From contig DATMBJ010000161.1 in the NCBI GenBank assembly GCA_035559315.1, positions 7,978-47,977 on the forward strand: a stretch of DNA of 40,000 nucleotides. The letters are read 5' to 3'. The translations under genes were made by a program, and so were the position numbers. This document shows positions 1-40,000 of the stretch, piece after piece (position 1 is the stretch's first letter; every line of letters starts with the position of its first letter). Under the pieces are notes generated by a model. The model saw only the letters and a list, made by a program, of their open reading frames with translations. It was not told where the DNA came from and searched no databases. Origin of the DNA: Actinomycetota bacterium. GTDB taxonomy: Bacteria > Actinomycetota > UBA4738 > HRBIN12.

Positions 1-1148
1 GGGAGCTCGAGGCCCGGGGCGTGCCCTGGCCGATCAACGGGATGTCCTGGACCACGTTCCGGCACCGGCCCGAGGCCTACCTCGAGGAGGCGCTCGAGGT
101 GACGGGCCGGCGGATCCGCGCCTGCGAACGGCTCCTCGACGAGGTCGACTGGGACCTGTTCTGCTCGGTGTGGGTCTCGGTGGACCGCACCCAGCACTGC
201 CTCTCGCAGTACGTCTCCCCCGACCACCCGGCCTACCCGGAGCTCCGTGGGACGGAGCTCGCGGCCAGGGTGCGGGACGTCTACCGGCAGCTCGACGACG
301 CGCTCGGGTCGTTCCTCTCGCGGGCCCGCCCCGACGACCTGGTGATCTTCATGTCCGACCACGGGTTCCAGTCGTGCACCCGAGCGCTCCACATGGACCA
401 CCTGTTGCGGAAGCTCGGCTACCTCGAGTTCTCCGCGTCGAACATCGTGTTCGGCCCGATGCAGTGGGGGGTGGTCCGGCAGGTGGCGCGGAAGGTCTAC
501 GACGTGCTGGGGCTCCACGGGAAGGTGTCGCTGCCGCAGGCGGTGAACTGGCAGAAGACCAGGGCCTACACCTCGATCCGGTCCACGGGCGAGGGGGTCT
601 CGATCAACCTCGCGGGCAGGGAGCCCGCGGGGATCGTGGACCCCGCCGACTTCGAGCGGCTCCGCGACGAGCTCATCGAGCGGCTCTCCTCGTTCCGGGA
701 TCCGGCCACCGGCCGGTCGCCGTTCAAGGCGGTCCGCCGGCGGGAGGAGGTGTTCAAGGGGCGGTACGCGGACCGCGCCCCGGACATCCTCCTCGAGCCC
801 GCCGAGGGGTACTCCCTCACCCACGCCAAGCGCGCGCTCGAGGACGCCGACTGGGTCTCGGGCGACCACCGGCCGGAGGGCGTGATCGTGGCCGCCGGGC
901 CGGAGGTCCGTCCGTTCGACGGGGAGCCGCGCCTCGTCGACCTGGCCCCCACGATCCTCGCGGCCCTGGGAGCCCCCACCACGGTGGAGCACACCGGACG
1001 GGTGCTCCACGAGCTGGTGGGCGCCGGGGCCGGCGTCGCCGCGGGGGAGCGGGCCGCCGAGGCCGCGACCCACGACGGCCCGACGGTCTCCGACGCCGAG
1101 GCCGACGAGATGGAGGAGCACCTCCGCGGCCTCGGCTACCTCGAGTAG
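1..1148 (+). CDS. Alkaline-phosphatase-superfamily type I phosphodiesterase/nucleotide pyrophosphatase family protein (PF01663-like), 5' end outside window
   Basis: The frame is open to the window edge (in-frame codons from nt 3, no stop). The N-terminal nucleophile/metal motifs of the family are missing, so the N-terminus lies upstream. It contains LVIFMSDHGF and SGDHRPEGV motifs typical of this family. Stop is TAG 1146-1148. Confidence 0.7.
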   Translation, partial: ELEARGVPWPINGMSWTTFRHRPEAYLEEALEVTGRRIRACERLLDEVDWDLFCSVWVSVDRTQHCLSQYVSPDHPAYPELRGTELAARVRDVYRQLDDALGSFLSRARPDDLVIFMSDHGFQSCTRALHMDHLLRKLGYLEFSASNIVFGPMQWGVVRQVARKVYDVLGLHGKVSLPQAVNWQKTRAYTSIRSTGEGVSINLAGREPAGIVDPADFERLRDELIERLSSFRDPATGRSPFKAVRRREEVFKGRYADRAPDILLEPAEGYSLTHAKRALEDADWVSGDHRPEGVIVAAGPEVRPFDGEPRLVDLAPTILAALGAPTTVEHTGRVLHELVGAGAGVAAGERAAEAATHDGPTVSDAEADEMEEHLRGLGYLE

Positions 1149-1195
1149 CCGGCTCGCCCGGGCCGCGCGGGCGCCGCTAGCATCCGGGGGAGGGC

Positions 1196-1639
1196 ATGGG
1201 CGCGCGGCTCCACACGCTGATCCTGTACTCGACGGACCTGGAACGGTCGAAGCGCTTCTACGGCGGGTCCCTCGGCCTCGAGCTCCGCTACGAGGAGCCG
1301 GGGCACGTGGCGGGGTTCGGGGCCGGGGAGCGGGTCACGCTCCTGCTCCACGCGGCGGAGGGCGACGAGCGCCCGCCCCGGGAGGGAGAGGCCCAGGCGC
1401 TGTTCCCGGTGTTCGCGGTGGAGGACGTGGACGCCGCTGTGGAGCGGCTGCGGGCGGCGGGGTGGGCCGTCGCGGAGGAGCCCTCGGACCGGCCGTGGGG
1501 GGAGCGGGAGGCCTGCGTCCTCGACCCCGACGGGTACCGGGTCTACCTGGCCCAGCCGCTCGGTCGCGGGGAGCCCCTGGCGGAGCTCGAGGCCCGGGAG
1601 ATCGAGGACCGCCTGCGGTCCCTCGGGTACATCGACTAG
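1196..1639 (+). CDS. VOC family (glyoxalase/bleomycin-resistance/dioxygenase fold) protein
   Basis: ATG 1196 is preceded by the SD-like GGGGGAGGG. LHTLILYSTDLERSKRFYGGSLGLEL and VLDPDGYRVYL are classic VOC-fold signatures. It carries an extra C-terminal tail REIEDRLRSLGYID. Confidence 0.8.
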   Translation: MGARLHTLILYSTDLERSKRFYGGSLGLELRYEEPGHVAGFGAGERVTLLLHAAEGDERPPREGEAQALFPVFAVEDVDAAVERLRAAGWAVAEEPSDRPWGEREACVLDPDGYRVYLAQPLGRGEPLAELEAREIEDRLRSLGYID

Positions 1640-1651
1640 CCGGGTCCCGAC

Positions 1652-1674
1652 CGGGGGCGTCCTGGCGGCCCCCG
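1652..1674. terminator. Candidate GC-rich hairpin between convergent genes (CGGGGGC - 9 nt loop - GCCCCCG)
   Basis: A 7-bp perfect stem, 1652-1658 pairing with 1668-1674, lies 13 nt after the VOC stop in an 81-nt convergent gap. There is no U-tract, so this is weak. Confidence 0.25.
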
Positions 1675-1720
1675 TGGGCGCGGCGCGCCCCGGTCGTCGC
1701 GGAGGGATCCGGGCGGGCGG

Positions 1721-2452
1721 CTACCGGGCCGGGGCGGCGACCAGGCCGGAGCGGAGGACGATCCGCAGGGCGGCGATCGGGCCCGCCACGCCGAGCTTCC
1801 GGTAGATCCGTTGGAGCCGCTCGCGGACGCCCCGCTCGGCCAGGCCCAGGGCCCGGCCGATCTCGGGGAGCGAGAGGCCCTGCGCCGCGCCGGTGAGGAC
1901 GCCGAGCTCGCTGATCGTGAGCGTGTGCTCGAGCTCCTCGCGGAGCGCGGGCGGCGTCGTCGGGCGGGGCGCGGGCTCGCCGGGGCGGAGGAGCACGATC
2001 CCGCCCTCGGTGGCCGCCCGGAGCGCCTCGAGGAAGTCCCCCGGCGAGACGCCCTCGTCCACGTAGCCGTCGGCCCCGACGAACAGCGCCCGCGAGATCG
2101 TGTCGGGATCGACGTTGGCGCCGCACGCGACGATCGTGGCTTCGGGGAACCGCTCGCGGAGGGAGCGGATCAGCCAGAACGATCCCCGGTCGTCCGTGAG
2201 CCCCAGGGAGATCACGAGGACGAGCCCGCCGCGGTGGATCGGCCGGACCGCCGAAACCGCTTCCGGAACGGAGCCCACGGCCGCCAGGAGCTCCATGTCC
2301 GACTGGCCCTCGGCGAGGCGGCCGAGCTCGGCCCGCACCACGGCGAGGGGTTCCACGATCACGACGCCGAGGCGACGCGGTCCCCGCCGGGCCCCTGGGC
2401 CCGCGGAGCCGTTGGAAGCGGAACGAGCGTCCACGCGGCGAGACCCCCTCAC
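1721..2452 (-). CDS. LuxR/GerE-family transcriptional regulator with a degenerate (phosphorylation-pocket-less) receiver-like N-terminal domain
   Basis: The C-terminal HTH is LTISELGVLTGAAQGLSLPEIGRALGLAERGVRERLQRIYRKLGV. The N-terminal part aligns to NarL-type receivers but with VVIVEPL, LVLVISLGL, IVACGAN and GYVDEG at the conserved positions. The start is uncertain: GTG at 2452, or GTG at 2434 with AGGGGG 9 nt upstream. Confidence 0.75.
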   Translation of the reverse strand: MRGSRRVDARSASNGSAGPGARRGPRRLGVVIVEPLAVVRAELGRLAEGQSDMELLAAVGSVPEAVSAVRPIHRGGLVLVISLGLTDDRGSFWLIRSLRERFPEATIVACGANVDPDTISRALFVGADGYVDEGVSPGDFLEALRAATEGGIVLLRPGEPAPRPTTPPALREELEHTLTISELGVLTGAAQGLSLPEIGRALGLAERGVRERLQRIYRKLGVAGPIAALRIVLRSGLVAAPAR

Positions 2453-2523
2453 GAACCCTACCCCGGGGGCGGCCGGCCGCGCTAGGGGGTCGGAGGGACC
2501 GCGGTCGGGGATACTGGTCCCCC

Positions 2524-4224
2524 GTGGAGCCCGACGCCCCGCCCGAGCATCCCTCGCCCGCCGTCGGGGGCGACCCGTCCGGCGCCTCCCCGCCCCCGGC
2601 CGAGCGCGTCCCGCCCAGGGTCGGGCGCGGCGGCCTGCGGGCGCTCCGGGCCGCGGTCGAGGGGGTCCTCCCCGCTGAGCGGTTCGCCGACCAGCGGAAC
2701 ATCCTCGGCAACACCGGCCAGAACGTCGTGGGGCTCGGGATCGGCGCGCTCGCCACGTTCGCCGCCCAGGTCCTGATGACGAACGCCCTGGGGCCGGAGC
2801 GGTTCGGCATCGTCACGGTCGCCACGCAGTTCGCGTTCATCACCGCCGCCGCCACACGGTTCGGGATGGACGTCGCGAACGTGCGGCTGGTGGCGATCCT
2901 GGTGGGGAAGGGGGAGGCGGGCCGGGCCCGGGGACTCGTGGCCCGGGCCGGGGCGATCGCGGGGGCGGTGAGCGCGGCCTTCGCGGTCCTCGCGTTCCTC
3001 GGGAGCGGGGCGCTCGCCGAGCGCTTCACGGCCCTGCCCCGCGAGGCGGCCCCGGCGTTCCGCGCCGCGGCCCTGGCGGTCCCGCTGGCCGCGCTCGCGT
3101 TCACGTACATGGGGGCGACCCGCGGTCTCAAGATCATGCGGTACACGCTCTACGCGCAGTGGACCGCCCAGCCGCTCGGGTGGATCGTCCTGGCCCTCGC
3201 CGGCTGGCCCATCGCCCGGACCGCCGGGGTCACCACCCTCGCGTACGCCGCGTCCTGGGCCCTCGCGCTCGGCGTGGCGTGGTGGGGCTGGGAGCGGGAG
3301 GCGCGCGGGCTCGTCGGGCGGCGCGAGGGCGCCGGGATCCCGGAGGAGCGGACCGTGGCGCTCCTGCGCTTCGGAGCCCTGCGCGCGCCGGCGACCCTCT
3401 TCTCGCAGCTGATCTTCTGGGCCGACTTCTACGTGCTGTCCCGCCTCTCGAGCGGGCGGGGGCTGGCCGGGGCGGCCGACGTGGGGGTGTACGGCGCGGC
3501 GCTCCGGGCGGCGCAGTCGCTGTTCCTGTTCCTCACGAGCGTCTCGCTCACGTTCAGCCCGTTCGTGGCCGACCTGCATCACCGGGGGGAGCGGGAGCGG
3601 CTCGACGCGCTCTACAAGGCGGTCACCCGGTGGACGCTCGCCGCGACGATCCCGGTCCTCCTCGTCCTGGCGGTGCTGCCCGGGCCCGTGCTCCGGATCT
3701 TCGGGGGGGAGTTCGCCCGGGGAGAGGCCGCGCTCCGGATCCTCATCGTCGGGGCCATCGTGCCGGTGTGCGTGGGGACCGTGGGCTTCATCCTGATCAT
3801 GGCGGGGCGGACGGGATGGGACCTCCTGGTCTACCTCGGCGGCCTCGCCATCGACGTGGGGATCGCCCTCGCGCTGGCCCGTCCGGAGCGGCTGGGGATC
3901 GCGGGGGCCGCGCTCGCCCAGGCCTGCACGCTCTCGGCCTCGGCGGTCGCCCGGCTGCTCCTGGTCCGGCGGTTCCTGGGGATCTGGCCGTTCGACCGAC
4001 ACTTCCTTCGACTCGCCGCTCCCGCCGCGGCCGGAGCCGCCGCGATGCTCGCGCTCGACGCCCTCGTCCCCGACGCCCGGTGGGCGTTGGACCTCCTGGT
4101 GGCCGGGGGGCTCGGGGCGGTGGCCTACCTCGGTGCGCTGGTCGCGGTGGGACTCAAGCCGGGGGAACGCCGCGCGGCGCTGGCGCTCGCGCGGGGCGTC
4201 CTCCGCCTCGGCGCGGGGACCTAA
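2524..4224 (+). CDS. Polysaccharide biosynthesis protein / oligosaccharide flippase (MOP superfamily, Wzx-like)
   Basis: Polytopic membrane protein (about 14 hydrophobic segments). The N-terminal pattern NILGNTGQNVVGLGIGALATFAAQVLMTNALGPERFG is typical of Wzx-type polysaccharide biosynthesis proteins. The GTG 2524 start is uncertain. Confidence 0.7.
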   Translation: MEPDAPPEHPSPAVGGDPSGASPPPAERVPPRVGRGGLRALRAAVEGVLPAERFADQRNILGNTGQNVVGLGIGALATFAAQVLMTNALGPERFGIVTVATQFAFITAAATRFGMDVANVRLVAILVGKGEAGRARGLVARAGAIAGAVSAAFAVLAFLGSGALAERFTALPREAAPAFRAAALAVPLAALAFTYMGATRGLKIMRYTLYAQWTAQPLGWIVLALAGWPIARTAGVTTLAYAASWALALGVAWWGWEREARGLVGRREGAGIPEERTVALLRFGALRAPATLFSQLIFWADFYVLSRLSSGRGLAGAADVGVYGAALRAAQSLFLFLTSVSLTFSPFVADLHHRGERERLDALYKAVTRWTLAATIPVLLVLAVLPGPVLRIFGGEFARGEAALRILIVGAIVPVCVGTVGFILIMAGRTGWDLLVYLGGLAIDVGIALALARPERLGIAGAALAQACTLSASAVARLLLVRRFLGIWPFDRHFLRLAAPAAAGAAAMLALDALVPDARWALDLLVAGGLGAVAYLGALVAVGLKPGERRAALALARGVLRLGAGT

Positions 4225-4709
4225 CCCCGGGGCGGGCCCGGCCGCGCGAGCTCGAGGGCCCGGGCCACGGCCTCGGCCGGGGAGCCGACGCGGACCAGGG
4301 CCTCGACCGGCGCTCCCGCCTTCGAGAGCTCCCACGTCCGCAGACCCACCACGGGCTTCCCCATCTTCCGGGCCAGGGCGATCTCGGAGAGCGTGCCGAA
4401 CTCGCCGGAGATCGCGATCACCACGTCCGCGGTCCGGACGATCACCGCGTTCCGCGCCTCGCCCATCCCGGTGGCCACGGCCACCGTGAGGTGCGGGCTG
4501 GCCCCGCGCCGGTCCTCCCCGGGCAGGATCCCCACCGAGGTCCCGCCCTCGGCCTCGCACCCCCGGGCCGCGGCGTGCATGACCCCGCCGAGCCCCCCGC
4601 ACACGAGCACGGCCCCCGCCCTCGCGAGGCGCCGCCCGATCTCCTCGGCCCAGGCGAGCTCCTCCTCCGAAGCCACGGACGGGCCGCAGACCGCGACGTA
4701 GGGGCGCAT
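4221..4709 (-). CDS. TIGR00725-family protein (LOG/lysine-decarboxylase-like Rossmann fold)
   Basis: VAVCGPS...LVCGGLGGVMHAAARGCEAEGGTSVGILPG...ATGMGEARNAVIVRTADVVIAISGEFGTLSEIALA matches the family pattern. Its stop codon overlaps the flippase stop. Confidence 0.75.
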   Translation of the reverse strand: MRPYVAVCGPSVASEEELAWAEEIGRRLARAGAVLVCGGLGGVMHAAARGCEAEGGTSVGILPGEDRRGASPHLTVAVATGMGEARNAVIVRTADVVIAISGEFGTLSEIALARKMGKPVVGLRTWELSKAGAPVEALVRVGSPAEAVARALELARPGPPRG

Positions 4710-4748
4710 ACCCGGAGCGTATCCGCGGCGGGGCGGCCGTGGGTGCCC

Positions 4749-5351
4749 CTACTGGGCGCGTCCGGGTTCGACCGGCTCGCCCGGGACGACGGCGTCGCCG
4801 GGGGGCGCGGGCTCGTCGGGCGCCGCCCCGCCCCGCCCGGCCTCGTCGGCGCCCACCCCGCCCCGCTCGGCCTCGCCGGGGGCCACCACCACCCCGCCCC
4901 GCTCGGCGAGCCTGAGCGAGGTCCGCCGCCGCTCGAGGCGGTCGTCGAGGTCGGCGATCTCGGCCTCGAGCTCGCGCTTGCGCTCCTCGAGCTCGGCCCG
5001 GGCCCGCTCGAGGACCTCGACCCGCTCCTCGAGGAACGAGACGCGCTCGCGGAGGAGGCGCGCGCGGGCCTCGAGGCTCGCGCTGTCGCCCGAGATGCGC
5101 CGGATCAGTTCGGAGCGGGACCGGTGGAAGGCGGCGACGAAGAGCCCGGTGGCGAGGGCGAGCAGGAGCGAGGTGGCGGCCGTGGCCGCCACCACCGCGA
5201 CCGGCACCCAGCGGTCGGCGATCTCGATCGCGGGGAGCTGGCCGAGGCTCAGGCGCAGCACGCCCCCCACCGCCGGCGTCCGCGCGATCAGGATCGCGAG
5301 CGCGCCCGAGGCCGCGCCGAGCACCGCCAGGATGGCTCCGAGGAACACCAT
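4749..5351 (-). CDS. Hypothetical membrane-anchored coiled-coil protein with repetitive acidic/Gly C-terminus
   Basis: ATG 5351 has a strong SD (GGGAGGGGG). There are two N-terminal hydrophobic helices, then a heptad-like region LEARARLLRERVSFLEERVEVLERARAELEERKRELEAEIADLDDRLERRR, then xERGGx repeats. I recognise no family. Confidence 0.6.
   Translation of the reverse strand: MVFLGAILAVLGAASGALAILIARTPAVGGVLRLSLGQLPAIEIADRWVPVAVVAATAATSLLLALATGLFVAAFHRSRSELIRRISGDSASLEARARLLRERVSFLEERVEVLERARAELEERKRELEAEIADLDDRLERRRTSLRLAERGGVVVAPGEAERGGVGADEAGRGGAAPDEPAPPGDAVVPGEPVEPGRAQ
4812..4907 (-). repeat. Three imperfect tandem coding repeats (AERGGVVVAPGE / AERGGVGADE / AGRGGAAPDE)
   Basis: The nucleotide core CCCCGCCCCGCNCGGC occurs three times on the + strand at roughly 30-36 nt spacing inside the 3' end of the 4749-5351 gene. 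Confidence 0.6.
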
Positions 5352-5426
5352 CGCCCCCTCCCGGGCTCAGGGCGAAGCGTCCCCCGACCACGCCCCGCCG
5401 TCAACCCGCCGATGGTCCCCGCCGCC

Positions 5427-5444
5427 GTTGTCCGGGCGGGCAAC
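5427..5444 (-). terminator. Candidate hairpin just downstream of the helicase stop
   Basis: GTTGTCC-GGGC-GGGCAAC forms a 7-bp stem including one G-U pair, with a 4-nt loop. It lies 7 nt after the TAG at 5451-5453. There is no U-tract. Confidence 0.25.
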
Positions 5445-5450
5445 GCGTCG

Positions 5451-7718
5451 CTATCCCCAACGGCGTCCGAGGATCGCCGCGAGGAGGGCCACGGCCCCCT
5501 GCTTGTCCAGGGGCTCGTTCCCGTTCCCGCACTTGGGGGACTGGATGCAGGAGGGGCACCCGCGGGCGCAGGGGCAGGTCCGGACGGTCTCCAGGGTGGC
5601 CTCCAGCCACCGCTCGCGGGCGCGGAAGCCGCGCTCGGAGATCCCCGCGCCGCCCGGGTAGCCGTCGTAGACGAAGATCGCGCAGGTCCGGGTGTCCGGG
5701 TGAAGGGGGGTCGAGACCCCGCCCACGTCCCACCGGTCGCAGGTGGCGACGAGGGGGAGGAGCCCGATCGCCGCGTGCTCGGCGGCGTGCGCGGCGCCCG
5801 GGAGGACGGCGGGGGTGATCCCCGCGCGCTCCACCACCCGGTCGGGGATCGCCCACCACACCGCGCGGGTCTCGAGCTCCTGCGGGGGGAGCTCGAGCGG
5901 GACCGTGTCCAGGAGCTCGCCGGTCGCGACCAGCACCCGCCGGTACCCCACGACCCGGTCGGTGACCCGGACCCTGCCGTAGAACGTCGGCACGTCGCCG
6001 GTCCTCGCCTCCTCGACCGCCTCCACCACCTCGAGGTCGGTGACGTCCGCGGCCTGCGTGTAGTACTCCGGGTCGGCCCGCTCCACGACCGCCACGGCGG
6101 CCTCCAGGTCGAGCTCGCGCACCAGGTACTGCTCGCCCTGGTGCAGGTAGACCGCGCCGGGGTGCACCTGCCAGTGGGCCCGGGCCTCGTCCACGGTCCC
6201 CAGGAGCTCCCCGGTCTCCGCGACCACGATGGCGAAGGTCCGCCCGGAGGCCGAGCGGATGTCGACCGCCCGGTGCGGCGACCCGCGCCCGCGGTGGTGG
6301 TAGCGCCCGCCCCGGCGGACCACCTCCCCCCGTTCCTCGAGCCGGGCCAGCGCGGCGGGGGCTGCCTCCCCGAAGAACGCCGCCTCCTCCTCGGCCAACG
6401 GCTGCTCGCGGACCGCGCAGGCCAGGTGGGGCTCGAGGATGAACGGGTTCCCGGGGTCGATCACCGCGTCCTCGGGCGGGCGGTCGAAGAGGTCGCCGGG
6501 GTGGGTCACGAGGTACTGGTCGAGCGGGTCGTCCTGGGCCACGAGGATCGCGAGCGAGGCCTCCTCCCGACGCCCGGCCCGGCCGGCCTGCTGCCACATC
6601 GAGGCCCGGGTCCCCGGGTAGCCCACGAGCACCGCGGCATCGAGGGAGCCGATGTCGATCCCGAGTTCGAGGGCGGTGGTGGAGGCGACCGCCAGGAGCT
6701 CCCCCGTGGCCAGGGCCCGCTCGAGCTCGCGGCGGAGCTCGGGGAGGTAGCCGGCCCGGTAGGCCCGGACCCTCCCGCGGAGGTCGACGGGGACCTCCCG
6801 GCGCGCGAACTCGGCCAGGAGCTCCGCGGCCCGCCGGGAGCGGGCGAACGCGATCGTCCGCACCCCCCGCTCCACGAGCCGCGCGAGGAGCCACGACCCC
6901 TCCGAGAGCGCGGAGCGGCGGGCGCCGGACTCCTCGTCCACGACCGGGGGGTTCCAGAGCGCGAACAGCTTCTCGCCGCGGGGCGAGGCGTCCTCGGCCA
7001 CCGCCTCGAACGGGAGGCCCACGAGCCGCTCGGCCAGCTCCGCCGGGTTCCCGATGGTGGCGGAGGCCAGCGCGAAGCGGGGCTCCCCGCCGTAGCGCGC
7101 GACCAGGCGGCGGAGGCGGCGGAGGACGAGGGCCACGTGGGAGCCGAAGACCCCCCGCGCCACGTGGGCCTCGTCCACCACCACCAGCGAGAGCCGGAGG
7201 AAGAAGTCGGCCCACCGGGCGTGGTCGGGGAGGATCCCGGCGTGGAGCATGTCGGGGTTGGTGAGGACGACGTTCGCGTTCCGCCGGATGAGGGGGCGCT
7301 CGGCCCGGGGCGTGTCGCCGTCGTAGACCCCCGCCCGGAGCTGGGGGAGCCGGAGCTCCCGGAGCTGGCGGAGCTGGTCGCGGGCCAGGGCCTTCGTGGG
7401 GAACAGGTAGAGCGCGGTCCGCTTGGGGTCGGCCAGCGCGAGGGTCGCGAAGGCCAGGTTGTAGGCGAGGGTCTTGCCCGAGGCGGTGCCCGTGGCCAGG
7501 ACCACGTTGCGGCCCCCGAGGAGCGCGTCCAGGGCCCGCCGCTGGTGCGGGTAGAGGCCCTCGATCCCGAGGAGGCGGAGCCGGTCGGCCACGACGTCCG
7601 GGAGCCCGTCGAGGGGGGCGAGCCGGGGTTCCCGGGGAGGCAGCTCCCGGAGGTGGACCAGGCACGCGCGGGCCCCCTCCTCCGCGAGGAGCTCGTCGAG
7701 GAACCCGCGGACGTCCAC
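5451..7718 (-). CDS. DEAD/DEAH-box helicase with C-terminal MrfA-type Zn-binding (DUF1998) domain
   Basis: Motif I is LATGTASGKT, motif II VVVDEAH, motif III LASAT and motif VI QQAGRAGRR. The C-terminal Cys cluster is CPCARGCPSCIQSPKCGNGN. GTG start at 7718. Confidence 0.9.
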   Translation of the reverse strand: MDVRGFLDELLAEEGARACLVHLRELPPREPRLAPLDGLPDVVADRLRLLGIEGLYPHQRRALDALLGGRNVVLATGTASGKTLAYNLAFATLALADPKRTALYLFPTKALARDQLRQLRELRLPQLRAGVYDGDTPRAERPLIRRNANVVLTNPDMLHAGILPDHARWADFFLRLSLVVVDEAHVARGVFGSHVALVLRRLRRLVARYGGEPRFALASATIGNPAELAERLVGLPFEAVAEDASPRGEKLFALWNPPVVDEESGARRSALSEGSWLLARLVERGVRTIAFARSRRAAELLAEFARREVPVDLRGRVRAYRAGYLPELRRELERALATGELLAVASTTALELGIDIGSLDAAVLVGYPGTRASMWQQAGRAGRREEASLAILVAQDDPLDQYLVTHPGDLFDRPPEDAVIDPGNPFILEPHLACAVREQPLAEEEAAFFGEAAPAALARLEERGEVVRRGGRYHHRGRGSPHRAVDIRSASGRTFAIVVAETGELLGTVDEARAHWQVHPGAVYLHQGEQYLVRELDLEAAVAVVERADPEYYTQAADVTDLEVVEAVEEARTGDVPTFYGRVRVTDRVVGYRRVLVATGELLDTVPLELPPQELETRAVWWAIPDRVVERAGITPAVLPGAAHAAEHAAIGLLPLVATCDRWDVGGVSTPLHPDTRTCAIFVYDGYPGGAGISERGFRARERWLEATLETVRTCPCARGCPSCIQSPKCGNGNEPLDKQGAVALLAAILGRRWG

Positions 7719-7769
7719 GGCCCGATGCTAGCCCGCGCCGCGGTGCCCCGGGCTCGGTGGATCGGGCCG
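7718..7769 (-). other. Extended imperfect hairpin filling the USP-helicase intergenic gap
   Basis: A 9-bp stem pairs 7718-7726 with 7761-7769 (CGGCCCGAT/ATCGGGCCG). An inner 6-bp stem pairs 7730-7735 with 7749-7754 (AGCCCG/CGGGCT). The structure starts 2 nt after the USP stop and includes the first base of the helicase GTG. Confidence 0.35.
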
Positions 7770-7771
7770 GC

Positions 7772-8605
7772 TCAGCGTCCCACCAGCGTCGCCGGCGCGT
7801 GGCGGGCCAGCTTGTCGCTGACCGAGCCGATCGCGCGGCGAAGGCCCCCCAGGCCGCGCGACCCGACGACGACGAGGTCGGCGCCGATCGCGCGCGCCTC
7901 GGACAGCAACGCGCTGGCCGGCGGACCGGCCAGGAGTCCGACCTCGACGGAGAAGCCGGAGCCGCGGAGGATCGCGGCGGTTCGCTCCGCGGCGGATCGC
8001 GCCTCGGGGGCGGCGAGGGCGTCCCCGCGCTCGGCGGCCGTGGGAACCGGGATCCCCTCGGGCCGGTGGACGGAGACCACGCGGACGGTGCAGCTCGCCG
8101 GGTCAGCGAGCTCCGCGAACGTCCGCGCCGCCCCCTCCGCCGCTTCGGACCCATCGGTCGCCACGAGCACCTGGATGCCCCGGTCTCGGGCCGTCCGGTG
8201 GACGACGAGCACGGGGCAGGGCGCGTGGAGCAACACCTCGTGGGCGGTGCTCCCGAGCAGGAGGATCTCGAGCCATCGCTCCCGGCCGACGCCGACCGCG
8301 ACGAGATCGGCCCGCTCGGCGGCGGCCAGGATCTCGGTCGCGGGATGGCCCTCCACGACCTCCGCCGACGCATCGTGGCCGGCGTCGCGGAGGCTCGCCG
8401 CCGCCGCCTCGGCGATGACTCGGGCCCGCTCGAGCGCCGCGGCCTCGTCGTAGCGGCCGGTCTGCTCCGCGAGGGCCAGCGCGAGGTCGAAGCTGGCGAC
8501 GGTGAGCACCCGGAAGCGGACCGCGCCCCGTCGGGCGAGCGCAGCGAGGAGGCGGACGGCCGCCTCGGACGCGGGCGAGCCGTCGGACGCGACCAGGACG
8601 TTCAT
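7772..8605 (-). CDS. Universal stress protein, tandem USP domains
   Basis: There are two USP modules: MNVLVASDGSPASEAAV...LLLGSTAHEVLLHAPCPVLVV and IQVLVATDGSEAAEGA...VVVGSRGLGGLRRAIGSVSDKLARHAPATLV. ATG 8603-8605 overlaps the TerC stop (ATGA). The longer 7772-10099 ORF is a shadow extension. Confidence 0.85.
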   Translation of the reverse strand: MNVLVASDGSPASEAAVRLLAALARRGAVRFRVLTVASFDLALALAEQTGRYDEAAALERARVIAEAAAASLRDAGHDASAEVVEGHPATEILAAAERADLVAVGVGRERWLEILLLGSTAHEVLLHAPCPVLVVHRTARDRGIQVLVATDGSEAAEGAARTFAELADPASCTVRVVSVHRPEGIPVPTAAERGDALAAPEARSAAERTAAILRGSGFSVEVGLLAGPPASALLSEARAIGADLVVVGSRGLGGLRRAIGSVSDKLARHAPATLVGR

Positions 8606-9579
8606 CGGTGGGAGGGATCCCCCCGGGGCGGGGTGGGCTGTGCCCGGCGGGCCGCCTCGGCGACCTGGGGCGGGGCGGTCCGGAGGAGCGAGAGCGCGAC
8701 GGCGGCGCCGATCACGACCGCGATCACGGTGAGCGAGGCCCAGATCGGCACCTCGTACACGTCGCTCACGAGCATCTTGATGCCCACGTAGACGAGGATC
8801 ACGGAGAGCCCGTACTTCAGGTAGACGAAGCGCTTGATCATGCCGGCGAGCATGAAGTAGAGGGCCCGCAGGCCGAGGATCGCGAACGCGTTCGAGGAGA
8901 ACACGATGAACGGGTCCCGGGTCACGGCGAAGATGGCCGGGATGGAGTCGATGGCGAACACGATGTCCGTGGTCTCGACGAGGACGAGGACCGCCATGAG
9001 CGGGGTGGCCATGAGCCGTCCGTGCTCGCGCACCACGAATCGCTGACCTCGGTAGGCGGGCGTCATGGGCACGATCCTCCGGAACGCCCGCAGGACGGGG
9101 TTCCGCTCCGGGTGGATCTCCTCGTGGCGGTGGAGGGCCATCCGGACCCCGGTGATCACGAGGAGCCCACCGAAGACGAAGATCGCCCAGTGGAAGCGCT
9201 CCAGGAACGCCACGCCTGCCGCGATGAAGATGGCCCGGAACACGAGGGCGCCGAGGATGCCCCAGAACAGGACCCGGTGCTGGTACTTGGCGGGGACCGC
9301 GAAGTAGGTGAAGAGCAGGGCGAACACGAAGATGTTGTCCACCGACAGGCTCTTCTCGATCAGGTACCCCGCCAGGTACTCGCCGCCGGCGACCGGTCCC
9401 ATCCACAGGAACACGACGCCGCCGAAGGCGAGTCCCAGGGCGATCCAGAAGCCGCTGAACAGGGTGGCCTCTCGGAACGAAACCTCGTGGGCCTCGCGGT
9501 GGAAGACGAACAGGTCGAGGGCGAGCAGGATCAAGATGAGCGCGACGAAGGCCACCCAGACCCAGGCGTCGACCGCCAC
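8602..9579 (-). CDS. TerC family integral membrane protein
   Basis: YLIEKSLSVDNIFVFALLF and DIVFAIDSIPAIFAVT are the paired TerC signatures. The gene sits 3 nt downstream of the preceding gene. Confidence 0.85.
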   Translation of the reverse strand: MAVDAWVWVAFVALILILLALDLFVFHREAHEVSFREATLFSGFWIALGLAFGGVVFLWMGPVAGGEYLAGYLIEKSLSVDNIFVFALLFTYFAVPAKYQHRVLFWGILGALVFRAIFIAAGVAFLERFHWAIFVFGGLLVITGVRMALHRHEEIHPERNPVLRAFRRIVPMTPAYRGQRFVVREHGRLMATPLMAVLVLVETTDIVFAIDSIPAIFAVTRDPFIVFSSNAFAILGLRALYFMLAGMIKRFVYLKYGLSVILVYVGIKMLVSDVYEVPIWASLTVIAVVIGAAVALSLLRTAPPQVAEAARRAQPTPPRGDPSHR

Positions 9580-9582
9580 CGC

Positions 9583-10926
9583 TCACCGACCCCCTGGGGG
9601 CTCGGCGGGGCTCCGTCGGCCCTCGTCCGACCCCGCCGGGGCGAAGGCGAGCCCCGCGCGGAGGAGGTTGGAGAGGCGTCCCCGGTCCCGGACCAGGACC
9701 GCCGCCCCGAGAGCCAGGTACGCGGCGGAGACGGCCAGCCGTTCGAGTCCGTGGAGCCGCTCCGGGAGCACGGCGCCGAGGAGGAACTGGGCCCAGAAGA
9801 GCCCGAACAGGGCCGCCGCCTCGAGCTCCGAGATGGAGAGGTTGGCCAGCACCGCGACGGCCAGGAACGACTGCGCTCCGGTGAGCAGGATCTCCTCGCG
9901 CTGGACGACGTCGATGGGGAGCCCGTGGGTGCTCCCCGAAGCCAAGGCGAACACGATCGGGAGCGTCCCGACGAGCAGCGTCCACTGGTTCACCTTGGAC
10001 GAGACGAGGGTCCCGAGCCCCGAGTCGGTGTTCAGCCGCCAGGCGAAGAGGGTGGCCACGAGCAGCTCCGGCGCCTCCGAGGCGAGCGGGGCGAGCCACT
10101 GCACGAGCAGGAACTCACTGATCCCGAGCGCCTCGCCGGTGCCCACCAGGGCCTCGGCGAACCGCTCCGCGACGAGGACGATCACGAGGCCCGAGAGGAC
10201 GAACAGGCCGGCCACGGATGCCCGGCGCCCGGCGGTGGTGAACGTGCCGAGGTACCGGGCCGGGCCGACCAGGTGGGGCTCCTCCGCCGGCGCCCTCGCC
10301 ACGCGGTAGGTGTACGCGGCGAAGATGCCCACGAGGACCGCGGCGTCGACGAGCGTGACCGACCGCTTCAGCGGGAGCAGGAGCGAGTAGGCCGTGGCCA
10401 GGGCGAGGTAGGAGAGCTCGACCGCGTGCGGGCGGGAGAGGGCGATCCCCGAGGTCGGGCGAGCCGCCCGGCGCGAGCGGTACCAGGCGATGAAGACCAC
10501 GAGCGACCACCCGACGCCGATCAGGAGCCGGTTGGCCCCGGTCATGTTGGCGAGCGCGAGCGAGCAGTTCGACTCCCGGGCCACCCCGGCCGCCTTGCAC
10601 GCTTCCCCGTACAGCTGGAAGTCGTTCCCGCCCTTCCGGGCGAACACGAAGTCGACGGCGTACTCCGGGAGCACGGCGATGAGGGCCAGGAGGGCGATGG
10701 CCAGGCCCGCCGAGATGTCGAGCTGGGCCACCTCCGCCGCCCACGAGAGGAGGAAGGCGGCGCCCACGATGGCGAGGCCGAACAGGAGGGCGGCGAGGGG
10801 GTCCGAGACGTGCGCCCGGCTGAGCCGGAGCACGACCCCCGGCACGGCGGCCGCCAGGGCGAGGGCGATCGCCGCCCGCGCCCTGGCCGGATGGGCGTCG
10901 AGCAGCTCCTCGCGGAGCTCGGTCAA
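9583..10926 (-). CDS. CaCA-superfamily (Na+/Ca2+ exchanger-like) cation antiporter membrane protein
   Basis: Polytopic protein with two alpha-repeat-like segments, LIAVLPEYAVDFVFA and LAPLASEAPELLVATLFA. TTG start at 10926 is preceded by GGAGGAGGAGAGG. The family call comes from motif recollection only. Confidence 0.5.
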   Translation of the reverse strand: MTELREELLDAHPARARAAIALALAAAVPGVVLRLSRAHVSDPLAALLFGLAIVGAAFLLSWAAEVAQLDISAGLAIALLALIAVLPEYAVDFVFARKGGNDFQLYGEACKAAGVARESNCSLALANMTGANRLLIGVGWSLVVFIAWYRSRRAARPTSGIALSRPHAVELSYLALATAYSLLLPLKRSVTLVDAAVLVGIFAAYTYRVARAPAEEPHLVGPARYLGTFTTAGRRASVAGLFVLSGLVIVLVAERFAEALVGTGEALGISEFLLVQWLAPLASEAPELLVATLFAWRLNTDSGLGTLVSSKVNQWTLLVGTLPIVFALASGSTHGLPIDVVQREEILLTGAQSFLAVAVLANLSISELEAAALFGLFWAQFLLGAVLPERLHGLERLAVSAAYLALGAAVLVRDRGRLSNLLRAGLAFAPAGSDEGRRSPAEPPGGR

Positions 10927-10927
10927 C

Positions 10928-10982
10928 GGGCGGCCCTCTCCTCCTCCACGCCTCGGCGCAACGCTACCAGAGCCGGCCGCCC
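10928..10982 (-). other. Hairpin spanning the LCP-antiporter intergenic gap and the antiporter SD
   Basis: GGGCGGCC (10928-10935) pairs with GGCCGCCC (10975-10982). CTCT (10936-10939) pairs with AGAG (10969-10972) across a 2-nt bulge. The loop and stem contain the complement of the GGAGGAGGAGAGG SD. Confidence 0.3.
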
Positions 10983-10986
10983 CGCC

Positions 10987-11946
10987 CTACCCGAGCTCCG
11001 GGGAGGGGGGCACGTTGGCCTTCGAGACGAACCCGTCGTCGGCCATGTCCCGGTAGATCGCGACCGCCGCGCTCGAGAGGAACACGACGCTCTGCCCGCC
11101 CTCCATCCCCGTGGAGCCCGGGACCACCATGTTCTCCACCCGCTTGGGGTTGATGCGGGAGGCGGTGAACGCGAGGTCCAGGACCTCCCCGATCCCGAGG
11201 TCGGTCTGGACGTGGCGGAGGCCGGCCGCCACCCAGGTCAGGAGCCGGCTGGGGTCCTTCGAGAACTCCTTCCGGAACTGGGCGAGGGCGGCGAGGATGA
11301 GCCGTCCCTGGTTCTCGGAGCGTCCGAAGTCCCCCGAGGCCAGGCTGTGGCGATCCCGGGCGAAGGCCAACGCGTCGGCGCCGTCGAGCCGCTGGACGCC
11401 GGGCTCGAAGTTCGTCCGTGCGTAGGGGTCGGACATCGGGAACGGGACGTCCACCACGAGCCCGCCGACGTCGTTCACCATCGCCTGGAAGCCCTCGAAC
11501 GACGTGAGGGCCCAGTAGTCGACCGTGATCCCGGTGAGCGCCTCCACCGTGGCGACGACGGCGTCCGGCCCCCCGTAGACCATCGAGGCGTTGATCTTGT
11601 CCGTGCCGTACCCGGGGATCTCGACCCAGGAGTCGCGGGGGAAGCCGAGGACCGACGCCCGGCCCTTCGCGGGGTCGATCCCGACCAGGTGGATCGAGTC
11701 CGCCCGTTCCCGGTCCACGGCCTGGCCGGGCCGGGCGTCGCTCCCGATGAACACGACGAAGATCGGCTCGCTCCCGTCGAGGACCGGCGTGAACTCGGCG
11801 TGGGCCCGCCCGACCTGGAGGAACGCAGGGGCCGCGGCCGCGCGCGGCCCCGAGGGAGCCGCGCCCAGCGAGGCCCCGGCCACCCAGGCCAGGAGCCCGG
11901 CGAGCCCGAGGGCCACGGCCCGCTTCCCCACCGCGGCGGGCCTCAC
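10987..11946 (-). CDS. LytR-CpsA-Psr (LCP) family cell-envelope phosphotransferase
   Basis: N-terminal anchor AVALGLAGLLAWVAGASLG. LCP core motifs are VVFIGSDARPG, RADSIHLVGIDP, FPRDSWVEIPGYGTDKINA and DALAFARDRHSLASGDFGRSENQ. GTG 11944-11946 overlaps the upstream stop (GTGA). Confidence 0.85.
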   Translation of the reverse strand: MRPAAVGKRAVALGLAGLLAWVAGASLGAAPSGPRAAAAPAFLQVGRAHAEFTPVLDGSEPIFVVFIGSDARPGQAVDRERADSIHLVGIDPAKGRASVLGFPRDSWVEIPGYGTDKINASMVYGGPDAVVATVEALTGITVDYWALTSFEGFQAMVNDVGGLVVDVPFPMSDPYARTNFEPGVQRLDGADALAFARDRHSLASGDFGRSENQGRLILAALAQFRKEFSKDPSRLLTWVAAGLRHVQTDLGIGEVLDLAFTASRINPKRVENMVVPGSTGMEGGQSVVFLSSAAVAIYRDMADDGFVSKANVPPSPELG

Positions 11947-12680
11947 GTCGCGGCCTCCGACGGCGATGCGCTCGGCCCGGCCACCGGCCGCTCGCGGTCG
12001 GCCCGTTCGACGTCGTAGGAGGAGATCCGCCACGCGCCGCCGTCCTTCCGCAGGAAGAACTGGCCGGTCGAGACCAGGGCCGTGGCCGCCCCGTCCTCCC
12101 CCCGCGCCTCGGCGGTGAACCGGACGATCGCGACGACCAGGACCGGATGCCCGCGATCGTCGAGCAGGACCTTGGCCGCGAGCCGGCCCTGGACCGGGAG
12201 GACCTCCCCGAGCGCGGGCCCCGACGACCCTGCCGTGAGCACCTCGACGTCCTCCTCGGCCGCGGCCCGGGCCCCCTCCTCGAAGAGCTCCCAGGCCTCC
12301 GCGTACGAGGCCTCCCGCCGGTTCACGGGGTCGAGGAACGCCGCGACGTAGAGGTCGGTGAGGACCCGGCCCGCGGCCCGGGCGGCCGCCTCGGCCTGGG
12401 ACCGGAACGCGGTGGCCTTGGCGTCGGTCGTGGGCACGGCCACGGCCCGGCGCAGCTCGAACTCGAACCGCGGGATCTGGTCGGAGGGGCCCTCGCCTCC
12501 GCCGGGGAGAGAGGCCCGGCCCCCGAGGGCCAGGAAGCCCGCGACCGCCACCGCCAGGGTGACGGCGGCGCCCACCGCTACCCCGACGGTGGGGAAGCGC
12601 CTCCCGTTCGCGCGATGCCTCCCGGTGGCCAAAACGCCGCAGAGGGTAGCGGGCCGCGCGGCCGGCTCCAACGTTGCCAC
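11943..12680 (-). CDS. Hypothetical membrane-anchored protein (single N-terminal TM, extracytoplasmic alpha/beta domain)
   Basis: The ORF has a real-gene composition and the TM segment VGVAVGAAVTLAVAVAGFLAL. It is translationally coupled to the LCP gene. I recognise no family, and the start is uncertain. Confidence 0.5.
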   Translation of the reverse strand: MATLEPAARPATLCGVLATGRHRANGRRFPTVGVAVGAAVTLAVAVAGFLALGGRASLPGGGEGPSDQIPRFEFELRRAVAVPTTDAKATAFRSQAEAAARAAGRVLTDLYVAAFLDPVNRREASYAEAWELFEEGARAAAEEDVEVLTAGSSGPALGEVLPVQGRLAAKVLLDDRGHPVLVVAIVRFTAEARGEDGAATALVSTGQFFLRKDGGAWRISSYDVERADRERPVAGPSASPSEAAT

Positions 12681-12799
12681 CGGCCGGGGGGCCGGGCAAG
12701 CACCCTTGCTCCGAGGGAGCGATGCCCAACCCCCACCGGTTCGGCGTTCGCCGGGACCGGGCTGGGGCGGGGGGGTAGGATACGGGCGTTCCGTGGGGC

Positions 12800-14212
12800 G
12801 TGCCGGGAAGCCTGGTCGGCGTGGAGGTGGACGACGTGCCGCACGCCGACAGGACGAGCGAACGGACGGGGGCTCGGCGGACCTGGGCCCAGGGCGACGG
12901 CCCGGTGCGCCGGCGCCTGGTCCGGCCCCTCCAGGCGTTCCTGCAGGAGGAGTCCGCGGGCGGCGTCCTGCTGCTCGCGGCGGCGGTGGCGGCCCTCGCC
13001 TGGGCCAACTCCCCGTGGGGCGCGACCTACGAGCGGATCTGGCACACGGAGCTCTCGATCCGGCTCGGCCGATGGGCGATCTCGGAGGACCTCCGCCACT
13101 GGGTGAACGACGCCCTGATGTCGCTGTTCTTCCTGGTGGTGGGCCTCGAGATCAAGCGCGAGCTCGTGACGGGGGAGCTCCGGGATGCGCGGGCGGCGGC
13201 GCTCCCGGCGATCGCCGCCCTGGGCGGGATGGTGGTCCCGGCCCTCATCTACCTGGCGCTCAACCCGAGCGGGGAGGCCGCCCGCGGTTGGGGGATCCCG
13301 ATGGCCACCGACATCGCGTTCGCCGTCGGGGTGCTCACGCTCGCGGCGAGCGTGGCCCCGCCGGGCCTGAAGCCGTTCCTCCTGGCCCTGGCCATCGTGG
13401 ACGACATCGGCGCGATCGTGGTCATCGCGGTCTTCTACTCCGGCGGGGTGGCCTGGGCCCCGCTCGCGGTTGCGGCCGGCCTGTGCGTGCTGATCGCCGC
13501 GGCGTGGCGGTCGGGGGTGCGGTCGGCGCCGGTGCACGTCGCGCTCGGGGCGCTCCTGTGGATCGCCGTGTACGCGTCGGGGGTCCACCCGACGATCGCG
13601 GGGGTGGCGATGGGGCTGCTCACGCCGGCCGTCGCGTTCGAGCGGCCCCGTACGGTGAGCCGCGAGGCCCACCGGGTGGCCGAGGAGACCTCGGACCAGC
13701 CCTGGCCCCCCGACGTCGACGCGCCGCAGTGGCTCGAGCTGGCGCGGCTCGCGCGGGAGGCGGTGTCCCCGCTCGCCCGGCTGGAGGCGACCCTCCACCC
13801 CTGGACGAGCTTCGTCGTGGTGCCGGTCTTCGCCCTGGCCAACGCCGGGGTGCGGCTCTCGGGCGAGGCGCTCCGCGGGGCCCTCGCCAGCCGGGTGACG
13901 CTCGGCGTGCTCCTGGGCCTCGTGGTGGGGAAGACCGTGGGGATCAGCGTCGCGACCCTCGGGGCGGCCCGACTGCGCCTGGCCTCGCTGCCCACGGGGG
14001 CGGATCGCTCGGACGTGGTGGGGACCGCGGCGGTGGCCGGCATCGGTTTCACGGTGTCCCTCTTCATCACGGAGCTGGCGTTCGCGGACCGCGCGCTGGT
14101 GGACGAGGCGAAGGTGGGGATCCTCGCCGCCTCCGTCGTGGCGGGAGCGCTCGGCTTCGCCCTCCTCTCCATCACCCGGGCCCGGGCCGCGTCCCCGTCC
14201 GGCGAGCTATGA
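12800..14212 (+). CDS. nhaA: Na+/H+ antiporter NhaA
   Basis: HWVNDALMSLFFLVVGLEIKRE, GWGIPMATDIAFAVGVL and LALAIVDDIGAIVVIAVFY (the DD pair) are NhaA hallmarks. The N-terminal start (GTG 12800) is uncertain. Confidence 0.9.
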   Translation: MPGSLVGVEVDDVPHADRTSERTGARRTWAQGDGPVRRRLVRPLQAFLQEESAGGVLLLAAAVAALAWANSPWGATYERIWHTELSIRLGRWAISEDLRHWVNDALMSLFFLVVGLEIKRELVTGELRDARAAALPAIAALGGMVVPALIYLALNPSGEAARGWGIPMATDIAFAVGVLTLAASVAPPGLKPFLLALAIVDDIGAIVVIAVFYSGGVAWAPLAVAAGLCVLIAAAWRSGVRSAPVHVALGALLWIAVYASGVHPTIAGVAMGLLTPAVAFERPRTVSREAHRVAEETSDQPWPPDVDAPQWLELARLAREAVSPLARLEATLHPWTSFVVVPVFALANAGVRLSGEALRGALASRVTLGVLLGLVVGKTVGISVATLGAARLRLASLPTGADRSDVVGTAAVAGIGFTVSLFITELAFADRALVDEAKVGILAASVVAGALGFALLSITRARAASPSGEL

Positions 14213-14263
14213 TGGGCCTCCCGCGGGCACGTCGCCCCTGACCTGCGACTTCGAGGAGGCTCC

Positions 14264-16519
<2,256 letters not shown>

Positions 16520-16523
16520 GGGC

Positions 16524-16886
16524 ATGGTCGCCCGGCTCCGGCGCTTCCTGCACCGGCTCACGGAGTCCGACGAGGAACGCCTGGCCGAGGAGATCCGGGC
16601 CTGGGCGGCCACCGTCCCCGACGCCGTCCCCATCGCCTACGCGCCCCTCCGGAAGCGGGTGAAGATCGCCGGGGTCGTGAAGCGGATCACGGTCCGGCCG
16701 GTCGAGGGGTTCGAGTCGCTCGAGGCCCTGATCACCGACGGGACCGGCGAGCTGGCGGTGGTGTGGATGGGCCGACGCCAGATCCCGGGCCTCACCCTGG
16801 GGACCCGGGTGGTCGTGGAGGGCGTGGTCGGCGAACAACGCGGAGCGCGGAAGATGGTGAACCCGAGCTTCGAGTTCGCGGCCTGA
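16524..16886 (+). CDS. OB-fold nucleic-acid-binding domain protein (actinobacterial trkA-neighbour family)
   Basis: The 120-aa protein has VKIAGVVKRITVRPVEGFESLEALITDGTGELAVVWMGRRQIPGL..G..VVVEGVVG, which fits an OB barrel pattern. It shows conserved synteny next to trkA genes. Confidence 0.6.
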   Translation: MVARLRRFLHRLTESDEERLAEEIRAWAATVPDAVPIAYAPLRKRVKIAGVVKRITVRPVEGFESLEALITDGTGELAVVWMGRRQIPGLTLGTRVVVEGVVGEQRGARKMVNPSFEFAA

Positions 16887-16896
16887 GCGGGGCCGC

Positions 16897-17613
16897 TCAG
16901 ATCGAGGCGGCCCCCTCCGTCCGGTCGGGGGGAGCGGCCCCCGGGACGCCCTCCCCGACCACGGCCAGGCGGAGGGCGGCCTCGCTCTCCGGCGCGGCCA
17001 GCGCGACCACCTCGTCCCCCGCGACGAGCACGGTCTCCGGCTGGGGGATCACGACGTGGCCCTCGCGCAGGATCGCGACGATCGCGGAGTCGGGCGGCAG
17101 GCGGAGCTCGTAGAGGGGCCGGCCCACGTTCGGGGACTCCTCGGGGAGCGTCATCTCGACGATCGCGATCCGGCCGCCCTCCAGGCGGATCAGGCGGACC
17201 AGGTCGCCCACGGTCACCGCCTCCTCGACCAGGGCCGTGAGGATGTGGGGGGGCGAGACGGCCGCGTCCACCCCCCACTGCTCGTTGAACAGCCACTCGT
17301 TCCGGGGGTGGTTGACCCGGGCCAGCACCCGGGGCACGCCGAACTCCTGCTTCGCGAGGAGGGAGGTCACGAGGTTGTCCTCGTCGTCGCCGGTCGCCGC
17401 GACGAGGACGTCGGCCGTGGACAGGTCGGCCTTCTCGAGGACCCACGGTTCGCAGGCGTCGCCGAGCACCACGCTGACCCCCGGGGCGATGGCCTGGAGC
17501 CGCTCGGCCGTGGCCCGGTCCTGTTCGATCACCGTGACCTGGTGGCCGCGCTCGGCGAGGTCGATCGCGAGGTGCCGGCCCACCGCGCCGCCGCCGCTGA
17601 TCACGACCCGCAT
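16897..17613 (-). CDS. trkA: TrkA-family K+ transport regulatory protein (RCK: TrkA_N + TrkA_C)
   Basis: MRVVISGGGAVGRHLAIDLAERGHQVTVIEQD is a Rossmann GxGxxG motif. The C-terminal TrkA_C-like region is GRPLYELRLPPDSAIVAILREGHVVIP. Confidence 0.88.
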   Translation of the reverse strand: MRVVISGGGAVGRHLAIDLAERGHQVTVIEQDRATAERLQAIAPGVSVVLGDACEPWVLEKADLSTADVLVAATGDDEDNLVTSLLAKQEFGVPRVLARVNHPRNEWLFNEQWGVDAAVSPPHILTALVEEAVTVGDLVRLIRLEGGRIAIVEMTLPEESPNVGRPLYELRLPPDSAIVAILREGHVVIPQPETVLVAGDEVVALAAPESEAALRLAVVGEGVPGAAPPDRTEGAASI

Positions 17614-17625
17614 CGCCGTCCCCCG

Positions 17626-18285
17626 TCAGTGCTCGGCCGGGGCCTCGAGCAGCTCATCGAGGAGCTCCAGGGCCTCCCGGTGGACGAAGAGCTGGGCGTG
17701 GTCGCCCTCCTGGAACGTGCTCGAGGGCACCGGGATGAACCCCTGCCCGCCGCGGTCCACGCCGCCCACCAGGATCTTCCCGGGGACCTGGAGCGCGCTC
17801 ACCGGCTTGCCGACGAGGTGCGGGGGCACCGCCACCCGCATCCGGAACAGCTCGCCGCCGGCGAGGGTCTCCTTGATCTCCTCCCGGGCGTGGAACAGCA
17901 TCGCCATGATCTGCTTCACCGCCCAGCGCACGCTCGCCACCGTGGGGATGTTCAGCCGCTCGTAGATCTCGGCCCGGCGGGGGTCGAAGATCCGGGCGAT
18001 CACCACCGGCACGTGGTAGTGCTCCCGCGCCACGCGGGCCGACACGATGTTGGAGTTGTCGCCGCTCGAGACCGCCACGAAGGCGTCGGCGTCCTTGATC
18101 CCCGCCTCCTCGAGCACCTCGGGGTCGAAGCCGATCCCGACGACGGTCCGGGCCTCGAAGCCCGGCGGGAGCCGCTCGAACGCCTCGGGCCGTTTGTCGA
18201 TGATGGAGACCTCGTGGCCGGCCTTGGCCAGCTCCACCGTGAGGAGGGAGCCGACCCGTCCGCAGCCCATGATGACGACCCGCAC
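17626..18285 (-). CDS. trkA: TrkA-family K+ transport regulatory protein (RCK)
   Basis: GTG start. VRVVIMGCGRVGSLLTVELAKAGHEVSIIDKR is the Rossmann motif, followed by a TrkA_C-like C-terminus. The gap to the second trkA is 12 nt. Confidence 0.88.
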   Translation of the reverse strand: MRVVIMGCGRVGSLLTVELAKAGHEVSIIDKRPEAFERLPPGFEARTVVGIGFDPEVLEEAGIKDADAFVAVSSGDNSNIVSARVAREHYHVPVVIARIFDPRRAEIYERLNIPTVASVRWAVKQIMAMLFHAREEIKETLAGGELFRMRVAVPPHLVGKPVSALQVPGKILVGGVDRGGQGFIPVPSSTFQEGDHAQLFVHREALELLDELLEAPAEH

Positions 18286-18290
18286 GAGCG

Positions 18291-18301
18291 GTTAGCCTAA
18301 C
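18291..18301. promoter_or_regulatory. AT-richer perfect palindrome GTTAG-C-CTAAC in the trkA / APC-permease divergent gap
   Basis: This is the only AT-rich patch in the 56-nt divergent intergenic region. It contains TANNNT-type -10-like hexamers on both strands (TAGCCT / TAGGCT), the minus-strand one 8 nt from the trkA GTG. Confidence 0.3.
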
Positions 18302-18341
18302 GCGTGGGGGGACGGGGCGCGGTGCCTCGACCCGGCAACCG

Positions 18342-20690
18342 GTGCCCGCTACCCTGCGTCGCATGCCCGCCACGGTTCGGACCCGTCCGCCCGCCAGGGA
18401 CCTGATCAAGCGCGTCCTCCTCGGCCGGGCCCTCGCCACCCACGAGCAGGAGCACCAGCTCCTGCCGAAGATCCTCGCGCTCCCGGTCTTCTCCTCGGAC
18501 CCCCTCTCCTCGAACGCCTACGCGACCGAGGAGATGATGCTGGTCCTGGTGCTGGCCGGCTCCGGGGCCCTCTCGCTCCGGCTCCCCATCGCCCTGGCCA
18601 TCGCCGCGCTCCTCGTGGTCGTCGTGACCTCCTACCGGCAGACCGTGCGTGCGTACCCGCGGGGCGGTGGCTCCTACATCGTGGCCCGGGAGAACCTGGG
18701 GACCCTCCCCGGGCTGGTCGCCGCGGCGGCGATCCTCTCCGACTACGTCCTCACGGTGGCGGTCTCGATCACCGCGGGGACGATCGCGATCACCTCCGCG
18801 GTGCCGGCCCTCCGCGAGCACCGGGTGGGGATGGCCCTGGCCCTGGTGGGGTTCGTCACGCTCGCGAACCTCCGGGGGGTGAAGGAGACCGGAACGCTCT
18901 TCGCCATCCCCACCTACGGGTTCGTCGCGATGGTCGGGCTCACGCTCGCCACCGGCTTCCTCCGGTGCCTCTCCGGCTGCCCGGTGGCCGAGACCGCCGA
19001 CCTGCCGCTCCCGCGGGAGGGGCCCCTCACGTGGTTCCTGGTCCTCCGGGCCTTCGCCTCGGGGGCCACCGCCCTCACCGGGGTCGAGGCGATCGCGGAC
19101 GGCGTGGGCGCGTTCCGGCGGCCCCAGGCGAGGAACGCCGCCGCCACCCTCGCGATCATGGGCGCGATGAGCGTCACGATGTTCCTGGGGATCACCTGGC
19201 TGGCGGGCGCGCTCCACGTCCGGACCAACCACGAGATCGCGCTCCACACCTCGGTCCTGGCCCAGATCGGGGAGACCGTGTTCGGCCACGGGGTCCTCTT
19301 CGCCCTCCTGCAGGCGGCCACCGCCGGGATCCTGGTGCTGGCGGCGAACACCGCGTACCAGGACTTCCCGAGGCTCTCCTCGATCCTCGCCCGCGACCGG
19401 TTCATGCCGGCCCAGTTCCGCAACCGGGGCGACCGGCTGGTGTTCTCCAACGGCGTGCTCGCCCTGGCGACCCTGGCGGGGGTGCTCATCTGGGCCTTCG
19501 ATGCGGAGCTGACCCGGCTGATCCAGCTCTACGTCGTCGGGGTGTTCACGGCGTTCACGCTGTCGCAGGCCGGGATGGTCCGGCGGTGGATCGGGCGGCG
19601 GGAGCCCGGCTGGCGCCGCAGCGCCGCGATCAACGGGGTGGGGGCGGCGGTCACCGGGGTCGTCCTGGTCATCGTCACGCTCACGAAGTTCACCCGCGGG
19701 GCGTGGATCGTGATCGCGGCGATGCCCGTGATCGTCTCGTTCTTCCTCGCCGTGCGCCGGCACTACGAGCGGACCGGGCGCCTGCTCCGGGCCAGGGGGC
19801 TGCGGGCCGACGTCGAGGCCCGGACGTCGTTCCTGATGCTCGTGCCCGACCTCGGGCCTGCCGTCGCGGACGCCGCCGCCTACCTCCTCGCGGTCCGCCC
19901 CGACCGGGTGGTGCCGCTCTACGTGGGGCCGCCCGAGGCCTTCGAGGAGGTGGCCGCCGGGTGGGCGACGCTCGCGCCCCGGCTCGGGAAGCTCGAGCGG
20001 CTGCCGCGGGCGGCCGAGCAGCCGGTCCGGGCGCTCCGCGCGTACCTCCGGTCGATGCCCCGCGAGCCCGACGGGTTCGTCACGGTCGTGATCCCCGAGC
20101 GGATCGGGCGCCGGTCGCCGCTCCGGCCGCTCGGCGAGCGGCGGGCGCTCCTCCTCAAGACCTCGCTGCTGTTCGAGCCGGGGGTGGTGGTGACGAACGT
20201 CCCGCTCCTCCCGGAGGAGGAGCCGTTCGTGGCGACGCGGGGGGAACACGCGGTCGAGCTCCGCCGGAGCGTGGTGCTGGTGCCGGTGTCGGCGGTCCAC
20301 GACGCCACCGTCCGGGCGGTGGTCTACGCGAAGGCCCTGCGCCCGGCGGTCCTCGAGGCGCTCTACTTCGTCACCGACCCCGAGGAGGTCGGCCCGATGG
20401 TCGAGGAGTGGCACCGGCGGCGCATCGACGTGCCGCTCGCGATGGTGGAGGCGCCCTTCCGCGACCTGGGCCCGCCGCTCCTGGCGGAGATCCGCTCCCA
20501 TACCCGGCGGGAGGACACCGTGGTGACCGTGGTCCTGCCCGAGTTCGTCGTGCGGCGGTGGTGGGAGCACGTGCTCCACAACCAGACCGCGTTCTACTTC
20601 AAGCGGCTGCTCCTCTACGAGCCGCGGGTGGTGGTGACGAGCGTCCCCTACCACCTGGGCGCCGGGGCGGCGGAGCCGGGCGCGCCGTGA
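18342..20690 (+). CDS. APC-superfamily permease with about 300-aa C-terminal cytoplasmic tandem USP-like extension (copy 1)
   Basis: The N-terminal 12-TM permease has LPVFSSDPLSSNAYATEE, ANLRGVKETG and FPRLSSILARDRFMP. The C-terminus carries two repeated alpha/beta modules. The start is GTG 18342 or ATG 18363 (MPATLRR/MPATVRT). Confidence 0.85.
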   Translation: MPATLRRMPATVRTRPPARDLIKRVLLGRALATHEQEHQLLPKILALPVFSSDPLSSNAYATEEMMLVLVLAGSGALSLRLPIALAIAALLVVVVTSYRQTVRAYPRGGGSYIVARENLGTLPGLVAAAAILSDYVLTVAVSITAGTIAITSAVPALREHRVGMALALVGFVTLANLRGVKETGTLFAIPTYGFVAMVGLTLATGFLRCLSGCPVAETADLPLPREGPLTWFLVLRAFASGATALTGVEAIADGVGAFRRPQARNAAATLAIMGAMSVTMFLGITWLAGALHVRTNHEIALHTSVLAQIGETVFGHGVLFALLQAATAGILVLAANTAYQDFPRLSSILARDRFMPAQFRNRGDRLVFSNGVLALATLAGVLIWAFDAELTRLIQLYVVGVFTAFTLSQAGMVRRWIGRREPGWRRSAAINGVGAAVTGVVLVIVTLTKFTRGAWIVIAAMPVIVSFFLAVRRHYERTGRLLRARGLRADVEARTSFLMLVPDLGPAVADAAAYLLAVRPDRVVPLYVGPPEAFEEVAAGWATLAPRLGKLERLPRAAEQPVRALRAYLRSMPREPDGFVTVVIPERIGRRSPLRPLGERRALLLKTSLLFEPGVVVTNVPLLPEEEPFVATRGEHAVELRRSVVLVPVSAVHDATVRAVVYAKALRPAVLEALYFVTDPEEVGPMVEEWHRRRIDVPLAMVEAPFRDLGPPLLAEIRSHTRREDTVVTVVLPEFVVRRWWEHVLHNQTAFYFKRLLLYEPRVVVTSVPYHLGAGAAEPGAP

Positions 20691-23047
20691 GGGTCGCGAC
20701 GCTCCCGCCCCGACGCCGGGGGGGCCTGCTCAAGCGGGTCCTGGTGGGGCGCGCGATGGCGAGCGCGCGGCTCGAGCACACGCTGCTGCCGAAGGTCCTC
20801 GCGCTCCCGGTCTTCTCCTCCGACGCGCTCTCCTCGGTGGCCTACGCGACCGAGGAGATCCTGTTCGTGCTCTCGAGCGCGACCGCGGCGGCGTCGGCGC
20901 GCCGCTTCGTGATGCCGATCGCCCTGGCGATCGCCGCGCTCATGGTGATCGTGATCTCGTCCTACCGCCAGACGGTGCGGGCCTACCCCTCCGGCGGCGG
21001 GGCCTACATCGTGAGCAAGGAGAACCTGGGGACCCTGCCGGGCCTGGTCGCGGCGGCGGCCCTGCTCACCGACTACGTCCTCACGGTGGCCGTCTCGGTC
21101 GCGGCGGGGGTGTTCGCGATCACCTCGGCCCGGCCCGCGCTCCTCCCCCACCGGGTCGAGCTCGCGCTGGGGCTCGTCGCGTTCATCACGCTCGCGAACC
21201 TCCGCGGCGTGCGCGAGTCCGGCACGCTCTTCGCCGTCCCCACCTACGCGTTCATCGCCTCGATCCTCACGATGGTGGCCGTGGGCCTCGCCCGCTGCGC
21301 CGCCGCCTGCCCCGCCACCTCTCCCGTCCCGCCCCACCCCGACCTGGCCGCGGTCGCCGGGCCGGTCGGCGCGTTCACGATCCTGCGGGCCTTCTCCTCG
21401 GGCTCGACCGCCCTCACCGGCGTGGAGGCCATCTCGAACGGGGTGCCGGCGTTCCGCCGCCCCCAGGCGAAGAACGCCGCCGACACCCTGGCGATGATGG
21501 GGGCCATCGCGATCGCGATGTTCCTCGGGATCTCGTTCCTCGCCACCCACGTCCCCGGGATCACCGTGAGCGAGGAGCGGTCGGTCGTGGCCCAGATCGC
21601 CGACGCCGTCTTCGACGGCGGGATCGGCTTCTACGTCGTGCAGGCCTTCACCGCGGCCATCCTGGTGCTCGCGGCGAACACCGCCTACCAGGACTTCCCC
21701 AGGCTCTCGGCGATCCTCGCCCGGGACCGCTTCATGCCCCGGCAGTTCATGAACCGCGGGGACCGGCTCGTGTTCTCCAACGGCGTGCTGGCGCTCGCGA
21801 CCCTCGCCGGGCTGCTGCTCGTGGCGTTCGACGCCGAGGTCACCCGGCTGATCCAGCTCTACGTCGTGGGGGTCTTCACCTCGTTCACGCTCTCCCAGCT
21901 CGGGATGGTGCGGCACTGGCGGAAGGAGGGGGCGCGGGGGGAGGCCGCCCCCCGGGGGTGGCGGCGGGCGATGGCGATCAACGCGGTCGGCGGGCTCACC
22001 ACGGGCGTGGTGCTGGTCGTGATCACGGCCACCAAGTTCCTGCACGGGGCCTGGATCGTGATCGCGGCGATCCCGGTCATCGTGTCCGGCTTCCTCGCCG
22101 TCCACCGCCACTACGCGTCGGTGAGCCGGCAGCTCCGTCGCGGGGCCGTCCGACCGGGGGAGGTCGGGACCAACCACGTCGTGCTGCTCGTCCGCGACGT
22201 CGACGCGGCCGCCGCGGAGGCCCTGGGCTACGTCCGCTCGTTCCGCCCCCGGTACCTCCGGGCCGTCACCCCGACCCGCGAGGGACCGGCGCTCGAGGAC
22301 CTCCGGGCGCGGTGGCGGACCCTGCTCCGCGGGCCCGGGCCCGAGCTGGAACCCCTCCCGCCCGGCCCCGACCTCCTGGACTCCGTGCGGGCGTTCCTCG
22401 ATGGGATCCCGCGAGGGCCGGTCGACTTCGTCACGGTGGTGGTCCCCGAGCTCGTGGGCGAGTCGCTCGCCCTCTACCTCCTCCGGCGCCGGGCGCTCGT
22501 GCGGCTCAAGGCCGGGCTGCTCCGCGAGGCCGGGGTAGTCGTGACCGACGTCCCGGTGCTCGTGGAGGAAGGGCGGCCCGTGGGCGTCGACGCGCGGCCG
22601 CTGATCCCGACCCGGACCGTGGCCCTGGTGTTCGTGTCCGCGGTGCACGACGCGACGATCCGGGCCGTGAACTACGCCCGCTCCCTCGGGGCCCAGGAGA
22701 CCCGGGCCGTCTACTTCAGCCTGGACCCGGACGAGGCGGGCGTGATCGAGGAGGAGTGGGAGCGGGCCGACCCGGGCATCCCGCTGGACGTCGTGGAGGC
22801 CCCGTTCCGCGACCTCACCGGGCCGATCCTGGACGAGGTCCGGCGGGTGACCGCGACCCCGGAGGCGGTGTGCGCCGTGGTCCTCCCCGAGTTCGTGGTG
22901 GCCCGGTGGCGCCACGTGCTGCTGCACAACCAGAACGCCCTGTTCGTGAAGCGCCTGCTGCTCACCGAGCCGCGGGTCATCCTCTCGAGCGTCCCCTACC
23001 CGCTGGAGGAGGAGCGATGGATCGTGCGACGGCGCTCGCCCTCGTGA
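20687..23047 (+). CDS. APC-superfamily permease with C-terminal tandem USP-like extension (copy 2, tandem paralog)
   Basis: GTG 20687-20689 overlaps the copy-1 TGA (GTGA). The N-terminus LLKRVLVGRAMASARLEHTLLPKVLALPVFSSDALSSVAYATEE is colinear with copy 1, and the architecture is the same throughout. Confidence 0.85.
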   Translation: MRVATLPPRRRGGLLKRVLVGRAMASARLEHTLLPKVLALPVFSSDALSSVAYATEEILFVLSSATAAASARRFVMPIALAIAALMVIVISSYRQTVRAYPSGGGAYIVSKENLGTLPGLVAAAALLTDYVLTVAVSVAAGVFAITSARPALLPHRVELALGLVAFITLANLRGVRESGTLFAVPTYAFIASILTMVAVGLARCAAACPATSPVPPHPDLAAVAGPVGAFTILRAFSSGSTALTGVEAISNGVPAFRRPQAKNAADTLAMMGAIAIAMFLGISFLATHVPGITVSEERSVVAQIADAVFDGGIGFYVVQAFTAAILVLAANTAYQDFPRLSAILARDRFMPRQFMNRGDRLVFSNGVLALATLAGLLLVAFDAEVTRLIQLYVVGVFTSFTLSQLGMVRHWRKEGARGEAAPRGWRRAMAINAVGGLTTGVVLVVITATKFLHGAWIVIAAIPVIVSGFLAVHRHYASVSRQLRRGAVRPGEVGTNHVVLLVRDVDAAAAEALGYVRSFRPRYLRAVTPTREGPALEDLRARWRTLLRGPGPELEPLPPGPDLLDSVRAFLDGIPRGPVDFVTVVVPELVGESLALYLLRRRALVRLKAGLLREAGVVVTDVPVLVEEGRPVGVDARPLIPTRTVALVFVSAVHDATIRAVNYARSLGAQETRAVYFSLDPDEAGVIEEEWERADPGIPLDVVEAPFRDLTGPILDEVRRVTATPEAVCAVVLPEFVVARWRHVLLHNQNALFVKRLLLTEPRVILSSVPYPLEEERWIVRRRSPS

Positions 23048-23565
23048 GGGCGCGGGCGGAGAAGGAGACCACCGTCCGGCACCTGATCTCGGTGGAGGGG
23101 GTGATGCGCGCCCTGGCCCGCCGGTTCGGCGAGGACGAGGAGCTCTGGGGCCTGGCCGGCCTCTTCCACGACCTCGACCAGGACCGGACCCACGACGACC
23201 CCGGCCGCCACGGGTTCCTCGCCGCCGAGTGGCTCCGGGAGGCTGGCGTGGACGACCGGGTGGTGAACGCGGTCCTGGCCCACGCCCACGAGGCCTACCG
23301 GACCGACCGGATGTCGCGGGCCGTGGTCCACGCCGACGCCGTGGCCGGCCTCCTGGTCGCCGCCGCCCTGGTCCGGCCGGAGCGGGCCCGGGGGATGAAG
23401 GTCTCCTCGGTGAAGAAGAAGCTGAAGGAGAAGGCGTTCGCCCCGGGCGTGAACCGCGAGGAGGTCACCTCGGTCGAGGGCTCGCTCGGGCTTCCGCTCG
23501 ACGAGTTCCTGGCGGTGGCCATCGAGGGGCTCCAGGAGGTCGCCGCGGAGATCGACCTGGCGTAG
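23017..23565 (+). CDS. HD-domain metal-dependent phosphohydrolase
   Basis: ATG 23017 is preceded by GGAGGAGGAG. It has the H...HD motif RHLISVEGVMRALARRF...LAGLFHDLD and a downstream HA.H cluster (AVLAHAHEAY). The start lies 31 nt inside the preceding gene. Confidence 0.75.
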   Translation: MDRATALALVRARAEKETTVRHLISVEGVMRALARRFGEDEELWGLAGLFHDLDQDRTHDDPGRHGFLAAEWLREAGVDDRVVNAVLAHAHEAYRTDRMSRAVVHADAVAGLLVAAALVRPERARGMKVSSVKKKLKEKAFAPGVNREEVTSVEGSLGLPLDEFLAVAIEGLQEVAAEIDLA

Positions 23566-23577
23566 CCGTGGAGCGGG

Positions 23578-24468
23578 TCAGCCCTCCGCGGCGAGGCGGC
23601 CCCGACGCTCCATCAGCTCCGCGGCCACCTCGGCCCCGTAGACGAAGACCGGGGTGGCCACGTGGAGGACGGCGAGGATCCCGAGGGCGGCGGCGAACGC
23701 GCCGTACACGGCGGACGCCCGCGCGACGACCCGGAGGGCGTACCAGGTGCCCGCGACCTTGAGCGCGTTCCAGCCCGCCCCCATCGCGAGCGCCGCCGGG
23801 AGGAGATCCCGGTACGGCGGGCCCGGCCCGGGGGTCAGGTACCGGTACACCGCGAGGAAGAGGGCGGTATCCAGCGCGAAGGTGGCGGCGTAGCCGAGCG
23901 GGCGGAGCGGCCCGGCCGCCCCGCCCGAGAGGAGCGCGGTCGCCGCGGTCGAGGCCAGGGCGACCAGCCCGACGAGCCCCAGGGAGACGGCGGACCGGAG
24001 CTTCTGCAGGAGCAGGTTGCCGGTGGGGCGGCGACGGAACACCCGCGCGAGGACCTCGCGGGCGGCCTCCGCGGTCCCCAGGCTGGTCCAGAGGAGCCCC
24101 GCGAGGCCGACCGCCCCGGCCTCCGCCCTCCCCCGGGCGAGCGCGCGGAGGTTGCGTCCGAGCAGGGGCTCGAGCCCCGGGACCGCGCCGGCGAGCCGCT
24201 CCGCCCAGCGCGCCTGCTCCGCGGGGTCCGAGAGGACGAACCCGAGGACGGAGAGCCCGAGGAGCAGGAGCGGGAACAGGGACAGGAAGAGGTAGTAGGT
24301 GAGGGCCGCGGCGAGCATCCCGACGGCGTCCCGCGAGGCCCGCTCGGCCACGGCGATCGCCAGGCCGAGCCCGGGGGCCCGCCGGGCGCGGGCCGGGATT
24401 CCCTCGAGCGACCGCCGAACGCGGCGCGGGATCCGCCCGAGCGACCGCCGGGTCGGGTCGGGGCCCAT
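23578..24468 (-). CDS. YihY/BrkB (ribonuclease BN-like) family membrane protein
   Basis: AAALTYYLFLSLFPLLLLGLSVLGF and the overall six-TM pattern fit the family. The ATG at 24468 was chosen because the DedA gene ends at 24474. Confidence 0.75.
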   Translation of the reverse strand: MGPDPTRRSLGRIPRRVRRSLEGIPARARRAPGLGLAIAVAERASRDAVGMLAAALTYYLFLSLFPLLLLGLSVLGFVLSDPAEQARWAERLAGAVPGLEPLLGRNLRALARGRAEAGAVGLAGLLWTSLGTAEAAREVLARVFRRRPTGNLLLQKLRSAVSLGLVGLVALASTAATALLSGGAAGPLRPLGYAATFALDTALFLAVYRYLTPGPGPPYRDLLPAALAMGAGWNALKVAGTWYALRVVARASAVYGAFAAALGILAVLHVATPVFVYGAEVAAELMERRGRLAAEG

Positions 24469-24473
24469 GGGGG

Positions 24474-25136
24474 TCAGTCGCGATCCGGGGCCTCGGCGCG
24501 GATCCGGCGGACCCGATGGACCACCCACCACGCCGCGAGGGCGGCGAGGGCCAGGGCGACGAGCCACGAGATCGGGCGGAGGACCCGCTCCGCGGCGGCC
24601 CAGTTCTCCCCAAGGACGTAGCCGAGGCCGGCCAGGGCGGAGGTCCAGGGGAGGCAGCCGAGCAACGTGTAGACGCTGAAGCGCCCGAAGGGCATCCGAG
24701 CTACCCCGGCGGGGAGGCTGATGAACGTGCGGATCACCGGGAGCAGGCGGGAGAAGAAGACCGCGGCCTCGCCGTGGCGCTCGAACCACTCATGGGCCCG
24801 GTCGATCTCGTGGGGACGGATCAGGACGTAGCGTCCCCACCGTCGAGCGAGCGGGAGGCCCCCCACCGATCCCACCCAGTAGGCGAGCCAGGAGCCCACG
24901 AGGTTCGCCACGGCGCCCGTGAGGGAGACCACGACGAGGTCGAGCTCCCGCCCGGAGCCGGAGAAGGCGGGGCTCGCGAGGGCCCCGCCGAACAGCATCG
25001 TGACCTCGGAGGGGATCGGGATGCAGGCCGACTCGAGCACCATGAGGACGAACACCGCCACGTAGCCGTAGCGGCCGATCTCGTCCACGATGAAGTCCTG
25101 GATCGCCTCGAACACCCCGCCCTCCGGCCGGCCCAC
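24474..25136 (-). CDS. DedA family (SNARE-associated/VTT domain) membrane protein
   Basis: YGYVAVFVLMVLESACIPIPSEVTMLFGGALAS, RLLPVIRTFISLPAG and ARMPF are typical DedA motifs. Confidence 0.85.
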   Translation of the reverse strand: MGRPEGGVFEAIQDFIVDEIGRYGYVAVFVLMVLESACIPIPSEVTMLFGGALASPAFSGSGRELDLVVVSLTGAVANLVGSWLAYWVGSVGGLPLARRWGRYVLIRPHEIDRAHEWFERHGEAAVFFSRLLPVIRTFISLPAGVARMPFGRFSVYTLLGCLPWTSALAGLGYVLGENWAAAERVLRPISWLVALALAALAAWWVVHRVRRIRAEAPDRD

Positions 25137-25255
25137 CGTAGCATCCCCGGGTGGGGCCGCTCGCCCGACACCGCGGGGGGCGGTGGTACCGTGGGCCGCC
25201 GAGGGCGGGCCGGGGCCCCGGGCGGGCCGGCGGTCCGTGAGGTGTGAGGAAGACC

Positions 25256-27598
25256 ATGGCGAAGACGCTCGTGGTCGTGGAGTCGCCCACCAAGGCGAAG
25301 ACCCTGGAGCGGTACCTCGGGCAGGGGTACACGGTCCGGGCCTCCTACGGGCACATCCGCGACCTCCCCAAGAACAAGCTCGGGGTCGACACCGAACGTG
25401 GGTTCGAGCCCGAGTACGTGGTCCCGGAGGACTCGCAGCGCGCCGTCCGGGAGCTCCGCGCTGCCTTCCGCCGGGCCGGGGACCTCGTCCTGGCCACGGA
25501 CTTCGACCGGGAGGGCGAGGCCATCGCCTACCACGTGGCGGAGGTCCTCGGGGTGGCCCCCGAGGAGGCGAAGCGCGTCACGTTCACCGAGATCACGCGG
25601 GACGCGATCCTCGAGGCGTTCCGCAATCCGCGGGCCATCGATCTCCGGCTCGTCGAGGCCCAGCAGGCCCGCCGCATCCTCGACCGGCTGGTCGGCTACG
25701 GGATCTCGCCGATCCTCTGGAAGAAGGTGCGCCCGGGGCTCTCCGCCGGCCGGGTCCAGTCGGTGGCCCTCCGGCTGATCGTGGACCGCGAGCGGGAGAT
25801 CCGCGCCTTCGTCCCCGTCGAGTACTGGACGATCGACGCCCGCCTGGCCCCGGACGGGGACGAGGAGGCCTTCGTCGCTCGCCTGATCCAGGTCGGGGAG
25901 GAGCGGCTCGCCGTCTCCCCCGACAAGAAGGGGCTCGTGCTCCGGACCGAGGCCGAGGCGGCCGTCCACGCCGAGCGGCTCCGTGGGGCCGCCTACCGCG
26001 TGCGGGAGGTGCGCGAACGAGAGGTGAGGCGGACGCCGCCCCCGCCGTTCACCACCTCCACGCTCCAGCAGGAGGCCGCCCGGAAGCTGGGGTTCTCGGC
26101 GCGGAAGACGATGACGATCGCCCAGCAGCTCTACGAGGGCGTCGACCTGCCGGGCGAGGGCCGGGTCGGGCTGATCACGTACATGCGGACCGACTCCGTG
26201 AACCTCGCAGAGGCCGCGCTCGCCGAGCTCGCCGAGGTGGTCCGGCTCCAGTACGGCCCGGATTACGCGCTGCCCAAGCCCCGCCGGTACCGGACCAGGG
26301 CCCGCGGGGCGCAGGAGGCGCACGAGGCGATCCGGCCCACCGCGCCGAAGCGGTACCACCCCGACGCGGTCGAGGACTCGCTCGACCGTGACCAGGCCCG
26401 CCTCTACCGCCTGATCTGGCAGCGCGCCGTCGCTTCGCAGATGCGCGAGGCCGTCTTCGACCAGGTCTCGGTGGACGTGGAGGCCACGGCGGACGGGGCC
26501 ACCTACCTCCTGCGCGCGACCGGGCAGACCCTCCGGTTCGATGGGTTCCGCCGCGTGTACACCGAGGGGCGGGACGAGCCCTCCGAGGAGGACCGGGAGG
26601 CGCTGCTCCCGCGCCTCCGGGCCGACCAGCCCCTCCGGCTCCTCGAGGTCCTCCCCGAGCAGCACTTCACGCAGCCGCCGCCCCGCTACACCGAGGCGTC
26701 GCTCGTGAAGACCCTGGAGGAGCTGGGGATCGGCCGGCCCTCGACCTACGCCCAGATCATCTCGACGCTCCTCGAGCGGGGGTACGTGCGCCTGGAGGAC
26801 CGGCGCTTCTACCCCGAGGACGTGGGCGAGGTCGTCACCGACCTCCTGGCCGAGTTCTTCCCCGACATCGTCGACGTGAACTTCACGGCGCGGATGGAGG
26901 AGGAGCTCGACGAGATCGCCGAGGGGCGGCTCCGCTGGGTCCAGGTCCTCGACGCCTTCTACGGGCCCTTCGAGCGGCTCCTCGAGAAGAACGAGGTGGA
27001 GATCGAGCGGTTCGAGGAGGAGCTGGACGAGCTCTGCCCGCTCTGCCCCCAGGAGGGGCGGGAGCCCGGCCGGCTCGTGGTGAAGCTCGGCCGGCACGGG
27101 AAGTTCATCGGCTGCCGGAACTACCCCGAGTGCCGCTACACCCGGAACCTGGACGGCGGGGAGCGGCCCGAGCCAGAGGTCCTGGACGAGCGGTGCCCGG
27201 AGTGCGGCCGGCCGCTCGCGCGGAAGGTGGGCCGGTACGGCCCGTTCGTGGGCTGCACGGGCTACCCCGAGTGCCGGTACGTGAAGCGCGAGGACCGCGG
27301 CACCGGGGTCCCGTGCCCGCGGTGCGGGGAAGGGGAGCTGGTGCAGAAGCGCGCCCGCCGGGGCCGGCGCGCGAGCGTCTTCTACGGCTGCGACCGCTAC
27401 CCGGCGTGCGACTTCACGGTGAGCCAGCGCCCGCTCCCGCAGGCCTGCCCGAACTGCGGTTCGCTCCTCGTCCTCCAGCGGGACGGGTCGGGGAAGTGCA
27501 TCGGGTGCGGGCAGGTCGTGGAGGGCGCTGGGGAGGCCGCCGGCCTCGGCCGGGGGGCCTCGCCCGGCGGGCGGGCCGCCGGGTCCGCGGAGGCGTAG
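25256..27598 (+). CDS. topA: DNA topoisomerase I (type IA) with four C-terminal C4 zinc ribbons
   Basis: ATG 25256 sits 5 nt after GAGGA. The TOPRIM N-terminus is LVVVESPTKAKTLERYLG...YGHIRDLP, and the active-site Tyr lies in LITYMRTDS. The four Cys4 modules are CPLC..CRNYPEC, CPEC..CTGYPEC, CPRC..CDRYPAC and CPNC..CIGC. Confidence 0.95.
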   Translation: MAKTLVVVESPTKAKTLERYLGQGYTVRASYGHIRDLPKNKLGVDTERGFEPEYVVPEDSQRAVRELRAAFRRAGDLVLATDFDREGEAIAYHVAEVLGVAPEEAKRVTFTEITRDAILEAFRNPRAIDLRLVEAQQARRILDRLVGYGISPILWKKVRPGLSAGRVQSVALRLIVDREREIRAFVPVEYWTIDARLAPDGDEEAFVARLIQVGEERLAVSPDKKGLVLRTEAEAAVHAERLRGAAYRVREVREREVRRTPPPPFTTSTLQQEAARKLGFSARKTMTIAQQLYEGVDLPGEGRVGLITYMRTDSVNLAEAALAELAEVVRLQYGPDYALPKPRRYRTRARGAQEAHEAIRPTAPKRYHPDAVEDSLDRDQARLYRLIWQRAVASQMREAVFDQVSVDVEATADGATYLLRATGQTLRFDGFRRVYTEGRDEPSEEDREALLPRLRADQPLRLLEVLPEQHFTQPPPRYTEASLVKTLEELGIGRPSTYAQIISTLLERGYVRLEDRRFYPEDVGEVVTDLLAEFFPDIVDVNFTARMEEELDEIAEGRLRWVQVLDAFYGPFERLLEKNEVEIERFEEELDELCPLCPQEGREPGRLVVKLGRHGKFIGCRNYPECRYTRNLDGGERPEPEVLDERCPECGRPLARKVGRYGPFVGCTGYPECRYVKREDRGTGVPCPRCGEGELVQKRARRGRRASVFYGCDRYPACDFTVSQRPLPQACPNCGSLLVLQRDGSGKCIGCGQVVEGAGEAAGLGRGASPGGRAAGSAEA

Positions 27599-29631
27599 TG
27601 GCGGGCTTCGCGGACGAGGTCGCGGCGCTCCGGGGGACCAGGTCGGCGACCCTCCGCGACCTCCTCACCCACCCGCCGTTCTCCCGGCTCCTCGCCGCGA
27701 TGGCGGTGTCCTCGTTCGGGGACTGGGTGGGGTTCGTCGCGGTCACCGCGCTCGTGGCCCGCCTGGGGCGGACGCCGGGGGGCGCGGCGTTCGCGGTCTC
27801 GGGCGTGATGATCGCGCGGATGCTCCCGGCCATCCTGTTCGGGCCCTTCGCCGGCGCGATCGTGGACCGCCTGGACCGCAAGCAGGTGATGATCGTGGCC
27901 GATGCGGCCCGCGCCGCGATGTACTCCTCGATGCCGTTCCTCGGTGAGCTCTGGGCGATCTACCTGCTCTCGTTCGCGATCGAGTGCCTGTCGCTGCTCT
28001 GGACCCCGGCTCGCGACGCGAGCCTGCCCCGGCTCGTGCCCCGCCGCCAGCTGGCGAACGCGAACTCGATCGGGCTGATCACCGCGTACGGCACGCTGCC
28101 GTTCGGTGGCGCGGCGTTCGCCGCCCTCGCGGGGGTGGCGGAAGGGCTCTCGGCCCGGGTCCCCTACCTGGCGGCCCGGCCCGAGGCCCTCGCGCTCTGG
28201 GCCGACGCCGGGACGTTCCTGTTCTCCGCGGTGATGCTCACCGGGGTCCCGATCCGCACCGCGGCCGCCCGGCGCGCGGCCCGGGTGGACCTCACGCTGA
28301 TCGGGCGGGACATCGTGGAGGGCCTGCGGTTCCTCCGGGAGCACCCCCTGGCCCGGGCCATGACCACGGGGATCGTGGTGGCCTTCAGCGCGGTGGGGGC
28401 GGTGCTCGCGCTGGGCCCGGTGTTCGCCACCCAGACCCTGGGGGCCGGGAGCGCCGGCTGGGGGGTCCTGGTCACGGCGTTCGGGGTCGGGATGGGCGTG
28501 GGGATGGCCACGGTGAGCCGCGCGGCCCGGGCCGCCGAGATCGACCAGGTCTTCTCCTGGTCCCTCCTCGCCGCCGCCGCCACGCTCTTCGTCCTGGCCT
28601 CCATGCCGAACCTCTCGCTGGCGTCGGTGCTCACCGTGGTCCTCGGGTTCTTCTGCGGCGCGACGTGGGTCTCGGGCTACGTCCTCCTCCAGGAGAACGT
28701 GCCCGACGAGTACCGGGGGCGGACCTTCGGATCGCTCACCGTCCTCGGCCGCCTCGGGCTGTTCGTCTCGCTCGTCGCGTTCCCCGCCCTGGCCGCGATC
28801 TACGGCGACCACGAGGCGTTCGTGGGCGGCCAGCGGCTGGACCTCTCCGGAACCCGCCTGGCCCTGGCCACGGTCGGCCTGGGGGTCATCGCGGCGGGGA
28901 TCCTCACGCGGCTCGGCCTCCGCCGCCACCGGCTGTCGAAGCCGGTCCCGCTCTCGCTCGTGCCCCGGCTGAAGCGCCCGCCCGCCGCCGGGCTGTTCGT
29001 GGTGTTCGAGGGGGTCGAGGGGTCGGGGAAGGGCACCCAGATCGAGCGGGCGGCGGCGTTCCTCCGCGAGCGCGGCTACGACGTGCTCGTGACCCGGGAG
29101 CCCGGGGGGACCGAGGTCGGCGAGGCCCTCCGCGAGCTCCTGCTCTCGGTCGACACCGGGAGGCTCGAACCGCGGGCCGAGGCGCTCCTGTTCGCCGCGG
29201 CCCGGGCTCAGCACGTGGCCACCGTGATCCGCCCGGCCCTGGCCGAGGGGAAGGTGGTGCTCTGCGACCGCTACGTGGACTCCTCCCTCGCCTACCAGGG
29301 GTGGGGCCGGGGGCTCGGGGAGCAAGACGTGCTCACGCTGAACGTCTGGGCCACGCAGGGGCTCTTCCCCGACCTCGTGATCCTCCTCCACCTCGAGCCC
29401 GAGGAGGGGCTCCGGCGGATCGGCCGCGAGCCCGACCGGATCGAGGCCGAGGGCCCCGGGTTCCTCGACAAGGTGTCGGACGCGTACCTCAGGATCGCGG
29501 AGGAGCACCCCGAGCGGTTCGTCGTGGTCGACGCCGGGCGGCCCGAGGAGGAGGTGGCGGCGGCGGTCCGCGAGGCCCTGCTCCGGCTGCTCAAGGAGCG
29601 CGAGGAGAACCACCCCGGGGGCGCCGGGTGA
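27598..29631 (+). CDS. tmk: Fusion protein: N-terminal MFS-type transporter domain + C-terminal dTMP (thymidylate) kinase
   Basis: GTG 27598 shares its G with the topA TAG and sits 4 nt after GGAGG. Roughly 460 aa form the polytopic MFS-like part (FSRLLAAMAVSSFGDWVGFVAVTAL..., DRLDRKQVMIVAD). The Tmk domain runs from about nt 28981 (FVVFEGVEGSGKGTQ, TREPGGT, DRYVDSSLAYQG). There is no in-frame stop between the two parts. Confidence 0.85.
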   Translation: MAGFADEVAALRGTRSATLRDLLTHPPFSRLLAAMAVSSFGDWVGFVAVTALVARLGRTPGGAAFAVSGVMIARMLPAILFGPFAGAIVDRLDRKQVMIVADAARAAMYSSMPFLGELWAIYLLSFAIECLSLLWTPARDASLPRLVPRRQLANANSIGLITAYGTLPFGGAAFAALAGVAEGLSARVPYLAARPEALALWADAGTFLFSAVMLTGVPIRTAAARRAARVDLTLIGRDIVEGLRFLREHPLARAMTTGIVVAFSAVGAVLALGPVFATQTLGAGSAGWGVLVTAFGVGMGVGMATVSRAARAAEIDQVFSWSLLAAAATLFVLASMPNLSLASVLTVVLGFFCGATWVSGYVLLQENVPDEYRGRTFGSLTVLGRLGLFVSLVAFPALAAIYGDHEAFVGGQRLDLSGTRLALATVGLGVIAAGILTRLGLRRHRLSKPVPLSLVPRLKRPPAAGLFVVFEGVEGSGKGTQIERAAAFLRERGYDVLVTREPGGTEVGEALRELLLSVDTGRLEPRAEALLFAAARAQHVATVIRPALAEGKVVLCDRYVDSSLAYQGWGRGLGEQDVLTLNVWATQGLFPDLVILLHLEPEEGLRRIGREPDRIEAEGPGFLDKVSDAYLRIAEEHPERFVVVDAGRPEEEVAAAVREALLRLLKEREENHPGGAG

Positions 29632-29641
29632 GGGGGCGGCG

Positions 29642-30775
29642 GTGAGCGGCTCGCCCGTGCTGGAGCGGGTCCCCGGCCAGGACCAGGCGGTGGCGTTCCT
29701 GGCCCAGGCGGCGGCGCGGCCCCACCACGCGTACGTGTTCGCGGGGCCGGAGGGGAGCGGGAAGCAGCTCGCGGCCCGGGCCTTCGTCGCCGCCCTCCTC
29801 TGCGAGCGGCGGGGGTGCGGGGAGTGCAGGGCCTGCCGGCTCGCGCTCGCCGAGCGCCACCCCAACGTGTTCGTGGTGGAGCCCGAGGGCCGGGAGATCC
29901 ACGTGGAGACGGTCCGGGAGGAGGTCTGGCACCCGGCCTACCGCACGCCCCCCGAGCCCGGCCGGAAGGTCTTCGTGATCCGGGAGGCCGACCGGTTGAA
30001 CCCGGCGGCCGCCGACGTCCTCCTCAAGGTGCTGGAGGAGCCGCCGGCCGATGCCGTCCTGCTGCTCCTCTCGGCGCGGGCGCACGAGCTGCCGGAGACC
30101 GTGCTCTCGCGCTGCCACGTGGTGACGTTCCGGCCCCTCGCCGAGCCCTTCGTCGTGGACACCTTGATCAGCGAGGGGGCGCCGCCCGAGCTGGCGCGGG
30201 TCGCGGCGCGGCTCTCCGGGGGGAACCTGGGCCGGGCCAGGCGGCTCGCGACCGTGGAGGGGCTCGGGTTCCGGGACGTCGCCCGGGACGCGATGGCCCG
30301 GGCCCGGGAGGGTCCGGCCGGAGCCCTCGCCGCGGCGGACCTGGTCCTGGCCGCCGGGGAGGCGTACCGGAAGGGGCTCGCGGAGGAGTTCCGGGCGGAG
30401 CTCGAGCCGTTCCTCGACGAGCGGGGGCGGGTGGAGGAGGCCTACCGGGGCGCCGTCCGTCGGATCGAGACCCGTCAGAAGCGGCGGGAGCGGCGGGCCG
30501 AGCGGGACTTCCTCGACCGGGTCCTGCTCGCGTGCTCGGCCCTCCTGCGGGACCGGGTGGTGACGGCGCTCGGCGGGGGCCCGGAGCTGCTGCTCAACGC
30601 GGACCTGGATCCGGGGCGCGGCTCGGTCCCCGCCGACGCGCGAGCGATCGCCGCGATCGAGGAGGCCCGCGCGGCCCTCGCGGAGGACCTCAACCTGAAC
30701 CCCCGCCTGGTGCTCGAGGAGGCCTTCCTCCGCCTGGCGGGGGACGCGGCGGGGCGGGGCTCCCTCCACCGGTGA
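29642..30775 (+). CDS. holB: DNA polymerase III subunit delta-prime
   Basis: HAYVFAGPEGSGKQLAARAFVAALLCE, the Zn module CGECRACR, HPNVFVVEP, and VFVIREADRLNPAAADVLLKVLEEPP. Confidence 0.88.
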   Translation: MSGSPVLERVPGQDQAVAFLAQAAARPHHAYVFAGPEGSGKQLAARAFVAALLCERRGCGECRACRLALAERHPNVFVVEPEGREIHVETVREEVWHPAYRTPPEPGRKVFVIREADRLNPAAADVLLKVLEEPPADAVLLLLSARAHELPETVLSRCHVVTFRPLAEPFVVDTLISEGAPPELARVAARLSGGNLGRARRLATVEGLGFRDVARDAMARAREGPAGALAAADLVLAAGEAYRKGLAEEFRAELEPFLDERGRVEEAYRGAVRRIETRQKRRERRAERDFLDRVLLACSALLRDRVVTALGGGPELLLNADLDPGRGSVPADARAIAAIEEARAALAEDLNLNPRLVLEEAFLRLAGDAAGRGSLHR

Positions 30776-30776
30776 A

Positions 30777-31208
30777 GTGGTGCCAGCATCACTGCACGAG
30801 CCCGCTCGCCGTGGGACCCTTGGAGGTGACGTTGGGGGTGCCGTGTCGGTGCGGGTGCTGATCGTGGACGACCAGGCGCCGTTCCGCGTGGCCGCCCGGA
30901 TGGTCGTGGAGGCCACGGAGGGCTTCGAGGTCGTGGGGGAGGCCGAGACCGGGGAGGAGTCGGTCGAGCTCTCGCGCTCGCTCCGCCCCGACCTCGTGCT
31001 GATGGACGTGAACCTCCCGGGGATCGACGGGCTGGAGGCGACGCGGCGGATCCTGGCGCAGGGCGCCCCGGTGGTGCTCCTGCTCTCGACCTACGAGGAG
31101 GAGGAGTACGCGCCGCGGGCCGCGGAGTGCGGCGCCGCCGCCTACATCCCGAAGGCCGTGTTCGGCCCGGACCGTCTGGAGCAGGCCTGGGCTGCCGCCC
31201 GGGGGTAG
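30777..31208 (+). CDS. Stand-alone response-regulator receiver domain (NarL-subfamily type, no output domain)
   Basis: The phosphorylation pocket is intact: LIVDDQ, LVLMDVNLPGIDG, LLLSTY and YIPK. The protein stops right after helix alpha-5 with no HTH. The start is GTG 30777 (2 nt after the holB stop) or, giving a more typical length, GTG 30843. Confidence 0.85.
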   Translation: MVPASLHEPARRGTLGGDVGGAVSVRVLIVDDQAPFRVAARMVVEATEGFEVVGEAETGEESVELSRSLRPDLVLMDVNLPGIDGLEATRRILAQGAPVVLLLSTYEEEEYAPRAAECGAAAYIPKAVFGPDRLEQAWAAARG

Positions 31209-31259
31209 GAACGCGGGAACCTCCCTGCCCGGCCCCTCGACGAGCGGAACGGGCACGCC

Positions 31260-33479
31260 TCAGGTTGTCGCCGGGGCGGATCTCACGGGCACGCGGCCGG
31301 CCACGGTGGTCCCTCGGCCCGGAGCGGTCCGGATCTCCAGCGAGCCTCCTAGCGCCTCCAGCCGGTCGGCCATCCCCTGGAGGCCGCTGCCCCGAGGAGC
31401 GGAGGCGGGATCGAAGCCCGCTCCGTCGTCCACGACCTCGAACCGGAGGACCTCGTCCGAGGCCGATAGCCGGACCTCGGCGCGGGCGTCCCCCGCGTAC
31501 TTCGCGACGTTCTGGAGCGCCTCGAGCACCGAGAAGTACACGGCGGCCTCCACCTCCTCGGGGTACCGGGACACGCCGTCGGCTTGGACGGCCACGGGGA
31601 TCGGGGAGCGATGGGCCTGGGCTTGGATCGCGGCCGCCAGGCCGCGATCGGCCAGGAGCGGAGGGTAGATCCCCCGGGCCAGGTCGCGGAGGTTCTCCAG
31701 GGCGTCCGCGGCGTCCCCCTGGAGCTTGGCGATCGCCTCCTTCGCTCGCGTCGCGTCCCGGTCCACCAGCTGTTCGGCCAGGCGGGCGTGCACCGCGAGC
31801 GCCACGAGCTGCTGCTGGGCGCCGTCGTGGAGGTTCCGCTCGATCCGGCGGCGCTCCTCGTCCTGCGCGGCGACCAGGCGGCGCCGGGACTCCCTGAGCT
31901 CCTCGATCAGTCGGACGTTCCGGAGCACGAGGCCGGCCTGTCCGGCGAGGTCGTGCACGAGCTTCTCCTTCGCTGGGTTCATGGGATCCGATGCGGGCAT
32001 CCGGACGGAGAGCGCGCCGAGCAGCTCCCCCCGGTGCCTGACTGCCACCGCATGCTCGCCGCCCTGGAACGACGGCAGCTGGGCGCCGGTGAGCCCGAGG
32101 GGGGCGCTCGTGTGCGCGCCGGTCCCCGCCCCCGGGCGGAGCTCGTCGCCAACGCGGAGCCACACGGTGGCCGCCTCCGCTCCGGTCCCCGCGGCCAGGA
32201 TCTGGGCCATCCTCGGCAGGACGTCCTCGGTCGGGTACGTCCCCGCCATGCGGCCAGAGAACTCCGCGAGCACCTCGTAGGGCGTGGCCCGCTTCCCGTA
32301 CACGAGCCGGTCGGCGATCCGCCTGGCCCGGCGGCGGAGTGGCCCGGTGAGGAGGCCGAGCGCGAGCCCCACCGAGAGCGGGAGGAAGCTGACGTCCGCC
32401 CCGCCCCTCCCGACGAGGGCGAGCGGGACGACGGCGAAGGCGAGGAGACCGAGCATCGTGAGGCCGGCGACCACGACGGCGGCGACCACCGCCTTGCGGA
32501 TCACGACGTCGAGTTCCCACAGGCCGTGACGGAAGATCGCCACGAGGTAGGCGGCTGGGATCCCGGCGGCCAGCGTGAAGGCGGTGAGCCCCAACAGGAC
32601 GTCGAAGACCGGGAGGTCCGCGTCCCGGAGGAAGAACGCGGCTCCCAGCCCCAGCATCCACTGGAGCGCCAGGAAGGTCCCGCCCAACAGGGCCACCGAC
32701 ACGAGCCAGCGAACCCGCTGGCGCTCCCCGCCCACCGACGCCCGGAACCGTTGCCGCACGGCGAAGGCGGTGGAAAGGGCGGATGTGAGGGCGATCATGG
32801 TTCCCAGGGCGATCACCCCACCGCCGGAGCGAGCGAACGCATCGATCCCGAAGGGGTTCTGGTAGAGGATCCCGTTCTGGAGCCAGGTGTTCATCGGGCC
32901 GGGCCGGAGCAGGAACCCGACGAAGGCGATCGTTGCGCCGCCGATGAGCCCCCGGACCGCCCACCGCCACCGGGGGCTCGGGGGATGGCCGTTCGGGTAG
33001 AGGACGAATAGGAGGGGGACGAGCGCGATCGGGTACTGGACGTACTCACCCAGCACGGCCCAGGCGCCGATCAGCGGGACCGCGCCCGGCTTCGTCTTCA
33101 CCCCGTAGACGACGAGCGGGAGCAGGAAGGAGAGCAACGGGAGCGGTGCCCCGACGGCGACGAAGATCCATCCCGCCCAGTTGCCCGGCTGCCGGGAGAC
33201 GATGAGGGAGCCCACGATGATCCATCCCAGCGCGATCGCGACGAGTATCCCGGTGATCCAGCTTCCACCGCTCTCGGGATCGCCCCGGACGGCGAGGTCC
33301 GCCCGGACCTCCTCCAGGACCTCCCGCGTTCGGGCCGTGTCGAAGTCGCCGCCGACGACGACGACGTCCGGGGTCCGGGCGGCCCGGTTGGCCGCGTTCA
33401 GCGGCATGCTGGCGACGATGGCCGCCGCGCACACCGCGAGGATCGCCAGCGAGAGTCCCCGGGCGGCGCCGCGGCTCAC
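31260..33479 (-). CDS. Polytopic sensor histidine kinase, GAF-like + HisKA_3 + HATPase_c (array member HK1)
   Basis: H-box is EERRRIERNLHDGAQQQLVAL, N-box LEALQNVAKYA, G-boxes VDDGAGFD and GSGLQGMADR. The multi-TM N-terminus has SRQPGNWAGWIF and RHGLWELDVVIRK. GTG 33477-33479 overlaps the HK2 stop (GTGA). The upstream in-frame ORF extension was rejected. Confidence 0.9.
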   Translation of the reverse strand: MSRGAARGLSLAILAVCAAAIVASMPLNAANRAARTPDVVVVGGDFDTARTREVLEEVRADLAVRGDPESGGSWITGILVAIALGWIIVGSLIVSRQPGNWAGWIFVAVGAPLPLLSFLLPLVVYGVKTKPGAVPLIGAWAVLGEYVQYPIALVPLLFVLYPNGHPPSPRWRWAVRGLIGGATIAFVGFLLRPGPMNTWLQNGILYQNPFGIDAFARSGGGVIALGTMIALTSALSTAFAVRQRFRASVGGERQRVRWLVSVALLGGTFLALQWMLGLGAAFFLRDADLPVFDVLLGLTAFTLAAGIPAAYLVAIFRHGLWELDVVIRKAVVAAVVVAGLTMLGLLAFAVVPLALVGRGGADVSFLPLSVGLALGLLTGPLRRRARRIADRLVYGKRATPYEVLAEFSGRMAGTYPTEDVLPRMAQILAAGTGAEAATVWLRVGDELRPGAGTGAHTSAPLGLTGAQLPSFQGGEHAVAVRHRGELLGALSVRMPASDPMNPAKEKLVHDLAGQAGLVLRNVRLIEELRESRRRLVAAQDEERRRIERNLHDGAQQQLVALAVHARLAEQLVDRDATRAKEAIAKLQGDAADALENLRDLARGIYPPLLADRGLAAAIQAQAHRSPIPVAVQADGVSRYPEEVEAAVYFSVLEALQNVAKYAGDARAEVRLSASDEVLRFEVVDDGAGFDPASAPRGSGLQGMADRLEALGGSLEIRTAPGRGTTVAGRVPVRSAPATT

Positions 33480-35566
33480 GCACCCACCCCCGTCGCGATC
33501 CGGAGCGGGATCCGGCCGCGCACCCGGGTCCCCTGGCCCGGCGCGCTCCTCACCTCCAGCTCGCCCTCGAGGGCCTCGACGCGATCCCGCATCACCTGCA
33601 GGCCCCTGCCGGGCGGGGTGGCGGCTGGGTCGAAGCCGGGGCCGCCGTCGAGCACCTCGAACCGGACCGCGTCCTCCTCGCGATCCAGGCGCACGACGAC
33701 CGGAGCATCCGGCGCGTGGCGCTGCACGTTCCGCAGGGCCTGGACCAGGCAGAAGTAGATCGCGGCCTCGGTCTCCGGCTGGAGCCGCGCCGCCGCCATC
33801 GGCTCGTCCACCGAGACCTCGGCCTCGATCCCCGCCTTGCGCACGAGGGCCCGGAGGGCCGCCACGACCCCCTCGTCGGCGAGGAGCGGCGGGTAGATCC
33901 CTCGGGCGAGGTCGCGGAGCTCCTCGAGCGTCGCGTTGGCGACTCCGCCCAGCTCCTCGAGCACCGCGCCGGCTTCCGCCGGGTCGGTCGGCGCCAGGCC
34001 GGCTGCCCGGTCCACCTCGGCCCGCATCGTGAGCAGGTGCCGCTCCGGCCCCTCCCGGATCTCCCGCTCCAAGCGCCGGCGCTCCTCGTCGCGGGCGGTG
34101 ACCAGCCGCTCGCGGGAGCGGCGGAGGTCCTCGGCCTGCGCCGTGAGCTCCTCCAGCCGGGCCTCCAGCTCGGCGGCGAGGCCCGCGTTCCGGAGGGCGA
34201 GGCCCGCCTGCGAGGCGAGGTCCTCGAGCAGGCGGCGCTCGGCCGGGGTGAGCGGGTCGCCCGGCGCCTTGGAAACGGCGATCTCCCCCACCCGCTCGCC
34301 CCGGTGCTCGACGGGCACGGCGGCGGTCTCCGGAAGCTGCGGGTCGACCTCCGGCCAGGCCGCCTCGCGCCGCGTTCCGTCGGGCAGGGCCAGAGCGACC
34401 CGCCCCCAGGCGGCGCCCACGCCGCGCGCGGCCACCTCCGCCATCGCGGGGAGGGTCTCGTCCACGGACAGCGTGTCCGCCATGCGATGCGCGAAGCCGG
34501 CCATGACCTCGTAGGGCGTCGCCCGCTCCCCGTACACGAGTCGGTTGGCCAGCCGCTGGACCCGCTCCCGGACCGGCTGGAACGCCACCGCGACGACCGC
34601 GGTCGCCGCGATCTGGAGCGCCACGCTCGGCTCCCCCACCCTGCCCAGAGCGGACCCCAGCCCCACCACGATCGCCACGTAGACGCCGGTGACGAACGCG
34701 GCGAGTGCCCCGAACACCACCGTGCGGTTGATCACGAGGTCGATGTCGAACAGGCGGTGCCGCACGATCGCGATCCCGCACGCGATCGGGATGAAGGCGA
34801 GGCCGAGCAAGATGACGGACCCGAAGATCCGGGAGCGGTCGAGCGCGGGCACGAGCGTCGCGAGCGCGATCGACGACGCGAGGAGTATCGCGGCGAAGCT
34901 GAACCACTTGAGTTGGAGGCGCTCCTCGCCCCGCGACCGACGGAACCGGACGAGGAGCGAGGCGGCCGCCGCGACGAGGATCGCGCCGAACACCAGGGAG
35001 AAGATCTGGAAGGCGAGCGTCTCCTCGATGTCGCGCACGCCCGTCCACTCGACGCCGATCGGGTTCGGGACCGTGCGGCCGACCATCGACAGCGTCGGCC
35101 GGAGCGCCGAGGCGACGGTGATCGCCGCCACCGACAGCACGGCGAGCCACAGGACCGGCCGCCAACCGCGCGAGGGGAGCCCTGAGGGGAAGAGCAGCAG
35201 GGGGAACGCGGTGGCCATCGCGACGAGGGGGTACCAGAACCAGGTCTGGCTCCAGGCGGCCAGGATCCCGAGCGCCGAGGGCGGGCCGGGTCGCGAGAAG
35301 GCGATCTCCGCGTAGTCCTCCCCGACGGCCCCCACGGCGACCAGGACCCCGATCCCCAGGAAGAGCCAGCCGATCGGGTTCCCGGGGCGCCTCGACGCGA
35401 CGACGGCCCCGACGGTGGGGAACGCCGTGAAGGCCACGAGGAGGGGGACGTCCTGGAGGGGGTCCCCGGAGATCTCCGGCCCGGTGACGGCCAGGTCCCA
35501 GCCGAGCCCGATCGCGAAGAGCGTCCAGAGCCCCCAGGCCAGCGCGAAGATCGCACGGGGCCTCAC
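33476..35566 (-). CDS. Polytopic sensor-kinase paralog lacking the phospho-acceptor His (array member HK2, probable pseudokinase)
   Basis: The architecture matches the others (SRRPGNPIGWLFL, RFRRSRGEERLQLKW, RHRLFDIDLVINR, GAF-like region, N-box VQALRNVQRHA, DGGPGFD). The H-box, however, reads EERRRLEREIREGPERHLL, with Arg codon CGG at 34055-34057 where the paralogs have His. GTG 35564-35566 overlaps the HK3 stop. Confidence 0.85.
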   Translation of the reverse strand: MRPRAIFALAWGLWTLFAIGLGWDLAVTGPEISGDPLQDVPLLVAFTAFPTVGAVVASRRPGNPIGWLFLGIGVLVAVGAVGEDYAEIAFSRPGPPSALGILAAWSQTWFWYPLVAMATAFPLLLFPSGLPSRGWRPVLWLAVLSVAAITVASALRPTLSMVGRTVPNPIGVEWTGVRDIEETLAFQIFSLVFGAILVAAAASLLVRFRRSRGEERLQLKWFSFAAILLASSIALATLVPALDRSRIFGSVILLGLAFIPIACGIAIVRHRLFDIDLVINRTVVFGALAAFVTGVYVAIVVGLGSALGRVGEPSVALQIAATAVVAVAFQPVRERVQRLANRLVYGERATPYEVMAGFAHRMADTLSVDETLPAMAEVAARGVGAAWGRVALALPDGTRREAAWPEVDPQLPETAAVPVEHRGERVGEIAVSKAPGDPLTPAERRLLEDLASQAGLALRNAGLAAELEARLEELTAQAEDLRRSRERLVTARDEERRRLEREIREGPERHLLTMRAEVDRAAGLAPTDPAEAGAVLEELGGVANATLEELRDLARGIYPPLLADEGVVAALRALVRKAGIEAEVSVDEPMAAARLQPETEAAIYFCLVQALRNVQRHAPDAPVVVRLDREEDAVRFEVLDGGPGFDPAATPPGRGLQVMRDRVEALEGELEVRSAPGQGTRVRGRIPLRIATGVGA

Positions 35567-37719
35567 GGGACGGCCTCCACGACGCGGATCGGGACCTCGC
35601 CCTCGACCGTCGTTCCCCGGCCCGGCGGCGAGCGCACCTCGAGGCGGCCCCCCAGCGCCTCCACCCGGTCGGCCATGTTGCGCAGGCCCGCGCCGGCGGG
35701 GACGGTGGCGGGGTCGAAGCCCCTCCCGTCGTCCCGGACCGAGAAGAAGAGGTGACCGGCCGCCTCGGCGAGCTGGATCCGGACCTCGCTCGCGGCCGCG
35801 TGCTTCACGGCGTTCTGGAGCGCCTCCAGGCACGCGAAGTACACCGCCGCCTCGGTCTCGATCGGCCGCCGGGCCAGCCCGTCGGCCTCGATCCGCACGG
35901 GGACGTCCGCCAGTCGGGCCTGGTCCTCCAGGGCGGCCGCGATGCCGCGCTCCTCGAGGACCGCCGGGTAGATCCCGCCGGCCAGGTCCCGGAGCGTCGC
36001 CAGCGCCTGGTCGATCTCGGCCCGGAGCTCCTCCAGGAGCTCCGCGGCCCGACGGGGGTCGCGGGCCAGGACGTCCCGGGCCAGACGGAACTTCACGGCG
36101 AGCGCCACGAGGTGCTGCTGCGCGCCGTCGTGGATGTTCCGCTCCAGGCGCCGCCGCTCCGCGTCGTGCGCGGCCACGATCCTCCGGCGCGACGAACGGA
36201 GCTCCTCCGCCCGGGCCGCGATCTGCTCCAGGCGGGCCCGGAGCACCTCGGTGAGGCGAGCGTTGCGGAGCACCTGGCCGGCCTGCTTCGCCAGGTCGTC
36301 GAGGAGGGACTCCTCGGCCGGCGCGAGCGGCTCGCCGGCGGGCTTCGCCACGGCGACGGCCCCCAGGAACTCCCCCTGGTGCTCGACCAGGACGGCACGG
36401 GTGGCGCCGGGGAGCTCCGGGAGCCGTCCATCGACCATCGGGAGCGATAGGAGACGCCTCCCCTCGTCCTCCGGCCATGCCGCGCCGAGGCGGAGGTCCT
36501 CACCGACGCGGAGCCACACCTCCGCCCGGGCGGCGCCGGTGCCCTCCCCGATCACCCGGGCCGTCCGGGGCAGGACGTCCTCGCTGGCGTAGGTGCCGGC
36601 GGCCCGGGACGCGAAGCGGGCCAGGACCTCGTAGGGCTCGGCCCGCCCCCCGTAGACGAGGCGGTTCGCCAGGCGCCGGGCCCGCTCCCGGACCGGCTGG
36701 AACGCGAGCGCCACGAGCGCGGTCGCCGCCATCTGGAGGGTGAGGTCGGGCTCCGCCCTCCCGAGGAGCGACCCCACGCCGACGACGACGCCGATGTAGA
36801 CGGCCGTGATGAACGCTGCCAGCACACCGAAGACGACCGTCTTGTTGATGACGACGTCGATGTCGTAGAGGCGGTACTTGAGGACGGCGATCGCCACGGC
36901 GGCCGGCGTCCCCACGAGGAACGTGAGGGTGACCGCCACCCAGTAGATCGCCCCCGCTGTGTGCCCGAGCGCGTCCTCTGCCACCAGGAGGTCGAGCAGG
37001 AAGCCGGTGAGGACCAGGAGCGCGGCCAGGACGCCGACGTAGACCAGCCACCTGAGCTGGTGCCGTTCCTCCCCCCGGGCCCGGCGGTACCGCAGGACGA
37101 GGGAGGCGACGCCGAGGGCGCCCGAGGCCACCACCATCGCCACGCCGCCGTTCACCAGGGCGGTGGTGAGGGCCTCCGTCCCCGGGATCCCGACGGGGTT
37201 GGGGATGGACGGGATCCTGGGATCGGGGTCTCCGTAGATCTCCCCCGGCCGGAACGCCGCCCACGCCGTCACGCACGCGGCCCCCGCCCACCAGAGGTGC
37301 GTCGCCCATCGCCATCGCGGCCCGGCCACCCGCCCTGTGGGGAACAGCGCGAACAGGAGCGGCACCGGGAGCGCCATCCACATCCCGACGAGATCATTGA
37401 CCCAGGCCACCGCGGGGATGAGAGGGAGACCATCGACGCCGGTGGTGTAGGCGGCCTGGATGTAGCTCTCCGTGAGGAACGTGAGGCCGGCCGAGAGCGC
37501 GATCACCTGGAACAGCCAGCCGATCGCGTTCCCGGCCCTCCTCACGATGAATGCCCCCAGCAGGGAGGTCCCGCCCATCCCCAGGGCGACGGGGGACCAT
37601 CCCCAACCGCCGCCGCCCCGTGCGCCGGAGGCAGCGATGGCGACCCCGAGGACCCCGGCGAGGACCACGGTGAGCCAGAACACCGAAGTCGAGAGGTGGC
37701 GCGCGGTCCTGGTGTTCAT
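35563..37719 (-). CDS. Polytopic sensor histidine kinase, GAF-like + HisKA_3 + HATPase_c (HK3)
   Basis: H-box is AERRRLERNIHDGAQQHLVAL, N-box LEALQNAVKHA, followed by RDDGRGFD and GAGLRNMADR. ATG 37717-37719 overlaps the HK4 stop (ATGA). Confidence 0.9.
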   Translation of the reverse strand: MNTRTARHLSTSVFWLTVVLAGVLGVAIAASGARGGGGWGWSPVALGMGGTSLLGAFIVRRAGNAIGWLFQVIALSAGLTFLTESYIQAAYTTGVDGLPLIPAVAWVNDLVGMWMALPVPLLFALFPTGRVAGPRWRWATHLWWAGAACVTAWAAFRPGEIYGDPDPRIPSIPNPVGIPGTEALTTALVNGGVAMVVASGALGVASLVLRYRRARGEERHQLRWLVYVGVLAALLVLTGFLLDLLVAEDALGHTAGAIYWVAVTLTFLVGTPAAVAIAVLKYRLYDIDVVINKTVVFGVLAAFITAVYIGVVVGVGSLLGRAEPDLTLQMAATALVALAFQPVRERARRLANRLVYGGRAEPYEVLARFASRAAGTYASEDVLPRTARVIGEGTGAARAEVWLRVGEDLRLGAAWPEDEGRRLLSLPMVDGRLPELPGATRAVLVEHQGEFLGAVAVAKPAGEPLAPAEESLLDDLAKQAGQVLRNARLTEVLRARLEQIAARAEELRSSRRRIVAAHDAERRRLERNIHDGAQQHLVALAVKFRLARDVLARDPRRAAELLEELRAEIDQALATLRDLAGGIYPAVLEERGIAAALEDQARLADVPVRIEADGLARRPIETEAAVYFACLEALQNAVKHAAASEVRIQLAEAAGHLFFSVRDDGRGFDPATVPAGAGLRNMADRVEALGGRLEVRSPPGRGTTVEGEVPIRVVEAVP

Positions 37720-39776
37720 CCGCCATCCCCCCGCACGGGGATGCGGCCCTCCACGACCGTGCCGCTGCCCGTCGCGCTCCGGATCTCGAGAGACCCGCCG
37801 AGCGCGTCGAGCCGGTCGGCCATGTTCCGGAGCCCGGCGCCGAGCGGCGTGGAGTTCGGATCGAACCCCGGGCCGTCGTCCTCCACCGCGAACCGCAGCT
37901 CGCGGTCCTCGGGCCACAGGCGGACGATCACGCGGGACCCGGGCGCGTACTTCGCGGCGTTCTGGAGGGCCTCGAGCACGCAGAAGTACACGGCCGCCTC
38001 GACCTCGGGTGGATACCGCCCCACCGCGTCGGCGTCGACCGTGACGGCGACCGGGGCCTTCCGGGCCTGTGCCTGGAGGGCCGACGCCAGCCCCTCGTCA
38101 GCGAGCAGTGGCGGGTAGATCCCGCGGGCCAGGTCGCGGAGGTCGTCGAGCGCCCGGCCCATCTCCTCCCGGAGCTCGGCCAGGATCTCGTGCGCTCGCT
38201 CATCGTCCCCACCGACGAGGGAGTCCGCCAGCCGGGCCTTCACGGCGAGCGCCACGAGCTGCTGCTGCGCGCCGTCGTGGATGTTCCGCTCGATCCGTCG
38301 GCGCTCCTCGTCCTGGGCGGCCACCAGGCGCTGCCGGGACGCCCGGAGGTCCTCGATCAGCCGCACGTTCCGCAGGACCAGCCCGGCCTGGGCCGCGACG
38401 TCGCGGATCAGGTCCTCCTGGGTCGGCGTGAGCGGCTCGTTCGGCGGCATCGCGACGGAGATCGCCCCCAAGAGCTCGCCCTGGTGGCGGACCTCGAACG
38501 CCGGGTCGAGCGGCGCCGGATCGGCGCCGGCCGGCCACGTGACGGCCGGGCGGTGCGCGTCCGCGGTGCGCAGCCAGATCGTCACGCGAGCGGCCCCCGT
38601 GCCCTCGGCGAGGACGCGGGCCATCCGGGGCAGGACGTCGTCGAGGGAGTAGGAGCCGGCTAGGCGGGCGGAGAACTCGGCGAGGACCTCGTACGGTGTG
38701 GCCCGTTCCCCGTACACGAGCCGGTTCGCGAGTCGCTGCGCCCGACGCCGCACGGGCTGGAACGCGACGGCCACGACCGCCGCGGCGACCCCCGAGAGCA
38801 GGACGTTCCCCCGGCTCCCGATGGCGGCCCCCACCCCCACGACGATCCCGACGTAGACGAGCGTGATGAACGCGGCGAGGAGCCCGACCGCGACGGCCTT
38901 CGAGATCACGACGTCGATGTCCCACAGCCGGTGCTTGAGGATCGCGATCCCCACCGCCACCGGGACGGTGGCGAACGAGAGGATCACGAGCGTCTCGAGC
39001 GCATCCGACGTCGGTGACTCCTGGGGTCCACGTTGCGCGCCCACGCCCACCGTGAGGAAGCTCAGCGACAGGGTGACGGCGACGAGCAGCCCGGAGGAGG
39101 CGAGCCACTTGAGCTGCTGCCGCTCGTCCCCGCCTGCGCGCCGGTAGCGCACGACGAGCGAGGAAGCCCCGGCGAGGGCCGCCGCCGTGTACAGCGGGAG
39201 GCCGAGGAGGTACACGAGCGCCGGCGTACCGCTCACGTCCAGGACGCCGAAGGGGTTCTCGAGCACGGAGAAGTTCTCGAGCGGCCCCCGGGTGAGGGCG
39301 AGGCCCGCCGAGGCCACGATGACTCCCACGGCGCCGATCACCGGGACCACCCGCCAGCGTCGGGACGGCAGAGCCCCGGTCGGGAAGATCGGGAACAGGA
39401 AGACCGCGACGAGCGACGTGGCGGGGACCCAGATCCAGGCCGGCACCCAGGCGGCGACGGTTCCTCCGGGGAGCGCCCCTGGCTCCGTGAGCACGGCGTA
39501 GACCGCGTAGTCCTGCGCGAGTTCCTGGACGGCGGAGAGCACGCCGACGGCGAGGAACATCCACCCGATCGGGTTCCCCGGGCGCCGCGAGGCGACGACC
39601 GCCCCGACCGTGGGGAAGACGACGACGAAGATGAGGGTGAACCCCCGGAACCCGAACGTGCCGGCAGGGAGCGGCGTCCGCCAGCCGAGCACGAGGAACA
39701 CGCTGGCGACCACCCCCAGGGCGATCGCCAGCGCCCAGAGCGACCAGGCCAGGCGCCTCGCGGGGGACGGGTTCAC
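37716..39776 (-). CDS. Polytopic sensor histidine kinase, GAF-like + HisKA_3 + HATPase_c (HK4)
   Basis: H-box is EERRRIERNIHDGAQQQLVAL, N-box LEALQNAAKYA, followed by EDDGPGFD and GAGLRNMADR. GTG 39774-39776 overlaps the HK5 stop (GTGA). Confidence 0.9.
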   Translation of the reverse strand: MNPSPARRLAWSLWALAIALGVVASVFLVLGWRTPLPAGTFGFRGFTLIFVVVFPTVGAVVASRRPGNPIGWMFLAVGVLSAVQELAQDYAVYAVLTEPGALPGGTVAAWVPAWIWVPATSLVAVFLFPIFPTGALPSRRWRVVPVIGAVGVIVASAGLALTRGPLENFSVLENPFGVLDVSGTPALVYLLGLPLYTAAALAGASSLVVRYRRAGGDERQQLKWLASSGLLVAVTLSLSFLTVGVGAQRGPQESPTSDALETLVILSFATVPVAVGIAILKHRLWDIDVVISKAVAVGLLAAFITLVYVGIVVGVGAAIGSRGNVLLSGVAAAVVAVAFQPVRRRAQRLANRLVYGERATPYEVLAEFSARLAGSYSLDDVLPRMARVLAEGTGAARVTIWLRTADAHRPAVTWPAGADPAPLDPAFEVRHQGELLGAISVAMPPNEPLTPTQEDLIRDVAAQAGLVLRNVRLIEDLRASRQRLVAAQDEERRRIERNIHDGAQQQLVALAVKARLADSLVGGDDERAHEILAELREEMGRALDDLRDLARGIYPPLLADEGLASALQAQARKAPVAVTVDADAVGRYPPEVEAAVYFCVLEALQNAAKYAPGSRVIVRLWPEDRELRFAVEDDGPGFDPNSTPLGAGLRNMADRLDALGGSLEIRSATGSGTVVEGRIPVRGDGG

Positions 39777-40000
39777 GGGACGGCCCCCTGGCGGATCGGA
39801 AGCCTCCCCGCCACAACGGTGCCCGCCCCTGGAGAGGTGCGAACCTCGAGCGAGCCCCCGAGGGCCTCGATGCGGTCGGCCATGTTCTGGAGGCCGGCCC
39901 CCCGGGGGGTGGTGGACGGGTCGAAGCCCGGCCCGTCGTCCTCCACGGCGAACGCCAGCTCGCCGCCGGAGGCCGACAGGCGGACCCGGATCGCCGATCC
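39773..40000 (-). CDS. Sensor histidine kinase, C-terminal HATPase_c fragment only (HK5; 5' part beyond window)
   Basis: This ORF is not in the supplied track. My own translation of the minus strand gives ...IRVRLSASGGELAFAVEDDGPGFDPSTTPRGAGLQNMADRIEALGGSLEVRTSPGAGTVVAGRLPIRQGAVP-stop (TGA 39773-39775), colinear with the C-termini of HK1-4. Confidence 0.8.
   Translation of the reverse strand, partial: GSAIRVRLSASGGELAFAVEDDGPGFDPSTTPRGAGLQNMADRIEALGGSLEVRTSPGAGTVVAGRLPIRQGAVP

Follow-up and report, generated by a model that had tools for sequence, protein, structure and literature searches.

A head-to-tail array of paralogous HisKA_3 sensor kinases in uncultured soil Actinomycetota, with a histidine-less member and possibly shared receivers

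According to the textbook view of two-component signalling, each kinase serves a single regulator, and pairs that arise by duplication should diverge so as to stay insulated. Departures from this view include multikinase networks, such as KinA-E of Bacillus and LuxN/LuxQ/CqsS of Vibrio, which feed Spo0F and LuxU, respectively, and kinase paralogs that are not phosphorylatable, such as DivL of Caulobacter and the split pair Rv0600c/Rv0601c, found with TcrA, of M. tuberculosis. The AbrC system of Streptomyces coelicolor has kinases of the HisKA_3 type and a regulator of the NarL type. It is an atypical two-component system (AbrC1/AbrC2/AbrC3) composed of two kinases and one regulator (PMC4428217), while GacS/RetS/LadS form a multikinase network in Pseudomonas (PMC5992135, PMC8498467) and the Rv0600c/Rv0601c/TcrA locus is mentioned in PMC3544749. 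Among the 29,962 two-component loci counted in one census, just 146 were four-gene loci, and 71% of those consisted of two kinases and two regulators (PMC3018481). A sequence-only reading of the DNA described here had judged its layout unusual and without a characterised counterpart; the census supports the former statement, and the latter agrees with our literature search on tandem kinase arrays and pseudo-histidine kinases, which gave no description of such arrays.

The window, i.e. the whole stretch of 40,000 nucleotides that was analysed, carries on its minus strand, at 31,260-40,000, four complete paralogous sensor-kinase genes and one cut gene, all head to tail (Table 1). The frames of HK1-HK4 are free of stops, HK4 is 100% identical to the NCBI protein HWO70797.1, and the stretch 39,773-39,997 translates as the end of the fifth paralog, with a HATPase_c match in Pfam (E 6.6e-9). 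A DNA repeat search recovered five in-register copies, which recur every 2.06-2.23 kb at a nucleotide identity of 60-78%, and the five-gene array that had been proposed is borne out by these findings. So is the four-nucleotide start/stop overlap at every junction, GTGA or ATGA in four of four cases. At each of them a G-rich, Shine-Dalgarno-like stretch lies within the preceding gene, 5-13 nt 5' of the start, and the N-termini that result from the overlap starts fit a family consensus beginning at column 1 of the alignment. As promoter and terminator scans are uninformative at 75% GC (0 promoter-like sites and 1 terminator-like site in the array, which is chance level), it is the gene spacing that points to co-transcription. 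The paralogs are only 37-49% identical to each other, and the duplications must therefore be old. The array is thus a tightly packed unit of old paralogs which are probably co-transcribed, as the single polycistronic unit of the sequence-only reading had implied. Recent gene conversion inside the window was considered and rejected, the copies sharing no long identical DNA tracts.

Table 1. Positions of the array genes, their junctions and the genes downstream (window coordinates)
Feature	Position	Strand	Remarks
topA	25244-27598		synteny anchor
MFS-tmk	27130-29631		synteny anchor
holB (DNA polymerase III delta')	29642-30775	+	synteny anchor
Single-domain receiver (REC-only)	30777-31208	+	Response_reg E 2e-23; likely start GTG 30843
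HK1	31260-33479	-	739 aa; array's last gene; most divergent membrane module
HK1 phospho-acceptor	His551, codon 31827-31829	-	
GTGA overlap, HK2 stop / HK1 start	33476-33479	-	
HK2	33476-35566	-	696 aa; paralog with degenerate H-box
HK2 H-box position	Arg504, codon 34055-34057	-	
GTGA overlap, HK3 stop / HK2 start	35563-35566	-	
HK3	35563-37719	-	718 aa; architecture as in HK4
HK3 phospho-acceptor	His530, codon 36130-36132	-	
ATGA overlap, HK4 stop / HK3 start	37716-37719	-	
HK4	37716-39776	-	686 aa; membrane module 38766-39776, GAF-like domain, HisKA_3, HATPase_c
HK4 phospho-acceptor	His500, codon 38277-38279	-	
GTGA overlap, HK5 stop / HK4 start	39773-39776	-	
HK5	39773-40000	-	fifth paralog, C-terminal 74 aa (HATPase_c); rest past window edge

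The genes of the array share one architecture. HisKA_3 (PF07730) scores 52, 27, 50 and 52 bits in HK1-HK4, respectively, at a Pfam cutoff of 24, HATPase_c (PF02518) matches in all five genes, and an AlphaFold2 model of HK4 residues 1-356 (pLDDT 89, pTM 0.82) has 10 helices. The common plan noted earlier is therefore sound as regards the ten helices, seen in the HK4 model, and the HisKA_3 and HATPase_c domains, seen in all four complete genes. For the GAF-like domain that had been ascribed to each kinase, profile matches cover part of the set: HK4 and HK2 gave weak partial matches (25.1 and 22.9 bits, cutoff 22.4) to the C-terminal third of the Pfam profile only, and HK1 and HK3 gave none. The scores of relatives reach 42 bits, and in the HK4 model this region is composed of two helices, four strands and one helix. 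The motifs listed as private to the array are real, but they do not occur in every paralog; the sensor motif of HK3 is RRAGNAIGW, with Ala replacing Pro, and two motifs of HK1, RFRASVGGERQRVRW and LTGPLRRRARRIADRLVYG, depart from the quoted consensus. HK1-HK4 all carry the N, G1 and G2 boxes (N[AV]xx[YH]A, D[DG]GxGF and GxGLxxMxDR), and HDGAQQ, which holds the phospho-acceptor His and the DxxxQ phosphatase motif, is found in HK1 (H551), HK3 (H530) and HK4 (H500).

Among kinases of known structure, the dimerisation/phosphotransfer (DHp) and CA core resembles the DesK/NarX/LiaS HisKA_3 class (PDB 3GIG, 5IUM and others; E 1e-19 to 1e-20 in a profile search), with which HK1, HK3 and HK4 also share the HDxxxQ H-box. 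The array kinases differ from this class by their N-terminal 330-residue ten-helix module and, in the case of HK2, by the missing His. Short outside loops are the only likeness to the intramembrane-sensing LiaS/BceS type, which has two helices and a minimal loop, as opposed to ten helices here; the NCBIfam LiaS model covers the kinase core only. In the HK4 model the ten helices span approximately 355 residues, and because the outside loops are short (about 5 to 23 residues), the kinases probably sense within or at the membrane.

HK2 deserves separate attention. Its H-box reads EREIREGPER, as compared to ERN[IL]HDGAQQ in the other paralogs, which means that His, Asp and Gln are all replaced; its ATP-binding domain retains the N, G1 and G2 boxes. 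From these replacements HK2 is predicted to be neither phosphorylatable nor able to serve as a DxxxQ phosphatase, and it should be regarded as a kinase homolog rather than be listed among functional histidine kinases. The missing phospho-acceptor His had gone unmentioned in the sequence-only reading. In a tree of the cytoplasmic part, the clade with a degenerate H-box, including HK2, was monophyletic in 60 of 60 bootstraps; 10 of the 12 HK2-type members retain the CA motifs, and none of the 12 is a singleton or the first gene of its array. HK2 is 78% identical to its ortholog in L050, a related locus, and is the best kept of the three array genes that were compared with that locus. It is under strong constraint, with its ATP-binding domain preserved. 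Similarly to DivL and Rv0600c/Rv0601c, which lack the phospho-acceptor or one catalytic half and work with a neighbouring kinase, HK2 may, by analogy, act together with its neighbours, but it differs from them in that it is a membrane paralog of full length, its ATP-binding domain is intact and its His is replaced by Arg. We also considered a conserved partner clade for HK2, as the gene upstream of HK2-type members fell into one cluster in 8 of 12 arrays in a full-length neighbour-joining (NJ) tree. This candidate was dropped: bootstrap values for the cluster were 11/100 at full length and 0/60 and 9/60 for the cytoplasmic part, and because the cluster lacks bootstrap support, no fixed HK2 partner is established.

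Arrays of this kind are not unique to the genome studied here. A scan of species representatives, a set to which the source genome does not belong, revealed 78 related loci in soil Actinomycetota and Dormibacterota genomes, in which arrays of 2-7 genes are common. There are 45 such array stretches, with a four-nucleotide overlap at 96 of 106 junctions, and 50 family members that stand alone; the arrays of different genomes differ in size (2-7), in the paralogs they contain and in the order of these, and the window paralogs have cross-genome orthologs. Members outside arrays are mostly orphans, with a receiver gene nearby in 3 of 30. Could the array be an artefact of assembly or binning, or a set of recent junk duplicates turning into pseudogenes? 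The source is a metagenome-assembled genome, and broken copies do exist in relatives, the fifth kinase of L050 being frameshifted and one kinase of L001 being split. However, all four frames are intact here, the paralogs are too dissimilar for recent duplicates, the conservation of HK2 is at odds with decay, and the same layout was seen in dozens of independent assemblies, one of them a 2.77-Mb contig. We consider this explanation extremely improbable and effectively refuted.

What, then, could be the output of so many kinases? The REC-only gene lies behind holB on the same strand and is convergent with HK1, from which 51 bp separate it. Its best NCBIfam matches are NarL/UvrY-type receivers, a comparison of 26 loci gives it a mean identity of 76%, and it is convergent on the array in 24 loci; the downstream order of REC-only, holB, tmk and topA recurs in L001, L002 and L050. 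Pfam searches of 25,244-40,000 revealed no HTH regulator there, REC-only being the sole receiver. This had led to the claim of a "5 to 0" ratio of kinases to DNA-binding regulators, which does not hold up: the array leaves the window, and among the 14 informative relatives (those with the convergent receiver gene and with sufficient DNA upstream of the array), a NarL-type Response_reg+GerE regulator is encoded in 13, upstream, on the same strand and at most 3.5 kb from the first kinase, as detected by a few phmmer queries that divergent regulators can escape. The mean identity of this regulator across loci is 70%. A receiver-cyclase (receiver-Guanylate_cyc), usually divergent from the 5' end of the array, is also present in 10 of these relatives, and a Usp gene is often found upstream of the arrays. 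Since no upstream regulator is visible in the window, we infer it from relatives whose identity does not exceed about 60-78%, and its apparent lack is most likely a window-edge effect. As the relatives carry a standard DNA-binding regulator just upstream, the locus would be one of many sensors and few outputs rather than regulator-less. It had been stated earlier that the idea of a distinct system would weaken if relatives had a conventional regulator next to the array together with single-copy kinase-regulator pairs; the regulator was found, but the single-copy pairs were not, as the relatives have arrays too.

The AbrC system is comparable in that it is actinobacterial, its adjacent kinase genes serve one regulator and its two kinases contribute unequally (PMC4428217). 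On the other hand, it has two kinases as compared to five or more here, and a ten-helix module, a His-less member, four-nucleotide coupling of the whole array, a receiver-only protein and a receiver-cyclase have not been reported for it.

Conservation is distributed very unevenly along these kinases. Over 180 His-bearing members, conservation peaks in DHp, where 42 of 93 columns reach at least 90%, and is lowest in the membrane module; in the window, DHp of HK1, HK3 and HK4 is 61-73% identical, as opposed to 25-43% for the membrane modules of the paralogs. HK3 and gene 3 of L050 are 85% identical in the cytoplasmic part and 41% in the membrane module, and the C-terminus of HK5 is identical to L050 gene 2 at 60 of 74 positions. 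Identity between otherwise orthologous genes changes abruptly at the K[HY]RL[WY]DIDVVI motif, and the alignments thus indicate that helices 1-8 are swapped as a cassette between such genes. The His-less HK2 clade, the contrast between DHp and the membrane module, and the helix 1-8 swaps are new here.

This pattern bears on the question of whether each kinase works in an insulated pathway with its own regulator elsewhere in the genome, the array being no more than a side effect of tandem duplication. After a duplication, paralogs that are insulated as a rule diverge in DHp, and here it is DHp that is most conserved. Moreover, three receiver proteins with mean identities of 64-76% flank the arrays in most informative loci, and HK2 would be unable to signal on its own. 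One kinase to one regulator is nevertheless the norm (PMC3018481), and distant partners are plausible for a family in which most singletons lack an adjacent receiver, yet on balance we find insulated pathways quite unlikely.

Because the membrane modules diverge while DHp is near-constant across paralogs and genomes, we favour, by a little over even chance, a reading in which many diversifying sensors feed few shared receivers, with one pseudokinase, HK2, among them, and in which the locus exemplifies a type of multi-kinase two-component locus that is conserved among uncultured soil Actinomycetota and has a variant in Dormibacterota. In relatives, a NarL-type regulator gene (which would be off-window here) is followed on the same strand by 2-7 overlapping, probably co-transcribed HisKA_3 kinases, with the conserved REC-only receiver converging on the 3' end of the array and the receiver-cyclase usually diverging from its 5' end. 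Each kinase consists of a ten-helix membrane module on a conserved transmitter made up of a GAF-like region, DHp and CA; the modules diverge fast and exchange helices 1-8 as a cassette, with DHp staying nearly the same. In this scenario, HK1, HK3, HK4 and probably HK5 would most likely respond to different cues and phosphorylate one small, common set of NarL-type receivers, and HK2 would most likely exert its effect via an adjacent kinase, either by forming heterodimers with it or as a modulator. As in the known multikinase networks, several kinases are proposed to converge on one output and a kinase-like protein may act on a kinase; the kinases of those networks are unrelated or distant in their sensor parts and their genes are scattered, whereas the kinases of the present array are paralogous, are encoded together in a translationally coupled operon and have a swappable sensor cassette in common.

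There are two counterpoints to shared receivers. Conservation of DHp may simply be characteristic of the family without proving a common partner, and, with non-array members being mostly orphans, partners need not adjoin.

A different possibility, in line with the hetero-oligomeric or combinatorial complex suggested in the sequence-only reading, is that the coupled paralogs, including HK2, form an obligate mixed membrane complex with defined subunit ratios—a combinatorial sensor of mixed dimers or larger complexes, in which helix 1-8 cassettes would set the cue and the shared transmitter would drive the NarL regulator, the free receiver and the receiver-cyclase. The preservation of start/stop overlaps in the arrays is in favour of it, as is the restriction of the His-less, ATP-binding HK2 type to non-first positions in arrays; the near-identical DHp, which is the dimer interface, of HK1, HK3 and HK4 may allow mixed dimers, and two membrane modules are naturally fused on one transmitter in 8 of 150 top representatives. 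Kinase-kinase heteromers are also known, e.g. RetS-GacS (PMC8498467). However, the variable size, content and order of the arrays, the existence of lone family members and the lack of a consistent partner clade for HK2 all speak against an obligate complex. Four-nucleotide overlaps are the commonest overlap type in prokaryotic operons and do not fix ratios, and the fixed stoichiometry claimed on their basis does not follow, the more so as array size and paralog order differ across genomes. We thus regard a combinatorial sensor as unlikely; if true, arrays and cassette exchange would be a built-in route to new sensing specificities with the output left unrewired.

If, instead, many sensors do feed few receivers, the locus would offer a natural system, tractable for the study of how signals are integrated and how sensors evolve through cassette exchange. 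In either case, this widespread lineage of uncultured soil bacteria goes against the one-kinase-one-regulator teaching and the expected divergence of duplicates, stacking up to seven paralogous kinases per operon and keeping the partner-docking helices constant as the sensors diverge and recombine; it also retains a kinase which apparently cannot be phosphorylated.

Finally, the ten-helix module itself merits a family definition. Its approximately 330 amino acids (residues 1-337) gave no significant match in Pfam, NCBIfam or PDB, so that neither a family model nor a solved relative is present in the libraries searched, and yet the family is very large: some 12,800 clusters formed at 50% identity match the module with an E value of 1e-10 or better.

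The four complete frames are open exactly where the sequence-only reading had placed its array, a fragment of a fifth paralog follows at the window edge, and the 4-nt start/stop overlaps described there are found at all four junctions (GTGA, GTGA, ATGA and GTGA). Each junction is preceded, within the upstream gene, by a G-rich Shine-Dalgarno-like stretch, and in an alignment with 72 relatives the N-termini starting at the overlaps match the consensus from column one. The G+C content of the window is 75%. In a DNA repeat search the five copies are in register; their period is 2.06-2.23 kb, nucleotide identity is 60-78%, and no long identical tracts were found between them. As the encoded paralogs are only 37-49% identical overall, the duplications are old. 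HK4 is identical (100%) to HWO70797.1, an NCBI protein entry of an Actinomycetota MAG.

Coordinates and content of array genes and other features of the window
Feature	Coordinates	Strand	Content
HK1	31260-33479	minus	739 aa, stop-free frame
HK2	33476-35566	minus	696 aa, stop-free frame
HK3	35563-37719	minus	718 aa, stop-free frame
HK4	37716-39776	minus	686 aa, stop-free frame
HK5 fragment	39773-39997	minus	final 74 residues of the fifth paralog; rest beyond window edge
Thymidylate kinase fusion	27130-29631	plus	N-terminal MFS transporter-like domain fused in a single reading frame
Overlapping frames	20690-23578	both	long frames on both strands; HD-domain frame at 21958-23565
Ion/transport genes	8602-20690		dense: TerC, Na/Ca exchanger, NhaA Na+/H+ antiporter, membrane H+-pyrophosphatase, two TrkA-type, amino-acid permease
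Three genes in a row	4221-7727	minus	SLOG cluster4 (LDcluster4) protein, 205-aa protein, DEAD-box helicase with MrfA Zn-binding domain

Of the architecture that had been proposed for every member, HisKA_3 and HATPase_c were detected by Pfam in all four complete genes (HATPase_c also in the HK5 fragment) and ten helices are seen in the model of HK4; the GAF assignment is less clear, as matches were weak, partial and limited to HK2 and HK4. The sequence motifs quoted as private to the array are present; two of them are altered in HK1 and one in HK3. At its C-terminus, HK5 is identical at 60/74 positions (81%) to gene 2 of L050, the related locus from the closest genome, and HK4 too has its best match in this gene. 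HK5 and HK4 may thus be co-orthologous to one L050 gene; if they are, the window array may comprise at least six genes.

Species-representative genomes were scanned and gave 78 loci, all in soil MAGs of Actinomycetota and some Dormibacterota; two more were added by exact look-up. Classing ORFs with one profile each for the membrane part, the middle part and the kinase part, we found 45 arrays with 2-7 members on one strand, as well as 50 singletons, and 96/106 internal array junctions are 4-nt start/stop overlaps. By this comparison between genomes, the tandem-kinase arrangement is a trait of the family rather than a one-off. That the array might be an artefact or junk is close to negligible as an explanation, being ruled out by recurrence across independent assemblies and by conservation. 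A distance tree resolves several paralog types with orthologs across genomes; paralog content and order differ among genomes, and Dormibacterota have separate expansions. A few array members of relatives are broken: in the HK1 ortholog of L050 (about 12950-15192), its fifth kinase, a frameshift separates the GAF region from the kinase core, and one kinase of locus L001 (4568-6194) is split into two gene calls. The cause may be either errors of assembly or gene loss in progress.

The sequence-only reading also held that the array lacks a DNA-binding regulator, at a ratio of five kinases to none. Comparison with related loci does not support this. In L001 and L002, the two loci with precomputed annotation, a receiver-guanylate/adenylate cyclase gene, divergent from the array, comes before a Response_reg+GerE regulator encoded on the same strand as the kinases. 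In some cases a Usp gene or other genes on the opposite strand come next, then the array, and past it a convergent 124-aa receiver gene followed by holB, MFS-tmk and topA. The window reproduces exactly the downstream half of this arrangement, and L050 has the full order including the upstream regulator (confirmed by Pfam). A convergent receiver, as in the window, occurs at 24 loci, 14 of them with at least 2.5 kb of upstream sequence; in 13 of these 14, a same-strand gene for a NarL-type regulator lies no more than 3.5 kb from the first kinase, and 10 carry the divergent receiver-cyclase. In five loci the regulator lies only 150-240 bp upstream of the first kinase, with nothing between. Because the window array runs past the edge and 13/14 informative relatives have the regulator, the 5-to-0 ratio is almost certainly a product of that edge. 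What is odd would then be the opposite imbalance, with some five kinases to only three receiver proteins.

Conservation is uneven along the proteins. Among the window paralogs, identity is 25-43% in the membrane module, 47-60% in the linker and GAF region, 45-73% in the DHp helices of dimerisation and phosphotransfer (61-73% for HK1, HK3 and HK4 only) and 45-64% in the ATP-binding CA domain. In 180 His-bearing family members, DHp is the most conserved region (mean top-residue frequency 0.76, 42/93 columns at least 90%) and the membrane module the least (0.42). The flanking receivers show mean pairwise identities well above those of whole kinases: 76% for the single-domain receiver, 70% for the NarL-type regulator and 64% for the receiver-cyclase. 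Paralogous pathways that are insulated from each other should diverge in their DHp docking helices. The observed pattern is the opposite, which is our main argument that the kinases share receivers, and it makes independent, insulated pathways quite unlikely.

HK2 is peculiar in its H-box, which reads EREIREGPER in place of the ERN[IL]HDGAQQ of other paralogs. Arg504 occupies the position of the phospho-acceptor His, and the Asp and Gln of the phosphatase motif, DxxxQ in HisKA_3 proteins such as NarX, are likewise replaced. The first DHp helix is divergent past the H-box; the second is intact, as are the N, G1 and G2 boxes. His is missing in 10/192 family members collected from relatives. These 10 belong to a clade (n=12) which also includes two or three proteins keeping His within a degenerate [HRQ]EGPER box, and which was recovered in 60/60 bootstraps with the cytoplasmic part and in 50/100 at full length. 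All 12 HK2-type members lie within arrays, none as the first gene and none among the 50 singletons. Since HK2 is 78% identical to its L050 ortholog (HK3 65%, HK4 61%) and the ATP-binding motifs are kept in 10/12 clade members, it is, on these alignments, a constrained and conserved non-phosphorylatable paralog rather than a decaying copy.

The interpretation offered with the sequence-only reading thus finds support in part. Taken as a whole, we lean slightly towards an operon of diversifying membrane sensors, whose His-bearing members would signal to a small shared set of NarL-type receivers (one a transcription factor, one with a cyclase output and one free, the last possibly a sink or connector), while the conserved pseudokinase HK2 would work through a partner kinase. 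The obligate hetero-oligomer proposed earlier draws some support from the His-less HK2, as well as from natural kinases with two tandem membrane modules on a single GAF-HisKA_3-HATPase_c transmitter (8/150 top representatives, about 1,060-1,080 aa); however, array size and order vary and singletons are many, which speaks against a fixed complex, and we consider it unlikely. As for known systems, more than 90% of two-component loci encode one or two transmitter/receiver domains, complex loci being a minority, and four-gene loci (146/29,962) mostly hold two kinases and two regulators (PMC3018481). For several kinases with one output, the nearest precedents are AbrC1/C2/C3 (PMC4428217) and Rv0600c/Rv0601c/TcrA (PMC3544749), each with two kinases and one regulator, and multikinase networks, including RetS-GacS with one kinase acting on another (PMC5992135, PMC8498467). 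Our literature search returned no account of such an array, in which 4-7 paralogous kinases are translationally coupled and one conserved member lacks the His.

The membrane module was studied on AlphaFold2 models of HK4 at full length (pLDDT 86.5) and of its residues 1-356 alone (pLDDT 89, pTM 0.82). Ten helices (3-30, 46-64, 69-97, 105-130, 139-161, 185-213, 216-249, 258-282, 293-319, 325-355) are followed by a small alpha/beta domain, a long DHp hairpin and the CA domain. Given the even helix count, and from the HK4 model with the positive-inside rule, we infer that the positively charged conserved motifs RRPGNPIGW, LPSRRWR, RYRRAGGDERQQLKW and KHRLWDIDVVI are all cytoplasmic and that the outside loops are short, with lengths of about 5 to 23 residues. 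The module thus resembles one that senses something within or at the membrane, not a ligand in the periplasm. DesK structures match the kinase core at E 1e-19 to 1e-20, which places it in the DesK/NarX type, and NCBIfam matches to the kinases fall in the core only. For HK4 residues 1-337, there was no Pfam match at E 0.01 or better and no PDB sequence match, NCBIfam gave one weak match (LuxN, E 3.6e-4), and the top Foldseek match of the module in the PDB had E 0.037 and a TM-score below 0.4. Used together as the profile of an exhaustive search, the modules of the four window genes gave 23,581 cluster representatives at E <=1e-3, 12,820 at 1e-10 and 3,928 at 1e-30. By these profiles the module is a very large family without a Pfam or NCBIfam model, and an uncharacterised membrane sensor family is thus one by-product of this locus. 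A recurring group of library proteins outside the window (P0137, P0149, P0195, P0200, P0211, P0244, P0252, P0254; about 400-415 aa) consists of the 10-helix module and an 80-aa tail (F[RQ]PxRxRxQxx[IV]DRRFYRR[RK]YDAxRTLExF ... SLW[LI]R) without a kinase domain; as their length peak is narrow, they are probably real stand-alone sensors and not truncated genes. The double-module kinases, likewise outside the window, include P0122, P0160, P0202, P0223, P0233 and P0234.

A second by-product is evidence for sensor-cassette exchange. Compared with their L050 counterparts, HK4 and HK3 of the window show 77% and 85% identity in the cytoplasmic part but only 43% and 41% in the membrane module, no better than between paralogs, whereas HK2 is concordant (74% and 82%). 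For the modules of HK4 and HK3, the closest matches come from other genomes and from different genes. In sliding windows, identity is about 13-50% up to alignment columns 270-300, where it steps sharply to 76-97%, at the K[HY]RL[WY]DIDVVI motif after helix 8 (the HK3/HK4 modules lie in window 36900-39776). The same step occurs in other otherwise orthologous pairs (L013/L014 gene 2, L008/L018 gene 4, L021/L026 gene 1, L027/L045), while neighbouring genes of the same genome pairs are concordant along their full length. This distance-based comparison suggests that helices 1-8 are exchanged as a cassette on a conserved transmitter.

Several minor observations concern the neighbourhood. The divergent receiver-adenylate/guanylate cyclase gene (L001 6872-8719, L002 3094-4374, L050 1257-2780) encodes, between its receiver and cyclase domains, a stretch which by eye resembles a degenerate GerE-type helix-turn-helix. 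A cNMP-binding protein gene adjoins the array in L002, L008, L010 and L039, and gene content here hints at a phosphorylation-to-cyclic-nucleotide branch. Elsewhere in the window, neither a 759-aa minus-strand frame among the overlapping frames nor the 205-aa protein had a Pfam match. The MFS-thymidylate kinase fusion was also called in L002, with a 670-aa product.

Follow-up and report, generated by a model that had tools for sequence, protein, structure and literature searches.

HK2, one gene of a sensor-kinase array in the DNA analysed here, most likely encodes a selectively maintained pseudo-histidine kinase belonging to one old clade (clade X) within translationally coupled arrays of HisKA_3 sensor kinases. 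Sequence comparisons indicate that selection has preserved its membrane sensor domain, GAF-like module, DHp scaffold and ATP-binding catalytic (CA) domain. It is proposed, with a probability of about 0.5, that HK2 serves as the non-phosphorylatable sensing and ATP-binding subunit of a heterodimer with HK3, the His-bearing kinase encoded directly upstream. No earlier description of clade X, as delineated here by sequence, was found; pseudo-histidine kinases as such are known, and a full-text search for HisKA_3 proteins with His-less, degenerate or tandem-kinase phrasing gave no result, and further literature searches turned up only pseudokinases of different kinds.

The window (the whole stretch of 40,000 nucleotides) holds at least five kinase genes of the array, all on the minus strand, and HK5 lies partly beyond the window end at 40000 (Table 1). 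The earlier note had called HK2 the second kinase of the array. That numbering is corrected here, as HK2 is the fourth gene in the order of transcription and a fifth kinase, HK5, is also present. The claim that HK2 is translationally coupled to its paralogues was borne out by the NTGA overlaps listed in Table 1. The product of HK2 is identical to the NCBI entry, which is labelled 'ATP-binding protein', and its GC3 of 0.96 is similar to that of the neighbouring genes. The array runs off the window at 40000, and the window contains no gene for a NarL-type response regulator. An exact protein match gave no sequence of the source contig beyond the window, and the start of the array, with its regulator, is inferred from related loci, most of which, where the upstream flank is long enough, carry a NarL-type regulator gene directly upstream of the array. 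At L004, the 77% orthologous locus, a partial copy of such a regulator is found upstream. The orthologue of HK1 at that locus appears frameshifted.

Table 1. Features of the kinase array and of HK2 (positions in the window)
Feature	Position	Strand	Remarks
Single-domain receiver protein	30777..31208	+	Convergent with array; active-site DD, D, T, K present; recurrent at 3′ end of related arrays
HK1, His-bearing kinase	31260..33479	-	739 aa; His551; 'downstream-H' array position; short signalling helix
GTGA, HK1 start overlapped by HK2 stop	33476..33479	-	X-to-H junction
HK2, membrane sensor kinase paralogue without His, clade X	33476..35566	-	696 aa; HWO70795.1; HisKA_3 26.8 bits, HATPase_c 43 bits
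HK2 CA domain	33497..33868	-	N-box Q609, N613, R616; G1 D640, G642, G644; G2 G653, G655
HK2 His510 (ERH)	34037..34039	-	Candidate shifted acceptor, six residues downstream on same helix; not conserved in clade
HK2 E505-G-P-E-R509	34040..34054	-	In place of D-x-x-x-Q phosphatase motif; neighbours HDGAQQ
HK2 Arg504 codon, CGG	34055..34057	-	Phospho-acceptor position
HK2 two-heptad (14-residue) stretch of signalling helix	34136..34177	-	AAELEARLEELTAQ; in HK2 and HK3, not in HK1 and HK4
HK2 N-terminal multi-helix membrane sensor domain	34532..35566	-	Residues 1-345; AF2 pLDDT 86, pTM 0.78
GTGA, HK2 start overlapped by HK3 stop	35563..35566	-	H-to-X junction
HK3, His-bearing kinase directly upstream of HK2	35563..37719	-	718 aa; His530; 'upstream-H' orthogroup; long signalling helix; proposed partner
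HK3 two-heptad stretch of signalling helix	36208..36249	-	EVLRARLEQIAARA; matches that of HK2
HK4, His-bearing kinase	37716..39776	-	686 aa; His500; short signalling helix
ATGA, HK4/HK3 junction	37716..37719	-	4-bp overlap
GTGA, HK5/HK4 junction	39773..39776	-	4-bp overlap
HK5, C-terminal end of fifth kinase	39773..40000	-	Runs off window; G1 and G2 boxes visible

The loss of the acceptor His in HK2, with Arg and then Glu in its place, was confirmed as first reported. The reverse complement of 34030-34080 is RRLEREIREGPERHLLT on translation, and the H-box of HK2 reads LEREIR504EGPERH, as compared with ERNIHDGAQQ in the neighbours. Arg504 aligns with His188 of DesK and with the His of HK1, HK3 and HK4, encoded there by CAC (31827-31829, 36130-36132 and 38277-38279, respectively). 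The CGG of HK2 is two changes away from that codon and is followed by GAG. As Arg504 stands in place of His, HK2 would be unable to take phosphate at the canonical site. The D-x-x-x-Q motif, which has a role in phosphatase function (PMC3510030, PMC5231405), is also lost from HK2, whereas HK1, HK3 and HK4 carry the full H-D-x-x-x-Q. In HK2, Gly-Pro is found directly after the acceptor position, the clade X pattern being E-G-P-x-R, and column +5 is R at a frequency of 0.59 in clade X vs Q at 0.95 in the His types. A dedicated phosphatase role for HK2 was rejected because of this loss. The DHp domain of HK2 matches HisKA_3 (PF07730) at 26.8 bits (cut-off 24), and the neighbours score approximately 50 bits.

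It is apparent that the absence of His is not a peculiarity of a single gene. A check for sporadic as opposed to conserved Arg, suggested in the earlier note, revealed that the acceptor His is missing in approximately 100 of the 120 best database homologues of HK2 (45-76% identity); among the top 150 representatives of 50% identity clusters, 36 likewise had a residue other than His at the acceptor site. A tree was constructed from 81 related loci and the window, with the H-box masked, and all 51 of the full-length non-His proteins fell inside clade X, a single clade with 62 members. In 81 of 100 bootstrap replicates one split contained 48 or more of the 51, and the clade was also recovered with the GAF region alone and with the CA domain alone. 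It was not recovered in the tree of the membrane domain only (best split 8 + 1); that domain is too divergent, so that membership of clade X rests on the cytoplasmic part. Outside clade X, His was present in 155 of 155 family members, and 154 of these had both His and an intact CA domain. Catalytic degeneracy is thus limited to clade X, and the loss of His in HK2 is more than chance. Within the clade the residue at the acceptor site varies (R, S, Q, E, N, D or T). Nine members keep His, in the form IHEGP, together with intact ATP motifs, and these may be ordinary kinases.

The 62 members of clade X are spread over 58 loci, in arrays of two to eight co-translated paralogues, and 54 of the 58 loci carry exactly one. 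None is solitary, and 53 of the 62 are preceded by a gene of the family. Overlaps of the 4-bp NTGA type were found at 36 of 39 H-to-X junctions and at 27 of 30 X-to-H junctions. The upstream His-bearing genes form an orthogroup of their own, in that for 32 of 39 the closest sequence from a different locus is again an upstream gene. A full-length clade X member was absent, within the sequence available, from at least five arrays that have three or four His-type genes of full length.

The signalling helices of the family are heptad-spaced in length (6, 13 or 20 residues), and those of the HK2 and HK3 types exceed the helices of most other paralogues by two heptads. The long helix is present in 61 of 62 clade X members and 36 of 39 upstream-H proteins, and the short helix in 27 of 32 downstream-H proteins. 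Within arrays, the clade X helix is equal in length to that of the upstream gene in 38 of 41 cases and to that of the downstream gene in 7 of 34. In a neighbour-joining tree the upstream-H clade was not the sister of clade X; the match in helix length could reflect common descent if this distance tree misplaces the groups. Consensus sequences of clade X and upstream-H were also compared for complementary charges along the coiled coil, which yielded nothing decisive.

The proposed heterodimer would operate as follows. HK2 would be made in fixed proportion with HK3 and would pair with it via the signalling helices of equal length and the DHp domains, to give a permanently asymmetric dimer. To this dimer HK2 would bring its own signal input and a nucleotide-bound CA domain, which, if the dimer acts in trans, would phosphorylate His530 of HK3. 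Phosphate would then be relayed through HK3 alone to the NarL-type regulator whose gene heads the array in related genomes. The physical contact of HK3 with HK2, which of the two phosphorylates the other, and whether the effect is positive or negative are inferred, and the structure predictions are models of monomers only. The conservation of clade X, purifying selection, the site-specific relaxation of constraint, the array context and the matched helix length argue for the heterodimer. The idea in the earlier note that HK2 pairs with an intact paralogue gains support from the lack of solitary clade X members, the NTGA junctions and the match in helix length; of the modes named there, trans-phosphorylation, allosteric regulation or a decoy role may apply. 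Against the heterodimer, HK3 has an intact CA domain of its own and no obvious need of a donor, and paralogous kinases are usually insulated from heterodimerization. The clade X members that retain His, those that lack the ATP-binding motifs, the altered N-box of HK2, the arrays devoid of clade X and the slightly lower conservation of its cytoplasmic part also count against it.

According to the initial description of HK2, sensor, GAF and ATP-binding boxes are all retained. The sensor and the ATP-binding boxes were found, the former having no relative among solved folds. The GAF assignment is weak: the match to Pfam GAF (PF01590) scored 22.9 bits (cut-off 22.4) and covered model positions 83-133 only, i.e. 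the C-terminal 50 residues, and GAF_2 and GAF_3 scored under their cut-offs. AF2 predicts a small alpha/beta module of approximately 90 residues in HK2, where residues 350-432 form two helices and four strands. All NCBIfam matches of HK2 were far under cut-off. The DHp and CA fold is present in the AF2 model, for which DesK and HK853 are the top Foldseek matches; DesK is the best solved relative by sequence (E = 2e-7) as well as by fold.

The ATP-binding boxes of HK2 are QALRN613VQRHA (N-box), D640-G-G642-P-G644-F-D (G1) and G653-R-G655-L (G2). The N-box and the DxGxG box are thus kept, and VMRDR and ALEGEL are drifted positions, both in agreement with the earlier note. In 25 clade members N613, D640, G642, G644 and G655 are invariant, and G653 is at least 90% conserved. 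The residue four places ahead of the Asn is Gln in HK2 vs Glu in the neighbours; the equivalent N-box residue in CpxA contacts the acidic residue beside the His (PMC3904827), and the active site of the CA domain is therefore altered in HK2 as well. Arg replaces Lys in the same box. Of the 51 non-His members, 33, HK2 among them, have an intact N-box Asn, G1 and G2. The other 18, mostly from MAGs labelled Dormibacterota or Chloroflexota, are without N, G1 and G2, and ATP use is consequently not the function of the clade as a whole.

These 18 proteins, with intact ORFs at the same position in the array, would fit a scaffold-only role, and they bear on the possibility that HK2 is an inhibitory decoy. 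HK2 would in that case have a non-catalytic CA domain and, on its own signal, would lower the output of His-bearing paralogues by drawing them into dead-end heteromers, as modelled on RetS, which disrupts the dimer interface of GacS (PMC8498467). The loss from HK2 of the His, the phosphatase motif and the constraint on regulator docking is also as expected of a decoy. This explanation is nevertheless rather unlikely to be correct, since a pure decoy would not need N, G1 and G2, which are kept in all members inspected of the Actinomycetota subclade to which HK2 belongs, and since the Gln and Arg substitutions of the N-box are conserved rather than drifting.

Entropy in DHp helix 1 past the acceptor is 2.0 bits in clade X vs 0.93 bits in the His-type paralogues, and is slightly raised in the signalling-helix linker (1.43 vs 1.10) and in the CA domain (1.52 vs 1.40). 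In the membrane, juxtamembrane, GAF and helix 2 regions, clade X is more conserved than the His types. Constraint is thus relaxed mainly just past the acceptor on DHp helix 1, which bears the catalytic and regulator-docking face. This pattern counts against HK2 as a stand-alone homodimeric sensor with a non-phosphorelay output, which would bind nucleotide and, as with NifL and DivL, act by contact on another protein, such as the neighbouring single receiver or the receiver-cyclase of the locus. ATP-binding boxes retained without an acceptor are consistent with such a sensor. So is the conservation of receiver proteins around the arrays (the single receiver of Table 1 and a REC-cyclase found in related loci), and DivL does read the phosphorylation state of a regulator with kinase-like domains (PMC4211667). 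The canonical regulator-docking surface on helix 1 is, however, the one region that has lost constraint; clade X members always adjoin another member of the family, and the length of their signalling helix tracks that of the upstream kinase. A stand-alone role is therefore considered distinctly improbable.

It is very improbable that HK2 is still a kinase with a different acceptor, be it His510, another residue or Arg504 itself. Its CA motifs are intact and His510 is situated on the same helix, but most clade members have Q, E or R at the His510 position, and this residue, whose phosphorylation the earlier note had listed among the findings that would refute its reading, was rejected as a shifted acceptor. 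Moreover, the variety of residues at the acceptor site means that no single chemistry is conserved, and the DxxxQ motif and docking face are gone.

In three related MAGs the orthologues of HK2 are intact and 73-78% identical to it, as compared with 49-63% for the flanking His-bearing genes. A generalization that the His-less gene is the best conserved member was dropped, as it is true only among these three close relatives; over 666 locus pairs the upstream His genes are slightly ahead of clade X in conservation of the cytoplasmic part (60% vs 55% identity). The dN/dS of HK2 (NG86, the only estimate given) is approximately 0.30 overall and 0.18-0.25 in the DHp domain, values that are used relatively, as dS is probably lowered, and the ratios thereby raised, by the high GC3. 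All four CGN codons (CGG, CGT, CGC and CGA) are in use for the Arg at the acceptor position. A sequencing or assembly error, or a recent pseudogene drifting neutrally, is the least credible explanation of all, for although the source is a metagenome-assembled genome and a frameshift is apparent in the HK1 orthologue at L004, REGP with the CGG codon recurs in three independent related assemblies and REGP in dozens of distant ones, and the intact ORF, the GC3 and the dN/dS of HK2 are not those of a decaying gene. The test for a pseudogene proposed earlier thus turned out in favour of a dedicated pseudokinase, as did the conservation of His loss across a large clade, the purifying selection and the intact ORFs.

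Many uncultured soil Actinomycetota and Dormibacterota keep sensor-kinase arrays of this kind, in which the acceptor His, the phosphatase motif and the docking face have for the most part been lost from clade X, while sensing and, in the Actinomycetota subclade of HK2, ATP binding are kept. Sensor kinases are usually treated as symmetric homodimers, with one kinase per regulator and paralogues insulated from each other. If HK2 does pair with HK3, the two would constitute a natural and evolutionarily stable heterodimeric kinase and would permit a direct test of trans autophosphorylation, of the use of dimer asymmetry and of the sorting of paralogues into dimers. The cytoplasmic fragments are small and soluble, and could be tested without culturing. 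A broader and speculative possibility, which is rather unlikely, is that the arrays are hard-wired asymmetric receptor dimers, each of one clade X subunit and one His-bearing orthogroup of matching helix length, the former supplying an active CA domain in trans and a second sensory input for a two-signal output. The other paralogues, with shorter helices and rapidly exchanged membrane sensor modules, would form separate dimers acting on the same regulator, and the heptad-quantized length would be a pairing code by which as many as eight co-translated paralogues are assigned to defined dimers. The findings also call for caution in annotation, given the label of HK2 and the fact that its relatives are called 'histidine kinase' despite the missing His.

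Among known systems, the DesK/NarX-type HisKA_3 kinases (PF07730 + PF02518) have the same DHp and CA fold and motif layout as HK2, which differs from them in lacking the acceptor His and DxxxQ, in the Gly-Pro after the acceptor position, and in the Gln for Glu and Arg for Lys of the N-box. HK2 has two attributes of a pseudo-histidine kinase: the DHp and CA fold is kept without His, and purifying selection is seen across species. Conserved kinase-like proteins without the catalytic His include PsmA of Streptomyces and DivL of Caulobacter (PMC12963549; PMC4211667). In PsmA the residue at the acceptor position varies by species while its surroundings stay conserved (PMC12963549), which is the pattern of clade X. 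PsmA, unlike HK2, is a cytoplasmic hybrid of the HisKA type, no longer binds ATP and acts together with DivIVA, and DivL keeps its regulator-binding face for DivK, whereas the docking face of HK2 is relaxed. Neither lies within an array of paralogous kinases.

Control of one sensor kinase by another is exemplified by RetS and GacS, via direct DHp contact and not by phosphotransfer to a regulator (PMC8498467). RetS retains its kinase motifs, is encoded separately and is inhibitory; HK2 is coupled within an array and could regulate with either sign. RocA, a kinase homologue that spans the membrane, has no need of autophosphorylation and acts through interaction with the true sensor kinase CovS (PMC7028121). 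HK2 differs from RocA in being without His, in retaining its ATP motifs and in its translational coupling to the presumed partner. RocA is encoded away from covS.

A precedent for the proposed pair is the adjacent kinase-like pair FasB/FasC of Streptococcus pyogenes, which heterodimerizes with divided labour, the kinase domain coming from one protein and the phosphorylated His from its partner, to act on one regulator (PMC12675982). The proposed pseudokinase of Fas keeps its His and has a dispensable CA domain; HK2 is the reverse, the His being missing and the CA domain kept. Fas is a single pair for which the heterodimer has been demonstrated experimentally, while HK2 is part of an array (of two to eight or more genes) and its heterodimer is a proposal from sequence. 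As in a FasB/FasC-type pair, HK3 and HK2 are co-encoded, in this case via the GTGA overlap.

The G+C content of the window is 74 %. Four complete kinase genes were found on its minus strand, linked, according to start-codon analysis, by 4 bp overlaps, together with part of a fifth. The array thus comprises five genes or more; the earlier note was right that HK2 belongs to a kinase array, but HK2 is fourth in the order of transcription, not second. The predicted gene boundaries coincide with those of the NCBI proteins HWO70794-6 (47,978 bp contig, Actinomycetota MAG), where HK2 is annotated as 'ATP-binding protein' and nothing more.

Features identified in the window, with positions in window coordinates
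Feature	Position	Strand	Size or remark
HK4	37716-39776	-	686 aa
HK3	35563-37719	-	718 aa
HK2	33476-35566	-	696 aa
HK1	31260-33479	-	739 aa
HK5	off window end	-	C-terminal 74 residues of fifth kinase; GTGA junction to HK4
Single-domain receiver	30777-31208	+	intact active site; convergent with HK1
MFS transporter (MFS_3/MFS_1) fused to thymidylate kinase	27130-29631	+	single 833 aa ORF
AA_permease_2-type transporter, first copy	18342-20690	+	long C-terminal extension
AA_permease_2-type transporter, second copy	~20700-23047	+	long C-terminal extension; from ORF translation only
MrfA-like DEAD-box helicase	5451-7718	-	C-terminal MrfA Zn-binding domain and HRQ1 winged helix
TerC	8602-9579
Na/Ca exchanger	9583-10926
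NhaA	12800-14212
H+-pyrophosphatase	14264-16519

The reverse complement of positions 34030-34080 is RRLEREIREGPERHLLT. A four-way alignment bore out the two substitutions read from the sequence earlier: the acceptor position of HK2 is Arg504 (CGG, 34055-34057), as against His (CAC) in HK1, HK3 and HK4, and the next residue is Glu instead of Asp, within E-G-P-E-R where the neighbours have D-G-A-Q-Q. The canonical acceptor of HK2 is, on this alignment, unusable. In Pfam searches, HisKA_3 scored 26.8 bits, compared with approximately 50 in the neighbours, and HATPase_c scored 43 bits; the GAF domain said to be retained does give a match, but a marginal one. The ATP-binding residues N613, D640-x-G642-x-G644 and G653-x-G655 are present, so that the N-box and DxGxG box are indeed kept. 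The GC3 of HK2 is 0.96, as in its neighbours. Array size and the strength of the GAF call aside, all details of the earlier observation held. An AF2 model (pLDDT 78) consists of a helical membrane bundle, a small α/β module, a long helix (441-505) and the ATP-binding (CA) domain, the long helix being broken at G506-P507, just past Arg504. Among solved structures, DesK and HK853 are nearest to it. The membrane domain modelled alone (pLDDT 86, pTM 0.78) had no significant match in the PDB.

Homologues sought among 5.8 billion proteins comprised the protein itself, orthologues (74-76 % identity) and a long tail of sequences at 45-53 %. It is apparent that the Arg is conserved: approximately 100 of the best 120 homologues read LVTARDxQRRxLERDI-R-EGP at the H-box, S or Q takes the place of Arg in a few, and the remainder include ordinary IHDGAQQ kinases. 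Searched with a profile, 1.84 billion cluster representatives yielded 17,696 relatives at E ≤ 1e-30; among the best 150 of these, 36 have a residue other than His (R 19, S 8, N 3, Q 2, D 2, E 1, T 1). A survey of one genome per species gave 78 loci, all from MAGs labelled Actinomycetota, Dormibacterota or Chloroflexota, to which three metagenome loci and the window were added. An HMM scan of this set identified 309 family ORFs (212 His, 41 R, 8 S, 4 E, 4 Q, 1 G, 1 N and 38 partial), situated in arrays of 2 to 8 or more genes that are transcribed in the same direction.

In a distance tree of 217 full-length members, constructed with the H-box columns masked, all 51 non-His proteins fell within a single clade of 62, termed clade X. 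At least 48 of the 51 shared one split with no more than 15 His-bearing members in 81 of 100 bootstrap replicates. The juxtamembrane/GAF region by itself also yielded the clade (50 + 8), as did the CA domain (49 + 9); the membrane domain by itself did not. Within it, 33 proteins lack His and keep the N, G1 and G2 boxes, while 18 lack both (mostly from Dormibacterota/Chloroflexota bins, with some of the S, E and N types as well). A further nine have His with intact motifs, six of them reading LQRDIHEGP with every other clade signature, and two have His with a degenerate CA domain. Outside the clade, His and an intact CA domain are present in 154 of 155. The catalytic losses are thus confined to one old paralogue lineage, whose acceptor position can vary freely. 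The reverse of HK2, with His kept and N/G1/G2 lost, was seen in two related loci (L056, 2934-5138; L052, 2821-5466), and the same pattern in the database proteins P0135, P0137, P0146, P0178, P0183, P0193 and P0219. It is the pattern expected if kinase and acceptor functions are divided between partners.

Clade X genes were found in 58 of the 78 loci with a full-length member, and exactly one was present in 54. None of the 62 is solitary: a family gene precedes 53, and the five that come first in their arrays, all in Dormibacterota/Chloroflexota bins, are each followed by one. Overlaps of 4 bp (NTGA) occur at 36/39 His-to-X, 27/30 X-to-His and 51/59 His-to-His junctions. In L004, the 77 % orthologous locus, the His-less gene is intact beside an HK1-type gene split over two reading frames (9272-14224, 11367-12296), which is either an assembly-error frameshift or a real pseudogene.

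In most loci whose upstream flank is long enough, the array is headed by a well-conserved NarL-type regulator (full-length, E values of approximately 1e-100 to 1e-113), adjoined by a divergently transcribed receiver-cyclase. This divergent pair of regulator and receiver-guanylate/adenylate cyclase is conserved at 4102-6111 of the related locus L002, where cNMP-binding proteins lie nearby, and at equivalent positions in about 40 loci; the arrays may feed both transcription and cyclic-nucleotide output. Many loci have a single convergent receiver at the 3′ end of the array. That of the window, which begins one base past the end of the holB ORF (30775), could be a phosphate sink or connector. Beyond it lie holB, tmk and topA, as in L002, which also shares the MFS-thymidylate kinase fusion between topA and holB. 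Elsewhere in the window, the AA_permease_2 paralogues are in tandem with near-identical N-terminal motifs, LLPK(I/V)LALPVFSSD, and the four ion-handling genes form a block.

HK2 shares 73-78 % identity with its orthologues in three related MAG loci, compared with 61-63 % for HK3, 61 % for HK4 and approximately 49 % for HK1. The NG86 dN/dS of HK2 is approximately 0.30 overall, 0.18-0.25 in DHp (the domain carrying the acceptor site) and 0.33-0.34 in the membrane domain; for CA it is 0.35-0.39 against L004 and L001, and 0.72 against the end-truncated copy of L005. The higher values for HK3 (0.52-0.64) arise because its membrane domain is near-saturated (dN 0.65-0.69), despite tightly conserved cytoplasmic domains. 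All four acceptor Arg codons in use across clade X (CGG 13, CGT 10, CGC 9, CGA 5) indicate synonymous turnover with the amino acid conserved. Over 666 locus pairs, clade X evolves about as fast as its neighbours (cytoplasmic identity 55 vs 60 %, membrane 37 vs 34.5 %), so the claim made here is limited to ordinary purifying selection, not exceptional conservation. Membership of one clade, this selection and the codon turnover uphold the earlier view of HK2 as a dedicated pseudokinase and not a decaying gene.

Column entropies of 37 clade X members were compared with those of size-matched samples of His-type paralogues. The single region of marked relaxation in clade X is DHp helix 1 right after the acceptor (2.0 vs 0.93 bits). 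Relaxation is slight in the linker of the signalling helix (1.43 vs 1.10) and in CA (1.52 vs 1.40), entropy is equal in helix 1 before the acceptor, and clade X is the more conserved group in the membrane domain, the juxtamembrane segment, the GAF-like module and helix 2. Over the stretch relaxed in clade X, the His-type paralogues read HDGAQQxLVALAVKL, with hardly any variation between paralogues or genomes, which would suit many kinases signalling to one regulator. The corresponding stretch of DesK, with Asp189 and Gln193, is presumably also in contact with the regulator. These two residues constitute the DxxxQ phosphatase motif (PMC5231405, PMC3510030). HK2 has, as judged from sequence, lost this motif and the constraint on the docking face. 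Two N-box changes are fixed in clade X as well: Lys to Arg, and Glu to Gln at the position four residues ahead of the Mg-binding Asn. The Gln site corresponds to Asn356 of CpxA, which touches the acidic residue beside His and whose mutation weakens kinase activity (PMC3904827); both sides of a catalytic contact have therefore changed together.

The His-bearing genes directly upstream of clade X genes form an orthogroup: 32 of 39 have another upstream gene as their nearest neighbour from a different locus (background 25 %), and 25 of 32 downstream genes likewise have another downstream gene. In all loci, the signalling helix between the GAF-like module and DHp has only three lengths, 6, 13 and 20 residues, i.e. 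heptad steps. It is long in 61/62 clade X and 36/39 upstream proteins, short in 27/32 downstream ones, and mostly short or medium in other paralogues. Compared within one array, clade X and the upstream gene agree in helix length in 38/41 cases, clade X and the downstream gene in only 7/34. The extra 14 residues of HK2 (34136-34177) and HK3 (36208-36249) are absent from HK1 and HK4. The upstream clade is not the sister of clade X in the tree, the resolution of which is limited. In a parallel coiled coil, both protomers need helices of equal length to hold the DHp domains in register, and the match is consequently the strongest, though indirect, argument for HK2:HK3 pairing. More generally, paralogous kinases may use helix length as a code for pairing or register.

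The HK3-type genes of L004 (3220-8004) and L001 (604-3630), from closely related MAGs, are 91-96 % identical in nucleotides and 94 % in amino acids over the cytoplasmic half, but 54.5 and 41 % over the membrane sensor half (dN 0.67, dS 0.78). The adjacent His-less genes are approximately 95 % identical in nucleotides throughout. No donor for the diverged half turned up in the 81 loci. The pattern resembles replacement of the sensor module, or else extreme diversification, in the His-bearing paralogues.

HK2 is under purifying selection, always beside His-bearing paralogues and matched in helix length to the upstream one. We favour a model in which HK2 and HK3 would form an asymmetric heterodimer, with HK2 adding a second input and its conserved ATP-binding domain perhaps acting in trans on His530 of HK3. 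That HK2 is instead an inhibitory, RetS-like decoy is unlikely, though the clade X relatives with dead CA domains speak for it. A stand-alone sensor resembling NifL or DivL is improbable, as the docking face is relaxed and a clade X gene never occurs alone. Use of a shifted acceptor, for which the earlier note named the His of ERH six residues downstream, is very improbable because that column is not conserved in relatives. Decay or sequencing error is treated as excluded by the Arg in dozens of relatives and the low dN/dS.

Pseudo-histidine kinases as such are established, in DivL (PMC4211667), RocA (PMC7028121), PsmA (PMC12963549) and, as proposed, FasC (PMC12675982), and control of one kinase by another has been shown by RetS (PMC8498467). 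The organisms carrying clade X are uncultured. In the literature searched, no description was found of a HisKA_3 clade with an acceptor Arg, one per translationally coupled multi-kinase operon, and a partner-matched helix length. PsmA resembles clade X in that the residue at the His position is variable. FasB/FasC resemble HK3/HK2 in their tandem genes and in the divided labour proposed for the latter, but His and CA are distributed between them in the opposite way.
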